A DNA stretch of 64,000 bases from Acidobacteriota bacterium (GTDB lineage: Bacteria; Acidobacteriota; UBA6911): assembly GCA_963664705.1 (NCBI GenBank), contig OY761556.1:6304001-6368000 (forward strand). The letters are read 5' to 3'. Below, one piece after another: positions 1-64,000 of this stretch. Numbering within the stretch: the stretch's first letter is position 1; every line of letters starts with the position of its first letter. Under the pieces are notes generated by a model, which was given only the letters and a program-made list of their open reading frames with translations, was not told the DNA's origin and ran no database searches. Position numbers and translations under genes: made by a program.

Positions 1-312
1 AAGGCGGCAAAGAATCCGCCTCCGAATCCATACACGGCTGAATTGCTCTATCAGCGGGGCTTGGTCGCCCTGGCAGCCGGCAAGGGAACCGCGGCGGCGG
101 CCGAGTTCCAGAAGATCATTGATCATAAAGGCCGGAATTGGGGAGCGCTCTATTCCCCTGCCTATCTGAGCCTGGCCCGCGCCCAAGCCAAGGCGGGCGA
201 CACCGCAAAGGCGAGGCAAGCTTATCAGAGCTTCCTTGCACTGTGGAAGGATGCCGACAAGGATCTCCCCTTTTACATCCAGGCCAACAAAGAATTGGCG
301 GCATTGCACTAG
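1..312 (+). CDS. 3' end of TPR-containing protein (resembles C-terminus of Ser/Thr kinase-TPR proteins); 5' truncated by window edge
   Basis: TPR-like helices (AAAEFQKIIDH, AYLSLARAQAKAGDTAKARQAYQSFLALWKDAD); stop at 312. Confidence 0.7.
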   Translation, partial: KAAKNPPPNPYTAELLYQRGLVALAAGKGTAAAAEFQKIIDHKGRNWGALYSPAYLSLARAQAKAGDTAKARQAYQSFLALWKDADKDLPFYIQANKELAALH

Positions 313-343
313 TTCCTCACGGATTCGCATCCTCAGCGCTGAC

Positions 344-555
344 AACAGCCCCTGACTTGACCGATTTAGTAACCATATCTTTCGGGAGATACAACAACCT
401 GCCCCGCTATTCATGGGCATTTTAGAAATTAGGACCTTGATTTTCTCCTCACCCGATCAAATCAGCGGTAAGCAAAGCGCCGAAGGCGCGGAAGCAAGTA
501 GCCAGGGGTTCGCTGCGCTCACCCCTGTCCATTTTCTATCGGGCCTCCGGCCCTT
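344..555. repeat. Copy 1 of a duplicated REP-containing block (collapsed form)
   Basis: 344-509 is near-identical to 711-875; 502-555 matches 1096-1124 joined to 2667-2691. Confidence 0.9.
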
Positions 556-710
556 ATGGATCGGGAACCGCGCATTGACGCAAACCGGGCACTTCCTCCA
601 ATACAACCTGAACTTATTGAGCCAAGTTTTTTTCTAAGAATTGGATGACAGCGCCCTGGGCCTACCTGTTTGCCGCACGCAGAGCGCGATAGGAACCGCG
701 AGCCCGCATG

Positions 711-1124
711 AACAGCCCCTGACTGACCGATTTAGTAACCATATCTTTCGGGAGATATAACAACCTGCCCCGCTATTCATGGGCATTTTAGAAATTAGGA
801 CCTTGATTTTCTCCTCAACCGATCAAATCAGCGGTACGCAAAGCGCCGAAGGCGCGGAAGCAAGTAGCCAGGGGTGAGCGAAGCGAACCCCTGGAATGAG
901 ATCGGCAATGATGGAGCCCCGGCCAGGGGCGAAAGATGTATATCGAAAAATAGAAAAGCGTACAAACGGAGGGGAAATATTCCCGGAGGAATATAGGTAG
1001 TTTCTTAAAGAATAGGGGATGAAGCTAGATAAAAGGTATCTTGGGTAAGTGCTTTCTTTCGCCCCGCTGGGGCTCGTTCAATCTGCAATCGAGTTCCAGG
1101 GGTTCGCTGCGCTCACCCCTGGCT
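711..1124. repeat. Copy 2 of the block, with inverted REP-like palindromes (CCAGGGGTGAGCGAAGCGAACCCCTGG / CCAGGGGTTCGCTGCGCTCACCCCTGG)
   Basis: Palindromes at ~868-894 and ~1096-1122; inner inverted pair AGCCCCGGCCAGGGGCGAAAGA (~915-936) and TCTTTCGCCCCGCTGGGGCT (~1055-1074). Confidence 0.85.
939..1048 (+). pseudogene. Decayed C-terminal remnant of an IS200/IS605-type (REP-associated) TnpA
   Basis: Translates as YIEK*K...FPEEYR*FLKE*GMKLDKRYLG*, resembling the YIxNQxxHH...FxEEYxxFLxxxGxxxDxRYLW tail; lies between inverted REPs. Confidence 0.55.
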
Positions 1125-1215
1125 GATATGGAGTGATCGGTCAAGTACAATCAATCCGTTCCTTGTTCGTTCATTTTGGTTTTCTTCGGTTCATAAATAA
1201 ATCAGCCAGTAAAAA

Positions 1216-1398
1216 GAACAGGGGATCGAGTTGGCAACAGCGACGATAATCAATCTGATATTCGCGGGTCGATAAGCACGCATGACAACTGATTCATCGG
1301 GAGCGGCCTCACTCTACTTCCGTGGATTCTGGTTTCCCATACCAACATAGCCAGGTCGAGGTTTCTCCTTTCGAAGCCTGGAACTCGATCTCCTGTTC
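1216..1398 (-). ncRNA. Predicted bridge RNA (seekRNA) in the 3' non-coding end of the IS
   Basis: 17-bp closing stem 1216-1232/1382-1398 (one mismatch); segments matching the target (1348-1355, 1314-1319) and the donor junction (1254-1261; weak 1284-1287). Confidence 0.75.
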
Positions 1399-1470
1399 CG
1401 TTCACTAACCGAATGTTTCCGTTATTAATCCATTGAAGAACAAAATAGCTGCAAGAGCTGGTGCCTTATG

Positions 1471-2565
1471 TCATGCAACACGACCGATAGCCCAGATAAA
1501 TCCTGCCAATTCTCGACTTACCGCAACCGCGATCTTTTGTCTTTCTTTCCCTCGGTTGAGCATGCGTCGGAATTTTTGATTCAATCGCTTATCGCAACGT
1601 TGTGCAATCTCGATAACTTCTGCCGGCAAACACTCTCGTCGTTTCTTGAGAGTTTTGCCAGCTACTGAAGAATGACGGTAGTGCCAGGCGCTTTCGATCA
1701 GCACCCTACGTAGGTGGCTGTTTCCCGTTTTGGTTATCCTTCCCCGTCTTTCAAGTTCACCTGAGCTGCTTTCCGAAGGCACCACCCCAATAGCGGCCAT
1801 AAACGAAGGCGCATCAACGAACCGTCTTAAATCGAGCGCTTCTGCGATAATCGTCATCGCCGTCAGAACCTGAACGCCTTTTAGCGCCATCAAATAGCTG
1901 ACTCGCTTTTGATAGTTCGGCTGTTTTGCAACTTCCTCGATTTTTCCCTGGAATGTTTTCAACCGCTCCGTCTGTTGCTCAAGCGCCTGTCGATATTCCT
2001 CCAGTACTGTTTGATCCCCATCATCCTCAAACACAAGGCTCTTAATCCACTTTAGGTGCCCAAGCGACCAGTTCTTGCCCTGCGGATATTTCAATCCACG
2101 TCGCATCAGAAACCGTGCTAATCGATGCCGTGCTCGCTGCTGGTCTTCCAATGCGTCTTCTCGCGCACGCACCAGATCTCGCAGACTTTCCTGTTCTTTT
2201 TGCGGGATCACAATACATGTTAGTTCTCCCGCTCGGTACAATTTGCCCAAGGCTTTCGCATCCAGCTTATCCGTTTTTACTTTTTTCCCCGCTCGTCTCG
2301 GAGTCAACGAAGGGGCCGCAACCTCACAAGAAATCCCATGTTTGGCCAAATAGCGCTGCAAATAGTATCCATTAACGCCCGCTTCGTAGACGCACCGTAC
2401 ATCATCTTCAAATGCCCTTAGCTTTTTCGCTAACCGACCCAGCCCCGTACTGTCGTTTGATACAACAAGTTCTTCTCGAGGGTTACTTTCCTGCCCGCGA
2501 AAAATTGCGACGTTTATCTTTTTTGCTGAATCATCCATCCCTACCCAAGTGATACAATCTGCCAT
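1471..2565 (-). CDS. IS110 family transposase/recombinase (DEDD RuvC-like + Tnp20)
   Basis: Motifs VGMD, YEAG, KTDKLDA, GVVPSESSSG, ITKTGNSHLRR, VAVSREL; start at 2565 preceded by GAGGAG. Confidence 0.95.
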   Translation of the reverse strand: MADCITWVGMDDSAKKINVAIFRGQESNPREELVVSNDSTGLGRLAKKLRAFEDDVRCVYEAGVNGYYLQRYLAKHGISCEVAAPSLTPRRAGKKVKTDKLDAKALGKLYRAGELTCIVIPQKEQESLRDLVRAREDALEDQQRARHRLARFLMRRGLKYPQGKNWSLGHLKWIKSLVFEDDGDQTVLEEYRQALEQQTERLKTFQGKIEEVAKQPNYQKRVSYLMALKGVQVLTAMTIIAEALDLRRFVDAPSFMAAIGVVPSESSSGELERRGRITKTGNSHLRRVLIESAWHYRHSSVAGKTLKKRRECLPAEVIEIAQRCDKRLNQKFRRMLNRGKERQKIAVAVSRELAGFIWAIGRVA

Positions 2566-2694
2566 GATCGGTCTCCTCATGTTTTATGGCTCTGCAGCTT
2601 CGTCACCACGACTTCAGCTGTAACCCACGATATTACATGCTAGAGACCGATCACTCCATTATGTCTACTTTCTATCGGGCCTCCGGCCCTTACA

Positions 2695-2973
2695 CATTTT
2701 TATTTCATTGCGTGCCAGTTTTTTAATCGCATTCCCGCTTTAGTTCTTAGTCGGAAATTTATCGATCAAATGCCGCGGTGGTAAAGCTGCAGGCCCAACC
2801 GGACAGTATTCGTATGCTGGGCTTGTTTTCGCTGGTGTTTTATCGAAAGCAAAAGGCAAAGGAGAGAAAGTTATGTCCAAAAAGAGAAGACTCAATATTC
2901 GATCCCTGTTGGGAATGCTTCCCCTGTCCTTTATTGGGCTCGCGTTGCTTAATTGCGCACAACCGGTGAGCGC
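2695..2973 (+). repeat. Leader + signal-peptide block, copy A
   Basis: Aligns along its length with ~5216-5493, with scattered substitutions. Confidence 0.9.
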
Positions 2974-4972
2974 GAAGGTGACAAAGATCTCTATTACGTC
3001 CACGGAGTCGCCGACCTTCAGTGGCACGAGTTTCGGCTCCGTCGGACAATATGAGCGCATCCAGGGTACCATTACCGGCGAAGTGGATCCCACGAATCCT
3101 CAGAATGCTGTGATCACGGACATTGCCAATGCTCCGCGAAATTCCCACGGTATGGTCGGTTATACGTCCGATTTCCAGATCATTCGTCCGGTTGATCTTG
3201 CCAAAGGCAACCACCGCGTACTGTTCGACCTTCCCAACCGCGGCGTGCCCTACGCTCTCAACCTCTTCAATAACGGATCAGGCAATTTTAAGGGCGCGGC
3301 GGGGAACCCGGGTAACGGCTTCCTTATGACCCAAGGGTACACCCTGGTCCAGGTAGCCTGGGACATTGCCGCTCCGCAAACAGCTAGCACTTTTGCCGTG
3401 AACTTTCCCATCGCCATGCACCCTGACGGCTCGGCCATTACGGGAATCGTGCTCGAGGAATTCGTAATCGACAAAAGCGGAACGCCTGCCTCCATGCCGC
3501 TGACCTACGCGGCCGCGACGGCCGACAAGTCCCAGGCGACCCTTACGGTACGAGAGAACTACGAGGACACTCCGATAGTGATTTCGCCGGGCGGCTGGGA
3601 TTACGCCAACGCGGCACTCACCTCGGTAAAGCTCACTTCCGGCGCCTTCGGCGGGTCCGGTTCCTTCGGGCCTACGGCGCTTTACGAATTCACTTACACC
3701 GCCAAAAACCCGGTCATTGCCGGGCTTGGTTTTGCCGTGTTGCGCGATTTCTCCAGTTTCCTGCGGAACGCACAGAATGACGATATCGGCACTGCCAATC
3801 CAGTTGCCGGAGATGTGCAGTCCATCTACACCTCCTGTTTTTCACAGCCCTGCCGCATGATGCATGATTTCGTGCTGCTCGGGTTCAATGAAGCCGAATA
3901 CCTCCACAATAAGAACGGCAAGGGCGGCGCCGGAAACCAGCACGAAAAGGTCTTCGATGGCGTCCTCAATTGGGTCGGTGGCGGCAATGGCATTTACATG
4001 AACTATCGTTTTGCGCTGACGGCCAAGACACACCGCCAGCATATCGGGCGCTGGTATCCCGAGTTTCAGTTCCCATGGGCCAACCACATCACCCATGATC
4101 CCATTACGCAGCAGACTGCCGGACGGCTCGTGGCCTGCAGCAGGACCCATACCTGTCCTGAGATCATTGAGCTTAACTCAGAGAATGAGTACTGGGCCAA
4201 GGGAGGCTCACTGCTGACCACTGACACGGAAGGCAACGATCTCCAGCTCAACAATACGCCAAACGTCCGCTACTATCTGATGTCGAGTTTGCCGCATGTT
4301 GCAGCGACCGCTGCCGGCATTTGCCAGCAGCCCCAGAATCCGCTAACCGCGGGACCGGTGCTGCGGGCCCTCCTCGTGGATATGGACGAGTGGGTCACCG
4401 GCGGAACACCGCCGCCCGACAACCGCGTGCCGCAGCGCGACGACGGGACGCTTGTGCCATCGCTGCCGCAGTCGGGCGTGGGCTTCCCAGGCATCCCTGG
4501 AGTCAACTACACCGGCATTCTTCACGCGGGCGATCTATTCGATTACGGACAGCAATTTGACGCGGGGATCCTCAGCCTGCTGCCGCCGGTCGATCGTGGC
4601 ACCCCCTATCCTGTTTTCGTTCCCAAGACGGATGATGATGGCAACAACATCGCCGGAATTCGCTTGCCTGAAGTCTCCGTCCCGCTGGCGACTTATACCG
4701 GCTGGGCTCTGCGCGCGTCTGCCTCTGGAAATCCTGTCCCCATCATTGATGGCTGCGACGCGTACGGTCAGAAGATCCCATTCCGGAAAACCATGACCGA
4801 CCGACTCGCCGCGGGAGATCCACGCCTGTCTCTTCAGGAACGTTATGCCGATCATGCAACCTATGTGAACCTGGTCACACAGGCCGCCCGGCAACTCCAG
4901 GCCCAGCGCCTTCTGCTGGATATGGACGTACAGGCATACATAGCCGCGGCCATGTCCGCTGCCGTACCATAA
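2873..4972 (+). CDS. Secreted alpha/beta hydrolase domain protein
   Basis: 699 aa; signal peptide; FGSVGQYERI, PNRG, GLGFAVLRDF, SFSQ, ENEYW, NVRYYLMSSLPH, DPRLSLQERY motifs. Confidence 0.75.
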   Translation: MSKKRRLNIRSLLGMLPLSFIGLALLNCAQPVSAKVTKISITSTESPTFSGTSFGSVGQYERIQGTITGEVDPTNPQNAVITDIANAPRNSHGMVGYTSDFQIIRPVDLAKGNHRVLFDLPNRGVPYALNLFNNGSGNFKGAAGNPGNGFLMTQGYTLVQVAWDIAAPQTASTFAVNFPIAMHPDGSAITGIVLEEFVIDKSGTPASMPLTYAAATADKSQATLTVRENYEDTPIVISPGGWDYANAALTSVKLTSGAFGGSGSFGPTALYEFTYTAKNPVIAGLGFAVLRDFSSFLRNAQNDDIGTANPVAGDVQSIYTSCFSQPCRMMHDFVLLGFNEAEYLHNKNGKGGAGNQHEKVFDGVLNWVGGGNGIYMNYRFALTAKTHRQHIGRWYPEFQFPWANHITHDPITQQTAGRLVACSRTHTCPEIIELNSENEYWAKGGSLLTTDTEGNDLQLNNTPNVRYYLMSSLPHVAATAAGICQQPQNPLTAGPVLRALLVDMDEWVTGGTPPPDNRVPQRDDGTLVPSLPQSGVGFPGIPGVNYTGILHAGDLFDYGQQFDAGILSLLPPVDRGTPYPVFVPKTDDDGNNIAGIRLPEVSVPLATYTGWALRASASGNPVPIIDGCDAYGQKIPFRKTMTDRLAAGDPRLSLQERYADHATYVNLVTQAARQLQAQRLLLDMDVQAYIAAAMSAAVP

Positions 4973-5215
4973 GCGGGGATCCATCAGGCTGGGCGGCCAA
5001 ACAATGGGCTGCCCGGCCTCTGCCGAGCCCTTGAGCGGCGCCGGCATAAAAAGGCAATTAGCAGTCGAAGGCGTAATGGTTTCCCGACGGCTGATCTGTT
5101 TCAAAAGCCCTGATTGAAAGTTCAGCATCTATCCGTCATCAACAAATCTCCAAACCCGCAATCACAATTTGTATTCCTTCTTTCAAGCATTCCGGATGAT
5201 GGAGCCGCCGAATGG

Positions 5216-5493
5216 CATTTTCCTTTCATTGTGTGCCATTTTTTTGATCGCCTTCCCGCATTAGTTCACAGTCGGAAATTGAAAGATCAAATACCGCAGC
5301 GGTGAAGCTGCAGGCCCAACCGGACGGTATTCGTGTGCTGGGCTCGTTTTCGCCGGTGTTTTATCAAAAGCTAAAGGCAAAGGAGAGTAAGTTATGTCCA
5401 AAAAGAGAAGGCTGAATATTCGATCCCTGTTGGGAATGCTGCCGCTGTCCTTTATTGGGCTCGCGTTGCTTAATTGCGCACAACCGTTGAGCG
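5216..5493 (+). repeat. Leader + signal-peptide block, copy B
   Basis: Same N-terminus MSKKRRLNIRSLLGMLPLSFIGLALLNCAQP and the same upstream sequence as copy A. Confidence 0.9.
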
Positions 5494-7526
5494 CAGGCGT
5501 GACAACGAGTGAGCCGTCAGTATCACCTATAGCGCCGTGCAATGTTTCGACGTTTGCGACGTTAACCTCTCCTGAGGGGAATCTGGTGATCGATTCTGCG
5601 GCGATACGGTCCGCGAATTCAACTGGGGTAAATCCCAACGTCGAGTTTTGCCGACTCAAGGCTCACATCCATACCGCCAACACGCATGCTGCGAGTGAGA
5701 CCGATAAGGAAATCCAGATTGAGATTCGGCTTCCTTATAGCTCAAATCGCAGATATCTACAGTATGGGGGGACCGCCTATGACGGAAGTATTGGCGGAAG
5801 CCAGTATGCGCCGCTCAGTGGATTTGCGAGCTCTCTATTCAATACCGATGTTCCCACCTACAATACGGGTTCTGCGCCACTTGCCGCTGTGCCTCTGCCT
5901 GTTCAGCCGCTGAACCGCGGGTTTACTATTGCGGCGACCGACTCAGGGCATGTCGGCGCAACCAATGCCGATTCCAGCTACTTAAACCACCCGAATGGGC
6001 GGGATCGTTATACCAATTTTGCTTACCGGGCAAGACATCTCCTGGCTGTCACCGCCAAAAGTGCAATGGCCTTGTATTATGGTCAAGCACCTCTTTACTC
6101 CTATCATGCCGGCAACTCGGCGGGAGGACGACATGGACTGATTGAGGCGAACCGCTATCCGAATGAATTCAACGGAGTACTCGCGATAACCATTGGCGCC
6201 ACAGAAGGCGTTCGGCCGGCATGGCTTCGAAATATGCAAAAGCAGTTCCCGGTTGATACCGCTCATCCGGTGATTCCATTTAGTGCTGCAACGACTCCCA
6301 GCGCCCTGCTCGCAGCACTGGGTAACGCCACAATGGAAAAGTGTGATGCACAGGACGGTCTTGCCGATGGATTTCTTTCTGATCCGGCAACCTGTAACTT
6401 TGATATCGATACGGCCGGTATTTCGTGCCCGGATGACATTGCCGGATCCACCTGCTTGACGGCTGCGCAAAGAGAAGTCCTCAAGAGTCTCTACAGCCCG
6501 ACCATTCTAAATGGAACAACGGTCTACCCAAGCTTTCTGCCTGGCTATCAAGGGGATCCCGCGCTCGAATTTGGGAATCGATTCACGGGCAATAACGCCT
6601 CAACTTTACCGTCTCAGTACAACCTTTTTGATGGCGTCGCCAAGTATTTTTTCTTCGGGGATGTAGCGCGCACGATTTGGAATATCGACCTGGAGAATCC
6701 GGCGGATATGGATGCGTTTTTCAGCGCAATAACCCCGGCAGGCTTTGATCAAAGATTGCAATTAATCACGCCGGATCTGTCCGCCTTCAGAGCGAACGGC
6801 GGCAAATTGATTCTCTTCCATTCACTCATGGATCCGCTGTTATCGCCAATGTCCACGCTCGAGTTTTATCAACAGATGGCGGAGGTTTCCGGTGGTTTGA
6901 ATGCCACTCGCGAATTCGCTCGACTATTCCTGGTCCCGGGAATCGGACACATCGGTCGTCCGACCGCCGCTGGGGCGTACGGCCCGCTGGACTATCTGGC
7001 AGCACTTGAAGATTGGGTTGAGCGGGGGATTGCGCCTGAAACGCTGACGGGAGCGAACCCTCAGAATGCTGCCATGACTCGTCCTTTCTGCGCCTATCCG
7101 TTCAAAGCCGTCTACACAGGCGCTCCTGGGGATATCGGTGCAATGAATGTGGCTAGTAACTTTGGGTGTCGTTTCTATGATTTCGGCGGTTTTTTGAGCC
7201 CGGTGGATAACCTTCCGGCGGTCAATGAAGTGAAAGCGGGACAGGCGGTGCCCGTAAAATTCAGCCTGGGTGGTGATTGGGGGCTGAATATTTTCGCGGA
7301 AGGTTTTCCAATGACGGAACAAATCGCCTGTAATTCCGGCGCTCCGGCGGACAACAGCCAGGCAGCCGTAACCGCAGGGTCGACGCAGCTGAAATATGAT
7401 GCTGCCACTCATAAATACACCTACGTGTGGAAGACTGACAAAAGCTGGCAGCCAGGCACGTGCAGACAGTTGATCATGAGATTGAACGAAGGTACGACGC
7501 TGCGAGCGAACTTCAAGCTGAAGTAA
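5394..7526 (+). CDS. Tannase/feruloyl esterase family hydrolase with C-terminal PxKF domain
   Basis: ATDSGH, GNSAGGR nucleophile elbow, CDAQDGLADG, GGKLILFH, RLFLVPGIGH, RPFCAYP; C-terminal VPVKFSL...YTYVWKT. Confidence 0.88.
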   Translation: MSKKRRLNIRSLLGMLPLSFIGLALLNCAQPLSAGVTTSEPSVSPIAPCNVSTFATLTSPEGNLVIDSAAIRSANSTGVNPNVEFCRLKAHIHTANTHAASETDKEIQIEIRLPYSSNRRYLQYGGTAYDGSIGGSQYAPLSGFASSLFNTDVPTYNTGSAPLAAVPLPVQPLNRGFTIAATDSGHVGATNADSSYLNHPNGRDRYTNFAYRARHLLAVTAKSAMALYYGQAPLYSYHAGNSAGGRHGLIEANRYPNEFNGVLAITIGATEGVRPAWLRNMQKQFPVDTAHPVIPFSAATTPSALLAALGNATMEKCDAQDGLADGFLSDPATCNFDIDTAGISCPDDIAGSTCLTAAQREVLKSLYSPTILNGTTVYPSFLPGYQGDPALEFGNRFTGNNASTLPSQYNLFDGVAKYFFFGDVARTIWNIDLENPADMDAFFSAITPAGFDQRLQLITPDLSAFRANGGKLILFHSLMDPLLSPMSTLEFYQQMAEVSGGLNATREFARLFLVPGIGHIGRPTAAGAYGPLDYLAALEDWVERGIAPETLTGANPQNAAMTRPFCAYPFKAVYTGAPGDIGAMNVASNFGCRFYDFGGFLSPVDNLPAVNEVKAGQAVPVKFSLGGDWGLNIFAEGFPMTEQIACNSGAPADNSQAAVTAGSTQLKYDAATHKYTYVWKTDKSWQPGTCRQLIMRLNEGTTLRANFKLK

Positions 7527-7882
7527 ATGACAGCTGGCTGCGTCCTGCCCTTGCGTGCGCATGCTACGTCGACGGTGGAAGTGCGCGGCTCCACGCGGGC
7601 GCCGCGCACTTCACCGGAGGCGTAGAGTCCCGTTTGTGATCTACTCCGCCTTTGGGGCGTCCACATAAGAGAAGCGATTCGGGCATAATTACACCATACG
7701 CTCCCTGTAAATTAGGGTGTACATTGACAAATTGCGGGTGAGCACGAATGGAAGGCATCGGCTTGCTCATGCAGGAAGGATGAATTTACGGGAAAATACT
7801 TGCTTCGCCGACAGCTGAGCGAACTTGCATCAGTATGAACAGAGCTTCTGGCGGAGGTCTCAGCCTCACTGGTGACCACTCA

Positions 7883-9547
7883 TCAGGGTTCCCAGCGGAG
7901 GCAGCCTCGTTGGAGCGCGGTGACTTCCACCGATTCCAGCATCACATTAAAGCCAGTCGATAGATCCACCTCTCGGGTGCCGGTGAGTCGACGGATTTCG
8001 TGTTCGAAACGCACAGGGTTACATCGATGAAGGACTTTCCAATAGTCCATGATTGCTTCGCGTCGCAGCTTTAGAAGAGTGTTAGTAGGAAGGCGGTCAT
8101 GCTTGTCCCGGTTGACCCTTGGATCGGCAGGGAGCAGGTTCCAAAGATCGTTGTTGTGCCAGAGCGAAAATGGCAGTACATGATCGACATCGAAACTTCG
8201 GCTTAGTGTCTTGCCTGTCCAGACGCATACCTTGGAGTCGAGGTCCTGGTAAGCCCGCCTTGCATCTTGGACGTTACGTTCGTAAACGGGCGCGCGCAGT
8301 AATCGATCGATGACCTCGCTTGGACTAACTGTCTTTCTGGAAATTTCAGCGGTCAACTCTCCCCAACGCAAAATCAGAGCATCCTGAATCCAGTGCCCTG
8401 AAAGGCACAGTTCGCGCCAGATATCCCCGCTGACAATCATTCGGCGGCGGTCATTTTCATAGGAGAAGAGTTGTCCGCCCCGTGAAGATCGACCCGCATG
8501 CGTGACGGGACCTTCCTTGATAACGGGGATCAGTTTATTGAATGCAGCCTTGACGAGCTCTCTTTGCTGCCCATTTAAGGAATCATTTCGGAGGGCAATT
8601 GCGAATCCATCCAGGCCGCCCGATCGACTGAATGCTGTGATCAGTTCCTCAAGCTGACGACGAAACCCGATGCGCAGGTGGCCGCCGGCACTTTCCCCAC
8701 GAATCTGGGGAATGAAGGATGAGGAGTCCTCAAAAAGAGGCCAATAGTAATAGATCCAGCGTTCGGCAATATCGTGCACGGGCACGGAGACACGGCCATC
8801 CGGTAGCCATTCAGCAAGATGAAAGTTTGTTTGCGCAATGTCGCAAAGAGCGCGGAAGAGGGCGAGCTTGTATGTTGCCACCTTCCGGTCCCTATTCAGT
8901 ACGCCCTCGATTCGATCAATGGGGCGGAGCGCCTGATCTGAACGGAGTTCAAAGAGCAAAGTCGTCCAGCTGATTCCTGATCTGCCGAGACTGTCGGTGT
9001 CTATCCATGTACCGATGCGCTGGAATCCGAGGCGTTCGAAAAGAAGCTCGAGTTCCTCGGGGACCAGTTGCGTAAAGAGCCTGCCGCCTTCGTCGCGTCT
9101 CGATGCGTCAATTCCGGGACGGTCCTTGGGAATCGACAATAACAAGCGGCCGTTCGCCTTCAGCAAATTGCGAATATCAAAAGCGGCATCGAATTGCTGT
9201 TCACGCGGAATGTGCTGGAAAACTGCGCAGCACAGGATGCCATCGAATTTGCGTCCAATTCGGCCAGCCAGGTCCGGTAATGCTCCAGCCCAAATCCGAC
9301 CCGCAAGGCCTGGTGTCTGCAGCGCAAGCTCCCGCAGCCTAAGGCTCGGTTCCGCGCCATAAGCTTCATACTTCTCACTGATCAGAATGTCCATGTCCCG
9401 ACCTGAGCCCGCGCCTATGTCGAGAATTTCTGAACCTGGCGGAAATGCAACTTTGAAGTACTTCGCCGGACCACTATTAGTTCTCGAATAAGTGGCGAAG
9501 AGCTCATCGCTGTGGTCGTCGTAGTACTGAATTGTTTTGGGATCCAT
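7883..9547 (-). CDS. Class I SAM methyltransferase fused to HNH endonuclease domain
   Basis: ILDIGAGSGRD SAM motif; ATYKLAL; CVWTG...DVDHVLPFS...NDLWNLLP...N..K HNH motif. Confidence 0.85.
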   Translation of the reverse strand: MDPKTIQYYDDHSDELFATYSRTNSGPAKYFKVAFPPGSEILDIGAGSGRDMDILISEKYEAYGAEPSLRLRELALQTPGLAGRIWAGALPDLAGRIGRKFDGILCCAVFQHIPREQQFDAAFDIRNLLKANGRLLLSIPKDRPGIDASRRDEGGRLFTQLVPEELELLFERLGFQRIGTWIDTDSLGRSGISWTTLLFELRSDQALRPIDRIEGVLNRDRKVATYKLALFRALCDIAQTNFHLAEWLPDGRVSVPVHDIAERWIYYYWPLFEDSSSFIPQIRGESAGGHLRIGFRRQLEELITAFSRSGGLDGFAIALRNDSLNGQQRELVKAAFNKLIPVIKEGPVTHAGRSSRGGQLFSYENDRRRMIVSGDIWRELCLSGHWIQDALILRWGELTAEISRKTVSPSEVIDRLLRAPVYERNVQDARRAYQDLDSKVCVWTGKTLSRSFDVDHVLPFSLWHNNDLWNLLPADPRVNRDKHDRLPTNTLLKLRREAIMDYWKVLHRCNPVRFEHEIRRLTGTREVDLSTGFNVMLESVEVTALQRGCLRWEP

Positions 9548-9668
9548 TGGACAGTCATTGTAAAGCCGGCCTGCAAAATGAGGTAGAAAAATGGATGTTC
9601 AGCCCAGAAGGAGATTGAGCACGGCGACATGATCGTCGTAGGATAAAGGCATTCAGAGCGAGACAACA

Positions 9669-10076
9669 ATGCCCGGACACATTCACGTTACATGTGCCAT
9701 CATCCGCCGCCGCGGCTATGTTCTTGCGGCCCGGAGAAGCTCCACCATGAGCATGCCGCTCAAGTGGGAATTTCCTGGCGGGAAGATTCACGAAGGTGAA
9801 ACTCTCGAAGAATGCCTGCGCCGTGAACTGATCGAAGAATTGGGCATAAAAACGCGAATAGGCCCGGCGCTGCCGCCGACAACTCACCAATACCCGGATT
9901 TCATGATTACTCTGTACCCTTTCATTTGTGTCATAGAATCCGGAGATCCGATAACGCACGAGCATGCCGAAGTTGCATGGCTTAGACCGGACGAGCTTCC
10001 TCTTCTGGATTGGGCGGATGCTGACCGTCCGGTGGTGAAGTCGTTCCTGGCAATGCAATCTGAGGATTCTGAATGA
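9669..10076 (+). CDS. MutT-like NUDIX hydrolase
   Basis: Nudix box WEFPGGKIHEGETLEECLRRELIEELG; WADAD tail. Confidence 0.92.
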   Translation: MPGHIHVTCAIIRRRGYVLAARRSSTMSMPLKWEFPGGKIHEGETLEECLRRELIEELGIKTRIGPALPPTTHQYPDFMITLYPFICVIESGDPITHEHAEVAWLRPDELPLLDWADADRPVVKSFLAMQSEDSE

Positions 10077-10252
10077 CCCGTCCTCTGCACCATGGAATTT
10101 ACGAGGCTCTGCTGGACCGTGACCTGAAAGAGGCGCTGGAACGCCATCCCGAGCTTCGATCTGTCCTGGGGAAAATCGATTTCGAAGAGCAGCCGGCGCG
10201 CTATGCCGCTTTTCTTGCTGTGGTCATTGAACGACCCGTTGCGAGATGCTGA
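10073..10252 (+). pseudogene. Truncated N-terminus, probably of a PLD/DEAD-helicase (DUF3427-type) protein
   Basis: ATG overlaps the NUDIX stop; MTRPLHHGIYEALLD...; ORF ends after 59 aa, where the integrase remnant begins. Confidence 0.45.
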
Positions 10253-10254
10253 AA

Positions 10255-10445
10255 TAACGTCAGTACAACAGCTGACATATACACTCACGCCTCCGAGGCC
10301 TTGGAGCGGGAATCTGTTGCTGCCTTGGAACGATCCATTTTCGGAAGCTGTGCGCGATTCGGAACCGCGAACAAGAATTTAGTGAATTCACATTTTGTAA
10401 TGAAAGGTCCCAAGTGCTTCCGACTTGCTCGATTTTAAGTGTTTG
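10255..10445 (+). pseudogene. Remnant of integrase 3' end and downstream arm region
   Basis: Closely matches 58410-58609 (AACGTCAGTAC...GCTCGATTTTAAGTGTTT). Confidence 0.88.
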
Positions 10446-10705
10446 CGCGATTGGACCATGAGTAAATCTCTGCAGTGCCGATAAGATTCAGGAATACAAT
10501 ATGGATCCATACTTTCTCGGACAAGGCCATAACATTCAGATTCTCGAGCCGTATAAACTTACTGGGAACGCCAACGCGCTGCCGGGATAGCGTGGCCGAG
10601 GCCTTTTCTCTGTGGAAACACATGATGGTCTCACATCCGGAGATCAGCGATCAGGTCGAAAGCTGATAGGTTAGATTGCATTCTTACCACGAGTAGAGGG
10701 TCTCA

Positions 10706-11158
10706 ATGCTCAAGTTCCGGTCGGCAGGATGTAAATGGTGGAACAAGCCCCTTGTCCTATTCAAAGGCCGCCCCCTTCCCGCTGAGCTGGCAATTTTGTC
10801 ATTAGAGATGGGTTCCGATGAGTTGGGGGCCTGGCTTAACTCAAGGGGTACTAAATCCGGAGTTGTCGATCTGCTCACTGCAGAGTTGGACAGCTCATAT
10901 CGAACACAAAGAATACAACTTCCTGCTTTTGTCTCAAGCATTCTGGCAAATTTATACGATGTAGCTCAAGTTGCAAAGGGTTGTCCCGATCTCGTGATTT
11001 GGAACCCTCTTGCGTCTGTAGTTCGGCTCGTTGAGGTCAAGTGTCCGCATTGGGACAAACCGAGTGCTGAGCAAGAGCAGTTCTTGTGCACTGCCAAGTC
11101 TGTAGGCGTAAATGCAAAAATTGTGGAGTGGGAATTGAGCATCGGCAAAAGCACTTAG
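10706..11158 (+). CDS. VRR-NUC-like PD-(D/E)xK nuclease domain protein
   Basis: GCPDLVIW...LVEVK...KPSAEQEQF. Confidence 0.7.
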   Translation: MLKFRSAGCKWWNKPLVLFKGRPLPAELAILSLEMGSDELGAWLNSRGTKSGVVDLLTAELDSSYRTQRIQLPAFVSSILANLYDVAQVAKGCPDLVIWNPLASVVRLVEVKCPHWDKPSAEQEQFLCTAKSVGVNAKIVEWELSIGKST

Positions 11159-11199
11159 GCATGCACGACGGCTCGTTACCGGGGGTATGGGAGGATTCA

Positions 11200-11613
11200 A
11201 TGCGGAAGCTCATTGTACTGTCGATTGTCGGCGTCCTTCTTTTAGCAGGCTGCAGTTTAGTTCAGACCGGGTCCAGTTCGGCGGACCAAGAGATCGCGGA
11301 TGCCTTTGCCAATCACCAGAGTGGCGTGCTGGTATCTGGCTCGGGTGTTGTCGATCGAGTCCTCTCGGATGACACGGAAGGTGCGCGTCACCAGCGTTTC
11401 ATCTTGCGTCTTGGGTCTGGCCAGACGCTGCTGATAGCTCACAACATTGATATTGCGCCCCGGGTCAGCGGGTTGTCCGTGGGCGATTTGGTCGAGTTCA
11501 GCGGGCAGTATGAGTGGAATGACAAGGGCGGCGTCGTCCACTGGACGCATCATGATCCCAGCGGCCATCATCAAGCAGGGTGGCTTAAACACGGGAGCGA
11601 AACTTACCAGTAG
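11200..11613 (+). CDS. DUF3465 family lipoprotein
   Basis: GGAGG RBS; LLAGC lipobox; RHQRFIL, LIAHNID, GGVVHWTHHDP. Confidence 0.85.
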   Translation: MRKLIVLSIVGVLLLAGCSLVQTGSSSADQEIADAFANHQSGVLVSGSGVVDRVLSDDTEGARHQRFILRLGSGQTLLIAHNIDIAPRVSGLSVGDLVEFSGQYEWNDKGGVVHWTHHDPSGHHQAGWLKHGSETYQ

Positions 11614-11786
11614 TCGCGGCCTGCAATTGCCTACACTCTTGAAGATGATTAGGCAAGATGAAATAACTCAGGACTTTGGGGGCAACGGCTCTATCTTCTT
11701 TCGAAAATTGGCCTTTGATCGCATTTTGCCACTCTTATCGATCAGGGATTTGTGGAAAGGCTTCGGAAATTGCGTAGTAGTGTCAC

Positions 11787-12119
11787 CTACGCGACCTCTT
11801 TCACTTTTGACGACTTGGACCTTCTCGTTTGGGGTTCAATGGACAGTTTTAATCCCATGGCCTGCAGCAACATCAAGATGCTCTTGATTTCCGGATTGCC
11901 ATTTTTGGAAAGCATTTTGTAAAGGCTTTCCCGGTTCAGCTTGGATTTCCGAGAAAGTGCGGTCATGCCCCCGCGAGCCTCCGCCACATTCCGCAAGGCC
12001 AGAAGGAACAGTTCACGATCGCCTTCTTCTATTGCAGCATTCAAATACGCAGCAGCTTCACGGGGATCCTTAAGAGCTTCAATAAGGTCCTCCTGATAGG
12101 TGGTGATCTTCTTACTCAT
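11787..12119 (-). CDS. Addiction-module antidote (HTH antitoxin)
   Basis: AAAYLNAAIEEGD...ALRNVAEARGGMT...NRESLYKMLS.NGNP. Confidence 0.9.
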   Translation of the reverse strand: MSKKITTYQEDLIEALKDPREAAAYLNAAIEEGDRELFLLALRNVAEARGGMTALSRKSKLNRESLYKMLSKNGNPEIKSILMLLQAMGLKLSIEPQTRRSKSSKVKEVA

Positions 12120-12453
12120 CGCTGCTTCTCCTTTTATAGCCCTGCCAATAAACCTTCGCTTGTGCGATGTCCTTCTTTTGGGATGATTTATCTCCGCCCA
12201 GCAAAAGCAGAACAACTGTTTTCTGCTTCAAACCGTAATACACGCGATATCCTGGTCCATAATCGATCTTCAGTTCATAGACGCCCTCTCCCACAGAACG
12301 ATTTTTGCCGAGATTACCAAGGCGAACCCTGTCGAGCCTGATTCTAATCTTCTGCCGCGCCGTAATGTCCTTGAGGTCGTCCAACCACTCCTTGAACGGC
12401 TTCCCGTCCTTCTCCGTCAGATAATAGGATATCGTGTAGGGGTAATTATCTAC
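12112..12453 (-). CDS. RelE/ParE-family addiction-module toxin; start codon uncertain
   Basis: PFKEWLDDL...RIRLDRVRLGNLG..SVGEGVYELKIDYGPGYRVY..LLLGGDKSSQ. Confidence 0.85.
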   Translation of the reverse strand, partial: VDNYPYTISYYLTEKDGKPFKEWLDDLKDITARQKIRIRLDRVRLGNLGKNRSVGEGVYELKIDYGPGYRVYYGLKQKTVVLLLLGGDKSSQKKDIAQAKVYWQGYKRRSSDE

Positions 12454-12460
12454 GAGCCTA

Positions 12461-12482
12461 TTTGTAGCATAAAAGCTACAAA
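12461..12482. promoter_or_regulatory. Probable TA operator palindrome TTTGTAGC-N6-GCTACAAA
   Basis: Perfect 8-bp inverted repeat directly upstream of the toxin. Confidence 0.6.
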
Positions 12483-12670
12483 TAGGCAGCAGTCTTTGGA
12501 ATGGCTGCAAGACTCAGAAATCCAAGGCGCACCTTCTGGCTGCACGCGGTGTTTTCGCTGGATAGCCAAACGAAGGGGTTCAACTGATAACAAATGTAAA
12601 AGTGTGGACAGATTGTCTCACTGGAGGGGTTCACCCCATACCTATGTGTCCGGGATGGACCAATGTGATT

Positions 12671-12716
12671 TGGTAGCGACGGGTGGAATCGAACCACCGA
12701 CCTTGGGGTTATGAAT
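12671..12716 (-). repeat. att core, left: 3' half of tRNA-Met(CAT)
   Basis: Minus strand ATTCATAACCCCAAGGTCGGTGGTTCGATTCCACCCGTCGCTACCA (anticodon loop, T-arm, CCA); identical to 58634-58679. Confidence 0.93.
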
Positions 12717-12799
12717 TTGGGTTTAAAATGCCCCGTCCTTCTTTCTCAATGATTTACGGGCACTTACGTATACGGTTTTCCCCCCTGTTCTGGGATATT

Positions 12800-12819
12800 C
12801 TGTTCGCGATCTGTTCGCG
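12800..12819 (+). repeat. Putative integrase arm-type sites, left
   Basis: CTGTTCGCGAT-CTGTTCGCG, same as 58502-58523. Confidence 0.75.
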
Positions 12820-13372
12820 GTCCCGTTCCCAAGATGCAAATGGATTTCAATGAAGATATTTTCTCGGTAATCGTGAATCAAGTCCTCGATACTTCTTAGC
12901 ATAAGTTTCAAGTGAATTAGCACTGAGAACTAAGGTCCACCAACTCAGATATATCTTAGGTAAATCGCTAAGAATGGATTTTTTGATAACAAAATTCCAT
13001 AGCAAAGCAATTATTCTTTACCAACTTTGGTCCGTTTGACTCTGGGCTACCTTGTTCATTATCCACGTTAAAAGGATATCGCTGCTACTCTAGGCCCAGG
13101 CTTGGTAGAATTCCCACCCTCGAGCACATGCGGGATTTATATTCCCTAGGATAGGATCTGAGTTGAAAACGAGCGTGCCCAATGGCTTAAAGGCCACCTC
13201 GCTCGGAGAATATACCTACGAAAACTTGTGATATAGTAAGCGCCCGTGACTGAACGCACACCCAAAACACTTGAGTTGACATACTACAAGCTGCAAAGGA
13301 GAATCCATTTTGAAAATTGGTTTTCTGTTTCTTCCAATCGGCTGAATATGCCAAATATCTAGAGGAGCATGG

Positions 13373-14524
13373 ATGATGAGAAGAATGTTATTGGCGGTGT
13401 TCTTCACGTTCCTTCTATTTGCTGGTCTGTTTGGCTGCCGCCGAATGCAAAAACAACCTAGCATTCAGATCGGAGCGATCCTCAGCCTCACAGGCCGTGG
13501 CAGCCAGTATGGAAAAGCCTCACTTCAGGGCATTCAAGTGGCGGTGGATGAGATGAATAAAGCCGGAGGCGTTCACGGTCACAAGATAGAACTTATTGTC
13601 GAGAATTCCCTGTCCGAAGCAAAGAACGCAGTCGCCTCCTACCAAAAACTCCTTGATGTGGACAAGGTCTGCGCAGTTATAGGTCCTATACTGAGTGACG
13701 AGGTCCTTGCGGTCGCCCCTGAAGCCAACCGGCGAAAAGTCCTGATTATCGCGCCGGCTGCGGGCACCGACAAGATCGCAACGGCAGGTCCATGGGTATT
13801 CAGAAATCGCGAGAGCGCCAATCTTCAGTCTGTAGAGATTGCGGACTTTCTTTTAAAAAAGCAACAACCGCTCCGCCTTGGCATTCTCTTTTCCATGACT
13901 GCTAACGCCATTTCCTATAAGGACGCTCTGTTGGAGGCCCTTGGTGCAAGGAAGAACATGGTGATGGTCCAGGAATCCTTTGCTGAGGGGCAGACCGACT
14001 TTAAGACTATTCTTGCAAAGCTTAAAAAAGCCAACCCAACTCATGTTTTTGTCGCAGGCCTTGCCCCGGAAATTGCGCGAGTGTTAGTACAAGCCGGGGA
14101 GACCCGCCTCGATACAAAATGGCTTTCTACTGCGGGCGCCCACGATCAGAAACTCCTAGAAATTGCAGGTGCATCAGCTGAAGGACTGGTCTTCGGCTTG
14201 CCCGTTCTTAATGCAGCAGATCCTGCTTCTCCTGCGGGGAAATTAGATTCTGAATTGAAGCGACGATTCAAGTCTAGCCTTGACATGTTTTCAGCCAACG
14301 CATATGACGCGGTCCACCTCCTTGCCCGGGCCGCCACATTGTCAGGATCCGAACCAGACCAGATTCGCAAGGGCCTACTACAGATCAAAAATTTCCCTGG
14401 TGCTGGAGGCAATACGACCTTCATCACTCCTGGAACAGTCATTAAACCAATTACATTAATGCAAGTTCGCAACGGGGTGTTCGCGCCCTACTTTGTCGAA
14501 ACAAAAATGCCTCGACTGAAATAA
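13373..14524 (+). CDS. LivK/LivJ-like ABC substrate-binding lipoprotein
   Basis: IGAILSLTG, AVDEMNKAGGVHG, AVIGP, TDFKTILAKL, ANAYDAV; N-terminal hydrophobic segment ending LFGC. Confidence 0.88.
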   Translation: MMRRMLLAVFFTFLLFAGLFGCRRMQKQPSIQIGAILSLTGRGSQYGKASLQGIQVAVDEMNKAGGVHGHKIELIVENSLSEAKNAVASYQKLLDVDKVCAVIGPILSDEVLAVAPEANRRKVLIIAPAAGTDKIATAGPWVFRNRESANLQSVEIADFLLKKQQPLRLGILFSMTANAISYKDALLEALGARKNMVMVQESFAEGQTDFKTILAKLKKANPTHVFVAGLAPEIARVLVQAGETRLDTKWLSTAGAHDQKLLEIAGASAEGLVFGLPVLNAADPASPAGKLDSELKRRFKSSLDMFSANAYDAVHLLARAATLSGSEPDQIRKGLLQIKNFPGAGGNTTFITPGTVIKPITLMQVRNGVFAPYFVETKMPRLK

Positions 14525-14535
14525 AGGTTCGCCTA

Positions 14536-16821
14536 ATGCCCAATAATCCACCAGAACTCGAAGCCTTTCGTCTCGCATGCTGGAACCAGGTCGAACGTTT
14601 TCCTCTCTTAGTGCCTCCGAATGAGCAAATCGAAGCAGTGTCAAAGGATCCCAGAACGCTCCGTGCTCAAGTGGCGCGATTACAGAGCTTCCTTCAAGAA
14701 TCAGCGAGCGAGCTGTTATACAAAACAACGTCATCCATTCAAGCCTTCATGCAACAGCGCATCCCTGGATTTGGCCTTAATGTTGGCTTAGTCTCTACAA
14801 TGCAGATGGCCGGCCCAGCCGTATCAGACCGAGGAATACCTGTATATCAATTCCTTATTGGTGCGGACGATATGTGGAACGCATACTTATCACACAAGTG
14901 TGATGGTGCTGTTCCGTTGGATAGGATTAAGGGCAAACTCGCCGACGGGGTTGCATTGCCCCAACGCCTATTTGGACACAGAAACGCGACAGGAGCGCTC
15001 TTGTCGCCAAACCCACCAGCGGAAATAGATCCCCAAAGACGTGTGGCTATTCCGTATGAACACTCAGCCGGAGGTATCGCCGGCACGGGAAATAAGTTCG
15101 TGTCCTCCTATCCTTGGGCACTTGTATCACCTCTTTCCTTTCCAATGCTATACGCATTAATCCCACGTAATAACACCCCGCTTGGGTTTCTGCAGATGCA
15201 CATCGAACTCCCCGGCATTCCTGATTCGGACAAGTACGCAGGTCACGAACAGGCATGGCTTCGCATCTACAATCCATCAGCCGCTTGGGCTATAGACATG
15301 GCTGCTTTCTTGGCCGCCTTCTGCAATATTCTCTTGGCGCCGGTGCTTGACAGAACAATTTTGCTTCGTGACCACGCAATGCACTCAATCGAAACACGAT
15401 TTTGTTTTCCAGATGACTTTCGAGAAGCCGTCCACCTTCGGGACGAAGATGTACCATGGAATCCCGATACGTACGGTGGTTCAAAATGGGTTCAACAGAT
15501 CGCCCATCTGCACAGTCTCTGGCGAGAACCGACCTTTCCGCCCGCCGAATTGGCCAAGAACCTGATTGACCTTTTCTGGTCGGAGGATACATGGCGTGGC
15601 CTTCCTCCCTTTGACAAACGCAGTGAAGCCGAAAAACTCCTCTTTTGGAGTGAGAAATACAGGGACCACCTCGTACACATTTTGAAAGTATTTCTCATTG
15701 GGGAGAGAATTATTCGAGAGATACACCATGGCAGCGTCTATGCGCGCTCTGTAATTGATAATACTCAACTCTGCGACGACGTGACAACACCGCTCGAAGC
15801 TTTTGAGTTTCAATGGATGCTTGCAGCGACAGTACACGACTATTCACTGCCGTATGAACTTCTTCCAGGTCTGCAAAAATCGTACTGGCGCGAATTCGTG
15901 ATTCCGGGAGACTCTAACGGGGACACTGAAGAGGATCCTGCAACACGCGATCTGGAGGCGATGCAGTTTGGTCTCACGCTTGCCGATAGAGTTCTCCGAC
16001 AGCATCTGGTTGTTAGCCTCTGGCAGTTGCTGCATTCAGAGGTAACGCCGCAAGGGCAGGAGTCATATCCTGCATATTGCCACCTTCATACATTGGGAAA
16101 GTCCGGAAAGAATATTGGCTATCCCAGGTTCTTGAGTTACTTTCTGGAGAATGGCGATCATGGCATTGCGAGTGCACTTTGGTTTTTACATCTCACAATG
16201 CTTGATAAAAAGGATGACGGCACGATTATCGGGCTTCATTCGCCAAACGGGCAAGAAACAGAAGCACGTTGCAGACAGTCAATCGCAGTTGCCAGGGCGT
16301 GCTATTTCCATAACCTTGCGACAAAGCGAGTTAAGAATGATGACAACGGGGCTGGCGAACCGATATTTGCGGGCAACCTCTTTGGCCCATTCGAAAAGGA
16401 TCCTTTGGCCTATCTTCTTCTTCTTTGCGATTTTCTCCAGGATGAAGGTCGAGACGAGAGTACCGCGCAACAATCGGATTCCACAAACGGATGGGGTAAG
16501 CGTCCATTTGGTCACGTAACGAAGGTCGAATGGTGCGACGGCTTTCTAGAAATTTATGTCGAATACGTATGGGTTCAGCGTGCGAAAAACGGGAAACCTC
16601 CTAAGAGGGTAATTTTCGGCGAGGACGGCTGCCAGAAGAAGGAAGGTGTGAAGTGCCATCGTCGTCAACAGACCGAATCGAAGAAACCAAATTGCTGGTT
16701 TCATGACTGCAAGGAGCGTGCCGAAATTGCCAAGGCTTTCGACCTTCTTGCTGCACGTCTTGCCGGCTTGCCTGTCAAAATTTACCTTGCCCATGAGAAG
16801 AAAGGGGCAATTGAACTGTGA
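14536..16821 (+). CDS. Large hypothetical protein with HD-superfamily phosphohydrolase-like domain
   Basis: Ordered motifs RDHLVH, ATVHD, DHGIASA, FHN, LLLCDFLQDEGR; unassigned ~350-aa N-terminus; Cys-rich tail. Confidence 0.65.
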   Translation: MPNNPPELEAFRLACWNQVERFPLLVPPNEQIEAVSKDPRTLRAQVARLQSFLQESASELLYKTTSSIQAFMQQRIPGFGLNVGLVSTMQMAGPAVSDRGIPVYQFLIGADDMWNAYLSHKCDGAVPLDRIKGKLADGVALPQRLFGHRNATGALLSPNPPAEIDPQRRVAIPYEHSAGGIAGTGNKFVSSYPWALVSPLSFPMLYALIPRNNTPLGFLQMHIELPGIPDSDKYAGHEQAWLRIYNPSAAWAIDMAAFLAAFCNILLAPVLDRTILLRDHAMHSIETRFCFPDDFREAVHLRDEDVPWNPDTYGGSKWVQQIAHLHSLWREPTFPPAELAKNLIDLFWSEDTWRGLPPFDKRSEAEKLLFWSEKYRDHLVHILKVFLIGERIIREIHHGSVYARSVIDNTQLCDDVTTPLEAFEFQWMLAATVHDYSLPYELLPGLQKSYWREFVIPGDSNGDTEEDPATRDLEAMQFGLTLADRVLRQHLVVSLWQLLHSEVTPQGQESYPAYCHLHTLGKSGKNIGYPRFLSYFLENGDHGIASALWFLHLTMLDKKDDGTIIGLHSPNGQETEARCRQSIAVARACYFHNLATKRVKNDDNGAGEPIFAGNLFGPFEKDPLAYLLLLCDFLQDEGRDESTAQQSDSTNGWGKRPFGHVTKVEWCDGFLEIYVEYVWVQRAKNGKPPKRVIFGEDGCQKKEGVKCHRRQQTESKKPNCWFHDCKERAEIAKAFDLLAARLAGLPVKIYLAHEKKGAIEL

Positions 16822-18251
16822 GTAATGCTGAAATGAGAGGAATTGCGCTTGTTGAACCATCGAGTGGCCTCGGCGGCTGCTATACCTTCGCTGGCCACAA
16901 TGAATTTGAGCCACTGGGTCTTGAATATGTTGCGGCTTCTTTAAGAGCGGCAGGTCGCAAAGTATCAATACTCCGCCAAGGGACTGATAGTCCAGAGGAG
17001 ATCGCGTCGAAATTGCTAAACCTGAACCCTAGCGCGATTGGGCTATCAGTAATGACACACGCCGCAGAGTCGGCGTTTTCCATTGCTGCAATGATTAAGC
17101 AAAGCGACTCCACGATCCCTATAATTGCGGGTGGCTATCATCCTTCAGGAGACTCGGAATTTGCTCTGTTAACAGGTATTGACTACGTCGTTGCCGGCGA
17201 AGGAGAGCAGACTTTTAGGCACCTCCTCGATACTCTGGACGCATCAAGAGACCCAAGCTCCGTTCCTGGTCTGCGATTCTCGCGTGCCGGAGCAATTGTT
17301 GATACCGGATCCGCACCTCGCATCGCGGACCTTGATAAGATCCCCTTCCCCGTGCGATCAGAGGAGGTCCTCACAAATGCACGAATGCACGGCCTCATGT
17401 CTCCGCCTCCGAGTCAGCAACGAGCAGTCGCCGTCGTCTTGGGGAGTCGTGGATGCCCCCATGCCTGCACGTTCTGCTGTAGTCCCTCATTATGGGGAAG
17501 GCAAGTATACTTCCGCTCGGCACCGAATGTACTTGCAGAGATAGACGACCTTGTCCAACGGTTCCAAACAAATGCACTTTTCTTTTCTGACCTAACATTC
17601 AACGTAAACAATCGGCACCTTCAGAACCTCTGTAACCATCTGGCAGCCTATAAGGCTATGCCGCGTTGGTATTCAATGTGTACGACAACAGGCCTGGATA
17701 TTGAGACATTGCGGATTATGTGCGCCGGCGGTTGCAGCAAGATAGGATTCGGCGTTGAGTCGCTGTCGGAAGATTCTCTGCATAACATCGGTAAAGGCAA
17801 AATGTCTATCAACGGCGAACTGGAGGCAACATTAGCCGCTTGCGATTCGCTAGGCATTCTTACAAAAGGCTACCTGATAATCGGATATCCGTGGGAAACG
17901 GAGTCATCACTAGAACAATTCAAGAAATCTATTTTGTGCTTTCCCATGGATGAAATTCGTATTTCATTTTTTACCCCTTTCCCCGGAAGTATGGCTTTTG
18001 AGCAATATCGTAACAGCTTGATTACTAAGGATTGGTCGAAGTTCAATGCCATTCGGGACATTGTCGTACGTAACGAAAACAACGTGACCCCCGAAAGGTT
18101 GAAGGCGTTCAGACAAGAGGCGTTTCGTGCCTTCTATGGATCTTCTGCCTACCAGGTCCGTGTTCGAGCCAAGATCCAACGTCATCCCGAATTGGGCGCT
18201 TCCTTCGAGGAGTTCTTTGCCTTTCTGAAGGCAGGAGGGGTACTGTCCTAG
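16818..18251 (+). CDS. Cobalamin-binding radical SAM enzyme
   Basis: EPLGLEYVAASL, GGYHPS, GEGEQT, SRGCPHACTFC (CxxxCxxC), FGVES, IGYPWET, TPFPGS. Confidence 0.92.
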   Translation: MSNAEMRGIALVEPSSGLGGCYTFAGHNEFEPLGLEYVAASLRAAGRKVSILRQGTDSPEEIASKLLNLNPSAIGLSVMTHAAESAFSIAAMIKQSDSTIPIIAGGYHPSGDSEFALLTGIDYVVAGEGEQTFRHLLDTLDASRDPSSVPGLRFSRAGAIVDTGSAPRIADLDKIPFPVRSEEVLTNARMHGLMSPPPSQQRAVAVVLGSRGCPHACTFCCSPSLWGRQVYFRSAPNVLAEIDDLVQRFQTNALFFSDLTFNVNNRHLQNLCNHLAAYKAMPRWYSMCTTTGLDIETLRIMCAGGCSKIGFGVESLSEDSLHNIGKGKMSINGELEATLAACDSLGILTKGYLIIGYPWETESSLEQFKKSILCFPMDEIRISFFTPFPGSMAFEQYRNSLITKDWSKFNAIRDIVVRNENNVTPERLKAFRQEAFRAFYGSSAYQVRVRAKIQRHPELGASFEEFFAFLKAGGVLS

Positions 18252-18276
18252 TCTCCTAATCCTGTGTGGAGGCCAA

Positions 18277-19152
18277 GTGTTACAGGTTTTAGCTAACGGT
18301 TGTGCAGCTGGCGCCCGCATACTCCTTGTTGCGGTCGGTTTCTATTTGATCTTCCGCGTTGCCCGCTTTATTCACCTTGCGCATGCTTTCTTCATCACGG
18401 CCGGCGCATACCTTGCTTATACACTTCATAGGCAGGCCGGTTTGTCCTTTCTGCCTGCAATTTTCTTGGCAGTTGTTGCCTGCGGCGTCCTAGGCGGGGT
18501 CGTCGAGGCTATCATCTACAGACCTTCAAGAAAAACGGCCTCATCGCTGGTCTTGTTATTATTATCTTTGGGCCTGTACATTGCTGGTCAAAACATTGTA
18601 TCGCTTCTCTTTGGGGATGCGCCACTTGTTATCAGGCAATGGGAACCACCCACAACGTACACAATGGGCTCTGTCACGGTCACACTAAGCCAGGTCAGCA
18701 CCATCCTGGTCGCAATTGTCCTTGCATTTTGTCTAGGGGTGTTTATTCAGAAAACACGTACTGGCCGCACGCTTAAGGCGGTTGGCTCTAACATGTCATT
18801 GGCGCAGGTTTCAGGAATCCGTGTGGAGGCCACGGTCCTACTTGCTTTTGTTATCGGTTCTGCTTTTGCTGCAACCGCTGGTATTCTCGCATGCCTTGAA
18901 GTAGATGCTACACCGTCAATGGGGCTGAGCATGTTGATGCTCAGTCTGGTTGCGGTGATTGCCGGTTGGCCGCGAGGTCTCCTTGGTATTTCGGCAGTCT
19001 CGCTGATTTTGGGTGTTCTACAACACATTGTCGCGTATTACTGCGGCTCACAGTGGCAAGATACTATTGCTTTTGCGTTTCTAACAGTGGTGTTTCTTCT
19101 TCGGGGAAGGCGTGAAAGCGCGATCTTCGGGGTTGCAGCGGCAAGCAGGTGA
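18277..19152 (+). CDS. LivH-like ABC permease
   Basis: Multiple TM segments; AVGFYLIF...HLAH; TRTGRTLKAV. Confidence 0.88.
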   Translation: MLQVLANGCAAGARILLVAVGFYLIFRVARFIHLAHAFFITAGAYLAYTLHRQAGLSFLPAIFLAVVACGVLGGVVEAIIYRPSRKTASSLVLLLLSLGLYIAGQNIVSLLFGDAPLVIRQWEPPTTYTMGSVTVTLSQVSTILVAIVLAFCLGVFIQKTRTGRTLKAVGSNMSLAQVSGIRVEATVLLAFVIGSAFAATAGILACLEVDATPSMGLSMLMLSLVAVIAGWPRGLLGISAVSLILGVLQHIVAYYCGSQWQDTIAFAFLTVVFLLRGRRESAIFGVAAASR

Positions 19153-19159
19153 AATTCAA

Positions 19160-20047
19160 ATGGATTACATCCTTCATATCGTAGTGTTCATTTTTCTGTA
19201 TTGGGCACTTGCTACGTCTCTCAATCTGGTTGTTGGCTATACTGGTATTCTTTCCATTGGTCACGCTGCATTCTATGGTGTCGGTGCCTATACTGCTGCG
19301 CTTATGTCTCTGCACCTCAAGACTTCGTTTCTGATCAACTTGCTTTGTGCGGCATTGGTGTGTTCCATACTCGGAGTCTTTATTGGCAGGCCTACTCTCA
19401 GATTAAGCAACAATAATTTCGTTGTCGCTTCATTCGCTTTTCAAATCATTACGTTTAACATTCTTAATAACTGGATGCCCGTAACCGGGGGGGCCATTGG
19501 CCTCCCCGGAATTCCTCTTCCATCAATACTTGAACTGACGATTACCTCCCGGTTGGGCTTTGCAGCGCTGTCCGGTATCTTTGCCTTTATTGTATGGTGC
19601 TTTGTGGTATTCCTGGTTCGGTCGCCCATAGGTCGAATCCTACAGGCAACACGCGAAGACGAAGTGTTTGCGGCAGCAATGGGCAAGAATGTTGCCCGGT
19701 ATAAACTACTTGCCTTCGTGATTGGTGCAGTGATTGCCGGCTGTGCTGGCGTTATCTATGCTTATTTTATCAGATACATCGATCCGAGCAGTTTTACACT
19801 GATGGAATCCATCTTCATCCTATCGATGGTGGTCTTAGGCGGAGCCGGCAGCATTTGTGGGCCCATTATAGGAGCAACCATTTTTGTAATAATGCCGGAG
19901 ATCTTGCGGTTTGTGGGGCTGCCCAACGCTGTGGCAGCCAATCTGCGGCAGACACTCTATGGCATCATTCTAGTGACATTTATACTCATCCGTCCACATG
20001 GAATCATGGGGCGATATGGATTTGGAAAGGAGCGCCTGGGTCGATGA
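19160..20047 (+). CDS. LivM-like ABC permease
   Basis: SLNLVVGYTGILSIGHAAFYGVGAY; TGGAIGL; MVVLGGAGS. Confidence 0.9.
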   Translation: MDYILHIVVFIFLYWALATSLNLVVGYTGILSIGHAAFYGVGAYTAALMSLHLKTSFLINLLCAALVCSILGVFIGRPTLRLSNNNFVVASFAFQIITFNILNNWMPVTGGAIGLPGIPLPSILELTITSRLGFAALSGIFAFIVWCFVVFLVRSPIGRILQATREDEVFAAAMGKNVARYKLLAFVIGAVIAGCAGVIYAYFIRYIDPSSFTLMESIFILSMVVLGGAGSICGPIIGATIFVIMPEILRFVGLPNAVAANLRQTLYGIILVTFILIRPHGIMGRYGFGKERLGR

Positions 20048-20799
20048 CGCCTCTCGTTGAGATTACGGCTCTCACCATGCACTTCGATGGTGTCACTGCC
20101 TTGGATGATTTTTCGTGTACTATAGAACAAAGGGAGATCCTCGGCTTGATGGGCCCCAATGGGGCCGGAAAAACTACTCTCCTCAACGTTCTCACTGGCC
20201 TACATACTCCCGACAGAGGAAACGTAACCTTCAAAGGCAAAAATGTCATCGGTCGCCAAGTTCACGAGATCGCACGCCTCGGAGTTGCGCGAACTTTCCA
20301 GAACCTACGCCTCATTCGCCATCTCACGGTTCTGCAGAATGTACTTCTTTGCTTTCAGAATCAACCAGGCGAGCATCTATACGACCTCTTCTTGAAACAC
20401 GGCACCTGTCTTTTACATGAACGGAGAAACCAAGAAAGTGCCAGAACCATTCTGTCGAGAGTCGGACTAGTGCAATCTCAAAATACTCTGGCAGACGACC
20501 TTTCTTATGGCCAACAGAAACTCCTGAGCTTGGCTTGCTGCATCGCCACGGACGCCGAACTTCTGCTGTTGGATGAACCGGTTGCAGGCATCGCCCCAGG
20601 ATTTATAGAAACCATTCTGACCGTCATCCAAGAGTTGTCTAAAGAAGGCAGGTCGGTGCTCGTCGTAGAGCATAACGTTGAGGCTCTGAATCGAATTTGC
20701 CGCCGAGTTATCTTTATGGATGCGGGACGCCAACTCTGCGAAGGAACTCCAACCGAGGTTTTTAACGATCAAAGGATCGTCGAGTCCTATCTCGACTGA
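20044..20799 (+). CDS. LivG-like ABC ATPase
   Basis: GPNGAGKTT, ARTFQ, LSYGQQK, LLLDEP. Confidence 0.92.
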   Translation: MTPLVEITALTMHFDGVTALDDFSCTIEQREILGLMGPNGAGKTTLLNVLTGLHTPDRGNVTFKGKNVIGRQVHEIARLGVARTFQNLRLIRHLTVLQNVLLCFQNQPGEHLYDLFLKHGTCLLHERRNQESARTILSRVGLVQSQNTLADDLSYGQQKLLSLACCIATDAELLLLDEPVAGIAPGFIETILTVIQELSKEGRSVLVVEHNVEALNRICRRVIFMDAGRQLCEGTPTEVFNDQRIVESYLD

Positions 20800-20807
20800 C
20801 AACAATT

Positions 20808-21509
20808 ATGCTCGCAATTAGACAGATGGACTCGGGATACGGCAAAAGGCAGGTGCTTTATGGCCTCTCGCTCAGGATCCAACCGGGCGAGATCGTCGCG
20901 CTAATTGGCCCCAATGGAGCCGGCAAATCAACTGTCCTTAAAGTCATTCACGGCCTGTTACCAGTTTGGGCCGGCGAAGTTTTGTTTGAAGGGATTGGCC
21001 TGGACCGCACCGGCCCCGCTATTCGAGTGGCAAAAGGCATTACTTTTGTGCCACAAGGAAACCGTGTTTTTGGGGATCTCTCCGTCAGGGAGAATTTGGA
21101 GATGGGTGGGGCTCAACTTCCAAAGGAGCTGATCCAAGATCGTATGGAAGAAGCCTTGCAGTTCTTCCCAGCTTTGTGCGATCGCCAACAAACTATTGCC
21201 GGATCCCTTTCAGGCGGAGAACAACAGATGCTTGCTCTCGGTCGTGCCCTTATGACTCGGCCCAAACTCCTGTTGCTGGACGAACCATCCTTAGGTCTAT
21301 CCCCAAATATCAGTTCCCAGGTTTTCGAAAAAATAGCGGACATCAACCGAGAGACAGGCTCCGCTATTTTGATTGTCGAACAGAAAGTTCGTGAAGTTCT
21401 CCTCATTGCGGAACGTATCTACTCTCTAAAGCTCGGGAAGGTCTTCTATGATGGAGGTGCGCAGCCATTGCGGGATGATAATGAACTCCTAAAACGCCTC
21501 TTTCTCTGA
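20808..21509 (+). CDS. LivF-like ABC ATPase
   Basis: GPNGAGKST, LSGGEQQMLA, LLLDEPSLGL. Confidence 0.92.
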   Translation: MLAIRQMDSGYGKRQVLYGLSLRIQPGEIVALIGPNGAGKSTVLKVIHGLLPVWAGEVLFEGIGLDRTGPAIRVAKGITFVPQGNRVFGDLSVRENLEMGGAQLPKELIQDRMEEALQFFPALCDRQQTIAGSLSGGEQQMLALGRALMTRPKLLLLDEPSLGLSPNISSQVFEKIADINRETGSAILIVEQKVREVLLIAERIYSLKLGKVFYDGGAQPLRDDNELLKRLFL

Positions 21510-21686
21510 GGGGAGGTAATGCCTGCAGATATGCCTGATGCCGCGTATTGATCCATTCCGGCATGCTTCATAGACATTGTGTCTCCGAACCACCAGCTTT
21601 GATAGGCGGTACTTGAGCCAAGTCCGTTGTCTGTAATTCAACAATCTGACATTTTGTAAAATATCAGCACTAACTCCTTTGTTTAC

Positions 21687-21715
21687 TTGACAGACATCTA
21701 TCATTATTTTACGAT
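21687..21715 (+). promoter_or_regulatory. Sigma70-like promoter of the recombinase gene
   Basis: TTGACA-N17-TACGAT; near-perfect IR CTGACATTTT/AAAATATCAG just upstream (~21646-21667). Confidence 0.55.
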
Positions 21716-21758
21716 ATAGCAACTCTGATATCAAAACGTCAAATCAGAAAGGCCCAAA

Positions 21759-22346
21759 ATGAGCAAATTGTTCATGTCAGAACAAGACATCAAAACTCTC
21801 ATGACTCTGGCCAAAAAAGATCCGCGAGATTATGCGCTCTTAAAACTGATGGCCTCCACCGGGCTCCGCGTCAGCGACATTGTGCGCCTTCGTCGAGATC
21901 AGATGATTGACAGCGACGGCCTGGTTGTAAGAGCAGTTCGAATCAAAATGGAAAAAACTGATCGCTGGATCGATCGCTCTCTTCGAGAGGATGCCCGAGA
22001 GGCTGTCCGAGAATATCTTGCTGCCAGGCATGATTTGCATCCCTGGCTATTTATCAGTCAATCCCGCAGAACAAAATTCGTTGTACCGGGTCCCCTAACC
22101 CGATCGGCAACGCACCAGATCGTAAAAAAATATTTGGCAATGATCTATCCGGCCAGCTTAATCCAGGGGACCGCAACGCATGTGCTTCGCCGGTCAGTCG
22201 CCAAGCTGATCAATCGGAAGACCGGCAGGATCGAAACTGCACAGGAGTGGCTAGGGCACACCAGCACGGCGCATACGCGGGCTTATATTGATGCGGAAGA
22301 TTACCGAGAGAAGGCAAACGGCGTGGTTGCAGGGTTGGACATTTAG
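21759..22346 (+). CDS. Small tyrosine recombinase (catalytic domain only)
   Basis: TGLRVSD, HVLRR, LGH...TRAY catalytic residues. Confidence 0.88.
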   Translation: MSKLFMSEQDIKTLMTLAKKDPRDYALLKLMASTGLRVSDIVRLRRDQMIDSDGLVVRAVRIKMEKTDRWIDRSLREDAREAVREYLAARHDLHPWLFISQSRRTKFVVPGPLTRSATHQIVKKYLAMIYPASLIQGTATHVLRRSVAKLINRKTGRIETAQEWLGHTSTAHTRAYIDAEDYREKANGVVAGLDI

Positions 22347-22483
22347 CCTGAATGCTGACTCAGGTCACGTCGTGACAAATAATTCATCCTGTTTGTAACC
22401 ATGCGGCACTTGGGATCTAAAATCCCATCTCGTCCCTCGTTATAACGCCAGTTCTCCAAAGAGTGCCCCAGACCGGAGAATGG

Positions 22484-23209
22484 CTACGGCTGAATAGGGG
22501 CTTTCGTCTTCAGCTGAACTACCATGGTATTCCAGAATTCGCGTGCAACGCGAAAATATTCCCTCAAATCCTGCGGAGTGACGAAGAAATCCTGGCCTGC
22601 GAGCGGCAGACGCGTGGGCAGCTTTTCGGAAAACATTTTGATTTCTTCGCCGCGAATACAGGGGGCGACGAACATGTCGGGGCGTACCAAATAAAGTTTT
22701 GAACTTGCTGCGCCGTCGTCAGCATGTTTCACGGTGTCCGCGACGAGCCGCAGCTCATCTATTTTGGGGAATATCGAAAACTGGCGGCATTCGATTCCCA
22801 ATAGCTCTTTTATCCTCGCGAACGCCTGCTTTATGGTTAAGGGCCGGTTACTGGAGTCTGTCGGCTTGATCAGTTCGTTCGAGCAGAAAGCGATTAGTTG
22901 CTGCTCGAGAAGATGGAAAAGAGTTACAACCATTGAATTCAGGACGATCTGCTGAACCGAGGTCATTGCCTCGAAATAGGCGATGCCTGCATCTTGCGCC
23001 TGCTCGGCCAGATCATCTATGTCAATTTCATCAGTTCCAGGGAGATTGCCAAGGCGATCGTACTCGGATTGGCATGCCGTCTCCGCTTCCTTCCCAATCT
23101 GCTCGAAGGACGGGAGCAATTTCTTAAATATGCCACTCTCGAGTATGTCGAGCTGCCAAAGAAACACCTTGCCAATGTACGAGGCATAGAACTGCGCATT
23201 ATGGATCAT
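22484..23209 (-). CDS. Hypothetical helical protein, possibly HEPN-like
   Basis: 241 aa ORF; FHLLEQQL and ELRLVADTVKH motifs. Confidence 0.55.
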   Translation of the reverse strand: MIHNAQFYASYIGKVFLWQLDILESGIFKKLLPSFEQIGKEAETACQSEYDRLGNLPGTDEIDIDDLAEQAQDAGIAYFEAMTSVQQIVLNSMVVTLFHLLEQQLIAFCSNELIKPTDSSNRPLTIKQAFARIKELLGIECRQFSIFPKIDELRLVADTVKHADDGAASSKLYLVRPDMFVAPCIRGEEIKMFSEKLPTRLPLAGQDFFVTPQDLREYFRVAREFWNTMVVQLKTKAPIQP

Positions 23210-23731
23210 TTTTAGAGTGCAAACCTTTTTGAATTTCTATCCTATATCTGCAAAGCCATTTAAGGCAATGCCCATTACACTATCGTTCGCGGACTGGAGT
23301 GCTGAAGACGCGAATTTCCCTTTCGTGTATAGAGCGGTCTTGATATACAAGAACCTATTTGGGTTTCGTTGGAAACTATTCCAGGCGGCCAACCACAATA
23401 GTTGTCCGGCATACTAATCAATGTCAGCTCCGATGCTGGATTCACTCAACCCATAATCCAATCGTATAATTTTGACCCAAGAACATTCGGGTCCGAATTC
23501 CAGGAGGGGGGGTAGGGTCCGGGGTTGGCCCTCTCGCATTGTATAGGGGGTCCCAATCGCTGGTTCCACCTGGGATAAAAATCTACTCATCCCACCTTTT
23601 GTTGCAAAATGTAACTAAAGATGACTTTCCAAATGAAACGGGTTTTGGCTGCCGCGCTGAGGCTCCACTAAGAGATAAAAGTTTTACAATTCGCCGGCTA
23701 ATTTGCCGGCGAAAGTGTATAGTATCCCACT

Positions 23732-24538
23732 ATGGTGGGTATGCTACATATGCTGGATCTTCCGATAAACGAAAGTGATAAAAAGCGGCTAAGCGAAGAT
23801 GGGTTTCGATGGGGTGCGATTGGCACGCACACCAGCCGGACCATCATGCTCGACGAGCTTGGAGCGGTACTTGCCAAGTGTTCACCCACGGCAATGCGCG
23901 ACGAGTATCTCTTGGCAATACATGAAGACAACTGCCTGGGAAAGCGTACCACAGCAACGCGGAAGCTTTCCAGCCAGCGACTTTCGGAGTTGTACTCACT
24001 CGACTCAAAGGTACCTCTGTTCCGCATCATGCGAAGGTTCTGGTATGCAGACCGCGATGGACAAGCAATTCTTGCGATATTGCTGGCCCTTGCGCGCGAT
24101 CCGTTATTAAGAATCAGCGCCCCTCCCGTGCTCCGGATGCGCCCTGGTGAAGAGCTTTCAAGACAGCAGATTACCGATGCGCTCAGCCGTGCGGTTGGCA
24201 GCCGCCTCAGCGATAGTACGCTCGATAAGGTTGTTAGGAACGCGGCCTCTTCCTGGACACAATCGGGACATCTGAAAGGCAGGGGAAGAAAAATCAGGCA
24301 GAGTGTCACTCCAACGGCCGTAACGACAGCTTACGCCCTCCTGCTGGGCTACCTCATGGGCATGCGCGGCATGGTTCTCTTCGAGTCATTATGGGCTCAG
24401 GTGCTCGACGCCCCTGTGCCCGAACTTATAAATCTCGCAATGGATGCCCGACGGCTAGGATTCCTGGACATGAGCCAATCGGGAGGCGTGATTTCTGTTG
24501 ATTTCTCGCGGCTCCTGGCGCAAGACGAAAGGCGGTAG
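23732..24538 (+). CDS. brxA: BREX BrxA-like protein
   Basis: GTHTSRTIML, ENCLGK-like motif, SSWTQSGHL; first gene of the BREX operon. Confidence 0.7.
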   Translation: MVGMLHMLDLPINESDKKRLSEDGFRWGAIGTHTSRTIMLDELGAVLAKCSPTAMRDEYLLAIHEDNCLGKRTTATRKLSSQRLSELYSLDSKVPLFRIMRRFWYADRDGQAILAILLALARDPLLRISAPPVLRMRPGEELSRQQITDALSRAVGSRLSDSTLDKVVRNAASSWTQSGHLKGRGRKIRQSVTPTAVTTAYALLLGYLMGMRGMVLFESLWAQVLDAPVPELINLAMDARRLGFLDMSQSGGVISVDFSRLLAQDERR

Positions 24539-24542
24539 ATCA

Positions 24543-25103
24543 ATGGGAAGGATCGAAGAACTGGCCACTCGATACCGCGGACACATCGCCGCACCATGGC
24601 AACGTAACCTCGCTGGAGATCAGAAGGCAATTTTTGTAGTGTATCCGAAAGCAGATGAGCGAAAGCTGCGAGCGCGGATGGAGCTTTTCGAAATGGCCAC
24701 TACATCAGCCGGGCACCGCTGGCGGCCACTTGATCTGACCGGCACCTTTGCGCGATGGATGGCTGAAACCACATACCGCGATATCTACTTCGAGGAACCG
24801 GAAACGCTGTCGATGAAGCTGCGCAGTGACTTTGTGCAGTACGCGGCTGGTAGGCTTCGCGAGGCGTTAACGGCTGAGGGGGTAGATGATGATACCGTAG
24901 TGGCAGTACAGGGCGTCGCAGGCCTCTTCGGCTTCACCCGTGTTTCGCTGGTGCTCAAGGAAGTGGTGAAGGACATTCGTGGCCGGCTGGTAGTGTTTTT
25001 CCCCGGCGAGTATGAGGACAACATCTATCGACTGTTGGATGCACGTGACGGCTGGAACTATCTGGCTGTGCCGATCACGCTCCATAACGGGGTGCACGAC
25101 TGA
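24543..25103 (+). CDS. brxB: BREX BrxB-like protein
   Basis: GRLVVFFPGEY...YRLLDARDGWNYLA; coupled to brxC. Confidence 0.8.
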   Translation: MGRIEELATRYRGHIAAPWQRNLAGDQKAIFVVYPKADERKLRARMELFEMATTSAGHRWRPLDLTGTFARWMAETTYRDIYFEEPETLSMKLRSDFVQYAAGRLREALTAEGVDDDTVVAVQGVAGLFGFTRVSLVLKEVVKDIRGRLVVFFPGEYEDNIYRLLDARDGWNYLAVPITLHNGVHD

Positions 25104-28100
25104 TGAAAAACAAACAACTATTCCAACGAGATCCCGCTGTATCCAAGCTGTTGAATGACGGAGTTGCTGCTGTACGCGAAGCAGCGAGTGCCAAGGAAAT
25201 CGAGACGCTCCGGTATGAGCTTGAGCACTTTGTGTGCGAAGGCCAGTACGAGGATGGCTTGGTTCGCATACTGGAATCCTATCTCGGGAATGTTAGCTCG
25301 ACGACACAGCCGGCAGCATGGGTAAGCGGTTTTTACGGCAGTGGAAAATCTCATTTGCTCAAGATGTTTCGCCATTTATGGGTAGATTCTCGTTTCGACG
25401 ACGGTTCGACAGCCCGTGGTTTAGCGCGGCTCCCTCAGGAAGTTCAGGATCTGCTGCGCGAACTTGACACGCTAGGCAAGCGCAGCGGCGGCTTGCACGC
25501 AGCGTCGGGGACACTTCCCTCAGGCGGAGGCGAGAGCGTTCGACTAGCCGTGTTGAGTATCGTTTTTTCTTCCAAAAACCTGCCGGAAGCACTGCCGCAG
25601 GCACAGTTCTGTATGTGGCTCCAGAAGAATAACTTCCTCGACAGTGTGAAGTCGGCAGTAAAAGCTGCAGGCAAGGAATTTTATAGTGAACTGCACGACC
25701 TTTACGTCAGTCCGATTCTTGCCCAAGCCGTTCTCGATGCCGATCCCAGCTTCGCTGCCGACCTTAAAACGGCTCGCGCTGCGCTGCGAACTCAATTCCC
25801 AGTGGTCGAAGATATTTCAACAACTGAGTTTATCCGGATGGCCCGCGAGGTGCTCTCGGTTGATGGCCAAATTCCCTGCAGTGTTATTGTGCTGGATGAA
25901 ATCCAGCTTTTCATTGCCGGCGATCCGGTGCGGTCCACGGACGTACAGGAAGTAGCAGAGGCACTGTGCAAGCAACTTGATAGTCGGGTACTCCTGATCG
26001 GAGCCGGGCAACAGGCGCTGGCGGCGCAGGACCAGTTGCTTCAACGTCTCACTGGCCGATTCACTATACCGGTGGAATTGTCTGATTCCGATGTAGAAAC
26101 AGTTACTCGACGCGTGGTGCTTTCGAAAAAGGCAGACAAAAAGAAGGCTATTGAGGATACGATGAATGCCCATGCTGGTGAAATTAACCGCCAGCTTGTC
26201 GGTACACGCATCGCCGCATGTGCGGAAGACCGCGATATAGTTGTGGATGATTACCCATTATTGCCAGTTCGCAGGCGATTCTGGGAGCATGTACTACGCG
26301 CAGTGGATGTACCCGGTACGGCAAGTCAGCTTCGTACACAACTGAAGATTGTCCATGAGGCAGTGCGGCAGACGGCTGAGGCAGACTTAGGCACCGTAGT
26401 TGCTGCTGATTTCATCTTTGAGCAGATCAGCCCGGACTTACGAAAGACCGGAATCCTGCTCCGTGAAATAGATGAAACGATTCGCAATCTCGATGATGGC
26501 ACGCCCGATGGCCGACTTGCCCAAAGGCTGTGCGGCCTGATTTTCCTGATTCGTAAGCTGCCGCTGGAAGCTGTTGCCGACATTGGCGTCCGTGCGACTC
26601 CAGAGATGCTGGCTGACCTGATGGTAGCTGATTTGGCTAATGATGGGACGGAACTTCGAAAACACATCCCGCGCATCCTCAAGCTTCTTGCAGATCCGCC
26701 GGCCGAATCGGAACGGCCATCTTGGCTACGTAAGGCCATGCAGGACAAAGGTGCGCTGCTGATCGAGATCGAGGGCGAATACAGCCTTCAAACTCGTGAG
26801 AGCAGCGAGTGGGACCGCGAATTCCGCAATCGCCAGACGCGACTGAACAGCGACCTTACTTTTATTACAAGCAAGCGTGGCTCACTCATTAGCGCATGCT
26901 GTGGCGAGTTGCTCAAGAGCATCAAGCTCGCGCAGGGCAAGTGCAAGGAGCCGCGGAAGCTGCTGATACATTTTGGCAGTGAAGCTCCATCGGCTGGTGG
27001 AACAGACATTCCGGTGTGGATCCGCGACGGATGGGGCGAGAAGGCAAGCACTGTTGTGAACGATGCTCGTGCCGCCGGAAGTGATAGCCCTATCATCTAC
27101 ATCTATATTGAAAAGGCGAGTGCCGATGACCTTCAGAAGACGATCGCAGAATATGAAGCCGCGAAATCCACACTAGACTTCAAAGGTACTCCCACCACTC
27201 CCGAAGGGCGCGAGGCTCGTGATGCCATGGCTACACGGATGGCATCAGCCGAAGCGTCTCGTAACCAGATCGTTAAGGATGTTATAGACCGAGCCAAAGT
27301 CTTTCAGGGCGGCGGTGGTGAGCGTTTCGAGTTGAGTCTCACTGCTAAGGTGGAATCGGCTGCGCTGGCATCGCTCGATCGATTATTTCCCAACTTCAAG
27401 AGTGCGGACGACAGCCGCTGGACTAATGTTATCAACCGCGCCAAGAATGGTGATGAAGCAGCTCTATCTGCTGTGGACTGGACTGACGCTCCGGATAAGC
27501 ACCCCGTTTGTGCGGCCGTGCTTTCGGAGATCGGTTCGGGTAAACGTGGCAAAGATATCCGCGACGCTTTCGAAATCAGCCCATACGGTTGGCCCCGTGA
27601 TGCCGTGGATGGCGCACTAATAATGCTGCACACAACCGGGCACATCCGCGCTGTCCATAAGGGGATGACCCTTTCACAGGGGCAGCTCGACCAGGCGAAG
27701 ATTTCCGTTACTGACTTTCGCGCGGAGACAGCCACAATTAATGCCAAGGATAGAATTAAGCTCCGCAAATTATTCCAAACGGCAGGAGTGGACTGCAAAC
27801 CTAACGAGGAAACCGCTAAGGCACCCGTCTTTCTGGCGCGTCTTATTGAACTGGCAGACTCCATTGGCGGTGAGCCGCCAATGCCAGTGCGCCCTGGGAC
27901 TGGGTATCTCGATATGCTCCGCGGTTTTGGTGGTGTTGAGCAATTGGTTGAAATCCTTAAAGCCCACGACATGCTTGCCGAGCAAACGAAGAACTGGGGT
28001 AAGCTCTCCGAACTCGCTGGCAAGCGCAAGCCCGCCTGGGTCATGCTCAATACCCTGCTCAAACACGCCGACGCCATGCCCGGAGCTGATGAACTCCGCA

Positions 28101-28600
28101 AGCAGGCCGATGCCGTGAAGTCGGAGCGCCGATTGCTAGATACCAGTGACCCTGTGCCCGATATCCGCAAAGCCGCAACAGATGCACTTCGCACGGCCGT
28201 AACCGCCGCGCACGGTGAATACGAGAGGTCTTATAACGAACAGATGGTCAGCTTCACAACCAGCGACAACTGGAAGAAGCTCACAGATGTACAGCGAAAG
28301 CAAATTCTCTCGGATGAAGATATAGAAGAGCTACCCGTATTGTCCGTCGGAAGCGAAGCAGATCTTATCCGTGCATTGGATGGAATTGCCCTGCCTAATT
28401 GGAAGACCAAGATTGATGCGCTGCCTCAGCAGTTTGCTCGCGCAGCAATGGCTGCTGCCAGGCTTTTAGAGCCGAAGACGCAGAATGTTCATCTCAAGAG
28501 CGGAACTCTTAAGACCGAAGCAGAGGTCAAAACGTGGCTCATGGAAACTGAGAAAGCATTGATAGAGCGGTTGCAGAGAGGCCCTCTAGTCATTAACTAA
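25103..28600 (+). CDS. brxC: BREX P-loop ATPase BrxC
   Basis: WVSGFYGSGKSHLLK Walker A, VLDE Walker B, YPLLP, PYGWPRD. Confidence 0.92.
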   Translation: MKNKQLFQRDPAVSKLLNDGVAAVREAASAKEIETLRYELEHFVCEGQYEDGLVRILESYLGNVSSTTQPAAWVSGFYGSGKSHLLKMFRHLWVDSRFDDGSTARGLARLPQEVQDLLRELDTLGKRSGGLHAASGTLPSGGGESVRLAVLSIVFSSKNLPEALPQAQFCMWLQKNNFLDSVKSAVKAAGKEFYSELHDLYVSPILAQAVLDADPSFAADLKTARAALRTQFPVVEDISTTEFIRMAREVLSVDGQIPCSVIVLDEIQLFIAGDPVRSTDVQEVAEALCKQLDSRVLLIGAGQQALAAQDQLLQRLTGRFTIPVELSDSDVETVTRRVVLSKKADKKKAIEDTMNAHAGEINRQLVGTRIAACAEDRDIVVDDYPLLPVRRRFWEHVLRAVDVPGTASQLRTQLKIVHEAVRQTAEADLGTVVAADFIFEQISPDLRKTGILLREIDETIRNLDDGTPDGRLAQRLCGLIFLIRKLPLEAVADIGVRATPEMLADLMVADLANDGTELRKHIPRILKLLADPPAESERPSWLRKAMQDKGALLIEIEGEYSLQTRESSEWDREFRNRQTRLNSDLTFITSKRGSLISACCGELLKSIKLAQGKCKEPRKLLIHFGSEAPSAGGTDIPVWIRDGWGEKASTVVNDARAAGSDSPIIYIYIEKASADDLQKTIAEYEAAKSTLDFKGTPTTPEGREARDAMATRMASAEASRNQIVKDVIDRAKVFQGGGGERFELSLTAKVESAALASLDRLFPNFKSADDSRWTNVINRAKNGDEAALSAVDWTDAPDKHPVCAAVLSEIGSGKRGKDIRDAFEISPYGWPRDAVDGALIMLHTTGHIRAVHKGMTLSQGQLDQAKISVTDFRAETATINAKDRIKLRKLFQTAGVDCKPNEETAKAPVFLARLIELADSIGGEPPMPVRPGTGYLDMLRGFGGVEQLVEILKAHDMLAEQTKNWGKLSELAGKRKPAWVMLNTLLKHADAMPGADELRKQADAVKSERRLLDTSDPVPDIRKAATDALRTAVTAAHGEYERSYNEQMVSFTTSDNWKKLTDVQRKQILSDEDIEELPVLSVGSEADLIRALDGIALPNWKTKIDALPQQFARAAMAAARLLEPKTQNVHLKSGTLKTEAEVKTWLMETEKALIERLQRGPLVIN

Positions 28601-28610
28601 TTTTGGAGCA

Positions 28611-29657
28611 GTGCAACTGATGGAGAATAGCCAAAAGAAGATATTCATAAGTCATGCCACTGTGGACAAAGAGCTTGCAGATAAATTGATTGAGCTTCTA
28701 GCTACGGGTTGTGACATAAGCCCCAACGATATCCTTTGCACCTCTGAATCGGGGATGGGTGTCCCCATTGGGAATTCGAATTTCATCGAGTATTTGCAGA
28801 AGCAGATGCAGAATCCGGCTTTGGTCGTTTTACTCTTGAGCCAGAATTATTTTGCTAGTCCATTCTGTTTATGTGAGTTGGGAGCGACTTGGGGACTAAT
28901 GCTTCCGATCTTCCCGTTGGTTGTACCACCAGTTAATAAAGCAAATCTTAAGGCGACTCTGCTAGTTACCCAAGCCGGTTATGTGAACGATGTGGAAAGC
29001 CTTCATGAGCTAAGAGATAGGATAAGAGATGACCTCGGAAAATCAGTTGCTACGGCATCGTGGGATGTAAAGGCTAAAAAATTTGTTAAAACGATAGATT
29101 CTATTATCGATTCCTTGCCAACACCTTCAATGGTCTCTAAGGAAAAAATGACAGCCTTGTCTGAGAAATATGATGAAGCAGTTCAAGTAATCGAAGGCAA
29201 AGAAGATGAGATTGAACAGCTCAGGAAACAGATCAACGATTTGGAAAAACTTAAAGACAAGAAACAGGTGAGATTAGTTCGTCAGAAATACTCAACTAAA
29301 GATGAAGAGTTCTCATTGCTTTGTGAAGAAGCGAGTGCGGCAGTTGAAGCATTGGGCTTGGCAACGCGTATTGCTCTGTTCTATGAACAGCGCAATGAGT
29401 CCTATGTTCCAGATGACATAGAAAATAGAGATGCTGTGAATGGAGCATTGGCAATTCAGGAAATTGACCATAATGAGGGCTATTTTTATCCAAACCATAA
29501 TCACCCTCGTGTCCGCAAGGCGCAGAGTGCTCTTAATGAACTGCAAAAATTTATCGAAAAAAATGGGAAATTCGTTGAGGAGCTTGAGGACGAACACAAC
29601 TTTCCCATGAATACAGGAAATAAAGAATTTTGGCGCAAATATCTATCCAGAATTTGA
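28611..29657 (+). CDS. TIR domain protein with coiled coil, inserted in BREX
   Basis: IFISHA, LLSQNYFASPFCLCELGA (catalytic Glu retained); heptad-rich middle. Confidence 0.88.
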   Translation: MQLMENSQKKIFISHATVDKELADKLIELLATGCDISPNDILCTSESGMGVPIGNSNFIEYLQKQMQNPALVVLLLSQNYFASPFCLCELGATWGLMLPIFPLVVPPVNKANLKATLLVTQAGYVNDVESLHELRDRIRDDLGKSVATASWDVKAKKFVKTIDSIIDSLPTPSMVSKEKMTALSEKYDEAVQVIEGKEDEIEQLRKQINDLEKLKDKKQVRLVRQKYSTKDEEFSLLCEEASAAVEALGLATRIALFYEQRNESYVPDDIENRDAVNGALAIQEIDHNEGYFYPNHNHPRVRKAQSALNELQKFIEKNGKFVEELEDEHNFPMNTGNKEFWRKYLSRI

Positions 29658-29664
29658 GATTTTT

Positions 29665-32600
29665 ATGCCGACACTAGCAAGCGATCTACGGAATAAGTTG
29701 GAACGCGTGGTCATTGAGGGGCGTGAAGCGGCAGAGAAGGGTGCTCGTGCGGCACTCGAAGCACTGGCGATCCACCATCACGAACCATATCTGCACATGA
29801 GTCCAGAGCTTCGCAAATTGCGCAGCCAACTTCGCGCTCGGGCGCGGCAACTTGGTGACCGACAGGATACCGCTGGAAGGATGACAATCGACCACATCGT
29901 CGCTGAGTGCGCTTATGAGCACTGGCACCGTATGCTGTTCGCTCGATTCCTGGCTGAAAACGGACTCTTGATCGAGCCGCATGAGAATATGTCCATCAGC
30001 TTGGCCGAGGCCGAGGAATTGGCAAAGGAAGATGGCGTTGATGTATGGATCTTTGTTTCCCGATGTGCCCAGCGAATGCTGCCGCAGATATTCCGACCGG
30101 ACGATCCGTTGCTTCAAATTTCTTTCGCAATAGAACATTTGCTTAAACTTGAGAATTTATTGGATTCCTTACCTAGTGCTGTCTTCACCGCTTCCGATGC
30201 ACTTGGATGGGTTTACCAGTTTTGGCAGAGTAAAAAGAAAGATCAGGTCAACCGCTCTGAGGTCAAGATCGGCGCGGATGAGATTGCTGCGGTGACGCAG
30301 CTATTCACTGAACCGTACATGGTAAAGTTCCTGCTTGACAACACCCTCGGTGCTTGGTGGGCAGGAAAGAAACTCTCCTTAGAGGAATCAAGCAGTGAGA
30401 AAACAGAAGATGAACTACGTCGCAGACTCTCACTGCCTGGCGTGGACTGGGAATATCTTCGTTTTGTTCGTGACGTGAATGGAGAGAACGAGATGTGGCG
30501 CCCCGCTGCTGGTACATTTGAGGGCTGGCCGAGAGTCACCGCGGAAATAAAAGTACTGGATCCATGTTGTGGATCCGGTCACTTCCTGGTTGCGGCCCTG
30601 CAACATCTCGTGCCGATTCGCATAGCAGAAGAAGGTTTGTCGGCAAGAGACGCGATTGATTCCGTGCTACGCGACAACATCTATGGCCTTGAGATCGATG
30701 AACGGTGTTGCCAAATTTCCGCATTCGCCTTGGCACTCGCCGCTTGGATCTACCCCGGCGCAGGCGGTTATCGAAAGTTGCCTGACCTAAACATCGCGCA
30801 TACCGGCATAGCAGCTGGCGGTACTCGCGACCAGTGGATGCGCATTCTCGAAGGTCATGGCAATCTTGAGCTTCGCTTCTTCTTCGGACAGCTCTATGAC
30901 CTCTTCCTTAAAGCCCCAACACTTGGATCGCTTATCAATCCTAACCGATTCCTTGGCAGCGGCATGCTCAATCGAAAGGGCATGGAAAAACTTCTACAAC
31001 ATCTTAAAAATGCCATGGCCGAAGACCCCAATGCTGGCCCTGAAAAGCATGAGATGGGTATCACCGCCCAGGGTTTAGCCAAAGCTGCTGAATTATTGGC
31101 TGATCGTTATACGTTGGTTGTGACCAATGTGCCGTACCTTGGCAGGGGTAAACAGGATGACATCCTTAGAGCGCACCTTGAGATCCAATATCCTCAGGGG
31201 AAAGCCGACCTTGCTACTGCGTTTATTTTGCGTTGCTTGGAATTTTGCAGTAAAGATGGCTCTATTGTATTGGTTACCCCGATGAACTGGTTTTTCCTCA
31301 CTACATACACCAAACTTCGAGAGGCGCTGCTCTATCATCGAGAATGGAACATTATAGCGCGGCTAGGGCCTGGCGCGTTCGAAACAATAACAGGTCACGT
31401 AGTAAACGTTGCATTGTTTACCCTGTCTGCCGCCACACCTGCTGACGATCACGCGATAGCTGGTTTGGATGTTTCTAGTGTCAAACGGCCTGACGAAAAA
31501 GCGGCTTTGCTTCGCGGGGACCAACCCATCGAGGTCGTCAGCGTTCTCCAATCTGAACAGCTCAAGAATCCCGATGCAGCAATTACCCTGACAACGAGTG
31601 CTGCCCATAGCTACCTCAGTGAATATGCCGATGGTCTTGTCGGAATTCTTAACGGAGACTGCGAGCGCTTTGAGCGAGTTTTCTGGGAAGTACCCGAACG
31701 AAGGCCACGTTGGGAGTTCGAACAATCAACCATTGATAGTACCTGTTTATACGGTGGGCGCCAGAAGATCATCTTGTGGGATAACGGTGATGGGGAATTG
31801 CGTGCGTTTGCTCATGAAGTTCGTGAACGGCTTCATAATGCTGATTACCGCGGCAATGAGGCTTGGGGAAAGCGGGGAGTCGCAGTCAAGCAGATGGGTT
31901 CGCTGCCTGTCACTCTTTATGATGGAGACAAATTTGATACTAATGTAGCAGTCATCCTTCCCAAGGATCATGCCATGTTGCTTCCGATCTGGGCTTTTTG
32001 CGCATCCCCAGATTATTCAGTGGCGGTTCGCCGGATTAACCAGAAGCTAAATGTTACCAATGCTTCGTTGGTCAAAGTCCCCTTCGATCGCAGCTATTGG
32101 CAGAGAGTTGCAGCGGAAAAATTTCCCAATGGTCTACCCGAGCCTGAGAGTGATGATCCGACACAGTGGCTCTTCCATGGCCGACCGGAGGAATCAACTT
32201 CCCCGCTCCAGGTTGCTATGGCTCGACTACTGGGATATCGCTGGCCTGCAGAACTTGATGACAAAATACGCCTCAGCAATCGGGCTCGTGCACTAGCAAA
32301 ACGATGCGAGGAGTTGGCCAAGTTTGTCGACAATGACGGGGTTATTCCGATCCCGTCGTTGCGTGGCGAAGAGCCCGCTGCCGAGCGATTGCATGCGCTG
32401 TTAGGTGTAGTGGGCATCGATCCCGGGAAAGCGCGGGAATTGGCCGGCGGTGCCGATCTCGAAGACTGGCTCCGTAATTGCTTCTTCGAAGAACACTGCA
32501 AGATGTTTCACGATAGGCCTTTTATATGGCATATCTGGGACGGACGGAAGCGGGATGGATTTGGCGTTCTGGTTAATTGCCATAAACTCTGTGAAGGCAA

Positions 32601-33120
32601 CGGCAAAGGCCGTAAGCTGCTAGAATCGCTTACTTATGCCTACCTCGGTGAGTGGATCACCCGTCAAAAGGATGGCGTCAAACGAGGTGAAGGCGGTGCG
32701 GAAGATCGATTGTCAGCAGCAATGGAACTTCAACATCTCCTGCGGTCCATTCTCGATGGCGATCCTCCTTATGACATTTTTGTGCGATGGAAGCCCTTGT
32801 CTGAGCAGCCGATAGGCTGGGAACCGGACATAAATGACGGCATACGAACTAGCATTCGTCCCTTCCTTGCATCCGATTTATCGAACGGCAAGAAGGGGGC
32901 AGGGATTCTGCGAAGCAGACCCAATATCAAATGGACTAAGGATCGAGGCAAGGAACCCAGGCGGCCGATCCGAGAGTTCCCATGGTTTTGGGGTTGGGAT
33001 GGATCCAAGAATTATACCGTGGGCCCCCTGTCAGAGTTTACAGGAGAAAGATTCAACGAATGTCATTATTCCAACGATTTAAAACAACAGGCGCGCCAGC
33101 AGGCAAAGAGCAAAGAATGA
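29665..33120 (+). CDS. pglX: BREX adenine methyltransferase PglX (BrxX)
   Basis: TQLFTEPYMV, LDPCCGSGHFL, TNVPY, RPFIWHIWDG, PDINDG. Confidence 0.9.
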   Translation: MPTLASDLRNKLERVVIEGREAAEKGARAALEALAIHHHEPYLHMSPELRKLRSQLRARARQLGDRQDTAGRMTIDHIVAECAYEHWHRMLFARFLAENGLLIEPHENMSISLAEAEELAKEDGVDVWIFVSRCAQRMLPQIFRPDDPLLQISFAIEHLLKLENLLDSLPSAVFTASDALGWVYQFWQSKKKDQVNRSEVKIGADEIAAVTQLFTEPYMVKFLLDNTLGAWWAGKKLSLEESSSEKTEDELRRRLSLPGVDWEYLRFVRDVNGENEMWRPAAGTFEGWPRVTAEIKVLDPCCGSGHFLVAALQHLVPIRIAEEGLSARDAIDSVLRDNIYGLEIDERCCQISAFALALAAWIYPGAGGYRKLPDLNIAHTGIAAGGTRDQWMRILEGHGNLELRFFFGQLYDLFLKAPTLGSLINPNRFLGSGMLNRKGMEKLLQHLKNAMAEDPNAGPEKHEMGITAQGLAKAAELLADRYTLVVTNVPYLGRGKQDDILRAHLEIQYPQGKADLATAFILRCLEFCSKDGSIVLVTPMNWFFLTTYTKLREALLYHREWNIIARLGPGAFETITGHVVNVALFTLSAATPADDHAIAGLDVSSVKRPDEKAALLRGDQPIEVVSVLQSEQLKNPDAAITLTTSAAHSYLSEYADGLVGILNGDCERFERVFWEVPERRPRWEFEQSTIDSTCLYGGRQKIILWDNGDGELRAFAHEVRERLHNADYRGNEAWGKRGVAVKQMGSLPVTLYDGDKFDTNVAVILPKDHAMLLPIWAFCASPDYSVAVRRINQKLNVTNASLVKVPFDRSYWQRVAAEKFPNGLPEPESDDPTQWLFHGRPEESTSPLQVAMARLLGYRWPAELDDKIRLSNRARALAKRCEELAKFVDNDGVIPIPSLRGEEPAAERLHALLGVVGIDPGKARELAGGADLEDWLRNCFFEEHCKMFHDRPFIWHIWDGRKRDGFGVLVNCHKLCEGNGKGRKLLESLTYAYLGEWITRQKDGVKRGEGGAEDRLSAAMELQHLLRSILDGDPPYDIFVRWKPLSEQPIGWEPDINDGIRTSIRPFLASDLSNGKKGAGILRSRPNIKWTKDRGKEPRRPIREFPWFWGWDGSKNYTVGPLSEFTGERFNECHYSNDLKQQARQQAKSKE

Positions 33121-33139
33121 CTCTTATTGAGGTGAACTC

Positions 33140-34843
33140 ATGAGCATTAATATCGGCATCATCGACCAGCGAGTCCGAAAATTAGCGGAGGATTTGGCCG
33201 CCGAATTCGAGACACGGTTAAACATCCCGCATGAAGGCAATGAGCAGGTCACCATTAAACGACGATCCGCCGCGTTCGTATACCTTGTAGTTCAGACCGT
33301 ACTCGATCTTAGCGACGAACAAGCCCTAGACTGTCTCACAGAAGGCGGCGGTGATATTGGGCTGGATGCAGTGCATATCGGCGACGTTGAGGATGGCGAG
33401 TTCGTTGTCACACTCTTCCAGGGAAAGTATACGCACAAGCTGGAAAAGGCAGGGATAAGCAACTTCCCTGAGAACTCCATTGTAAAGATGATTGGTACTG
33501 TCAGACACCTCTGTGATCCTGATGCCATATTAGATGTGAATAATGCCGTAAAGAAGCGAATGGAGGAGATCCGATCGTTGGTTCGCGATGGCAAAATTCC
33601 TCTGGTTCAGGTCATTTTATGCAACAACGGCCCTTCATGGAACGAAAGCGCGCAGAAACTAATCGATGCTGAGAATTTTGGTGATCAAGTTGTGTGGCGG
33701 CATGTCAATCACGATAACTTAGCTCAAATTATGCAGGCTGTGAAACCAGTAAATGAGTCGTTCAGGCTAATCGGCGATGCGACAATTGAGAGTTTTGATT
33801 TCTGCCGGGTGCTCGTAGGCAAAGTGCTTGTGAAAGAGATCGAAGGTCTTTTTAACCGCAATCCAGGCGATCGCTTGCTAGAGAGAAATGTTCGGCGCTT
33901 TCTTGGTCTTCAGGGAAATCGCGTTAATCAGGCTATTGAAAAGACTCTCCTGACTGAGTCAGAAAGGCCAAATTTCTATTTTTACAACAATGGCATCACG
34001 ATGGTATGCCGGAAGTTTGCCCATAGCGGGTTGCAAAAGGGTAATTACATCGTACAGGTGGAGGGTATGCAAGTCATCAACGGAGGCCAGACTTGTAAGA
34101 CAATTCAGAATACGCTGTCGACTCTAGCAGGCGCCGATGCCGGTTTGGAAAAGGCTTTCGTCTTAGTACGACTCTATGAACTGCCTAGTGAATCCTCTGA
34201 TTTGGTCAAAAGCATCACCTATGCCACCAATAGCCAAAATCCTGTTGATCTCCGTGATCTTCGATCCAATGATGCAAAACAGAAGAACTTGGAGATGGCA
34301 ATTTATGATCTTGGGTTCACTTACCACCGGCACCGCAGTGACGCTTCGCTGAAAGCTACGGATATCAGCAGCGCAACGGCCGCGGAAGCCATTCTGTCGG
34401 TATGGCGTTGCATGCCACATAGGGCCAAGTTCATGGGACGTGAACATTTCGGGAAATTGTATGAAGCTATTTTTTCCAGTGACCTGAATGCGGCCCAGGT
34501 TATCATCGCCACATTAGTGTTCAGGATCGCCGAAAACAAACGGCGTCGTCCTCCAACAGATGCACCAGACTTTATTGCATATGGCTCGTGCTTTATAGCG
34601 ATGCTGATGGGGCAATACCTTTTGAGTGATCTCGGCATCACACTACCACAGCTTAACCATCTCAGGTTCGCAGAGGCGAAAGCCAAGTTAGACCAGAACG
34701 AAGCTTCGTATTTTGCAAAAGCAACGAGCGAAGTGGACGAGGCTCTCAAAAGACTCTACGGCGGGCAGGTTATTTCACTGCAACGTATGGCAGCAACATT
34801 CAGACGGGGTGATTTGATTCAGGAGCTGGGAATACACCAATAA
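33140..34843 (+). CDS. AIPR family protein
   Basis: DIGLDA..FQGK nuclease-like N-terminus; LLERNVRRFLG, FYFYNNGIT, QVINGGQT, ATNSQN. Confidence 0.9.
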   Translation: MSINIGIIDQRVRKLAEDLAAEFETRLNIPHEGNEQVTIKRRSAAFVYLVVQTVLDLSDEQALDCLTEGGGDIGLDAVHIGDVEDGEFVVTLFQGKYTHKLEKAGISNFPENSIVKMIGTVRHLCDPDAILDVNNAVKKRMEEIRSLVRDGKIPLVQVILCNNGPSWNESAQKLIDAENFGDQVVWRHVNHDNLAQIMQAVKPVNESFRLIGDATIESFDFCRVLVGKVLVKEIEGLFNRNPGDRLLERNVRRFLGLQGNRVNQAIEKTLLTESERPNFYFYNNGITMVCRKFAHSGLQKGNYIVQVEGMQVINGGQTCKTIQNTLSTLAGADAGLEKAFVLVRLYELPSESSDLVKSITYATNSQNPVDLRDLRSNDAKQKNLEMAIYDLGFTYHRHRSDASLKATDISSATAAEAILSVWRCMPHRAKFMGREHFGKLYEAIFSSDLNAAQVIIATLVFRIAENKRRRPPTDAPDFIAYGSCFIAMLMGQYLLSDLGITLPQLNHLRFAEAKAKLDQNEASYFAKATSEVDEALKRLYGGQVISLQRMAATFRRGDLIQELGIHQ

Positions 34844-34883
34844 TATATGACGAGGCCCGTGAAGCCACTAGAAAGGGTAAGAG

Positions 34884-36080
34884 ATGAGTAATCAACTACT
34901 GAACAGCCTCCATTTGAGGGGCTTTCTGTCGTTTGGCCTTCACAGCAAACCGGTGCATCTGAACGGGCTGAATTTACTCATTGGCCCCAACGGTGTAGGT
35001 AAAAGCAATTTTGTAGAGGCTGTGGAATTGCTACATGCAACACCTGCGGACTTTAGTGGTGCGATCCGTCTTGGCGGTCTGCCCAGCGACTGGATATGGC
35101 ATGGTGGGCAAGGGAGCAATGCTGCAAGGATTGAAGCCAAGCTCTCGAAGATGAATGGATCGCCGGAGTTGAAATACGGCATTGAATTTGCTGAGAGCGG
35201 TGGACGGCTGGAAATTATTGATGAAATCCTAGAAAATTCCGCCAAAGTTTCGCCTAAGGAGAAGGATGTATTCTTTTACTATCGCTACAAGCACGGCCAC
35301 CCAGTTATTAATGTTTGGGGAGTTTCCCCTGCTGATAATTTTAAGCAGCGCAAGCTCAAGCGGGAAAATATCGATCCGCAGCAGTCCATTTTATCTCAAA
35401 AGAAGGATATTGAACTTTATCCCGAAGTGACAACCACCGGAAAAAGATTTAGTTCCATCCAGATATTCCGGGAATGGGGTTTTGGCCGATCGGCCGCGCT
35501 TCGCTCCCCGCAATCATCGAATCTTCCGACTGATGTGCTGCTGCCTCAATTAATCAATCTTGGTTTGGTTCTCAATGATCTGGAGCATCGACCCGAATGG
35601 AATCGCTTTAATGCTTTGATGACACAATTCCTGCCGCGCTACACGCGATTGAGCACAAAGGTTTCTGCCGGTTCTGTTCAAGTGTATCTGCATGAAGATG
35701 GACTGAGTGTTCCAGTTCCGGCCACGCGTTTGTCTGATGGCACCCTACGCTTTCTTTCACTCTTAGCGATTTTGCTGAAGCCCGAGGCTGCGAGCCTGGT
35801 TTGCATCGAGGAGCCGGAATTGGGACTTCATCCGGATGCTATGTCGCTACTTGCGGACCTTTTGGTGGAAGCCTCCGCGAAAACACAACTGATTGTAACC
35901 ACGCATTCAGACACGCTTGTCTCAGAATTGACGGATGAGGCTGATTCAGTGCTGGTATGCGATTACGGACCGGAAGGTACTGAGTTGCACCGGTTGGAGG
36001 CTGCCAAATTACAACACTGGCTTGGGAAGTATCGATTGGGTGAGGTCTGGCGACTGGGAAAGATCGGAGGCAACCTGTGA
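34884..36080 (+). CDS. ABC-type (AAA_21-like) ATPase
   Basis: GPNGVGKSN, LSDGTLRFL, IEEPELGLHP, TTHS. Confidence 0.9.
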   Translation: MSNQLLNSLHLRGFLSFGLHSKPVHLNGLNLLIGPNGVGKSNFVEAVELLHATPADFSGAIRLGGLPSDWIWHGGQGSNAARIEAKLSKMNGSPELKYGIEFAESGGRLEIIDEILENSAKVSPKEKDVFFYYRYKHGHPVINVWGVSPADNFKQRKLKRENIDPQQSILSQKKDIELYPEVTTTGKRFSSIQIFREWGFGRSAALRSPQSSNLPTDVLLPQLINLGLVLNDLEHRPEWNRFNALMTQFLPRYTRLSTKVSAGSVQVYLHEDGLSVPVPATRLSDGTLRFLSLLAILLKPEAASLVCIEEPELGLHPDAMSLLADLLVEASAKTQLIVTTHSDTLVSELTDEADSVLVCDYGPEGTELHRLEAAKLQHWLGKYRLGEVWRLGKIGGNL

Positions 36081-36712
36081 CTTTGAGCATCGCCATTTAC
36101 ATCGAAGGAGGAGGAGATACTCCCCAGACGTTGGCTCCTTTCCGCAAGGGAATGTCAGCTTTTCTCAATCCGATTGTGAATGAATTGCGGAAGAAGAGGA
36201 TCAAATGGCGAGTAATTGCATGCGGCGGGCGCAAAGCGGCCTACGACGCCTTTGTAGATGCGCTGGAGAATGAGCCAGAAGTCCACAATGTTTTGCTCAT
36301 AGATTCCGAGGATCCGGTTGCAATCGCCGTAAGCCCTTGGGTGCACCTGCGAAATCGGCAGGGCGATGGATGGGCACAGCCCGCTGGTGCTAATGATGCG
36401 CGCTGTCAAATGATGGTTGTTTGCATGGAAGCTTGGTTTCTGGCGGATCCTGTCAATATGAAAAAGCATTTTGGTGGCAATTTCGATGTGGCCAAACTCC
36501 CGGCCGCGAATCTAGCCGAAACTCGAACAAAGGCTAGCATCAACAACGCATTAAGCCAAGCGACGCGCAAAACCCCAGCCAAGGAATACAAGAAGATCCG
36601 TGATGGTGCGAAGCTGCTTTCGGAGGTCGATCCGGCGACAGTGCGGATACACTGCAAGTGGTGCGATAGGCTTTTTAAGTCGTTAGGTGAAGTTATCGGA
36701 GTCGTGTTATGA
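36077..36712 (+). CDS. DUF4276-like TOPRIM-fold protein
   Basis: YIEGGG, CGGR, LIDSE, MEAWFLAD, YKKIRDG; overlaps the ATPase stop. Confidence 0.78.
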   Translation: MTLSIAIYIEGGGDTPQTLAPFRKGMSAFLNPIVNELRKKRIKWRVIACGGRKAAYDAFVDALENEPEVHNVLLIDSEDPVAIAVSPWVHLRNRQGDGWAQPAGANDARCQMMVVCMEAWFLADPVNMKKHFGGNFDVAKLPAANLAETRTKASINNALSQATRKTPAKEYKKIRDGAKLLSEVDPATVRIHCKWCDRLFKSLGEVIGVVL

Positions 36713-39060
36713 ATCAGACTTCTACGCTTATTGATTTGGTACGGACCTCGCTCACGCAAGCGGGTCGGTACAATGTGGGCGATGTGGTTGCGCCGGCGGC
36801 AGTGCTGTGGACTGATGCAGATGGCCAGTGGAAGCCAGTAGTTGAGCGGCTACGATCTCTTATGCCGGAGCTTCTAACATTGGGCGGGTATGACCCGGCC
36901 CTGCGAACTGGGCCAGCGATTTGGCTGCGGTGCGTGATCGAACCCGCGGTACGGGCAGAAAAATTCCCCGGCCTTGCCTGGACGAATGGCTGTATCCCCG
37001 TAGTGTACCTGCCGGGCGTTAGTCGTCAGACACTCAGGGCTGTCGAAGAATGCCCAGACGAGTTAAAGCCCATGGTTGAGCTTCAGTACCGCGGTACAGT
37101 CTGGTCGCAGAAGAATGGCAAAGACTGGACGATTCGCGCATTTCTGGTGAACGATGAGGAAGGGCTTGGATTGGATGTTGCAGAAGATAAGCTCACGCTC
37201 CAGGCGATGCAGGGATCGTTGTCACAATTGGTGGTGACAACGGCCGTGCGGCTAAGGGGCAAACGACTAGAAGCGGAAGATTTCGACAAGCTCATGATCG
37301 GCGACACGCCGCGGGATTTGTTACTGTGGCTTGGGGATCCCACCGCCACACGCGAACGCTGGGACGAGGGGAAATGGTCGGCATTTCGGAATCGCTGCGT
37401 GCAGGACTACGGGTTTGATCCCGAAACTGAAGGGGAAATTGCTGGTGGTGAGAAGATCGCAGAACGGAAAGATGCGTGGTATGGCGTATGGGAGCGTTTT
37501 GCTGAGGCACCGACACTGTTTCCTGGCATACCGAACCTTCTGCGGCGTGTGAAACCTAAAGGCAAATTAATCTTCGAGCAAGAGACTTGGCCGGATGAAA
37601 ACGACTTGATGGAAACCTCACTTCGCAATGCCCTTATGGAGGTCGGCACGATGAAGCCAGCCGACGCGCGTTTGCGACTAGCGCAATTAGAAGTGGAGCA
37701 TGGACCGCGGCGAGCTTGGGTCTGGGCAAGGCTTAACCAGTGCCCACTGGCAAGTGCCATTGCACATCTGGCTGTGCTTGCCTCGCGGACGGCAACAACG
37801 TTAGGTGGAGACTCTGCAGACGTGATGGCCAAGTTGTATGCGGAAGGGGGGTATCTGGCCGACGACGCGGCATTGCGGGCGATTGCATGCGCAAGAACCG
37901 CAGAAGATGCGGCCGCAGTCCGCGCGGCGATACGTTGTTTATATCTGCCATGGTTGGATGACACGGCTCGCCATTTTCAGGAATGCTTGAGGGTCAAGGC
38001 GCTACCAACGGTACAGCAACAGGAGGCAGTATCGATCGCGCCTGGAGAGTGCATCCTATTTGCTGACGGCCTCCGCTTTGACATCGGGCAGAGACTCGCG
38101 ACAATGGCCGGAGAGCGACAAATAGAATTAACGATCGGGTCGCGATGGGCGGCACTGCCGACCGTTACCGCGACAGCCAAACCGGCAGCTTCTCCGGTTG
38201 CTGCCGCGATCTGTGGTGCAAAATTGGAGGCTGACTTTTGCCCGGAAACATCGAATAAGGGCGAAAAACTTAATGCGGACCGCTTCCGTCGGCTATTGTC
38301 GGCAGCCGGCTTTCAATTACTTGGGCCGAGCGAAACTGGTGACCCCAGAGACAAGAACGCTCTTGCCTGGACTGAATATGGAGAATTCGACAAGCTTGGA
38401 CACAACCTCCAATCCAAACTGGCGTCACGCATCGATGATCAACTGGAACTGTTGCTGGAACGCGTGCAATTGCTGCTCAATGCTGGATGGAAACGAGTGC
38501 GCATTGTGACCGATCATGGGTGGCAACTTGTGCCGGGAGGAATGCCGAAGTTCCAATTGCCGAAGTATCTCACTGAGAGCCTTTGGTCAAGGTGCGCATC
38601 GATCAAGGAGAGTTCGCATGCTGATGTGCCGGTAGCCAGTTGGTCTTGGAACTCACAAGAGCAGTTTGCCTATGCGCCTGGGGTGCATTGTTTTGTCGCC
38701 AACCAAGAGTATGCTCACGGCGGCGCGAGCCTGCAGGAATGTCTAGTGCCCGTCCTGACCTTCGCAGAAACGGGGAGGCCGGATGGCAGGGTAGTTAGGG
38801 TAAGCGAAATACAGTGGGTGGGCTTGCGGTGCCGCGTAACTGTGGGGCCGGGAGCGGAAGGATTATTGGCTGATCTGCGAACGAAACCCAATGTTTCCTG
38901 TTCAAGCATCACTGATCCCAAGCCTCTGGATACCGCAGGCAAGGCTGCCCTGTTGGTTGCTGACGAATCTCTTGAAGGAACGATGGTCAGCCTGGTCATT
39001 ATTGATGGGTCAGGTCGCATACTCAGCAAAGAAGCAACCACCGTTGGAGGTGATAAGTAA
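36709..39060 (+). CDS. pglZ: BREX phosphatase PglZ (type B-like)
   Basis: TGPAIWLRC, FADGLRFD, ALPTVTATAK, VTDHGW, YAHGGASLQEC. Confidence 0.92.
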   Translation: MNQTSTLIDLVRTSLTQAGRYNVGDVVAPAAVLWTDADGQWKPVVERLRSLMPELLTLGGYDPALRTGPAIWLRCVIEPAVRAEKFPGLAWTNGCIPVVYLPGVSRQTLRAVEECPDELKPMVELQYRGTVWSQKNGKDWTIRAFLVNDEEGLGLDVAEDKLTLQAMQGSLSQLVVTTAVRLRGKRLEAEDFDKLMIGDTPRDLLLWLGDPTATRERWDEGKWSAFRNRCVQDYGFDPETEGEIAGGEKIAERKDAWYGVWERFAEAPTLFPGIPNLLRRVKPKGKLIFEQETWPDENDLMETSLRNALMEVGTMKPADARLRLAQLEVEHGPRRAWVWARLNQCPLASAIAHLAVLASRTATTLGGDSADVMAKLYAEGGYLADDAALRAIACARTAEDAAAVRAAIRCLYLPWLDDTARHFQECLRVKALPTVQQQEAVSIAPGECILFADGLRFDIGQRLATMAGERQIELTIGSRWAALPTVTATAKPAASPVAAAICGAKLEADFCPETSNKGEKLNADRFRRLLSAAGFQLLGPSETGDPRDKNALAWTEYGEFDKLGHNLQSKLASRIDDQLELLLERVQLLLNAGWKRVRIVTDHGWQLVPGGMPKFQLPKYLTESLWSRCASIKESSHADVPVASWSWNSQEQFAYAPGVHCFVANQEYAHGGASLQECLVPVLTFAETGRPDGRVVRVSEIQWVGLRCRVTVGPGAEGLLADLRTKPNVSCSSITDPKPLDTAGKAALLVADESLEGTMVSLVIIDGSGRILSKEATTVGGDK

Positions 39061-39062
39061 CC

Positions 39063-41111
39063 ATGGAACTTGACAATCTAGACAATATCGCGGCTTCAGC
39101 GTTCGATGGCTACCTTGTTCGAAAGGATCTTGTACGGCGATATAGCCGGCAATACCCCGTACCTACTTACGTTGTGGAGTTCCTGCTCGGACGATATTGT
39201 GCGACAGTGGATGAACAGGAGATCGAGGAAGGGCTGAAAATCGTCGAGCGACAACTGCAGGACCGCACAGTCCGCACGAGCGAGCAAGAGCTTTTTAAGG
39301 CAAGGGCACGCGAGAAGGGTTCGGTGAAGCTTATCGATATTGTGAAGGCCCGGCTTGACTCAAAGACCGATTCCTTCCTGGTGGAGTTGCCTAGTCTGGG
39401 AATCAAGGACGTGCGGATCGCAGACACACTCGTCCACGAGCATGAGAGAATGCTGACAGACGGTTTCTATGCCGAGGTGACACTAACTTATGATGCGGCC
39501 ATCGCAGAAGAAAAGCATGGTCGACCGTTCGCCCTAGAGAGCCTGCGGGCAATACAACTTTCCAAATCGGATGTTCTTTTGACGCTGATGAAGGGCCGGA
39601 GTCGATTTACTACGAATGAATGGAAGGACTTCCTTGTGCGATCAGTTGGGCTGGAAGCGGCGTCTATGTCAGATCGCGCGAAGATGGTTACCTTGCTGCG
39701 GATGATTCCATTCGTCGAACGGAACTACAATCTGGTTGAACTCGGTCCGCGTGGTACGGGCAAGAGCCACCTCTATCAGCAGATATCACCGTACTCGCAC
39801 CTGATTTCCGGCGGCAAAGCGACTGTCGCGAAGATGTTTGTAAACATGTCCAACGGCCAGCGCGGCCTGGTATGTCTATATGATGTGGTGTGCTTCGACG
39901 AAGTGGCTGGGATTTCCTTCGATCAGAAGGACGGCGTAAACATCCTGAAAGGCTATATGGCGGCTGGCGAGTTCTCTCGCGGCAAGGATAGCATCCGAGC
40001 GTCGGGCGGTATCGTGATGGTGGGTAACTTCGACGTAGATGTTGAGCAGCAGCAGAGGATCGGCCATCTGTTGAGCCCGCTGCCTCCAGAGATGCGAAAT
40101 GATACGGCTTTCATGGACCGCATCCACGCATATGCGCCCGGCTGGGACTTCCCAAAGCTCAAGGCGAGTGATCACCTGACCAACCATTTCGGCCTCGTGA
40201 CCGACTATCTTTCCGAGTGCTGGACCAAACTTCGCGAAGGCACGCGGATTTCAACTTTACAGGGTAGAGCGCACTGGGGCGGTGCGCTCAGTGGCCGGGA
40301 TATCGAGGCAGTGAGTAAGACTGTGAGCGGTCTGATAAAGCTGCTGTTCCCTGACCCGGAAATGCCCATTCCTGACGGGGAACTGGAAGCGATTGTGCGG
40401 ATCGCGCTGGAGGCTCGTCGACGGGTGAAGGAGCAGCAGAAAAGGTGCTTGAAGACGGAGTTCCGCAACACGCATTTCAGTTATTTCATGGGCCTGGACG
40501 GCGTGGAACAGTTTGTTTCGACGCCGGAACTGCACAGCGACGAAGCCATTGAAGCCGATCCACTTCCCCCGGGGCAGGTATGGGCGATTGGCCCGGGGGG
40601 GCTGGACGCTGCCGCGTCACTGTATCGGATCGAAGCAACAAGCGGACCGGGCAGCGGTGTGAAAATTCTCAATATGCCCGTGCCGCCGGCATTCCGCGAA
40701 AGCGTGCGCTATGGCGAACAAAACCTCTATTCGCAATCAAAGGAACTAGTGGGCGACCGCGATCCGCGCAATCATGAGTTTTCGGTACAGCTGCGAGCGA
40801 TGGACGCTGATCGTTCTGGGAATGGCCTCGGATTGCCCGTGTTGGTGGCGTTATGCGGAAGCCTGATGGAGCGCAGTACCAAGGGTGGGTTGATAATCAT
40901 TGGCTCCCTCAATTTGGGTGGCTCAGTGGAGATGATCCCCAATCCCGTTGCTGTTGCCGAACTGGCCGTGGAGAAGGGCGCCGCTCAGATCCTCATGCCT
41001 ATATCGGCGCGAAGGCAACTGCTTGAGTTACCGGATGAGATGGCAACAAAGGTAAACATCGTTTTTTATGCGGATCCTGCAGATGCCTTCATGAAAGCCA
41101 TTCTTGAATGA
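39063..41111 (+). CDS. brxL: BREX Lon-like protein BrxL
   Basis: VPTYVVEFLLG, ELGPRGTGKSH, VCFDEV, AFMDRIH; Lon-like C-terminus. Confidence 0.93.
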   Translation: MELDNLDNIAASAFDGYLVRKDLVRRYSRQYPVPTYVVEFLLGRYCATVDEQEIEEGLKIVERQLQDRTVRTSEQELFKARAREKGSVKLIDIVKARLDSKTDSFLVELPSLGIKDVRIADTLVHEHERMLTDGFYAEVTLTYDAAIAEEKHGRPFALESLRAIQLSKSDVLLTLMKGRSRFTTNEWKDFLVRSVGLEAASMSDRAKMVTLLRMIPFVERNYNLVELGPRGTGKSHLYQQISPYSHLISGGKATVAKMFVNMSNGQRGLVCLYDVVCFDEVAGISFDQKDGVNILKGYMAAGEFSRGKDSIRASGGIVMVGNFDVDVEQQQRIGHLLSPLPPEMRNDTAFMDRIHAYAPGWDFPKLKASDHLTNHFGLVTDYLSECWTKLREGTRISTLQGRAHWGGALSGRDIEAVSKTVSGLIKLLFPDPEMPIPDGELEAIVRIALEARRRVKEQQKRCLKTEFRNTHFSYFMGLDGVEQFVSTPELHSDEAIEADPLPPGQVWAIGPGGLDAAASLYRIEATSGPGSGVKILNMPVPPAFRESVRYGEQNLYSQSKELVGDRDPRNHEFSVQLRAMDADRSGNGLGLPVLVALCGSLMERSTKGGLIIIGSLNLGGSVEMIPNPVAVAELAVEKGAAQILMPISARRQLLELPDEMATKVNIVFYADPADAFMKAILE

Positions 41112-41283
41112 AAACCAAACGAGGCATTATTGTGGAATTTGTGAGGGGCATTGAGTTGGCGATTTATCCATGCAAAAAATTAGCCTAGTGGATGCCAAAA
41201 TTTTGGTGAGATTTGCTTATCAAATGGGATCTGGCCATCACCGCTGATTTCGACCCATACCGTCCCGGAAGGTATTAGGTTTT

Positions 41284-41568
41284 CTACTTGCTCTTGGAGC
41301 CCGGCTTTTTGATTGGCGAAGGTAAATTTACCTCGCTCTTCTTTTCTGGATCATCCAGGCCGTCAACCAGACTGGCCAGTGGGACACAAAAAACCTCGCC
41401 GATGCGGAGTAGTGTTCGAACCGTAATGGGACGCCCCGCTTCAATTTGCTGCCAATGCCGGGCAGAAAATCCAAAGGAGATCATATCTTCCTGCGTGAAG
41501 CCTTTCTGCTTCCGCAAGTCTCGAACTTTCAGCCCCAATCCTCGGAAGAATGCCGCTTGATCTGTCAC
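41284..41568 (-). CDS. XRE-family HTH regulator
   Basis: VRDLRKQKGFTQED...WQQIEAG...TLLRI. Confidence 0.8.
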   Translation of the reverse strand: MTDQAAFFRGLGLKVRDLRKQKGFTQEDMISFGFSARHWQQIEAGRPITVRTLLRIGEVFCVPLASLVDGLDDPEKKSEVNLPSPIKKPGSKSK

Positions 41569-41772
41569 AAGCAGTTTTGTATGCTCACACGAGCAAAATC
41601 ACCACGAGCAGAATAGCTGTTTTCTCGTATCCTTCTTGACGATATGGCTTTTAAGGTTGGCCGCAATAGCTCGCTTTTGATCAACGCGCGCTCTCGGCTA
41701 CCGGAATTTTCTAGTGGGGGAGTTCGAGTTTGGGCTAGGGCTGCTGCCTCAGGCCGAACCCAGTACCTTGGA

Positions 41773-42144
41773 ATGAAAGATATTATTGCCAAATATATTG
41801 AGCTGGGCTATCCATCCGATCCGATCCAGGCGACCGCCCTTCGCATGCTTCTTCAAGTATATGACCAAGCCGTTGATCGTCACTATCCGCTCCTGGAATT
41901 GATAGTAAAGAGCCTGGTGGACGAGGGGGGAGCCCTGAAACCTTTCCCGGGGATGGATCTGGATCAGGAGAACCTGAACCAGTTCCTCCAACTAATGTTC
42001 GAGGACCCGGAGAGGATGCAGGTGAAACTCCTGCAGATAATGGAGGCCGAGGGGAATCCAGTCCCACAGGACCATAAGGATCTTCCGGATTGGGCGGAGG
42101 ACTTGGTGCTTCTACTACTAGAAGCCCGGGGAGACATTCGCTGA
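41773..42144 (+). CDS. Hypothetical acidic protein
   Basis: Open frame MKDIIAKY...; no motif recognised; start uncertain. Confidence 0.5.
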   Translation: MKDIIAKYIELGYPSDPIQATALRMLLQVYDQAVDRHYPLLELIVKSLVDEGGALKPFPGMDLDQENLNQFLQLMFEDPERMQVKLLQIMEAEGNPVPQDHKDLPDWAEDLVLLLLEARGDIR

Positions 42145-42549
42145 GATGAGTCTGCCTGGTCAGGCGCAAACAAAAACTGCCACGAAGATCTGAGAATGCT
42201 GTTTAAGGAATGATAAGGGATTATACCGGTACAAAATTATGTGCTTCTGAATTACCCTCTCGCTGCGCTGCTTTCCTAAAAAGAGATATTTCTGCTTCCC
42301 GCAGAAATATCTATATGTCTTTTGGAGTAATATATTAAGATTTCGCACCTGAGGCAAAAAGACATCCAAATATCCTCGGCCGATTCGCCGATCGCATTAT
42401 TGCTCATGTAAGGCGCGCTCTGTTCTGGAGTATCTTCCAGAACAGAGCCAAAATACGCGTCTTCTGACAATCGCCAAACCTGGGTAAGACATCTGGCGAC
42501 TAAGCTCCTGGAAACAAACCTGAATGCCAGGGATTAAGTGGGAGAAGAA

Positions 42550-44967
42550 ATGAACTCTAAACCTGAAGGCGCCGGAGCCCGAGCCAGTTGGTTTGTCGGC
42601 GCATCCTATGGCGGAACAGATGATCAAACACCCAAATTTCTCAAGGAAGGCATATGGGTGAATGGCTGCAAAGATAAATACCTGGAGGCAGTTAAATCGA
42701 TCCAACCCGGCGATCGCATTGCCATCAAATCATCCTACACGCGCAAACGCAACCTTCCTTTTGACAGCCGGGGCCAGACTGTTTCTGTAATGGCGATCAA
42801 AGCAATTGGAACAGTGAAGGAAAACCTTGTTGATGGTCATAATTTGAAAGTTGACTGGAAACAGGTCGACCCGCCTCGCGAATGGTACTTCTACACAAAT
42901 AGAAATACTGTTTGGCGGGTTTTGCCCGGCGATTGGACCACGGATGCGCTGATTGCGTTTACTTTCGAAGAAAAGACTCAAGATATTAGCCGATTTCGAA
43001 ACGCACCGTATTGGCGCGAACGATTCGGCGACGGAGCCGTAGACAAGCGGCGGTTTGGGTGGACAAGGTTCTATGAGGCTGTAGCCGATAAGCTACTTAC
43101 ATTCAGAAATAAGAGAGAAAAACTCGTAAAGGGTATTCATGAAATCGCGTCAAAAGTGAATGGTTTCTCAATTCTTAATGATCAATTTAAAGATGGGACA
43201 ATCGGTCCGATGAAGGACATATGCCCATTTACAGTTATGGGAATATTTAATCGAGGAATTACGGAGGTCAATCGGAAGAATATTGCTTCTGAACTGGCCG
43301 GAATCTTGGGTGTTTCCGAAGCGGTTCCGGATTCTTTTAAGGGTATACCCATCCTCAATAATCAGAGATCGTGGTTCTTTGGTTATGAGAAAAGGCGGCA
43401 GCCTGACGATATCGATACTCTTTGGGAAATCTTTTCCCAAGCGATCGCATTTGCCGAATCAGACAATCCGGAGGCTAGATCCTCTTTTATTGCAGCATAC
43501 GATAATGCTGCTCAGCGATATGGAGTTGGATGGAACCTCACAATGGGACTTTATTGGATTCGTCCCTGGGATTTCCCAACCCTGGAAAGCCAATCTCAGC
43601 GATACATTACCAAGAAGCTAAATATCCCGATCGCTTTGAATGGGCCCAAAGGACGCTGCAATGCGAGTGATTATTTGTCCGTCCTCGATACTCTTGAAGC
43701 CCGGTTCCAGGAAGAAGCCTACCCAGTACATTCATTCCCGGAATTGTCATATGCGGCATGGGGATTCAATCCCACGTCTGATGATGATTCGCACGGCAAG
43801 TGGAGCCGGAGCATACAGGGAAAAATCAGGGCTCTTTGCTCCGACAAGCAATCTTCTGAATTTACTCGTCAGGAGTTCCTCGAACGATTTTTGTCCGGAT
43901 TAGAGGACGAGTTTCCCAATAACAATACTATTGAAGCGACGATCAATCGCCAGTTCCAGATTTTGCGAGATGAAGATTTACTCGAATTTCTCGCCAGCGG
44001 CAGCTATAGGTGGTTAGGTTCTGAACTGGAAGATGGAGATAACGGACCTGAACCCCCAGTACCGCCAGTCGCCTACATTGAATCCTATTCGGTTGATAAT
44101 ATCCTGGCAGAGGGCTGTTTCATCGCTCAATCAAAACTGGAGAAAATTCTCGAACGTCTGCGCACAAAGAAGAACCTGATCCTTCAGGGGCCGCCGGGGA
44201 CCGGCAAGACGTGGCTGGCAAAACGATTGGCCTTTGCCCTGATAGGACAGCGCGATGACAGCAAAGTTCGCGCAGTTCAGTTCCATCCAAATCTCTCTTA
44301 TGAAGACTTTGTTCGCGGATGGCGTCCCGCCGGCGATGGCAGGCTTGCATTGACGGATGGACCATTTGTGGAGATGATCGAAGCAGCCGCGAAAGAGCCT
44401 ACAGCCAGGCATGTTGTAGTCATCGAGGAGATTAATCGGGGGAACCCAGCGCAGATTTTCGGAGAAATGTTAACGCTGCTTGAGGCTGATAAAAGAACGC
44501 CCAATGAAGCGCTAGAGCTTTCCTATAAGAGGTCTAAAGACGAGCGCAAGTTTATCCCCGATAATCTTTACGTAATCGGGACCATGAATATTGCTGATCG
44601 TTCATTAGCATTAGTTGACCTGGCCTTGCGCCGGCGATTCGCCTTCATTGATCTCGAACCCACACTCGGCAAACCCTGGCACGATTGGGTAAATTCCCAG
44701 TGCGGAATAGATTCTGAAATCCTTGTTGAGATCGAAAAACGGCTCAACTTTTTAAACGCTCTAATCTCTGCCGATACTAGTCTCGGCTCACAATTTCGCG
44801 TGGGGCACAGTTATGTTACACCTCCGTTCGGAATTCCAATCAGCGATGCCCGCGAGTGGTTTCGGCAGGTTGTGGATACAGAGATCGGACCTCTTCTCGA
44901 TGAATACTGGTTCGATGCCCGTGAGAAATCGCAGAAAGCCCGGGAACGCCTGCTGGAGGGATTTTGA
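42550..44967 (+). CDS. mcrB: McrB-family GTPase with PUA/EVE-like N-terminus and internal DpnI-like winged helix
   Basis: GPPGTGKT, QFHPNLSYEDFV, IEEINRGN, GTMNIADRS, ALRRRF. Confidence 0.92.
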   Translation: MNSKPEGAGARASWFVGASYGGTDDQTPKFLKEGIWVNGCKDKYLEAVKSIQPGDRIAIKSSYTRKRNLPFDSRGQTVSVMAIKAIGTVKENLVDGHNLKVDWKQVDPPREWYFYTNRNTVWRVLPGDWTTDALIAFTFEEKTQDISRFRNAPYWRERFGDGAVDKRRFGWTRFYEAVADKLLTFRNKREKLVKGIHEIASKVNGFSILNDQFKDGTIGPMKDICPFTVMGIFNRGITEVNRKNIASELAGILGVSEAVPDSFKGIPILNNQRSWFFGYEKRRQPDDIDTLWEIFSQAIAFAESDNPEARSSFIAAYDNAAQRYGVGWNLTMGLYWIRPWDFPTLESQSQRYITKKLNIPIALNGPKGRCNASDYLSVLDTLEARFQEEAYPVHSFPELSYAAWGFNPTSDDDSHGKWSRSIQGKIRALCSDKQSSEFTRQEFLERFLSGLEDEFPNNNTIEATINRQFQILRDEDLLEFLASGSYRWLGSELEDGDNGPEPPVPPVAYIESYSVDNILAEGCFIAQSKLEKILERLRTKKNLILQGPPGTGKTWLAKRLAFALIGQRDDSKVRAVQFHPNLSYEDFVRGWRPAGDGRLALTDGPFVEMIEAAAKEPTARHVVVIEEINRGNPAQIFGEMLTLLEADKRTPNEALELSYKRSKDERKFIPDNLYVIGTMNIADRSLALVDLALRRRFAFIDLEPTLGKPWHDWVNSQCGIDSEILVEIEKRLNFLNALISADTSLGSQFRVGHSYVTPPFGIPISDAREWFRQVVDTEIGPLLDEYWFDAREKSQKARERLLEGF

Positions 44968-46136
44968 TTGTGTCGGCCGCGGCAACCGATGTCATTGCAG
45001 ATGCTGACAAAGAGCCTGGCCGGATTGGCCGTATCCCTGTACGCAATCTATGGCTGCTCATGCTTTACGCCTCGGACCTCTTTCGGGATGTTTCCCGGGC
45101 AAAAACCTCCGTTGAAGATAACCCGGATGACATTCCAGATTTAATTGCTGAAATTCTATCTCGGCAGGTTGAACTCCGCATAAAAAAGAACCTGAGTTTT
45201 GGATACCAGACGCGCAACGCAATTCTAGGGCGGATTCGCGGACGCATAGACTTTTTATATACAGAACGGCATCAGCTACTTAATCGCGGAAAGGTGGCCT
45301 GCCGTTTTGACGAATTGACCATCGATACTCCCCGAAATCGTTTCGTCCGAGCCGCACTTGAAGAAATTTCCAAAATTGTGGGCCGCAAGGAGCTTGCCCA
45401 TCGATGTCGATCTCTTGCTGCTAGCTTAAAGCATATGGGTGTTTCAGGAGAAAGACCTAATCGGATGGAGGTTTCACTTAATCGGTTCGGCAGGCATGAT
45501 TCTGCTGATCAGCAAATGGTAACTGCCGCGCACCTTGCTTTCGAGCTGGCTCTACCAACCGAATCTGCCGGCAATAGACATCTACTCTCACCTGATCGAG
45601 AAATTACTTGGATCCGTAAATTATACGAGAAAGGTATTGCCGGTTTTTATGATGTGGTGCTTTCAGGAGAAGGCTGGCGCGTTGACGCCGGAAAGACCAT
45701 CGGATGGCCCATAGCGAGCAAAAGTTCGGGTATCGATAAAATCCTTCCGTCTATGAGAACTGATATTGTGTTGGACCATGCAAGCACAGGCCGCCGGATT
45801 GTTATCGATACGAAGTTCAATTCGATTGTTACCCGCGGGTGGTACCGAGAGGAGACATTACGTAGTGGGTATGTCTATCAGATCTACGCCTATTTGCGGT
45901 CTCAGGAAGGGAATGGAGACCCCCTCTCAGATAAAGCTTCTGGTTTGCTCCTTCACCCCTCCGTAGGAGATATGGTTGATGAATCCGTTGTAATTCAGAA
46001 TCATGAGATCAGATTCGCCACCGTTGATCTTGGCGCAGATGCGAAAGAAATCAGATCACAACTTTTGGAAATTGTTGGGTCTCACATGCGGACTAGCTCT
46101 GCCTCTGCCCTGACCTTGGCGGAGGTCGGAGCATAA
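44964..46136 (+). CDS. mcrC: McrC nuclease subunit
   Basis: IPVRNLWLLMLYA, IRGRID, MRTDIVL..IDTKF, YQIYAYL. Confidence 0.92.
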   Translation: MIVSAAATDVIADADKEPGRIGRIPVRNLWLLMLYASDLFRDVSRAKTSVEDNPDDIPDLIAEILSRQVELRIKKNLSFGYQTRNAILGRIRGRIDFLYTERHQLLNRGKVACRFDELTIDTPRNRFVRAALEEISKIVGRKELAHRCRSLAASLKHMGVSGERPNRMEVSLNRFGRHDSADQQMVTAAHLAFELALPTESAGNRHLLSPDREITWIRKLYEKGIAGFYDVVLSGEGWRVDAGKTIGWPIASKSSGIDKILPSMRTDIVLDHASTGRRIVIDTKFNSIVTRGWYREETLRSGYVYQIYAYLRSQEGNGDPLSDKASGLLLHPSVGDMVDESVVIQNHEIRFATVDLGADAKEIRSQLLEIVGSHMRTSSASALTLAEVGA

Positions 46137-46295
46137 AACCGGTCTTGAAATGGCGATTTGGATTCGAATCGCTGGTTTCCAAATTATCGCACGTAACAAA
46201 TGACCATTTTTGATATTGGTGCATCCTGGAATATACCAGGGGCTGATTCTCCTAATACTCAAAGGTAGAAAACGGCAGGGACGCTATTACTCTTT

Positions 46296-47792
46296 CTATA
46301 TGTAAAACTTAAAATTCGGCCGGTAGTCCTTGATAGACTGATTGGAGATTAGTATTTCGCCAACCGCATCGGAGAACTTAATCGTGACCGGCTTACTCTC
46401 TCCCAGGCGGCACGCATTATAGTTGAGCTTAGTAAGACCCAAAATATCCTCGGCCACACATCCAATCGATGAATTCCCGTGCTGGATGTCGATTTTAAGT
46501 GGAACTGGTGTTTCCCAGCCGTCATAAGTTCCAATCCGGTCCTTGAACCCGGACCCATAGAGGTAGCCACATCTTTCATTCACCTGCCAGAATGTGCCCC
46601 GCAGAACAGGCATGCGTCCTGTTCGATATAGCCGAGGCCCGAATCGATCTGTTCGAACTCGAATCCCAACCAGGGTGCAATCGTTTGGACATGCAGCTTG
46701 GTAGCCCCTGAATTCTTCATCACTTATTTCGGATCGAGAGTGGAGGAAGATTTCCCTCAGCGGGCGCCCGTCCAAACTCCTATAGGTATTGAGTATGCCA
46801 TTAAGAAGTCGAGTTGCTGAGTTTCTGGAAAGATGGAATTGTCGGTCTTTCTCTGAGTACCATGGCCTATCATCAGCCAAGAAAACAATGCCATCCCCGG
46901 AGTCGATGAACATCTGTGCTGCGCAACATGCGCTTCCCTTGCTTTCTTCGGTCCGTCGAAAAGCCAAACCAACGTAGCACACACCATCCCGACCATTATG
47001 TAAACGCCAAGGCTTTCCACCACATTTGTAATAGAGAGCTGTGCTTACATTCCACATACGATCTGAAACAGGAGTCAACCCTCGACTCCCAAAAGGGTTT
47101 TCATCTGAAAGCCTGAGGGTAGATTCACGGAAAATCTGGAGCGGAATGTTGTCTTGCATTGCGCGGGCTTTGATCTGGCGTCGGAAATCAGGAGAAAGCT
47201 GGTATTGTTCTGGATCATAATCTTCGAATAAATTGAATTGACCGCCTTTCCGAAGTTTTTTTTCTGTTCTAGACAACCGGTCGCCGATGGGGCGGGTTAC
47301 ATTCGATTTGGGACGACAATTAGCCCACACTTCATCCGGAACGATACAGATTGCAACCCCAATGGGGCTGTCAACCTTGCGCATCTGCCTAAAACCCTCA
47401 ACAAACATTTCCACAACGGAGAAGCAACGCTCGTGTGGATCCCGCTTTTGGGAAGATTCGAGAAGTAGCTCGCGGTCTATTTCATGTGCCCATAGTGGTT
47501 TTGTAGACCATTTATCGCCGAAGGCTGCATCAAATCCTGGGAAGGGTGGCCAAAGTCGATGCTTAGCGGAATCGGCAACATACCATGGCTCATTCATTGC
47601 CTCTGCCCACTGGCGTACTAAGCTAATTCCGGTTGCACTACCAAGAACAACATACCCGGGTGACTTTGGATGAGATGGAGCGTCAATGCTATGAGGACCA
47701 AAAAGCGTTAAGCCATCGTGGGGATCCGCTGCGCTCTGTCCTCGACCGAATTGAAGCGGGGGTTCCTCAAATAATAATACGTTTTCACTCAC
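46296..47792 (-). CDS. Short prokaryotic Argonaute (MID-PIWI)
   Basis: DPHDGLTLFGP, DFRRQIKA, YYKCGGKPWRL, CYVGLAF, CCAAQMF, LTKLNYNAC, PVTIKFSDAVGEIL, FKFYI; GTG start overlaps the partner stop. Confidence 0.93.
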   Translation of the reverse strand: MSENVLLFEEPPLQFGRGQSAADPHDGLTLFGPHSIDAPSHPKSPGYVVLGSATGISLVRQWAEAMNEPWYVADSAKHRLWPPFPGFDAAFGDKWSTKPLWAHEIDRELLLESSQKRDPHERCFSVVEMFVEGFRQMRKVDSPIGVAICIVPDEVWANCRPKSNVTRPIGDRLSRTEKKLRKGGQFNLFEDYDPEQYQLSPDFRRQIKARAMQDNIPLQIFRESTLRLSDENPFGSRGLTPVSDRMWNVSTALYYKCGGKPWRLHNGRDGVCYVGLAFRRTEESKGSACCAAQMFIDSGDGIVFLADDRPWYSEKDRQFHLSRNSATRLLNGILNTYRSLDGRPLREIFLHSRSEISDEEFRGYQAACPNDCTLVGIRVRTDRFGPRLYRTGRMPVLRGTFWQVNERCGYLYGSGFKDRIGTYDGWETPVPLKIDIQHGNSSIGCVAEDILGLTKLNYNACRLGESKPVTIKFSDAVGEILISNQSIKDYRPNFKFYI

Positions 47793-49611
47793 TGATATCG
47801 TCCCCTTCAAGCGATTCATCTGGGTCGGCGCCTAGGATCATTGCCTCTTCGCGTATTTTGTCGGGACTAAAAAGAGACGCCTCATCGATTCCAAGACAAG
47901 TGGACCACTCATCAGGATTGCAGTTAATTTTGAGCAAATCGGATTCAGTATGTCCCATGCAAATGGAAATTCCATCTTCTGACAGAAACTGTGCTATGGC
48001 CAAGACTCTGGAAAGCCAATCGTCATTCCACCAACCGCGGCAGAGGTCTTTTCTACGTGTCTTTGCAGAATTGTCTGTCAGCAAACCATTATTTTCATCA
48101 GTGATTCGGATATAGATCCTTGCCAGTATATAGACACTGTTCGTGCATGGATCTCCAGATGCTCTCAAATAAGGCGCCAGACTATACCGGTATTTTGATG
48201 ATCCTGTCGGCCGCCAGAAAGTCCTGATCCCCGTAGTATTAATAAATGACTTAGCTCCATCCGGTTTCTTGAAATAAAGCCGATTTGATTTCGGAAGTCC
48301 CTCCGGAAAAAACAAATGGTGCTTCATCGGGCAATACAAGAGCCCCTTTTTGGCGAGATGGACCCGTATGGATTTTGTTATCAACTCAAGAACGAGATGA
48401 TCACAAGGAATACCTTCAAAGTTTGCGAAATCCATCCAAGATTTGGCGCCTGCCCATTTTAAGCTGCGCATTCGAGGAGAAGTTGCAGGAGGAGGTTGGA
48501 AACTTACAAAACTCGTAGGACTTATGCGCCGGAAAGCCCATTTCGAAGCCAGTTCTCCTATGTCACGGTAATCGATAGGGGTATCGCACCTGAACATCTG
48601 TAGGGCTGCCGGAATTCGGGTAACTCTGAGGCGATTTGAGATAATCCGCTCAGAACTCTCCACAATTCTAGATTCCGGAAGAAAAGCGCTGATAGCGAAA
48701 TTTGGCAAAGGTCCAGTCCGAGGGCATCTGGCTTCTACCAAAGATTTCAATAGCTCTTTAATGCCGTCGCCCCAGCTTTTCTGGAATGGGATAGCACGGA
48801 TTTCGCGCGTCTTAGAGTCCAACCCTTGGCCATTGAAGCTCGATGCTACGATTGGGATCATCAATTCGCAACGCGCCGATCCTTTTAAAGTGTGAATTGT
48901 CGCACGTCGAGCGTTCATGTCTGGATTAGCAATTGCCCCAGGCGACAGCATGGGAAGGTATGCGAAGGCCCTATTTGCAATAAGATCTTCTAAAGCGTTA
49001 TCGACTCTTAATCCCGCAGTGGCAGCCGTGCTCTGGCTCCAAACGTCATACCCTTCCAATGTGAGCCGGCCTACCAGCCATTTGGCAAGAACTTTATCCT
49101 CGTCAGAATGGTCCAATATAATCATGTCCCTGGGGGACAGCGGCGCGTCTCCCGCAACGGGGAAAAAGGGTGGTGTGAAAATCTGCGGGTGATGCGCAAT
49201 GAGTTGTGCGCAAGTGGTCGCCAGCATGGTTCGCAGTCTCTCAAGACCATAGAGTTCCAGTTTCCATCCGTATTTTGCTTTTATTGACTCTATCGCAGAG
49301 TCCCTCTCATGAGCCGAGAGGGATGATGTGGATAGAAACACCAATCTGTCACAAGCGTGCTCATGGGTACGAATTTTTTCGGCATCCTCAGAGAGCTTCT
49401 TTTTCCAATCCTCCCGGACGCTGTACGCGAAAATCGTGACTTCTCCCGATGGTTTGCTTATGTGTATAGCGTCCCGACCTTTATCATTGCGGCCACCTAA
49501 GGGCTCAACGGCAGGATACCCATGCAGGGCCATCAGGTCATGGCATAGCCGCTCAAACTGATCGTAGTCAGTCAGCTTTTCAAGGCAATAGACAATTGCA
49601 TCAGCACCCAT
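47785..49611 (-). CDS. Argonaute partner: Mrr-like nuclease + degenerate TIR + APAZ
   Basis: FERLCHDL...DKGRDA; LAKWLVGRLTLEGYDVW...W.DG...LL..L; RRKDLCRGWWNDDW APAZ motif. Confidence 0.85.
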   Translation of the reverse strand: MGADAIVYCLEKLTDYDQFERLCHDLMALHGYPAVEPLGGRNDKGRDAIHISKPSGEVTIFAYSVREDWKKKLSEDAEKIRTHEHACDRLVFLSTSSLSAHERDSAIESIKAKYGWKLELYGLERLRTMLATTCAQLIAHHPQIFTPPFFPVAGDAPLSPRDMIILDHSDEDKVLAKWLVGRLTLEGYDVWSQSTAATAGLRVDNALEDLIANRAFAYLPMLSPGAIANPDMNARRATIHTLKGSARCELMIPIVASSFNGQGLDSKTREIRAIPFQKSWGDGIKELLKSLVEARCPRTGPLPNFAISAFLPESRIVESSERIISNRLRVTRIPAALQMFRCDTPIDYRDIGELASKWAFRRISPTSFVSFQPPPATSPRMRSLKWAGAKSWMDFANFEGIPCDHLVLELITKSIRVHLAKKGLLYCPMKHHLFFPEGLPKSNRLYFKKPDGAKSFINTTGIRTFWRPTGSSKYRYSLAPYLRASGDPCTNSVYILARIYIRITDENNGLLTDNSAKTRRKDLCRGWWNDDWLSRVLAIAQFLSEDGISICMGHTESDLLKINCNPDEWSTCLGIDEASLFSPDKIREEAMILGADPDESLEGDDISE

Positions 49612-49775
49612 ACGCAACTCAAGGTATTCGGAGATTTAACAAAATTTGTGCTTGCGCGAATGGTTATATCAGATTTGATATTAATTCCCTATTGCCTTAT
49701 GGTCTATACCAATTGTCATGATTCTTTGCAATGACAAATCAGCTACACATTATAAAAGACGAGCTGCGTTCGTGA

Positions 49776-50738
49776 TTGATCTCTCAGATTAATAAAAACA
49801 CTGAAAGCCCCTATCTGAAACATTCTATGGTCAGTGTACCCGGGTATACTGATTTGATGTTTCTAACTGAAACAATTTGTGGTTGCGAATCGTCGAAGAG
49901 TCTCGGATCACACGCATTATTGACATGTATGAGATACACTAATTTTGTGAAAAACGTGGATGAGAATAACTCTTCTTCCGATTTTGGCGTTGATCCTGAC
50001 CTCCTTAATTTGCTGGGCGATGGAGGCATCACCCTACGAGACCTCGAATGCGTTCATGACTGGAGACGAGGTTTTGATGAAGAGAGAATTGCAGCTTTTT
50101 ATGAAATCACAGTTCCGGAAGTTAAGGCAGGAATTGAAAGGATCGTGAAGAAATTGCCAGAAAGCACCGTGCGTCTGGACACCGAACTGCGCGATCAGAT
50201 AGTAGCAAATAACGCCCGCATGAAAAGGAATGATCGAGAACTGTCTGGCAATTTAGAGCTATCGGCGGATACGCTTCTGCAGAACGGAAAGAATCCAATC
50301 CAGATTCTAAAGCGATATCGAGAAGCGCTAACCGAGGAAGATACTAACCTGATCGAAATCCTACGCCAGGCGGATAAAGGAATCGACGATGTCGGGGAAA
50401 GCGCAGACCCCACGCTGGAGCGAGAAGCTCGGCTTATCGAAGAATTGCGCCAACAGGAAAAAATTCCGAAGATTAATGCTGTGAGTAATAGGTCAATCTC
50501 TCAGAATTCAGAAGATTCTCGTTCTCGAATCGCTGGTAATAAATTAGCGGGAATAGGGGACCCCAAAAAGAACAATAGATGGGATCGCCGGAGTAAGAGA
50601 ATTACGGTCCGGATCGAAAACGCTCTGTTAGAGAGGATACAGAAACATACGCACAACGACGGTTATGACCTGAGTAAGCTTGTTCGAGTCGCCATCAACC
50701 AGTATCTGGAATCCAGTGCTGAAGACGGCAAAAAATAG
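49776..50738 (+). CDS. Hypothetical protein with C-terminal ribbon-helix-helix-like motif; start uncertain
   Basis: RITVRIENALLERI...LSKLVRVAINQYL. Confidence 0.6.
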   Translation: MISQINKNTESPYLKHSMVSVPGYTDLMFLTETICGCESSKSLGSHALLTCMRYTNFVKNVDENNSSSDFGVDPDLLNLLGDGGITLRDLECVHDWRRGFDEERIAAFYEITVPEVKAGIERIVKKLPESTVRLDTELRDQIVANNARMKRNDRELSGNLELSADTLLQNGKNPIQILKRYREALTEEDTNLIEILRQADKGIDDVGESADPTLEREARLIEELRQQEKIPKINAVSNRSISQNSEDSRSRIAGNKLAGIGDPKKNNRWDRRSKRITVRIENALLERIQKHTHNDGYDLSKLVRVAINQYLESSAEDGKK

Positions 50739-50749
50739 GGAGTGCAAGA

Positions 50750-51427
50750 ATGTCTGACAATTTTGGGAGTCAGCGACCTAATTCAGGCAATTTCGGAGGA
50801 AGTTGGCATGGCGAGGGACACGGGGGAGGAAAAGTTTTTCTATATACCCGCCGACGCTATCTAGTCGAAGAAGCTGCCTCGGTAAGCATCAAGGATTTAC
50901 AACGAAATAAAGGTCGGCAAAAGATATTGCAGGCTGCTGATAACGGCTCGACTATCCCAATCTCATTAAATGAAAAGACCTTCACATTGAATGTGACCTA
51001 CGATACTCACAGACTTCCAGGTCGGCAAGAACGTTGGTCAAGCATTTCGGATGGGAACGTCAGATTATGGTTAGTCTGTCCCAGTTGCAGGCGCCGTTTC
51101 GAAAAGCTCTACATTGCCCCCTCAGGATTATCTGACGATGAACATTGTCTCAAATGTAGAAAATGCGCACGCCTTGTCTATATGAGCCAGCATTGCGGGC
51201 GGCGGAAGTGGTGGAGACTGAGTGCCAAACCAATTCGGAGACTTCTTCGAAAACGCGATGCGCTATTGAGAAGAAATCTTAGTCCAAACATGGCTCAAGA
51301 ACTGGATCATATTGACAGGATGATCTGGCTGTACCGACAACGCGCAGCACCAAAGGGCGCAAGAAGATCATCCAAGGGGATAAAAAGACAGTATCGGGAT
51401 GTGGATTTGGTCTTCAGACTAAACTAG
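50750..51427 (+). CDS. Hypothetical basic zinc-finger protein
   Basis: WLVCPSCRRR..KLY...CRKC..LVYMSQ. Confidence 0.65.
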   Translation: MSDNFGSQRPNSGNFGGSWHGEGHGGGKVFLYTRRRYLVEEAASVSIKDLQRNKGRQKILQAADNGSTIPISLNEKTFTLNVTYDTHRLPGRQERWSSISDGNVRLWLVCPSCRRRFEKLYIAPSGLSDDEHCLKCRKCARLVYMSQHCGRRKWWRLSAKPIRRLLRKRDALLRRNLSPNMAQELDHIDRMIWLYRQRAAPKGARRSSKGIKRQYRDVDLVFRLN

Positions 51428-51490
51428 AAATCGTGCTTCTTTCCAAATCTCTCAAAATTTTCCTATTGTTGATAAAATCCACTGTCCTAG

Positions 51491-52372
51491 CTATTGAGGC
51501 TTTTTCTTCTGCCGGTGCTTTTGGTAATACGTATGAGAAGCAGATGCTTGAGCACATGCTTTACTGCAAAATAATCTTGTTGGTGGATCAAGAGCGAACA
51601 GTCGTCCACACTTTTTGCAGCTTCTGAATTCTTTGTTGGCAGTAATATCTGCGAGAATCATGCAGTAAATCGCCTCGCGTAGATCTGCTATGTGGTAGTG
51701 CATTCTCATTGTCTCGATTTCTATGACTGTGTTGTAATAGATTGGTTCAGAACAAAGAAAAGGTCCGCCGGTACCCAACAAATTTCTAAAATCATCTCTG
51801 AATGATCTACTAATAGCAGCTACCGTACATACCTTCAGTTCAGCGAGGGTTAGTCTTACGGCTTTTTTTGCTATGATGGGCCCGCCTACCAGGGGATACG
51901 GCTTCAGTTCTAGATCTTCAAGTGAATATTTGCTGACTTCGCTCCAAAATTGGAGTGCTTCAACCATTTTATCGGGATCTTGTGCTTTAAGAGCAATCCA
52001 TAAGTCCCACAAAGCACGTACCTGATTCCGGTATTTTCTAATGATGCGAAGTGAGAGAGCGAAAGGTAATTCAGGTATTGGCATTTTTCTCTGAACTGGA
52101 TGGGTTGAACTGATAATTGCAGGGATAAGGAGCTGCGATTGTGGGCCTGTAATCGCTGAACGCGAGAGAATACCCCATTTGTTAATAAACTGCGCTATGG
52201 CATCCTGATTGTCTCCCAGCCTCACAAATTCCAGATGTAAGCTTTTTGAAGGCGTTCGCCTATACGTATCAAATGGATCCTTGCCTCGCGAGAAATCCAG
52301 CACACCTATTACTCTTTCATCTCGAATGGAAATGGTTTTCACCATTGGAAGTTTGGTCCTTGGCATTTCCAC
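51491..52372 (-). CDS. Hypothetical protein with C-terminal CGNR-like zinc finger
   Basis: CKKCGRLF...RLFCSKAC; divergent from the HTH/primase operon. Confidence 0.6.
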   Translation of the reverse strand: MEMPRTKLPMVKTISIRDERVIGVLDFSRGKDPFDTYRRTPSKSLHLEFVRLGDNQDAIAQFINKWGILSRSAITGPQSQLLIPAIISSTHPVQRKMPIPELPFALSLRIIRKYRNQVRALWDLWIALKAQDPDKMVEALQFWSEVSKYSLEDLELKPYPLVGGPIIAKKAVRLTLAELKVCTVAAISRSFRDDFRNLLGTGGPFLCSEPIYYNTVIEIETMRMHYHIADLREAIYCMILADITANKEFRSCKKCGRLFALDPPTRLFCSKACAQASASHTYYQKHRQKKKPQ

Positions 52373-52470
52373 AAAAAATATCTCCTTATCATATGAATTA
52401 TCATATCAAAGTAATTGTAGGAGAATTTGCGAAATATAACAATGCAATCAGCAAAAGGGGGAATTTGAAC

Positions 52471-52668
52471 ATGCTCGAGAAAGAATTTGAAGCACTTGAG
52501 CGCACTGCGTGGCTGGTTGACAAGTTGAGGTTATCGCCAAGCACGATATATCGGAAGCTTGCGAATAAGGAAATTCCATCCGTGATCGTTTCAAATGGAT
52601 TCAGGAAGAAAAGCTATCGAGTGCGCCCTTCCGAAATTGAGAAATGGCTCACGACTCGCAGATGTTAA
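52471..52668 (+). CDS. Excisionase/AlpA-like HTH protein
   Basis: LRLSPSTIYRKL...IPSV...YRVRPSEIEKWL. Confidence 0.75.
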   Translation: MLEKEFEALERTAWLVDKLRLSPSTIYRKLANKEIPSVIVSNGFRKKSYRVRPSEIEKWLTTRRC

Positions 52669-52941
52669 GGCAATCAGATCCAAAAAGAAAAGCCCGGCTG
52701 TAACCGGGCCTCAATGATTCCAACAATGTTAAACATACTATACCACAAAATTACCCTACAATTGTTCATCTGGGCATGGCGAACTGATATTTTCAGGAGG
52801 CAATGCCTGGAAAAATCAGTATCCGCCCTGAAAAGCATTCTCGTCTCTGCGTTCAATCAGGGTTTCTTATCTCCAAAAACTGTTTCGTTAATATTTGAAA
52901 GGCTGCCCTCATTGCGAGAGGCATGAATTGGAATTTCGCAA

Positions 52942-53833
52942 ATGACATCTATCCCAGAGGAACTTATCGAATGCGGTCAATGGGTTTGTTGGAGATTTGA
53001 ACGACGAGAAGGACGCGCGACAAAAATCCCAATCAATCCACAGACAGGACGCCGAGCATCAAGCACGGATCGGGCAACTTGGAGCAATTACGCCATGGCA
53101 GTTGAAGCGCAGAAACGATTTCGGCTAGATGGAATCGGCTTTGTTTTCAGCACTAATGATCCATATGTTGGGGTTGATCTCGATAATTGCCGCAATCCGA
53201 AAACGGGCGAAATTGCGCCCCGAGCCTTGCGAATTGTGCAGCTTCTGAACAGCTTTACGGAGATCTCACCTTCAGGTTGTGGATTGCATGTTTTTGTCAA
53301 AGGGAAGCTGCCTAAAGGAGGTAATAGAAAAGATGGACTCGAATGGTGGTAGGCGGAAAGGGGGTATCGAGATGTACGACCGTACCCGATATTTCACAGT
53401 TACTGCGGATCATCTCGATGGCACGCCAATGTTGATCAACGAGTGCACGGCCGAATTGGAGAGACTCCACACGTTATTCTTCGGCAAGCCCAAAACGAAT
53501 CAGTGTACAAATTCACAATTTAGACAGCTCCGTCCAATCCGTATCTGCGATGAGGAGATCCTGAACAGAGCGAGACGAGCAGCAAATGGTTCCAGATTCG
53601 AAAGGCTCTGGCGCGGAGATTGGCGAGACAGTTACCCTTCACAGTCCGAAGCCGACTTGGCGCTCTGCAACATGCTTGCCTTCTGGACCGGAGGAGATTC
53701 GGACCGCGTAGATTCTCTCTTTCGGCGTTCTGGACTTATGAGGCCGAAATGGGATCAGCGACACTTCAATGATGGCTCAACATACGGAGGTGCGACAGTT
53801 GCCAGGGCTTGTACTCGGGGGGTGCGCTCTTGA
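52942..53833 (+). pseudogene. Primase-polymerase with C-terminal helical domain, split by a frameshift at ~53344
   Basis: QWVCW, GIGFVF, GVDLDNC, EISPSGCGLH in one frame; IEMYDRTRYFTVT, SQSEADLALC..LAFW, LFRRSGLMRPKWD in the next. Confidence 0.8.
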
Positions 53834-55191
53834 GTTCCACCAATACAACTAAATACGCAGAACCGCAGTCTGCTAAAGGACTAAAGTTAAAAAAGGAGAC
53901 TCTGAATTGGATCAAGACTGGCGAGATTCCAGAACGTTTAAGGTCCGTACAAAGGCCGCCAGATGTTTTACTAATAGAGCAACTGATACGAGAGGGATTA
54001 AATAGAGATTCGGTCTTCCAGATTTTATCTGACCCACAAACAGCATACGGATCCACAATCGATAAACTAGCTGATACCGCCGCGCTGGATTACCTGCAGG
54101 ATAAATTTACCCAAGCTGTCAGATGGACGATCCCCAGTATCAGACCAATCAGCGAAATCATGGATCTAAAGGGTTCGCCACCGGGAGCACTGATCGAGGA
54201 CATCCTTTTAGAAGGCGAAACCGTATTGTTTGCCGGCCGCGCAAAAATCGGGAAATCGACTCTCCTTCAACAAATGGCTTGTTCACTAGCGTCTGGCGAC
54301 TCGTTCCTGGGCCATTGCATGCCTATGCCGCGCCGAGTTTTGTACATAGATATGGAAAATCAGCCTCTGCACCTTCGAGAACGATATCGCCAGGTGAGTA
54401 GCACTATTAAAGGAAACGACTGGTATAAACGCTTCGAAATTGCCGCTTTTGACTCACTTGCTGGAAATGTATTCGGACTTGATCAAGGTGGTTTGCGCCG
54501 TCTTACTCTAGCCGTGGAGGCGTTCGATCCAGATCTTGTCATTATAGATAGCTTGCGCCTGTTTGGAGGAGTCGAGCTAAAGGATGAAATTCAAGTCGTT
54601 CAGTTTTTAACTCGCCTAGCGGAACTGCGGCGCATTAAGAAATCGCTATCTACGATCCTTGCTCATCACCTTAGAAAACAGGATCGAAAGGGTAAGGCTG
54701 TGAAACTAAGCCAAAGCCCCACCGAGTGGATCGATGATGTATCAGGTTCACAGGCACTTGTTGCGCATGTTGACTCTATTTGGGGTTTCGAGCTGGAACG
54801 CGAAAACGATCTAGAAACAAATGTATTCGCGCAGGTGCGCCGTAACGGGCGCCAAAATACGTTCTATCTCTCACAAGCCGTCGATGATTCTGGCAATTCC
54901 ATAGTTGGGTTTAATCTACTTTCAAAAAACGATGTAGAAGCCGCTGCAGAAAAGGTTTTTACCCGAAGAGAAATGGAAGTCTGGGGCAACCTTCCCAAAT
55001 CATTTAGGTGGAAGGAACTACTCGCAGCCTGTGGCGGGGATACCAAAAAGAAAATTGCAAGCAGCCTGCTAAACAAGGCAAGGACAAACGTGCTGGTGAA
55101 CGAAATTGATAAGACCTACACAAAGGTGATTCCAGTTGCTTGGGTGGGATGGAGCCCTGACACAAGGCAGGGAGAAACCATTTGTGGATAA
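53830..55191 (+). CDS. RecA-fold RepA-like (AAA_25-type) helicase
   Basis: GRAKIGKST, VLYIDME, VIIDSL, HHLRK, GSQAL. Confidence 0.85.
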   Translation: MSSTNTTKYAEPQSAKGLKLKKETLNWIKTGEIPERLRSVQRPPDVLLIEQLIREGLNRDSVFQILSDPQTAYGSTIDKLADTAALDYLQDKFTQAVRWTIPSIRPISEIMDLKGSPPGALIEDILLEGETVLFAGRAKIGKSTLLQQMACSLASGDSFLGHCMPMPRRVLYIDMENQPLHLRERYRQVSSTIKGNDWYKRFEIAAFDSLAGNVFGLDQGGLRRLTLAVEAFDPDLVIIDSLRLFGGVELKDEIQVVQFLTRLAELRRIKKSLSTILAHHLRKQDRKGKAVKLSQSPTEWIDDVSGSQALVAHVDSIWGFELERENDLETNVFAQVRRNGRQNTFYLSQAVDDSGNSIVGFNLLSKNDVEAAAEKVFTRREMEVWGNLPKSFRWKELLAACGGDTKKKIASSLLNKARTNVLVNEIDKTYTKVIPVAWVGWSPDTRQGETICG

Positions 55192-55335
55192 CTGCTTCTA
55201 ATAAGTTGAAAAGAATTATTTTATTGCTGGTTTCCACATTACAGAAACCAAAGGAAACCAACACTAGAGATATGGTTTCCTGGTTCCCCTTAGTTTCCTG
55301 GTTCTGTCGGTTTCCAATGTTTTGCCTTGGTTTCG
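55172..55335. repeat. GGAAACC/GGTTTCC iteron-like cluster, putative origin
   Basis: About ten direct and inverted copies around an AT-rich patch immediately after the helicase. Confidence 0.65.
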
Positions 55336-55458
55336 ATACCTGACCGATCCGCACTTGGTGAAATTGCCCCGTTCGCACACCGGGTACAGAGTTGAGCCGC
55401 GACGTGACAGTCAATTTAAAGAGGCCTTCGTCGGAACTTCACCAAAGAGGAGAATGAC

Positions 55459-56037
55459 ATGCACAGAAGCACCACGAACCAACATCAGAGAACATTGCCC
55501 TTTCCCTTACAAAGCAAATCAGTTGAAGGACTGAAGGCGTTGCCTCCTGTGAAGATCAAAAATAGGCCAGGTAAAACTATGACGGTCGCTGTATTGAGAG
55601 CGCAGACCCGGACATGGCGGCAAGCGATCCGTCAAAACTGCATAGATTGTGCTGGAGGAGTAAGCAATATAGAGAACTGTCAAGGGGATAAACTCCTTGG
55701 CGGCCCATGCCTCTTTTACCCTCACCGTATGAGTAAAAACAAACCATCCGCTCGTTTGATACGGAAGCATTGCCTATGGTGCATGGGCAAAAGCAAAATG
55801 CTTGTCCGGGAATGCCCGAGCAAAAGCTGTCCATTTCTGCCATGGCGTATGAGGCATGTCCCAAAACCAAAATCACAAAACCTATCGGACAAACAGCTGA
55901 AATCTCTGGCTGAAGGCACGAGCGTTTTAAACCGGAGAAAAGGGCCACTTTGTCCAGTGATTTCTCTGCCAGAATCAGCGCAAATCCCTATTGAGTGTAA
56001 AACCATTGGCGCTATTCCGGCGGCTAAAATTCGTTAG
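55459..56037 (+). CDS. Hypothetical protein with two tandem Cys-rich repeats
   Basis: AIRQNCIDC...C...CLFYPHR and IRKHCLWC...C...CPFLPWR. Confidence 0.65.
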   Translation: MHRSTTNQHQRTLPFPLQSKSVEGLKALPPVKIKNRPGKTMTVAVLRAQTRTWRQAIRQNCIDCAGGVSNIENCQGDKLLGGPCLFYPHRMSKNKPSARLIRKHCLWCMGKSKMLVRECPSKSCPFLPWRMRHVPKPKSQNLSDKQLKSLAEGTSVLNRRKGPLCPVISLPESAQIPIECKTIGAIPAAKIR

Positions 56038-56343
56038 CAATGACTGGAGAAAAACACTTAGTCAGAATCTAATGGCGGCCATCGACAGGAACGCTTAAAG
56101 CATCGTGCTCTCCAATTTCGGGGAATACCAAAACTCAGGGTGAGATGCCCTAATTGATGGTGAGACAAGCTTTATGAAACGGCTTTGGTCTATGAAAGGG
56201 CTATGTCCCGGGTATATGAGCAAAATCGAAATTGTCATCGCAGTACGCTGTCCGAAGGGGAATGATCCTCGATCGGACAACGACCAAGGGCGAATGTGCT
56301 GGCGCCCCTGAGCCATCTATCTCAGCACAATTGGAGATTCAAA

Positions 56344-56880
56344 ATGAACCATAAAAGCAATCAGCCGGCAGAAGAGTCAATCCCAGAAAAAACCAGAACA
56401 CATTCCGAAACGGAAGGAGAAAAAGTGAAAGTTGTTGGAATCGATATCTTTATTGACTGCAATGATAAGTCAGTGAGGAACCTTCTTAACACTCCTTTCT
56501 CGCGTGACCCAGAACGACAGTTAGCAGATATTGTCGATGCCCTTCAACGAGAATGCTTCGATATCCTCTGGTGTACAGAAGGACTGCAATTCCATATCGT
56601 TTTGCCGGAAGGCCAAGTGAAAGAAGCGTGCCGCATCATTCAGACGGCGCTGACAGAGTCGTGGCCCTTCCACAACCATGGGCCTCTCGTCAAATTTGAA
56701 ACGACCTCTGAGGTCAGAGGAATCCCCTCCTGCCAGATGGAGGACTGCGATTTGACTGCCCTGTATCTTTCCGATTTGGAGGGAAAACTTAGCAGACTAG
56801 CTGAACGCCAGAACGCGAAACGCGCGGCTCGGCTAAATCCAAATCTGGGTACTCAGCCGCATACTAACAATATGGTTTAA
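56344..56880 (+). CDS. Hypothetical protein
   Basis: GGAG RBS and open frame; no motif recognised. Confidence 0.5.
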   Translation: MNHKSNQPAEESIPEKTRTHSETEGEKVKVVGIDIFIDCNDKSVRNLLNTPFSRDPERQLADIVDALQRECFDILWCTEGLQFHIVLPEGQVKEACRIIQTALTESWPFHNHGPLVKFETTSEVRGIPSCQMEDCDLTALYLSDLEGKLSRLAERQNAKRAARLNPNLGTQPHTNNMV

Positions 56881-57061
56881 GGTCGGCGTAGGGCTCTGGC
56901 CCGCAATGTAACATATCGGGAGTTGTCTTGGTTAGATTCAGCCAAAGCGAAATTACATGCGCAGAAGTGAGCAACAGGGGCCGACACGGGGCCGACTTGT
57001 GTGTCGGCAAGGTAATACTTAGATGTGGCAATCTTACGAGCCACGAAACAGGGAGCCCAAA

Positions 57062-57262
57062 GTGGATAAATTGATAACGGTTCAAGAAGTAGCAGAGAAA
57101 CTGCAAGTAAAAGCCAGCTGGGTATACAGTCATCATTCCGAGCTTGGCGGTTTTAAGCTGGGCAAATATTTGCGTTTTTCATGGCCTCGCGTGCTTGAGT
57201 GTCTGGATGAGGCGGCTGGTAAGGTTGGAAGTTTATCCGAGGATTCTTTTCAGCATAATTAG
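57062..57262 (+). CDS. Excisionase-like HTH protein
   Basis: LITVQEVAEKLQVKASWVY...KLGKYLRF; upstream of the integrase. Confidence 0.8.
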   Translation: MDKLITVQEVAEKLQVKASWVYSHHSELGGFKLGKYLRFSWPRVLECLDEAAGKVGSLSEDSFQHN

Positions 57263-57271
57263 TTTTCACTG

Positions 57272-57326
57272 CCGCGAACAGAATGCAAATAAAAATGTTG
57301 ACTAGTCCGGAACTCGACGCTACAAA
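57272..57326 (+). promoter_or_regulatory. Integrase promoter with adjacent arm-type site
   Basis: TTGACT-N17-TACAAA (57298-57326); inverted ATTCTGTTCGCGG at 57272-57284. Confidence 0.5.
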
Positions 57327-57371
57327 TCGAAACGAGAAAGAAGGGCGGGCCTATCATCGGGAGGCCGCAAG

Positions 57372-58550
57372 ATGGTGACTCGTCAATTAGTTCAGGATGG
57401 TTGGGTATCTGATCCCATCCGCACACGGCACGGGACCGTATATAAAATCCGTTACCGTGTCCCGGCCGCGGGAGGAAAGTTCAAACATAAGCAGGAAACA
57501 CTCTATGGTCTTACTGGGAAAAAGGAAGCAAAGGGTGTTCTTAATGAGCGGCTGCAACAAGTCAGCAGCATGAACCTGGAAGCCGTTGGTCTAACATTCA
57601 GGTCTTTCATGGACAATTATTGGAAACCCTATTTGGACAGGAAGCAAACCAAGCCGTCAACGGTGCGTGGTTATCAATCTGTTCTTGATAATCATATCCT
57701 GCCATTTATGGGTGACATGATCTTGACGGAGATCGTTCCACTCAATATTGAGCAGTTGCTTCAGATCAAAGCCAAAGCAAAGTATTCCTCAAGGACAATG
57801 CGGAATATCATTGTTCAATTAAACGGGATTTTTAACTTAGCCGTGGATAATGATCTGATCAGCCGCTCTCCTGTCCGTAAACGGCACAAGCCAGTGTGTC
57901 ATAAAAAGGAAAAGCCAGTTTGGTCAGCGGAGCAACTTCGAAAAATTCTCGATTCAATTCCGATTGAGTTTCAGTGCGTATTTCTTTGTGTGGCCTTAAC
58001 AGGGCTGCGCCTGGGCGAACTACTTGCCCTGCAATGGAAATATGTTGATCTAGTTTCGAAGAGACTCCGTGTAGCACATAGCCTATATAAAAGGCAGTTG
58101 GTTGCTCCAAAAACCGAATCGAGTGCTAGGACTATTGCTTTGGGAGAGGCCCTTAACTCGGCACTAATGGAGCATAGGATGAGTTCTCGTTTCACTGGTC
58201 CCGAGGACTTTGTATTTTGTACACAGGAAGGGGCGTCACTGAATCCGGATGTGCTTCGAAAAGATGTCCTCTATCCCGTGCTGGATCGATTGAACATTCC
58301 ACGGCCAAAAGGTGCAGCGGGATTTCATTGCTTCCGGCACTCGGCTGCAAGCCTTATCAACGCCGAGACAGGGAACCTGAAAATAACTCAGAAGTTTCTT
58401 GGGCATTCAAACGTCAGTACGACAGCTGATATTTACACTCACACGTCCGAGGACATGGAGCGGGAAGCTGCTTCTGCCTTGGAACGATCCATTTTTGGAA
58501 GCTGTTCGCGATCTGTTCGCGATACGGAACCGCGAACAAGAATTCAGTGA
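57372..58550 (+). CDS. Tyrosine integrase
   Basis: TGLRLGELLAL, PKT, FHCFRHS, LGHS...TTADIYTH; N-terminal arm- and core-binding regions. Confidence 0.95.
   Translation: MVTRQLVQDGWVSDPIRTRHGTVYKIRYRVPAAGGKFKHKQETLYGLTGKKEAKGVLNERLQQVSSMNLEAVGLTFRSFMDNYWKPYLDRKQTKPSTVRGYQSVLDNHILPFMGDMILTEIVPLNIEQLLQIKAKAKYSSRTMRNIIVQLNGIFNLAVDNDLISRSPVRKRHKPVCHKKEKPVWSAEQLRKILDSIPIEFQCVFLCVALTGLRLGELLALQWKYVDLVSKRLRVAHSLYKRQLVAPKTESSARTIALGEALNSALMEHRMSSRFTGPEDFVFCTQEGASLNPDVLRKDVLYPVLDRLNIPRPKGAAGFHCFRHSAASLINAETGNLKITQKFLGHSNVSTTADIYTHTSEDMEREAASALERSIFGSCSRSVRDTEPRTRIQ
58502..58538 (+). repeat. Putative integrase arm-type sites, right
   Basis: CTGTTCGCGAT twice, plus inverted CGCGAACA. Confidence 0.75.
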
Positions 58551-58633
58551 ATTCACATTTTGTAATGAAAGGCCCAAGGTGCTTCCAACTTGCTCGATTT
58601 TAAGTGTTTATGGGATTTATTTCGGGTGAGTTT

Positions 58634-58679
58634 TGGTAGCGACGGGTGGAATCGAACCACCGACCTTGGGGTTATGAAT
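58634..58679 (-). repeat. att core, right: 3' half of tRNA-Met(CAT); no intact 5' half
   Basis: Identical to 12671-12716. Confidence 0.93.
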
Positions 58680-58874
58680 CCCTAACCTGCCTGAACGTCG
58701 TACTAAACGGTACTAAAACCTCCTATAAATCCTGGATTCGGCGGAATTCTTTTAGGACGGTTTCGGCTCCAGTAGGATCCAGAACCGCCACACAACCGTC
58801 ACACTCGCTGCTTTTGGCTAAAAGCCATCGGCTGCGCCTGTGACAAGTTTGTTCCGACGAATCGAGGATACAAA

Positions 58875-59681
58875 ATGGCATATACATTCACGCTCACTAA
58901 TGCAAAGGGCGGCTGCGGCAAAACCACAACAGCTCTAAACCTAGCAATTTGCTTTGCAAAGGCAGGGTATCGTACCCTTGCCATCGATTTGGATCAACAA
59001 GGAAATTTGAGTTCCGGCCTTGGCGTTGATCTCAACCAATTGAACATGACGGCGCATCGTTTGCTGATCAACGAGGCGCCGGAGATTGGCAAGTATTTGG
59101 TTGAGGTTCGTCCCCAGCTGAAGCTCCTGCCCAATTCCATCGATATCGAAGCCGACGATCTCCTGGAAGCCAAGAAGGTCAACCGTGAGGTTCTCCTTCG
59201 CCGGCAACTAAAGCCGATCAAGGCTGAGTTCGATGTCATCCTGATCGACACTCCGCCGGCAATGCGGGCAGCTACCGTCAATGCCCTGGTTGTTGCTGAC
59301 TCCGTAATTGTCCCGATCGATTCATCCAGCTTCGCTTTGCTGGGAATGACTCAGCTGCTCAAGACCATCGCCGCTATCAGTGAGACACATAATCCCAATC
59401 TGAAGATCCACGTGTTGACAACACTGTTCAACAAGAGACAAAACCTGGACCGCGTCATCAGACAGCAGGTTGAGGAGTTCTTCGGCCAGAGCCTGGTCCT
59501 GGAATCAATTATTCATCGATATGTCGGCGTTGCAGAAGCAACCGCAATGAAGAAAGGAGTAGTAGAAAACACTGCTGCTACATCCGCCACGTTCGACTTC
59601 ACGAAGCTCTTCAACGAACTCAAAGAGGAAATGGATCATGAAAAAGAGAGACATGCAGCAGCTGAAAGCATCAATCGCTAA
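58875..59681 (+). CDS. parA: ParA/Soj family ATPase
   Basis: KGGCGKTTT, IDLDQQGN, LIDTPP. Confidence 0.92.
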   Translation: MAYTFTLTNAKGGCGKTTTALNLAICFAKAGYRTLAIDLDQQGNLSSGLGVDLNQLNMTAHRLLINEAPEIGKYLVEVRPQLKLLPNSIDIEADDLLEAKKVNREVLLRRQLKPIKAEFDVILIDTPPAMRAATVNALVVADSVIVPIDSSSFALLGMTQLLKTIAAISETHNPNLKIHVLTTLFNKRQNLDRVIRQQVEEFFGQSLVLESIIHRYVGVAEATAMKKGVVENTAATSATFDFTKLFNELKEEMDHEKERHAAAESINR

Positions 59682-60849
59682 GGATTTGGTACAAGGCCAG
59701 GGAGACAATTCCGCGACTAGAGACTTATTAAAGCTGTACGTTCCGCTGAATGGAATCGTCAGCAAGCCAGAGCCCGAAATTCGGCACGAAATGCCTGTGG
59801 AAAACTGCCTGGCACCACGTGCCACCGTGGCACAGGACGACATTCCTGCATGGCACGGTGCCACCGTGGCACCTCATGCTACCCTGGCACCACATGCCAC
59901 GGTAGCACGATATGCTAGGGTGGAAGGCGAATTGCGCGTTCCGAATACCATTAGTTTCCGCCTCTTTCCGACACTCGATCCATTCGCAAAAGCCGTCTAT
60001 TATCAGCTCTATTTGGAATCATATGGTTTCCACAGCGATATGTGTCTGGTTAGCCTTCCGACATTGGCGAAATTGGTGCTGATGTCCCAGCGAAAGGTTC
60101 AAAACACAATCAGTTATCTCGAATCGCGTGGATTAGTAAAAAGGCTTGGGTCCAGGCTAGGTGGAAAAGATCGCGGCAATTATTATCAAGTATTTGTTCC
60201 GGAAGATATCGGTCCCATAAATCCAAATATTCCGCCAGACAACTATGATGAAAATGAAACCGACTGCATGGCACCTCGTGCCACCCTGGCACCACGTGCC
60301 AGCCTAGCACTCCATGCCACGGTGGCACGAGGTGCCACCAATCAAAATGATGATGATGATGATATAAAAATAAAAAATAAATCATCATCATCAAAAGGCA
60401 ACGACATTGGCAGCGAGTTTGTGGAAAACCACACTTGCGCGGCTGCGCCGCGAGAGAAAGAAACGGCGAATTTTCTGCTTGTGCGCGACGCGTATGAAAA
60501 AGCCACCGGGAATCGCTGGAATCAATCGGATTCGGAAGCCTACAAGCAAAACTGCATCGCCGATGTGCCGCCGGCCAAAATCGTCTCGGTTTTGGAGACC
60601 GTAGTTCGTCGGACGCCGACAAAGATCAACAGCTTCAAATATTTCGTCAAGGAGATCATCGCTCAGCCGGATCCGCGCAATCGCTCCTGGCAGAAAAAGC
60701 GCCTTGAGAGGATCGTTCACAAAATCCGGGATATTTCGGTTGGGCGCGGCGACTATTCAATGGCCGATTTTGTGGAGGACGTCAAATGCAGCTGCGCTCG
60801 CGAAGGCGTTGTATTCGAAAACGATCTGTTTAACGAATTGGTGAGTTAG
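59638..60849 (+). CDS. Putative replication initiator (winged HTH) with intragenic repeat arrays
   Basis: AKAVYYQLY...SLPTLAKLVLMSQRKVQNTISYLESRGLV; overlaps parA; 6-aa repeats. Confidence 0.6.
   Translation: MKKRDMQQLKASIAKDLVQGQGDNSATRDLLKLYVPLNGIVSKPEPEIRHEMPVENCLAPRATVAQDDIPAWHGATVAPHATLAPHATVARYARVEGELRVPNTISFRLFPTLDPFAKAVYYQLYLESYGFHSDMCLVSLPTLAKLVLMSQRKVQNTISYLESRGLVKRLGSRLGGKDRGNYYQVFVPEDIGPINPNIPPDNYDENETDCMAPRATLAPRASLALHATVARGATNQNDDDDDIKIKNKSSSSKGNDIGSEFVENHTCAAAPREKETANFLLVRDAYEKATGNRWNQSDSEAYKQNCIADVPPAKIVSVLETVVRRTPTKINSFKYFVKEIIAQPDPRNRSWQKKRLERIVHKIRDISVGRGDYSMADFVEDVKCSCAREGVVFENDLFNELVS
59810..59922. repeat. 18-bp-period palindromic array 1 (TGGCA-N5-TGCCA)
   Basis: TGGCACCACGTGCCACCG, TGGCACCTCATGCTACCC, TGGCACCACATGCCACGG, TAGCACGATATGCTAGGG. 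Confidence 0.85.
60269..60339. repeat. 18-bp-period palindromic array 2
   Basis: Four consecutive units, followed by an AT-rich tract. Confidence 0.85.
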
Positions 60850-60911
60850 TGCTTGCCGGCTAATTTCTGCAAACAAGTTTCATGTCACCATGAACGAGTC
60901 AGCAGCGATTC

Positions 60912-61127
60912 TTGCGCGAAGGAGGTTTGCGAAAACTTATGCTAACGGGTATACGAATCATCGGCCTCGGGATATGGGTTGCAATTATAAGCATGGCGAT
61001 CTCGGCATTTTTCTTCCGGCATGGCTCGGAGGAGGATGTCACGCTTGTCTTCGTGTCAATCATGGATTTGATTGTGATAATGGTCGCAGCGAAAGCCATC
61101 ATGAAGGTCTTTAGAAAATCCAGCTGA
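60912..61127 (+). CDS. Small two-TM membrane protein
   Basis: Two hydrophobic stretches; GGAGG near the start; start uncertain. Confidence 0.5.
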   Translation: MREGGLRKLMLTGIRIIGLGIWVAIISMAISAFFFRHGSEEDVTLVFVSIMDLIVIMVAAKAIMKVFRKSS

Positions 61128-61266
61128 ATTTAACGCGATATTGCGGCTCCACAGCCTGCATGACTGACGTGAAATGAGGCTGTTATTTGTTCAGAATGCC
61201 TGAGCGATATCCATTTCCGAGAAATTCTTGCAATGCGACAGGATACTGCCATATGATGACAGGATT

Positions 61267-62328
61267 ATGACCGGTATAAGCAAACCTTCTGCAGTCGCCA
61301 GGCATCGCATTGCATGTGGATGGTCTCAATCGGAATTGGCACGACGTGCTGATATTCCCCGGACCACCGTTAGTGCAATTGAGGGTGAGAGACTCACTCC
61401 TTCCGTAACAACAGCCTTGGCGTTGGCGCGCTCATTGGGATGCTCTGTTGAAGAGCTGTTCGGCACCGGCATAATGGAATCCGTGACTGGCAGCCCGGCC
61501 TGGGCATGGTCTCCTCACATCGACCCGTGCCGCTATTGGGAGGCTGAGGTTGGTGGGCGACGGTTGCTCTTCCCCGTTGAAGGGCTTTCGCTGAATGATA
61601 TACCGCACGATGGAATATGGCAGGGCGGGGCTGAACATGACTCAAGACCAACCATAGCGGAAGAAACGCTAGTCCTGGCGTGCTGCGATCCTGCAGCAGG
61701 ACTTCTCGCTGCAGAGTATGCGAGAGAAAGCGGATTCCGCCTCCTGATAATTGAACGCAGCGGCGGGGCTGCTCTGGAATTGTTGAGACAAGGCCTTATA
61801 CATCTTGCCGGATTGCACCGATCGACTCCTGATCGGCCTCTAAGAAACAAAGAAACCGTTCATGAGCGGCTTGGCCAGGGGTATCGATTGCTTCGGGCTG
61901 CAAGCTGGCAGGAAGGCTTAGCTCTGCCGGTCGCGGAACGATCGAGCTCTTCAGCCACCATCGCGAAGCAATGCCGGCGATGGGCTCTTCGGGAAAAGGG
62001 ATCCGCTGCACGCGAATGTCTTGATGAGATGCTCGAAGGCAAGGCTGCTGCCGGAAAGCCTGTCCATGGCCATAGTGCAGTGGCTGAAGCAGTGCGGGCG
62101 GGTTGGGCAAGCGCCGGGGTTTGCGTGAAATTAACAGCACAAGATGCCGGATTGCATTTCATCCCGGTGCGTACCGAGATGTTGGATATCTGCTACTCCG
62201 ATTCATTGGCACACGATCCGCGGATGCTTGCGCTAATTCGGCTTCTTCGAAGTAAGTCGCATCGCAGGTTTATTAGTGAGCTTCCCGGCTATGATGCAAG
62301 CGGGACGGGCGAGATTGTAGAAGTATGA
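61267..62328 (+). CDS. XRE HTH + PBP (molybdate-binding-like) domain regulator
   Basis: WSQSELARRA...SAIEGERLTPS; CDPAAGLL, HLAGLH, REKGSAAR, LPGYD. Confidence 0.82.
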   Translation: MTGISKPSAVARHRIACGWSQSELARRADIPRTTVSAIEGERLTPSVTTALALARSLGCSVEELFGTGIMESVTGSPAWAWSPHIDPCRYWEAEVGGRRLLFPVEGLSLNDIPHDGIWQGGAEHDSRPTIAEETLVLACCDPAAGLLAAEYARESGFRLLIIERSGGAALELLRQGLIHLAGLHRSTPDRPLRNKETVHERLGQGYRLLRAASWQEGLALPVAERSSSSATIAKQCRRWALREKGSAARECLDEMLEGKAAAGKPVHGHSAVAEAVRAGWASAGVCVKLTAQDAGLHFIPVRTEMLDICYSDSLAHDPRMLALIRLLRSKSHRRFISELPGYDASGTGEIVEV

Positions 62329-62388
62329 GCTGGAAGAATTTCTTCCGCCGACTTTGAGCAGTGATTTAGAGACCAATGAGGTAGGTTC

Positions 62389-63180
62389 ATGAGCAAGATT
62401 TTTGTGCGTGGAAGCGGCGATGTCGCTTCCGCAGTTGCGCTGATATTGTACGAAGCTGGCCATGCCGTACTTATTCATGATTCGGCGCAGCCCACTTCAA
62501 CACGGCGAAAAATGGCGTTTTGTGATGCCATTTTTGATGGGAAGGCTATGTTGGAAGGGGTACAGGCCCAGCTTGCGTCCGGTCTATCTGAGATCACTGC
62601 GCACCTGGATTCACATGATTTGATTCCCGTAACCACACTTGATTTGTCCTTCCTAATTGCTTCGATTTCACCTGATGTGTTGGTTGATGCGAGAATGAGA
62701 AAGCATTCTCAACCTGAGACTCAGATTGCATTAGCCCCATTTACCATCGGCCTGGGACCAAATTTTATCGCGGGCGTGACGGTCCACGCTGCAGTGGAAA
62801 CCGGGTATGAAGCGATGGGGCAGGTCATTTGGCAGGGAGCAACGCGGCCGTTGGAAGGGGAACCACGAACGATTGCCGGACATGCTCGCGATCGATATGT
62901 TTACGCGCCAATTGCCGGTGTATTCCGGACTACGGCGCAAATTGGGGATTTAGTTGCAGCAGGGCAGCAAGTCGCGACAATCGGGGAGACCATGCTGCAC
63001 GCGCCTATTGATGGTATCCTTCGTGGACTCACTCACGACAATGTGCCGGTGGCACAAAAGACGAAGGTCATCGAAGTCGATCCCCGAGGCAAAGAAGTAA
63101 ATATTGCAGGAATCGCGGATCGCCCAAGGCGTATCGCACAGGGCGTTTTGGAAGCCGTCAGGCAACGAACTATTTTCTAA
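62389..63180 (+). CDS. YqeB-like molybdenum hydroxylase accessory protein
   Basis: VRGSGDVASA, RRKMAF, VDARMRK, IGLGPNF, APIDGILRGL, IEVDPR. Confidence 0.8.
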   Translation: MSKIFVRGSGDVASAVALILYEAGHAVLIHDSAQPTSTRRKMAFCDAIFDGKAMLEGVQAQLASGLSEITAHLDSHDLIPVTTLDLSFLIASISPDVLVDARMRKHSQPETQIALAPFTIGLGPNFIAGVTVHAAVETGYEAMGQVIWQGATRPLEGEPRTIAGHARDRYVYAPIAGVFRTTAQIGDLVAAGQQVATIGETMLHAPIDGILRGLTHDNVPVAQKTKVIEVDPRGKEVNIAGIADRPRRIAQGVLEAVRQRTIF

Positions 63181-63223
63181 AACAATCAGCAATCATTTCC
63201 GGCGGCACATTCACGAGGAAAAG

Positions 63224-64000
63224 ATGGATCTGCATGCGAGTTTCCCGATATCAGGAGTTACAACTTGGATTTTTCTGCCACCTATCGTGGCCTTCGTGGT
63301 TTCATTCTTTGCCTCAATGGGAGGCGTTTCGGGAGCGTTCCTCCTCCTGCCGTTTCAGATCAGTTTCCTGCATTTTGTCACTCCTTCGGTCAGCTCAACA
63401 AATTTTGTCTATAACATAGTGGCCATTCCGAGCGGCGTCTACCGCTACATCAAAGAAGGACGGATGGCTTGGCATTTGGCCTGGCTCATGATTTTAGGAA
63501 CCCTCCCGGGTGTTTTCCTTGGCTATTATTTGAGGGTTTTGTATCTCCCGAATCCCCGCACCTTCAAGCTCTTTGTTGCCTGTGTTCTTTTTTATGTGGG
63601 GATACGCCTTGCGCTGGAAATTATTTTGAAGGCTCAAAACGGCGGAGGTAATGGGCTGAACGGAAGCCTAAAGATGAATCAGAGGATTGGCATTCCCGTC
63701 AATCTCAGAACCGTCGCCTTTTCTGCAAAGAAGACAGAGTATGAATTCTGCGGAAACAGCTTTTCTGTTGCTACCACAAGATTGCTGATTCTCTCATTCC
63801 TCGTGGGAGTTGTTGGAGGTGCATATGGAATTGGTGGCGGTTCAATAATCGCCCCATTCCTGGTCGCCTTCTTTGGCCTACCGGTCTATATGGTCGCAGG
63901 AGCTGCGCTCTTGGGAACATTCCTTACCTCAATTGCAGGAGTCCTTTTTTATTCTTTGGTTCCTTTAAAACCCGGCATCTCCACTTCGCCCGACTGGATG
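63224..64000 (+). CDS. TauE/SafE-family membrane protein; 3' truncated by window edge
   Basis: MDLHASFPISGV...SMGGVSGAFLLLPFQ...NIVAIPSGVYRY...GGAYGIGGGSIIAPFLV; absent from the ORF track because no stop falls in the window. Confidence 0.85.
   Translation, partial: MDLHASFPISGVTTWIFLPPIVAFVVSFFASMGGVSGAFLLLPFQISFLHFVTPSVSSTNFVYNIVAIPSGVYRYIKEGRMAWHLAWLMILGTLPGVFLGYYLRVLYLPNPRTFKLFVACVLFYVGIRLALEIILKAQNGGGNGLNGSLKMNQRIGIPVNLRTVAFSAKKTEYEFCGNSFSVATTRLLILSFLVGVVGGAYGIGGGSIIAPFLVAFFGLPVYMVAGAALLGTFLTSIAGVLFYSLVPLKPGISTSPDWM

Follow-up and report, generated by a model that had tools for sequence, protein, structure and literature searches.

A seven-gene operon was identified in which a cobalamin-binding radical SAM enzyme and an HD protein are nested within a Liv-type ABC transporter, and this combination recurred as a unit beside multigene defence systems. 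The operon occupies positions 13373 to 21509 of the window, the 64,000-nucleotide stretch of DNA that was analysed. The features observed directly are the set of genes and their order, their tight coupling, the recurrence of the unit and its setting in defence islands. An import-convert-sense pathway that would switch a nucleotide hydrolase in phage defence is our tentative reading of these features, and we regard it as plausible, if short of probable.

All seven genes are co-oriented on the plus strand, with successive intergenic gaps of 11, -4 (GTGA), 25, 7, -4 (ATGA) and 8 nt. The first gene (13373 to 14524) encodes a 383-amino-acid Liv/HAAT-family substrate-binding protein with a signal peptide, a lipobox-like LFGC motif and a Peripla_BP_6 match (PF13458; E = 3e-51). 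It is followed by the gene for the 761-amino-acid HD protein (14536 to 16821), which an AF2 model and fold matches suggested to be a GAF-HD sensor-effector phosphohydrolase, and by that for a 477-amino-acid class B (cobalamin-binding) radical SAM enzyme (16818 to 18251) with a CxxxCxxC motif at residues 208 to 215 and B12-binding and Radical_SAM matches (PF02310 and PF04055). The remaining genes, classified by NCBIfam comparison, encode LivH-like (18277 to 19152) and LivM-like (19160 to 20047) permeases, each with a BPD_transp_2 match (PF02653), and LivG-like (20044 to 20799) and LivF-like (20808 to 21509) ATPases, each with an ABC_tran match (PF00005). The start of the LivM-like gene was placed at the ATG at 19160; the open reading frame list opens the same frame upstream, at a GTG at 19112. 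These coordinates, gaps and Pfam matches confirmed an earlier, sequence-only reading that had described seven tightly packed, co-oriented genes with a GTGA overlap between the two enzymes. Upstream of the operon, a match to a sigma-70-like promoter (TTGACA-17-GAGAAT, 10/12; 13276 to 13304, plus strand) is weak evidence, with one match of this quality found and 1.1 expected by chance. The host genome has no second Liv system. The binding protein, the HD protein and the radical SAM enzyme each matched no family of PADLOC 2.0, viperins included, at E ≤ 1e-4 (library of 2023). No family model matched the seven-gene unit and no description of it was found in the literature searched; the combination appears to be new as a category, this being newness of the combination and not of a proven function.

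The HD protein had no match to Pfam (E ≤ 0.01), NCBIfam or PADLOC models and no sequence match in the PDB; its AF2 model had a pLDDT of 82 and a pTM of 0.83. A predicted HD/PDEase catalytic core (about residues 336 to 645; 15541 to 16470, plus strand) was delimited from conserved residues and fold. The putative metal ligands H381, H434, D435, H542, H592 and D632, as well as R376, H378 and R639, were invariant in 56 of 56 relatives, and the fold of the core matched the Ppx/GppA HD domain (Z 9.8), PDEB1 (Z 9.3) and HD-GYP (Z 8.4). Together, conserved ligands and predicted fold pointed to an HD protein. The six ligands fit the dinuclear motif H..HD..H..H..D, as in YqeK (PMC8177086), and the dinuclear metal site is predicted to be intact. 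R376 lies five residues before H381 and two before H378, whereas the Arg of the HD phosphatase subfamily typically precedes the first metal His by three residues. The HD-GYP/polynuclear PDE motif H..HD..H..HH..D was rejected, position 593 being mostly N and not H (N in 33, D in 13 and H in 4 of the 56 relatives); a G-Y-P sequence at residues 528 to 530 lies ahead of H542, with a G that varies among relatives. Neither the class I PDEase model PF00233 nor PF24391, which we take to be the HD-CE model, matched any of the 56 relatives at E ≤ 0.02. The C-terminal beta-hairpin and Cys-rich tail (16471 to 16818, plus strand) form a possible metal site with C699, C707, C720 and C725; the first, second and fourth of these were invariant and C720 was nearly so in 11 close relatives, and the cysteines were mostly missing in the wider family.

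The N-terminal region (about residues 5 to 284; 14548 to 15387, plus strand) was predicted to be a GAF domain by VIA-align of the model. Matches to residues 3 to 284 included 3k2n (Z 12.2, rmsd 3.2, 169 aligned residues), 3trc (Z 11.2) and the PDE5 GAF domain 2k31 (Z 9.4), with Z scores of 12.2, 11.2 and 10.7 in the top three rows, and ESM features also favoured GAF, weakly (0.81). Pfam detected no GAF domain in the HD protein, and profile-profile comparison by hhalign with the GAF domains of five relatives was not significant (E 0.08 to 0.45); these five distant relatives carry Pfam-detected tandem GAF domains on the same HD core. On the predicted structure, the region is a putative GAF sensor. 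Members of the wider HD family, for which 65 representatives were found at E ≤ 0.001, were placed behind NB-ARC/TPR fusion, TPR protein plus ParA/MinD, histidine kinase plus receiver, Sir2-like and TIR-ORC modules, and also beside integrases and BREX; such contexts would be as expected of a conflict effector. None of 16 wider-family loci had a related binding protein, indicating that the link to an importer is restricted to this HD subfamily. Two points were counted against the pathway reading: GAF-HD proteins also serve ordinary signalling, and GAF or PocR histidine kinases, found near L001 and near the second HD paralogue of the host (L161), also fit general signalling.

Comparison of loci indicated that the HD protein, the B12 radical SAM enzyme and the Liv genes occurred together at 9/9 loci of the close HD family (the window, L001 to L007 and L019/L020), in hosts spanning several phyla and including Phycisphaerae, a delta proteobacterium, Thermoguttaceae and Desulfobacterales. 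The unit is rare and its hosts are uncultured. The HD and radical SAM genes always touched, overlapping by 4 nt at six of the nine loci, and gene trees gave roughly the same groupings. With these two genes adjacent and Liv genes alongside at eight further loci, the operon is not a chance grouping. The association of the three parts had been put forward on the understanding that absence of co-occurrence elsewhere would count as refutation; the parts recurred as a unit beside defence systems, so this refutation fails.

The tight translational coupling of the HD and radical SAM genes would also suit a toxin-antidote ratio, and at none of the nine loci was the close HD family found without the radical SAM enzyme. 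The unit could be a guard or addiction module with the same anatomy as an import-convert-sense pathway, in which a toxic GAF-HD hydrolase is kept inactive by a ligand that the importer and the radical SAM enzyme maintain, and is released when uptake, energy or SAM fails during infection or when the island is lost. Two of the eight other loci looked damaged: livG was interrupted by a Mutator transposase in L002, and the binding-protein ORF stopped at 271 amino acids in L001. HD ORFs with intact catalytic motifs were retained in both. As strict dependence on import would penalise these two loci, the intact HD ORFs count against a guard module, which we consider quite improbable. The damage at these two loci was also counted against the pathway reading. 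The HD protein diverged far faster than its operon partners while its catalytic residues were fixed, with 38% identity between the window and L019/L020 (partners, 70 to 76%) and 72% between L003 and L006 (partners, 94%). This pattern was counted in favour of the import-convert-sense reading, although the fast divergence could reflect relaxed constraint.

The radical SAM enzyme had 32 relatives at E ≤ 1e-100, the window protein included, and reached the cut-off of no NCBIfam equivalog. The L007 enzyme was just 24 to 25% identical to those of the other loci, and hence the radical chemistry may differ between loci. Since most class B radical SAM enzymes methylate (PMC9204698), methylation is the likely reaction by analogy. 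Alternatively, the enzyme may modify a protein and not a small molecule, the simplest target being the GAF-HD protein, with the transporter supplying the GAF ligand directly. This would account for the invariant coupling of the HD and radical SAM genes, and the distant HD relatives L010 and L012 were clustered with a SPASM radical SAM enzyme and PqqD. A Pfam search detected no RiPP recognition element in the operon, and the similarities of the enzyme to its five PDB sequence relatives at E ≤ 1e-5, which include 9ccb, were weak (E 1e-13 to 3e-8) and pointed to no single substrate class. We regard protein modification as very improbable.

The operon has the broad make-up of a Liv/HAAT ABC importer, comprising a binding protein, two BPD_transp_2 permeases and two ATPases, and the components missed the strict LivJ/K-HMGF NCBIfam cut-offs (133/477, 74/379, 156/366, 208/362 and 194/441 bits). 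From the transporter family, we infer that the direction of transport is import. Pocket residues were assigned by pairwise alignment of the binding protein to 1z15 and by a tally over seven binding proteins. E226, which we take to be a further LivJ pocket residue, was replaced by A254. Among the LivJ docking contacts S79, T102, Y150 and Y202 (PMC6983066), S79 was kept, while G131, N178 and L230 replaced T102, Y150 and Y202, respectively. In the tally, S79 was kept in 7/7; the changes recorded were T102 to G, Y150 to N and Y202 to L, with a new R146/E147 pair in 6/7. These pocket changes suggested a ligand other than a plain branched-chain amino acid.

The operon starts approximately 0.65 kb into a 46-kb element whose ends are marked by 48-bp att repeats of the 3' end of tRNA-Met (left, 12669 to 12716; right, 58632 to 58679; identical and both on the minus strand). 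The repeats match the end of an intact tRNA-Met that lies approximately 160 kb farther along the genome. In assemblies of two runs from one sample, possibly the source sample, the island formed a single 45,975-nt contig at flank depth. An integrase gene (57372 to 58550, plus strand; PF00589 and PF14659) lies within the island, and a small tyrosine recombinase with the catalytic domain only (21759 to 22346, plus strand; PF00589) directly follows the operon; no such recombinase adjoined the operon at other loci, which marks it as context and not a conserved part. Other cargo included a BREX locus with inserted TIR, AIPR and HEC-01 genes (23732 to 41111, plus strand; PADLOC BrxA/B/C, PglX, PglZ and BrxL), a McrB-like and McrC-like pair (42538 to 46136, plus strand; Pfam AAA_5, DpnI_C and McrBC) and a short prokaryotic Argonaute with a REase-TIR-APAZ partner (46296 to 49617, minus strand; PADLOC pAgo_I and Aga_REase-TIR).

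A multigene defence system, called from PADLOC matches at E ≤ 1e-20, was present within approximately 0.2 to 2.5 kb of the operon at seven of the eight loci with flanking DNA; L006 has none and is outside this count. The neighbours were BREX in the window; DUF5131, DruE/DpdE-like helicases and an MTase at L001/L024; IetA/IetS at L002/L027; short pAgo, type 2 BREX and PRTase-CE at L003/L028; type I RM and Mrr at L004; type II RM at L007; and HmaABC, then Gabija, at L020/L030. Only weak defence matches (E about 1e-8) were detected at L005. In a hand-picked scan of 96 of 171 ORFs, 0/13 other B12 radical SAM loci had two genes of one defence system. The predicted enrichment near defence genes was thus borne out (7/8 loci versus 0/13), in a comparison whose controls are for the most part core-genome paralogues and so do not tell a defence gene apart from island cargo of any other kind.

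That control is unmatched for island location, and the unit may instead be a metabolic or detoxification cassette that shares mobile islands with defence genes, importing a nutrient or xenobiotic for radical modification and for dephosphorylation under GAF feedback. Enzymes nested with an importer in a transporter operon are a catabolic layout, which the unit resembles; furthermore, the operon lies at one end of an integrative element, and the next tRNA-Met island of the host also holds ABC-transporter genes. However, defence genes were often direct neighbours, approximately 150 to 600 nt away at L001, L003, L004, L007 and L020, and the L002 insert, amid housekeeping genes, holds little beyond the operon, a methyltransferase and IetAS. 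No downstream catabolic enzyme or transcription factor was fixed in the unit across the nine loci, and the wider HD family occurs in conflict-type contexts. A metabolic cassette, the main rival to the pathway reading, is somewhat unlikely. Even if it were correct, it would concern an unnamed HD family found behind many kinds of sensor module and lacking Pfam, NCBIfam, PADLOC and PDB sequence matches.

Under the import-convert-sense reading, the Liv-type transporter would import a single, specific small molecule from outside, to be converted by the B12 radical SAM enzyme. The product may then bind the predicted GAF domain and switch the predicted hydrolase, presumably acting on nucleotides, to harm phage replication or halt the cell. 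The ligand may turn the hydrolase on, as an alarm from damaged neighbours, or off, as in a guard. The sequence-only reading had left open whether the operon makes or senses a molecule; the importer and the predicted GAF domain favoured sensing over making. A bolder version, in which a dedicated high-affinity importer takes up a small molecule that infected or lysed neighbours release, the radical SAM enzyme converts it to an activated signal and the GAF-gated HD protein primes defence before phage arrives, with the same HD family wired to different importers and enzymes in defence islands elsewhere, is unlikely. A defence-island unit that combines its own importer, a B12 radical SAM enzyme and a ligand-gated hydrolase would be a candidate case of cell-to-cell immune signalling or of a defence role for new radical SAM chemistry. 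The soluble binding protein and the GAF domain offer handles for ligand fishing, as do the defined catalytic residues for the hydrolase.

The nearest precedent for the two enzymes is OxsA/OxsB of Bacillus megaterium, in which an HD phosphohydrolase is paired with a radical SAM enzyme that depends on cobalamin, for the biosynthesis of oxetanocin A (PMC9204698 and PMC13331322). The defining reaction of that pathway is a ring contraction of dAMP/dATP that yields an oxetane. The operon likewise couples an HD phosphohydrolase family with a cobalamin radical SAM enzyme, and the obligate adjacency and overlap of the two genes parallel the need of OxsB for nearby OxsA (PMC13331322). The defence context would also fit a chemical defence in which the radical SAM enzyme makes a modified nucleotide, the HD protein, like OxsA, dephosphorylates it for release and the transporter takes it back up or shares it. 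The OxsA/OxsB analogy of the sequence-only reading nevertheless did not hold. The HD protein has a predicted GAF domain and a six-ligand, dinuclear motif, unlike OxsA with its four ligands (H31/H66/D67/D132; PMC8177086) in an H..HD..D site and no sensor domain. OxsB has four domains with an extra one before the cobalamin domain (PMC9204698); the radical SAM enzyme lacks this N-terminal domain, its B12-binding domain starting at residue 28 and its BchE model match at residue 11, and OxsB was absent from its five PDB relatives at E ≤ 1e-5. Furthermore, binding-protein-dependent ABC systems import and the operon has no exporter, and chemical defence is improbable. The operon is further set apart from OxsA/OxsB by having its own importer and by its location in a defence island.

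The transporter has each of the five component families of E. coli LivJ/K-LivHMGF, arranged likewise as SBP..H-M-G-F, but differs in its two inserted enzyme genes, its sub-equivalog scores and its replaced contacts. In its predicted structure, the HD protein shares a GAF domain, a long linker helix and an HD/PDEase fold with GAF-regulated HD/PDEases (PDE2/5/6; GAF-HD-GYP, PDB 4mcw), from which it is distinguished by the lack of a PDEase_I, HD or HD_5 Pfam match, by H-N and not HH at the third site, and by the Cys-rich tail and the importer and radical SAM partners. Compared with YqeK-type dinuclear HD phosphatases and dGTPase/SAMHD1-type dNTPases, it has the H..HD..H..H..D motif of YqeK, and an Arg conserved ahead of its first metal His lies at a distance of five residues in place of the typical three; the absence of a PDB sequence match and the predicted GAF regulation also set it apart. 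Nucleotide depletion by bacterial dGTPases is an antiviral strategy, and such a role is reported for SAMHD1. CBASS, Thoeris, Kongming and Panoptes resemble the proposed pathway in that a small molecule made or altered by an enzyme is read by a sensor-effector, and viperins in placing a radical SAM enzyme in defence. To our knowledge, bacterial immune signals are made and read within the infected cell, and these systems use intracellular nucleotide signals and no importer, whereas the operon carries one of its own.

The seven genes at window positions 13373 to 21509 (plus strand) had been described in a sequence-only reading as one operon, with an HD-domain protein and a B12 radical SAM enzyme nested in a Liv-type ABC transporter, and gene calls and coordinates agreed: all seven are co-oriented, with intergenic gaps of ≤25 nt and two 4-nt overlaps. 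Pfam models assigned every gene except that of the 761-aa HD protein, which had no match in Pfam, NCBIfam or PADLOC. A word-index search detected seven close relatives of this protein (self included), and a second homologue search, run with a deeper alignment, yielded an identical set; among 1.84 billion, 10 representatives were found at E ≤ 1e-30, 20 at 1e-10 and 65 at 1e-3. The DNA of eight other close-family loci was compared with the window, six further loci with the HD core only (L008 to L013) being left out of the operon count. An HD gene directly beside a B12 radical SAM gene, with adjoining Liv genes, was present at all eight, so that the grouping first noticed at one locus does occur elsewhere, and this recurrence ruled out chance juxtaposition of the parts. 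The full gene order was also observed in L001 (Phycisphaerae), L002 (a delta proteobacterium), L003 (Thermoguttaceae) and L019/L020 (two contig ends of G024, a genome from the same genus), and was followed in L005 and L006 as far as the contigs extend. The order was HD-radical SAM-binding protein-LivH in L004 (Desulfobacterales) and binding protein-radical SAM-HD in L007. The HD and radical SAM genes overlap by 4 nt at six of nine loci. Two copies look damaged: a Mutator transposase interrupts livG in L002, and the binding-protein ORF of L001 ends at 271 aa.

The operon is rare, being present in 2 of 41 relatives, and no further full copy was detected in three phylum-wide samples of 401 genomes each. 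The two matches in the first sample were the host genome itself and one HD-core-only match; the two broad-profile samples gave nine and six matches, each count including its centre genome. Plasmids contained no match to the HD protein and one distant radical SAM match, and viral contigs contained no HD-protein relative. The best 80 viral B12 radical SAM loci had identities of ≤32%, with no HD-core or binding-protein match among them. No description of the operon was found in the literature at the level of titles and abstract openings, or in passages of PMC7159879; it could still appear in the supplementary tables of comparative-genomics studies.

In the host genome, where this is the sole Liv-type system, the operon starts ~0.65 kb within a 46-kb element bordered by 48-bp att repeats (window 12669-12716 and 58632-58679), which are identical copies of the tRNA-Met 3' end. 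The integrase lies at the end opposite the operon, and the element is one among several in tandem at this site. Two further att copies on the host contig (G000:C1 6401472 and 6522609) bring the total to four, giving at least three tandem elements over ~206 kb, and the remains of an integrase near window 10253-10444 suggest one more element, now decayed. McrBC, a short Argonaute system and BREX make up the other cargo. A TIR protein, an AIPR/AbiU-like gene and a HEC-01 AAA pair are inserted in the BREX operon (window 28611-36712), and the short pAgo (47785-49617) has an Mrr-TIR-APAZ partner (46296-47819) with two effector domains, both genes being on the minus strand. Between the operon and BREX lie a catalytic-domain-only tyrosine recombinase (21759-22346) and, in convergent orientation, a 241-aa gene that matched no family (22484-23209). 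Just outside the left att, a methyltransferase-HNH fusion is divergent from a Nudix gene (7883-10076; PADLOC PDC-S07). Two sequencing runs from the same sample, which is possibly the source sample, assembled the element into one contig of 45,975 nt with a depth like that of the flanks; scattered near-identical pieces were present in run X5 and almost none in run X6. No excised form was seen among assembled contigs, which cannot show its absence, no RNA sequencing runs holding the operon were listed, and the promoter match upstream of the operon was at chance level.

A defence call was defined as a multi-gene system with matches at E ≤ 1e-20, and distances were read by hand from gene coordinates. 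Such a system started within ~2.5 kb of the operon, often as the next gene, at seven of the eight loci with flanking DNA: BREX in the window; DUF5131, DruE/DpdE-like helicases and a methylase in L001; IetAS in L002; AbiJ-like, short pAgo, type 2 BREX and PRTase-CE/STAND in L003; type I RM and Mrr in L004; type II RM in L007; and Hma followed by Gabija in L020. L005 had weak defence matches only, and L006 has no flanking DNA. The short pAgo upstream of the L003 copy has an HNH-APAZ partner. At L019:4045-9664, genes for a type II-like MTase, a double-HATPase protein and a family-less 586-aa protein are co-oriented immediately upstream of the binding-protein gene, which the last overlaps by 4 nt. 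As a control, 13 other B12 radical SAM loci from the same genomes were examined over ~9 kb per side, with 96 of 171 ORFs, picked by hand, scanned at E ≤ 1e-20. Five proteins in four loci were matched (mad2, DndA/SspA, DpdJ, ZorB and mad3), which we take to be a generic methyltransferase, desulfurase, Lhr helicase, MotB and ABC ATPase, respectively, the DpdJ score being high. Two proteins of one system were found in 0 of 13 loci, so the proposed proximity to defence genes stood at seven of eight flanked loci versus none of the controls, which, as their main weakness, were unmatched for island location. Metabolic cargo that merely rides on such islands is thus an alternative to be weighed, and we consider it possible, though unlikely. 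Gene content, coupling and context are all observed at these loci, and we regard the operon as real, conserved, undescribed and defence associated.

An AlphaFold2 model of the HD protein, built from 27 sequences (pLDDT 82; pTM 0.83), was compared with 48,161 PDB chains. Residues 5 to 284 resembled GAF domains (3k2n, Z 12.2, rmsd 3.2, 169 aligned; 3trc, Z 11.2), including PDE5 GAF and cAMP-bound GAF (Z 9.4), and residues 300 to 757 resembled HD/PDEase domains (Ppx/GppA, Z 9.8; PDEB1, Z 9.3; PDE8A, Z 8.9; an HD-GYP, Z 8.4; YhaM, Z 8.0). Language-model features gave a weak GAF and PDEase hint (0.81). The N terminus is thus a predicted GAF domain, an assignment that rests on the model since the profile-profile sequence test for GAF was not significant. 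No family library and no PDB sequence covered the protein, with zero PDB matches at E ≤ 10 with A1 and four unrelated ones with A7. R376, H378, H381, H434, D435, H542, H592, D632 and R639, predicted to form the active site, were invariant in 56 aligned relatives. Identity of the HD protein was 38%, versus 70 to 76% for its partners, between the window and L019/L020, and 72% versus 94% between L003 and L006; by these alignments, the HD protein diverges faster than its partners.

Among 56 scanned relatives, the HD core was accompanied by tandem GAF domains in five and by RyR repeats in five, and by other domains. Two phyla contributed 16 more loci, in which the HD core followed or was fused to NB-ARC/TPR, ParA/MinD, histidine kinase plus receiver, Sir2-like, TIR-ORC or radical SAM proteins, and integrases, AbiE or BREX were often close by. 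A related binding protein was absent from all 16, and one had a B12 radical SAM gene, 1.4 kb from the HD core. A 2,000-aa protein (with TPR matches in L068) precedes the ParA/MinD ATPase in L068:3-8423 and L080:1-8233, and the HD-core relative directly follows this ATPase there and in L013:362-2681 and L066:522-3102. A PocR histidine kinase, a small receiver-sized gene and an HD-core relative are consecutive in L064:6414-11470 and L079:3415-8589; a PocR-GAF kinase is convergent on the operon at L001:17438-19810. The 1,287-aa protein of L065:7210-11073 fuses the HD core to Schlafen AlbA_2, NB-ARC and TPR. The host encodes a second, 742-aa paralogue (L161:7329-14071; G000:C1 ~5.73 Mb); a GAF-GAF histidine kinase and a fusion of a receiver to a metallo-beta-lactamase are encoded divergently from it. 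An HD-core relative recurs with a GT4 glycosyltransferase in L008:911-3622, L009, L010:614-7907, L011:627-3649 and L012:2473-8739, accompanied, as far as contigs extend, by asparagine-synthetase-like, prenyltransferase-fold, PqqD and SPASM radical SAM genes. Defence-type genes are nearby in L011 and L012, and this is possibly another biosynthetic defence cluster. We infer that the HD core looks like an output domain rewired to many inputs, similar to a conflict effector. Guard or addiction logic in the operon itself is quite improbable.

The binding protein aligned with LivJ (1z15), for which S79, T102, Y150 and Y202 are among the contacts listed in passages of a docking study (PMC6983066). 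S79 was retained in all seven operon binding proteins, and T102, Y150 and Y202 correspond to G, N and L in the window protein. E226, another LivJ contact, is matched by A. Ordinary branched-chain amino acid uptake was rejected on the basis of these pocket residues and the NCBIfam cut-offs. An R-E pair (146-147) was fixed in six of the seven proteins, and the binding proteins of four loci that differ in phylum or genus share 74 to 79% identity, which suggests one specific ligand, probably not a standard amino acid.

The radical SAM protein has an intact CxxxCxxC motif and reached no NCBIfam cut-off. Its five PDB matches at E ≤ 1e-5 were all weak (best, AprD4, 1e-13), and OxsB was absent from them. 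According to parts of PMC9204698, methylases appear to make up most of class B, and methylation would therefore be a default guess only; a role in protein maturation is very improbable. The operon combines an importer with a putative converting enzyme and a predicted ligand-gated hydrolase, and it contains neither an exporter nor a catabolic route nor a regulator; the simplest reading of this set is import, convert, sense and act. The importer would take up a compound on which the radical SAM enzyme would act, and the GAF part of the HD protein would sense a ligand that gates the hydrolase. We tentatively prefer such a defence pathway, at somewhat less than even chances, with ligand, reaction, substrate and phenotype all putative; passages of PMC8177086 warn that the substrate of an HD enzyme is not readable from sequence.

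The sequence-only reading had likened the two enzymes to OxsA and OxsB, a likeness that failed on both the HD ligand set and the radical SAM domain layout. OxsA has four ligands, and polynuclear PDEs have HH at the third site (parts of PMC8177086), whereas the HD protein here has a six-residue motif; OxsB has an additional N-terminal domain (parts of PMC9204698), whereas the radical SAM protein here starts with its B12 domain. Orthology was rejected on the six-ligand motif and predicted GAF domain of the one and the missing N-terminal domain of the other, and OxsAB-like chemical synthesis by the operon is improbable. The six-residue motif is that of dinuclear HD phosphatases such as YqeK, as described in parts of PMC8177086, and by this motif the HD protein would resemble the YqeK type.
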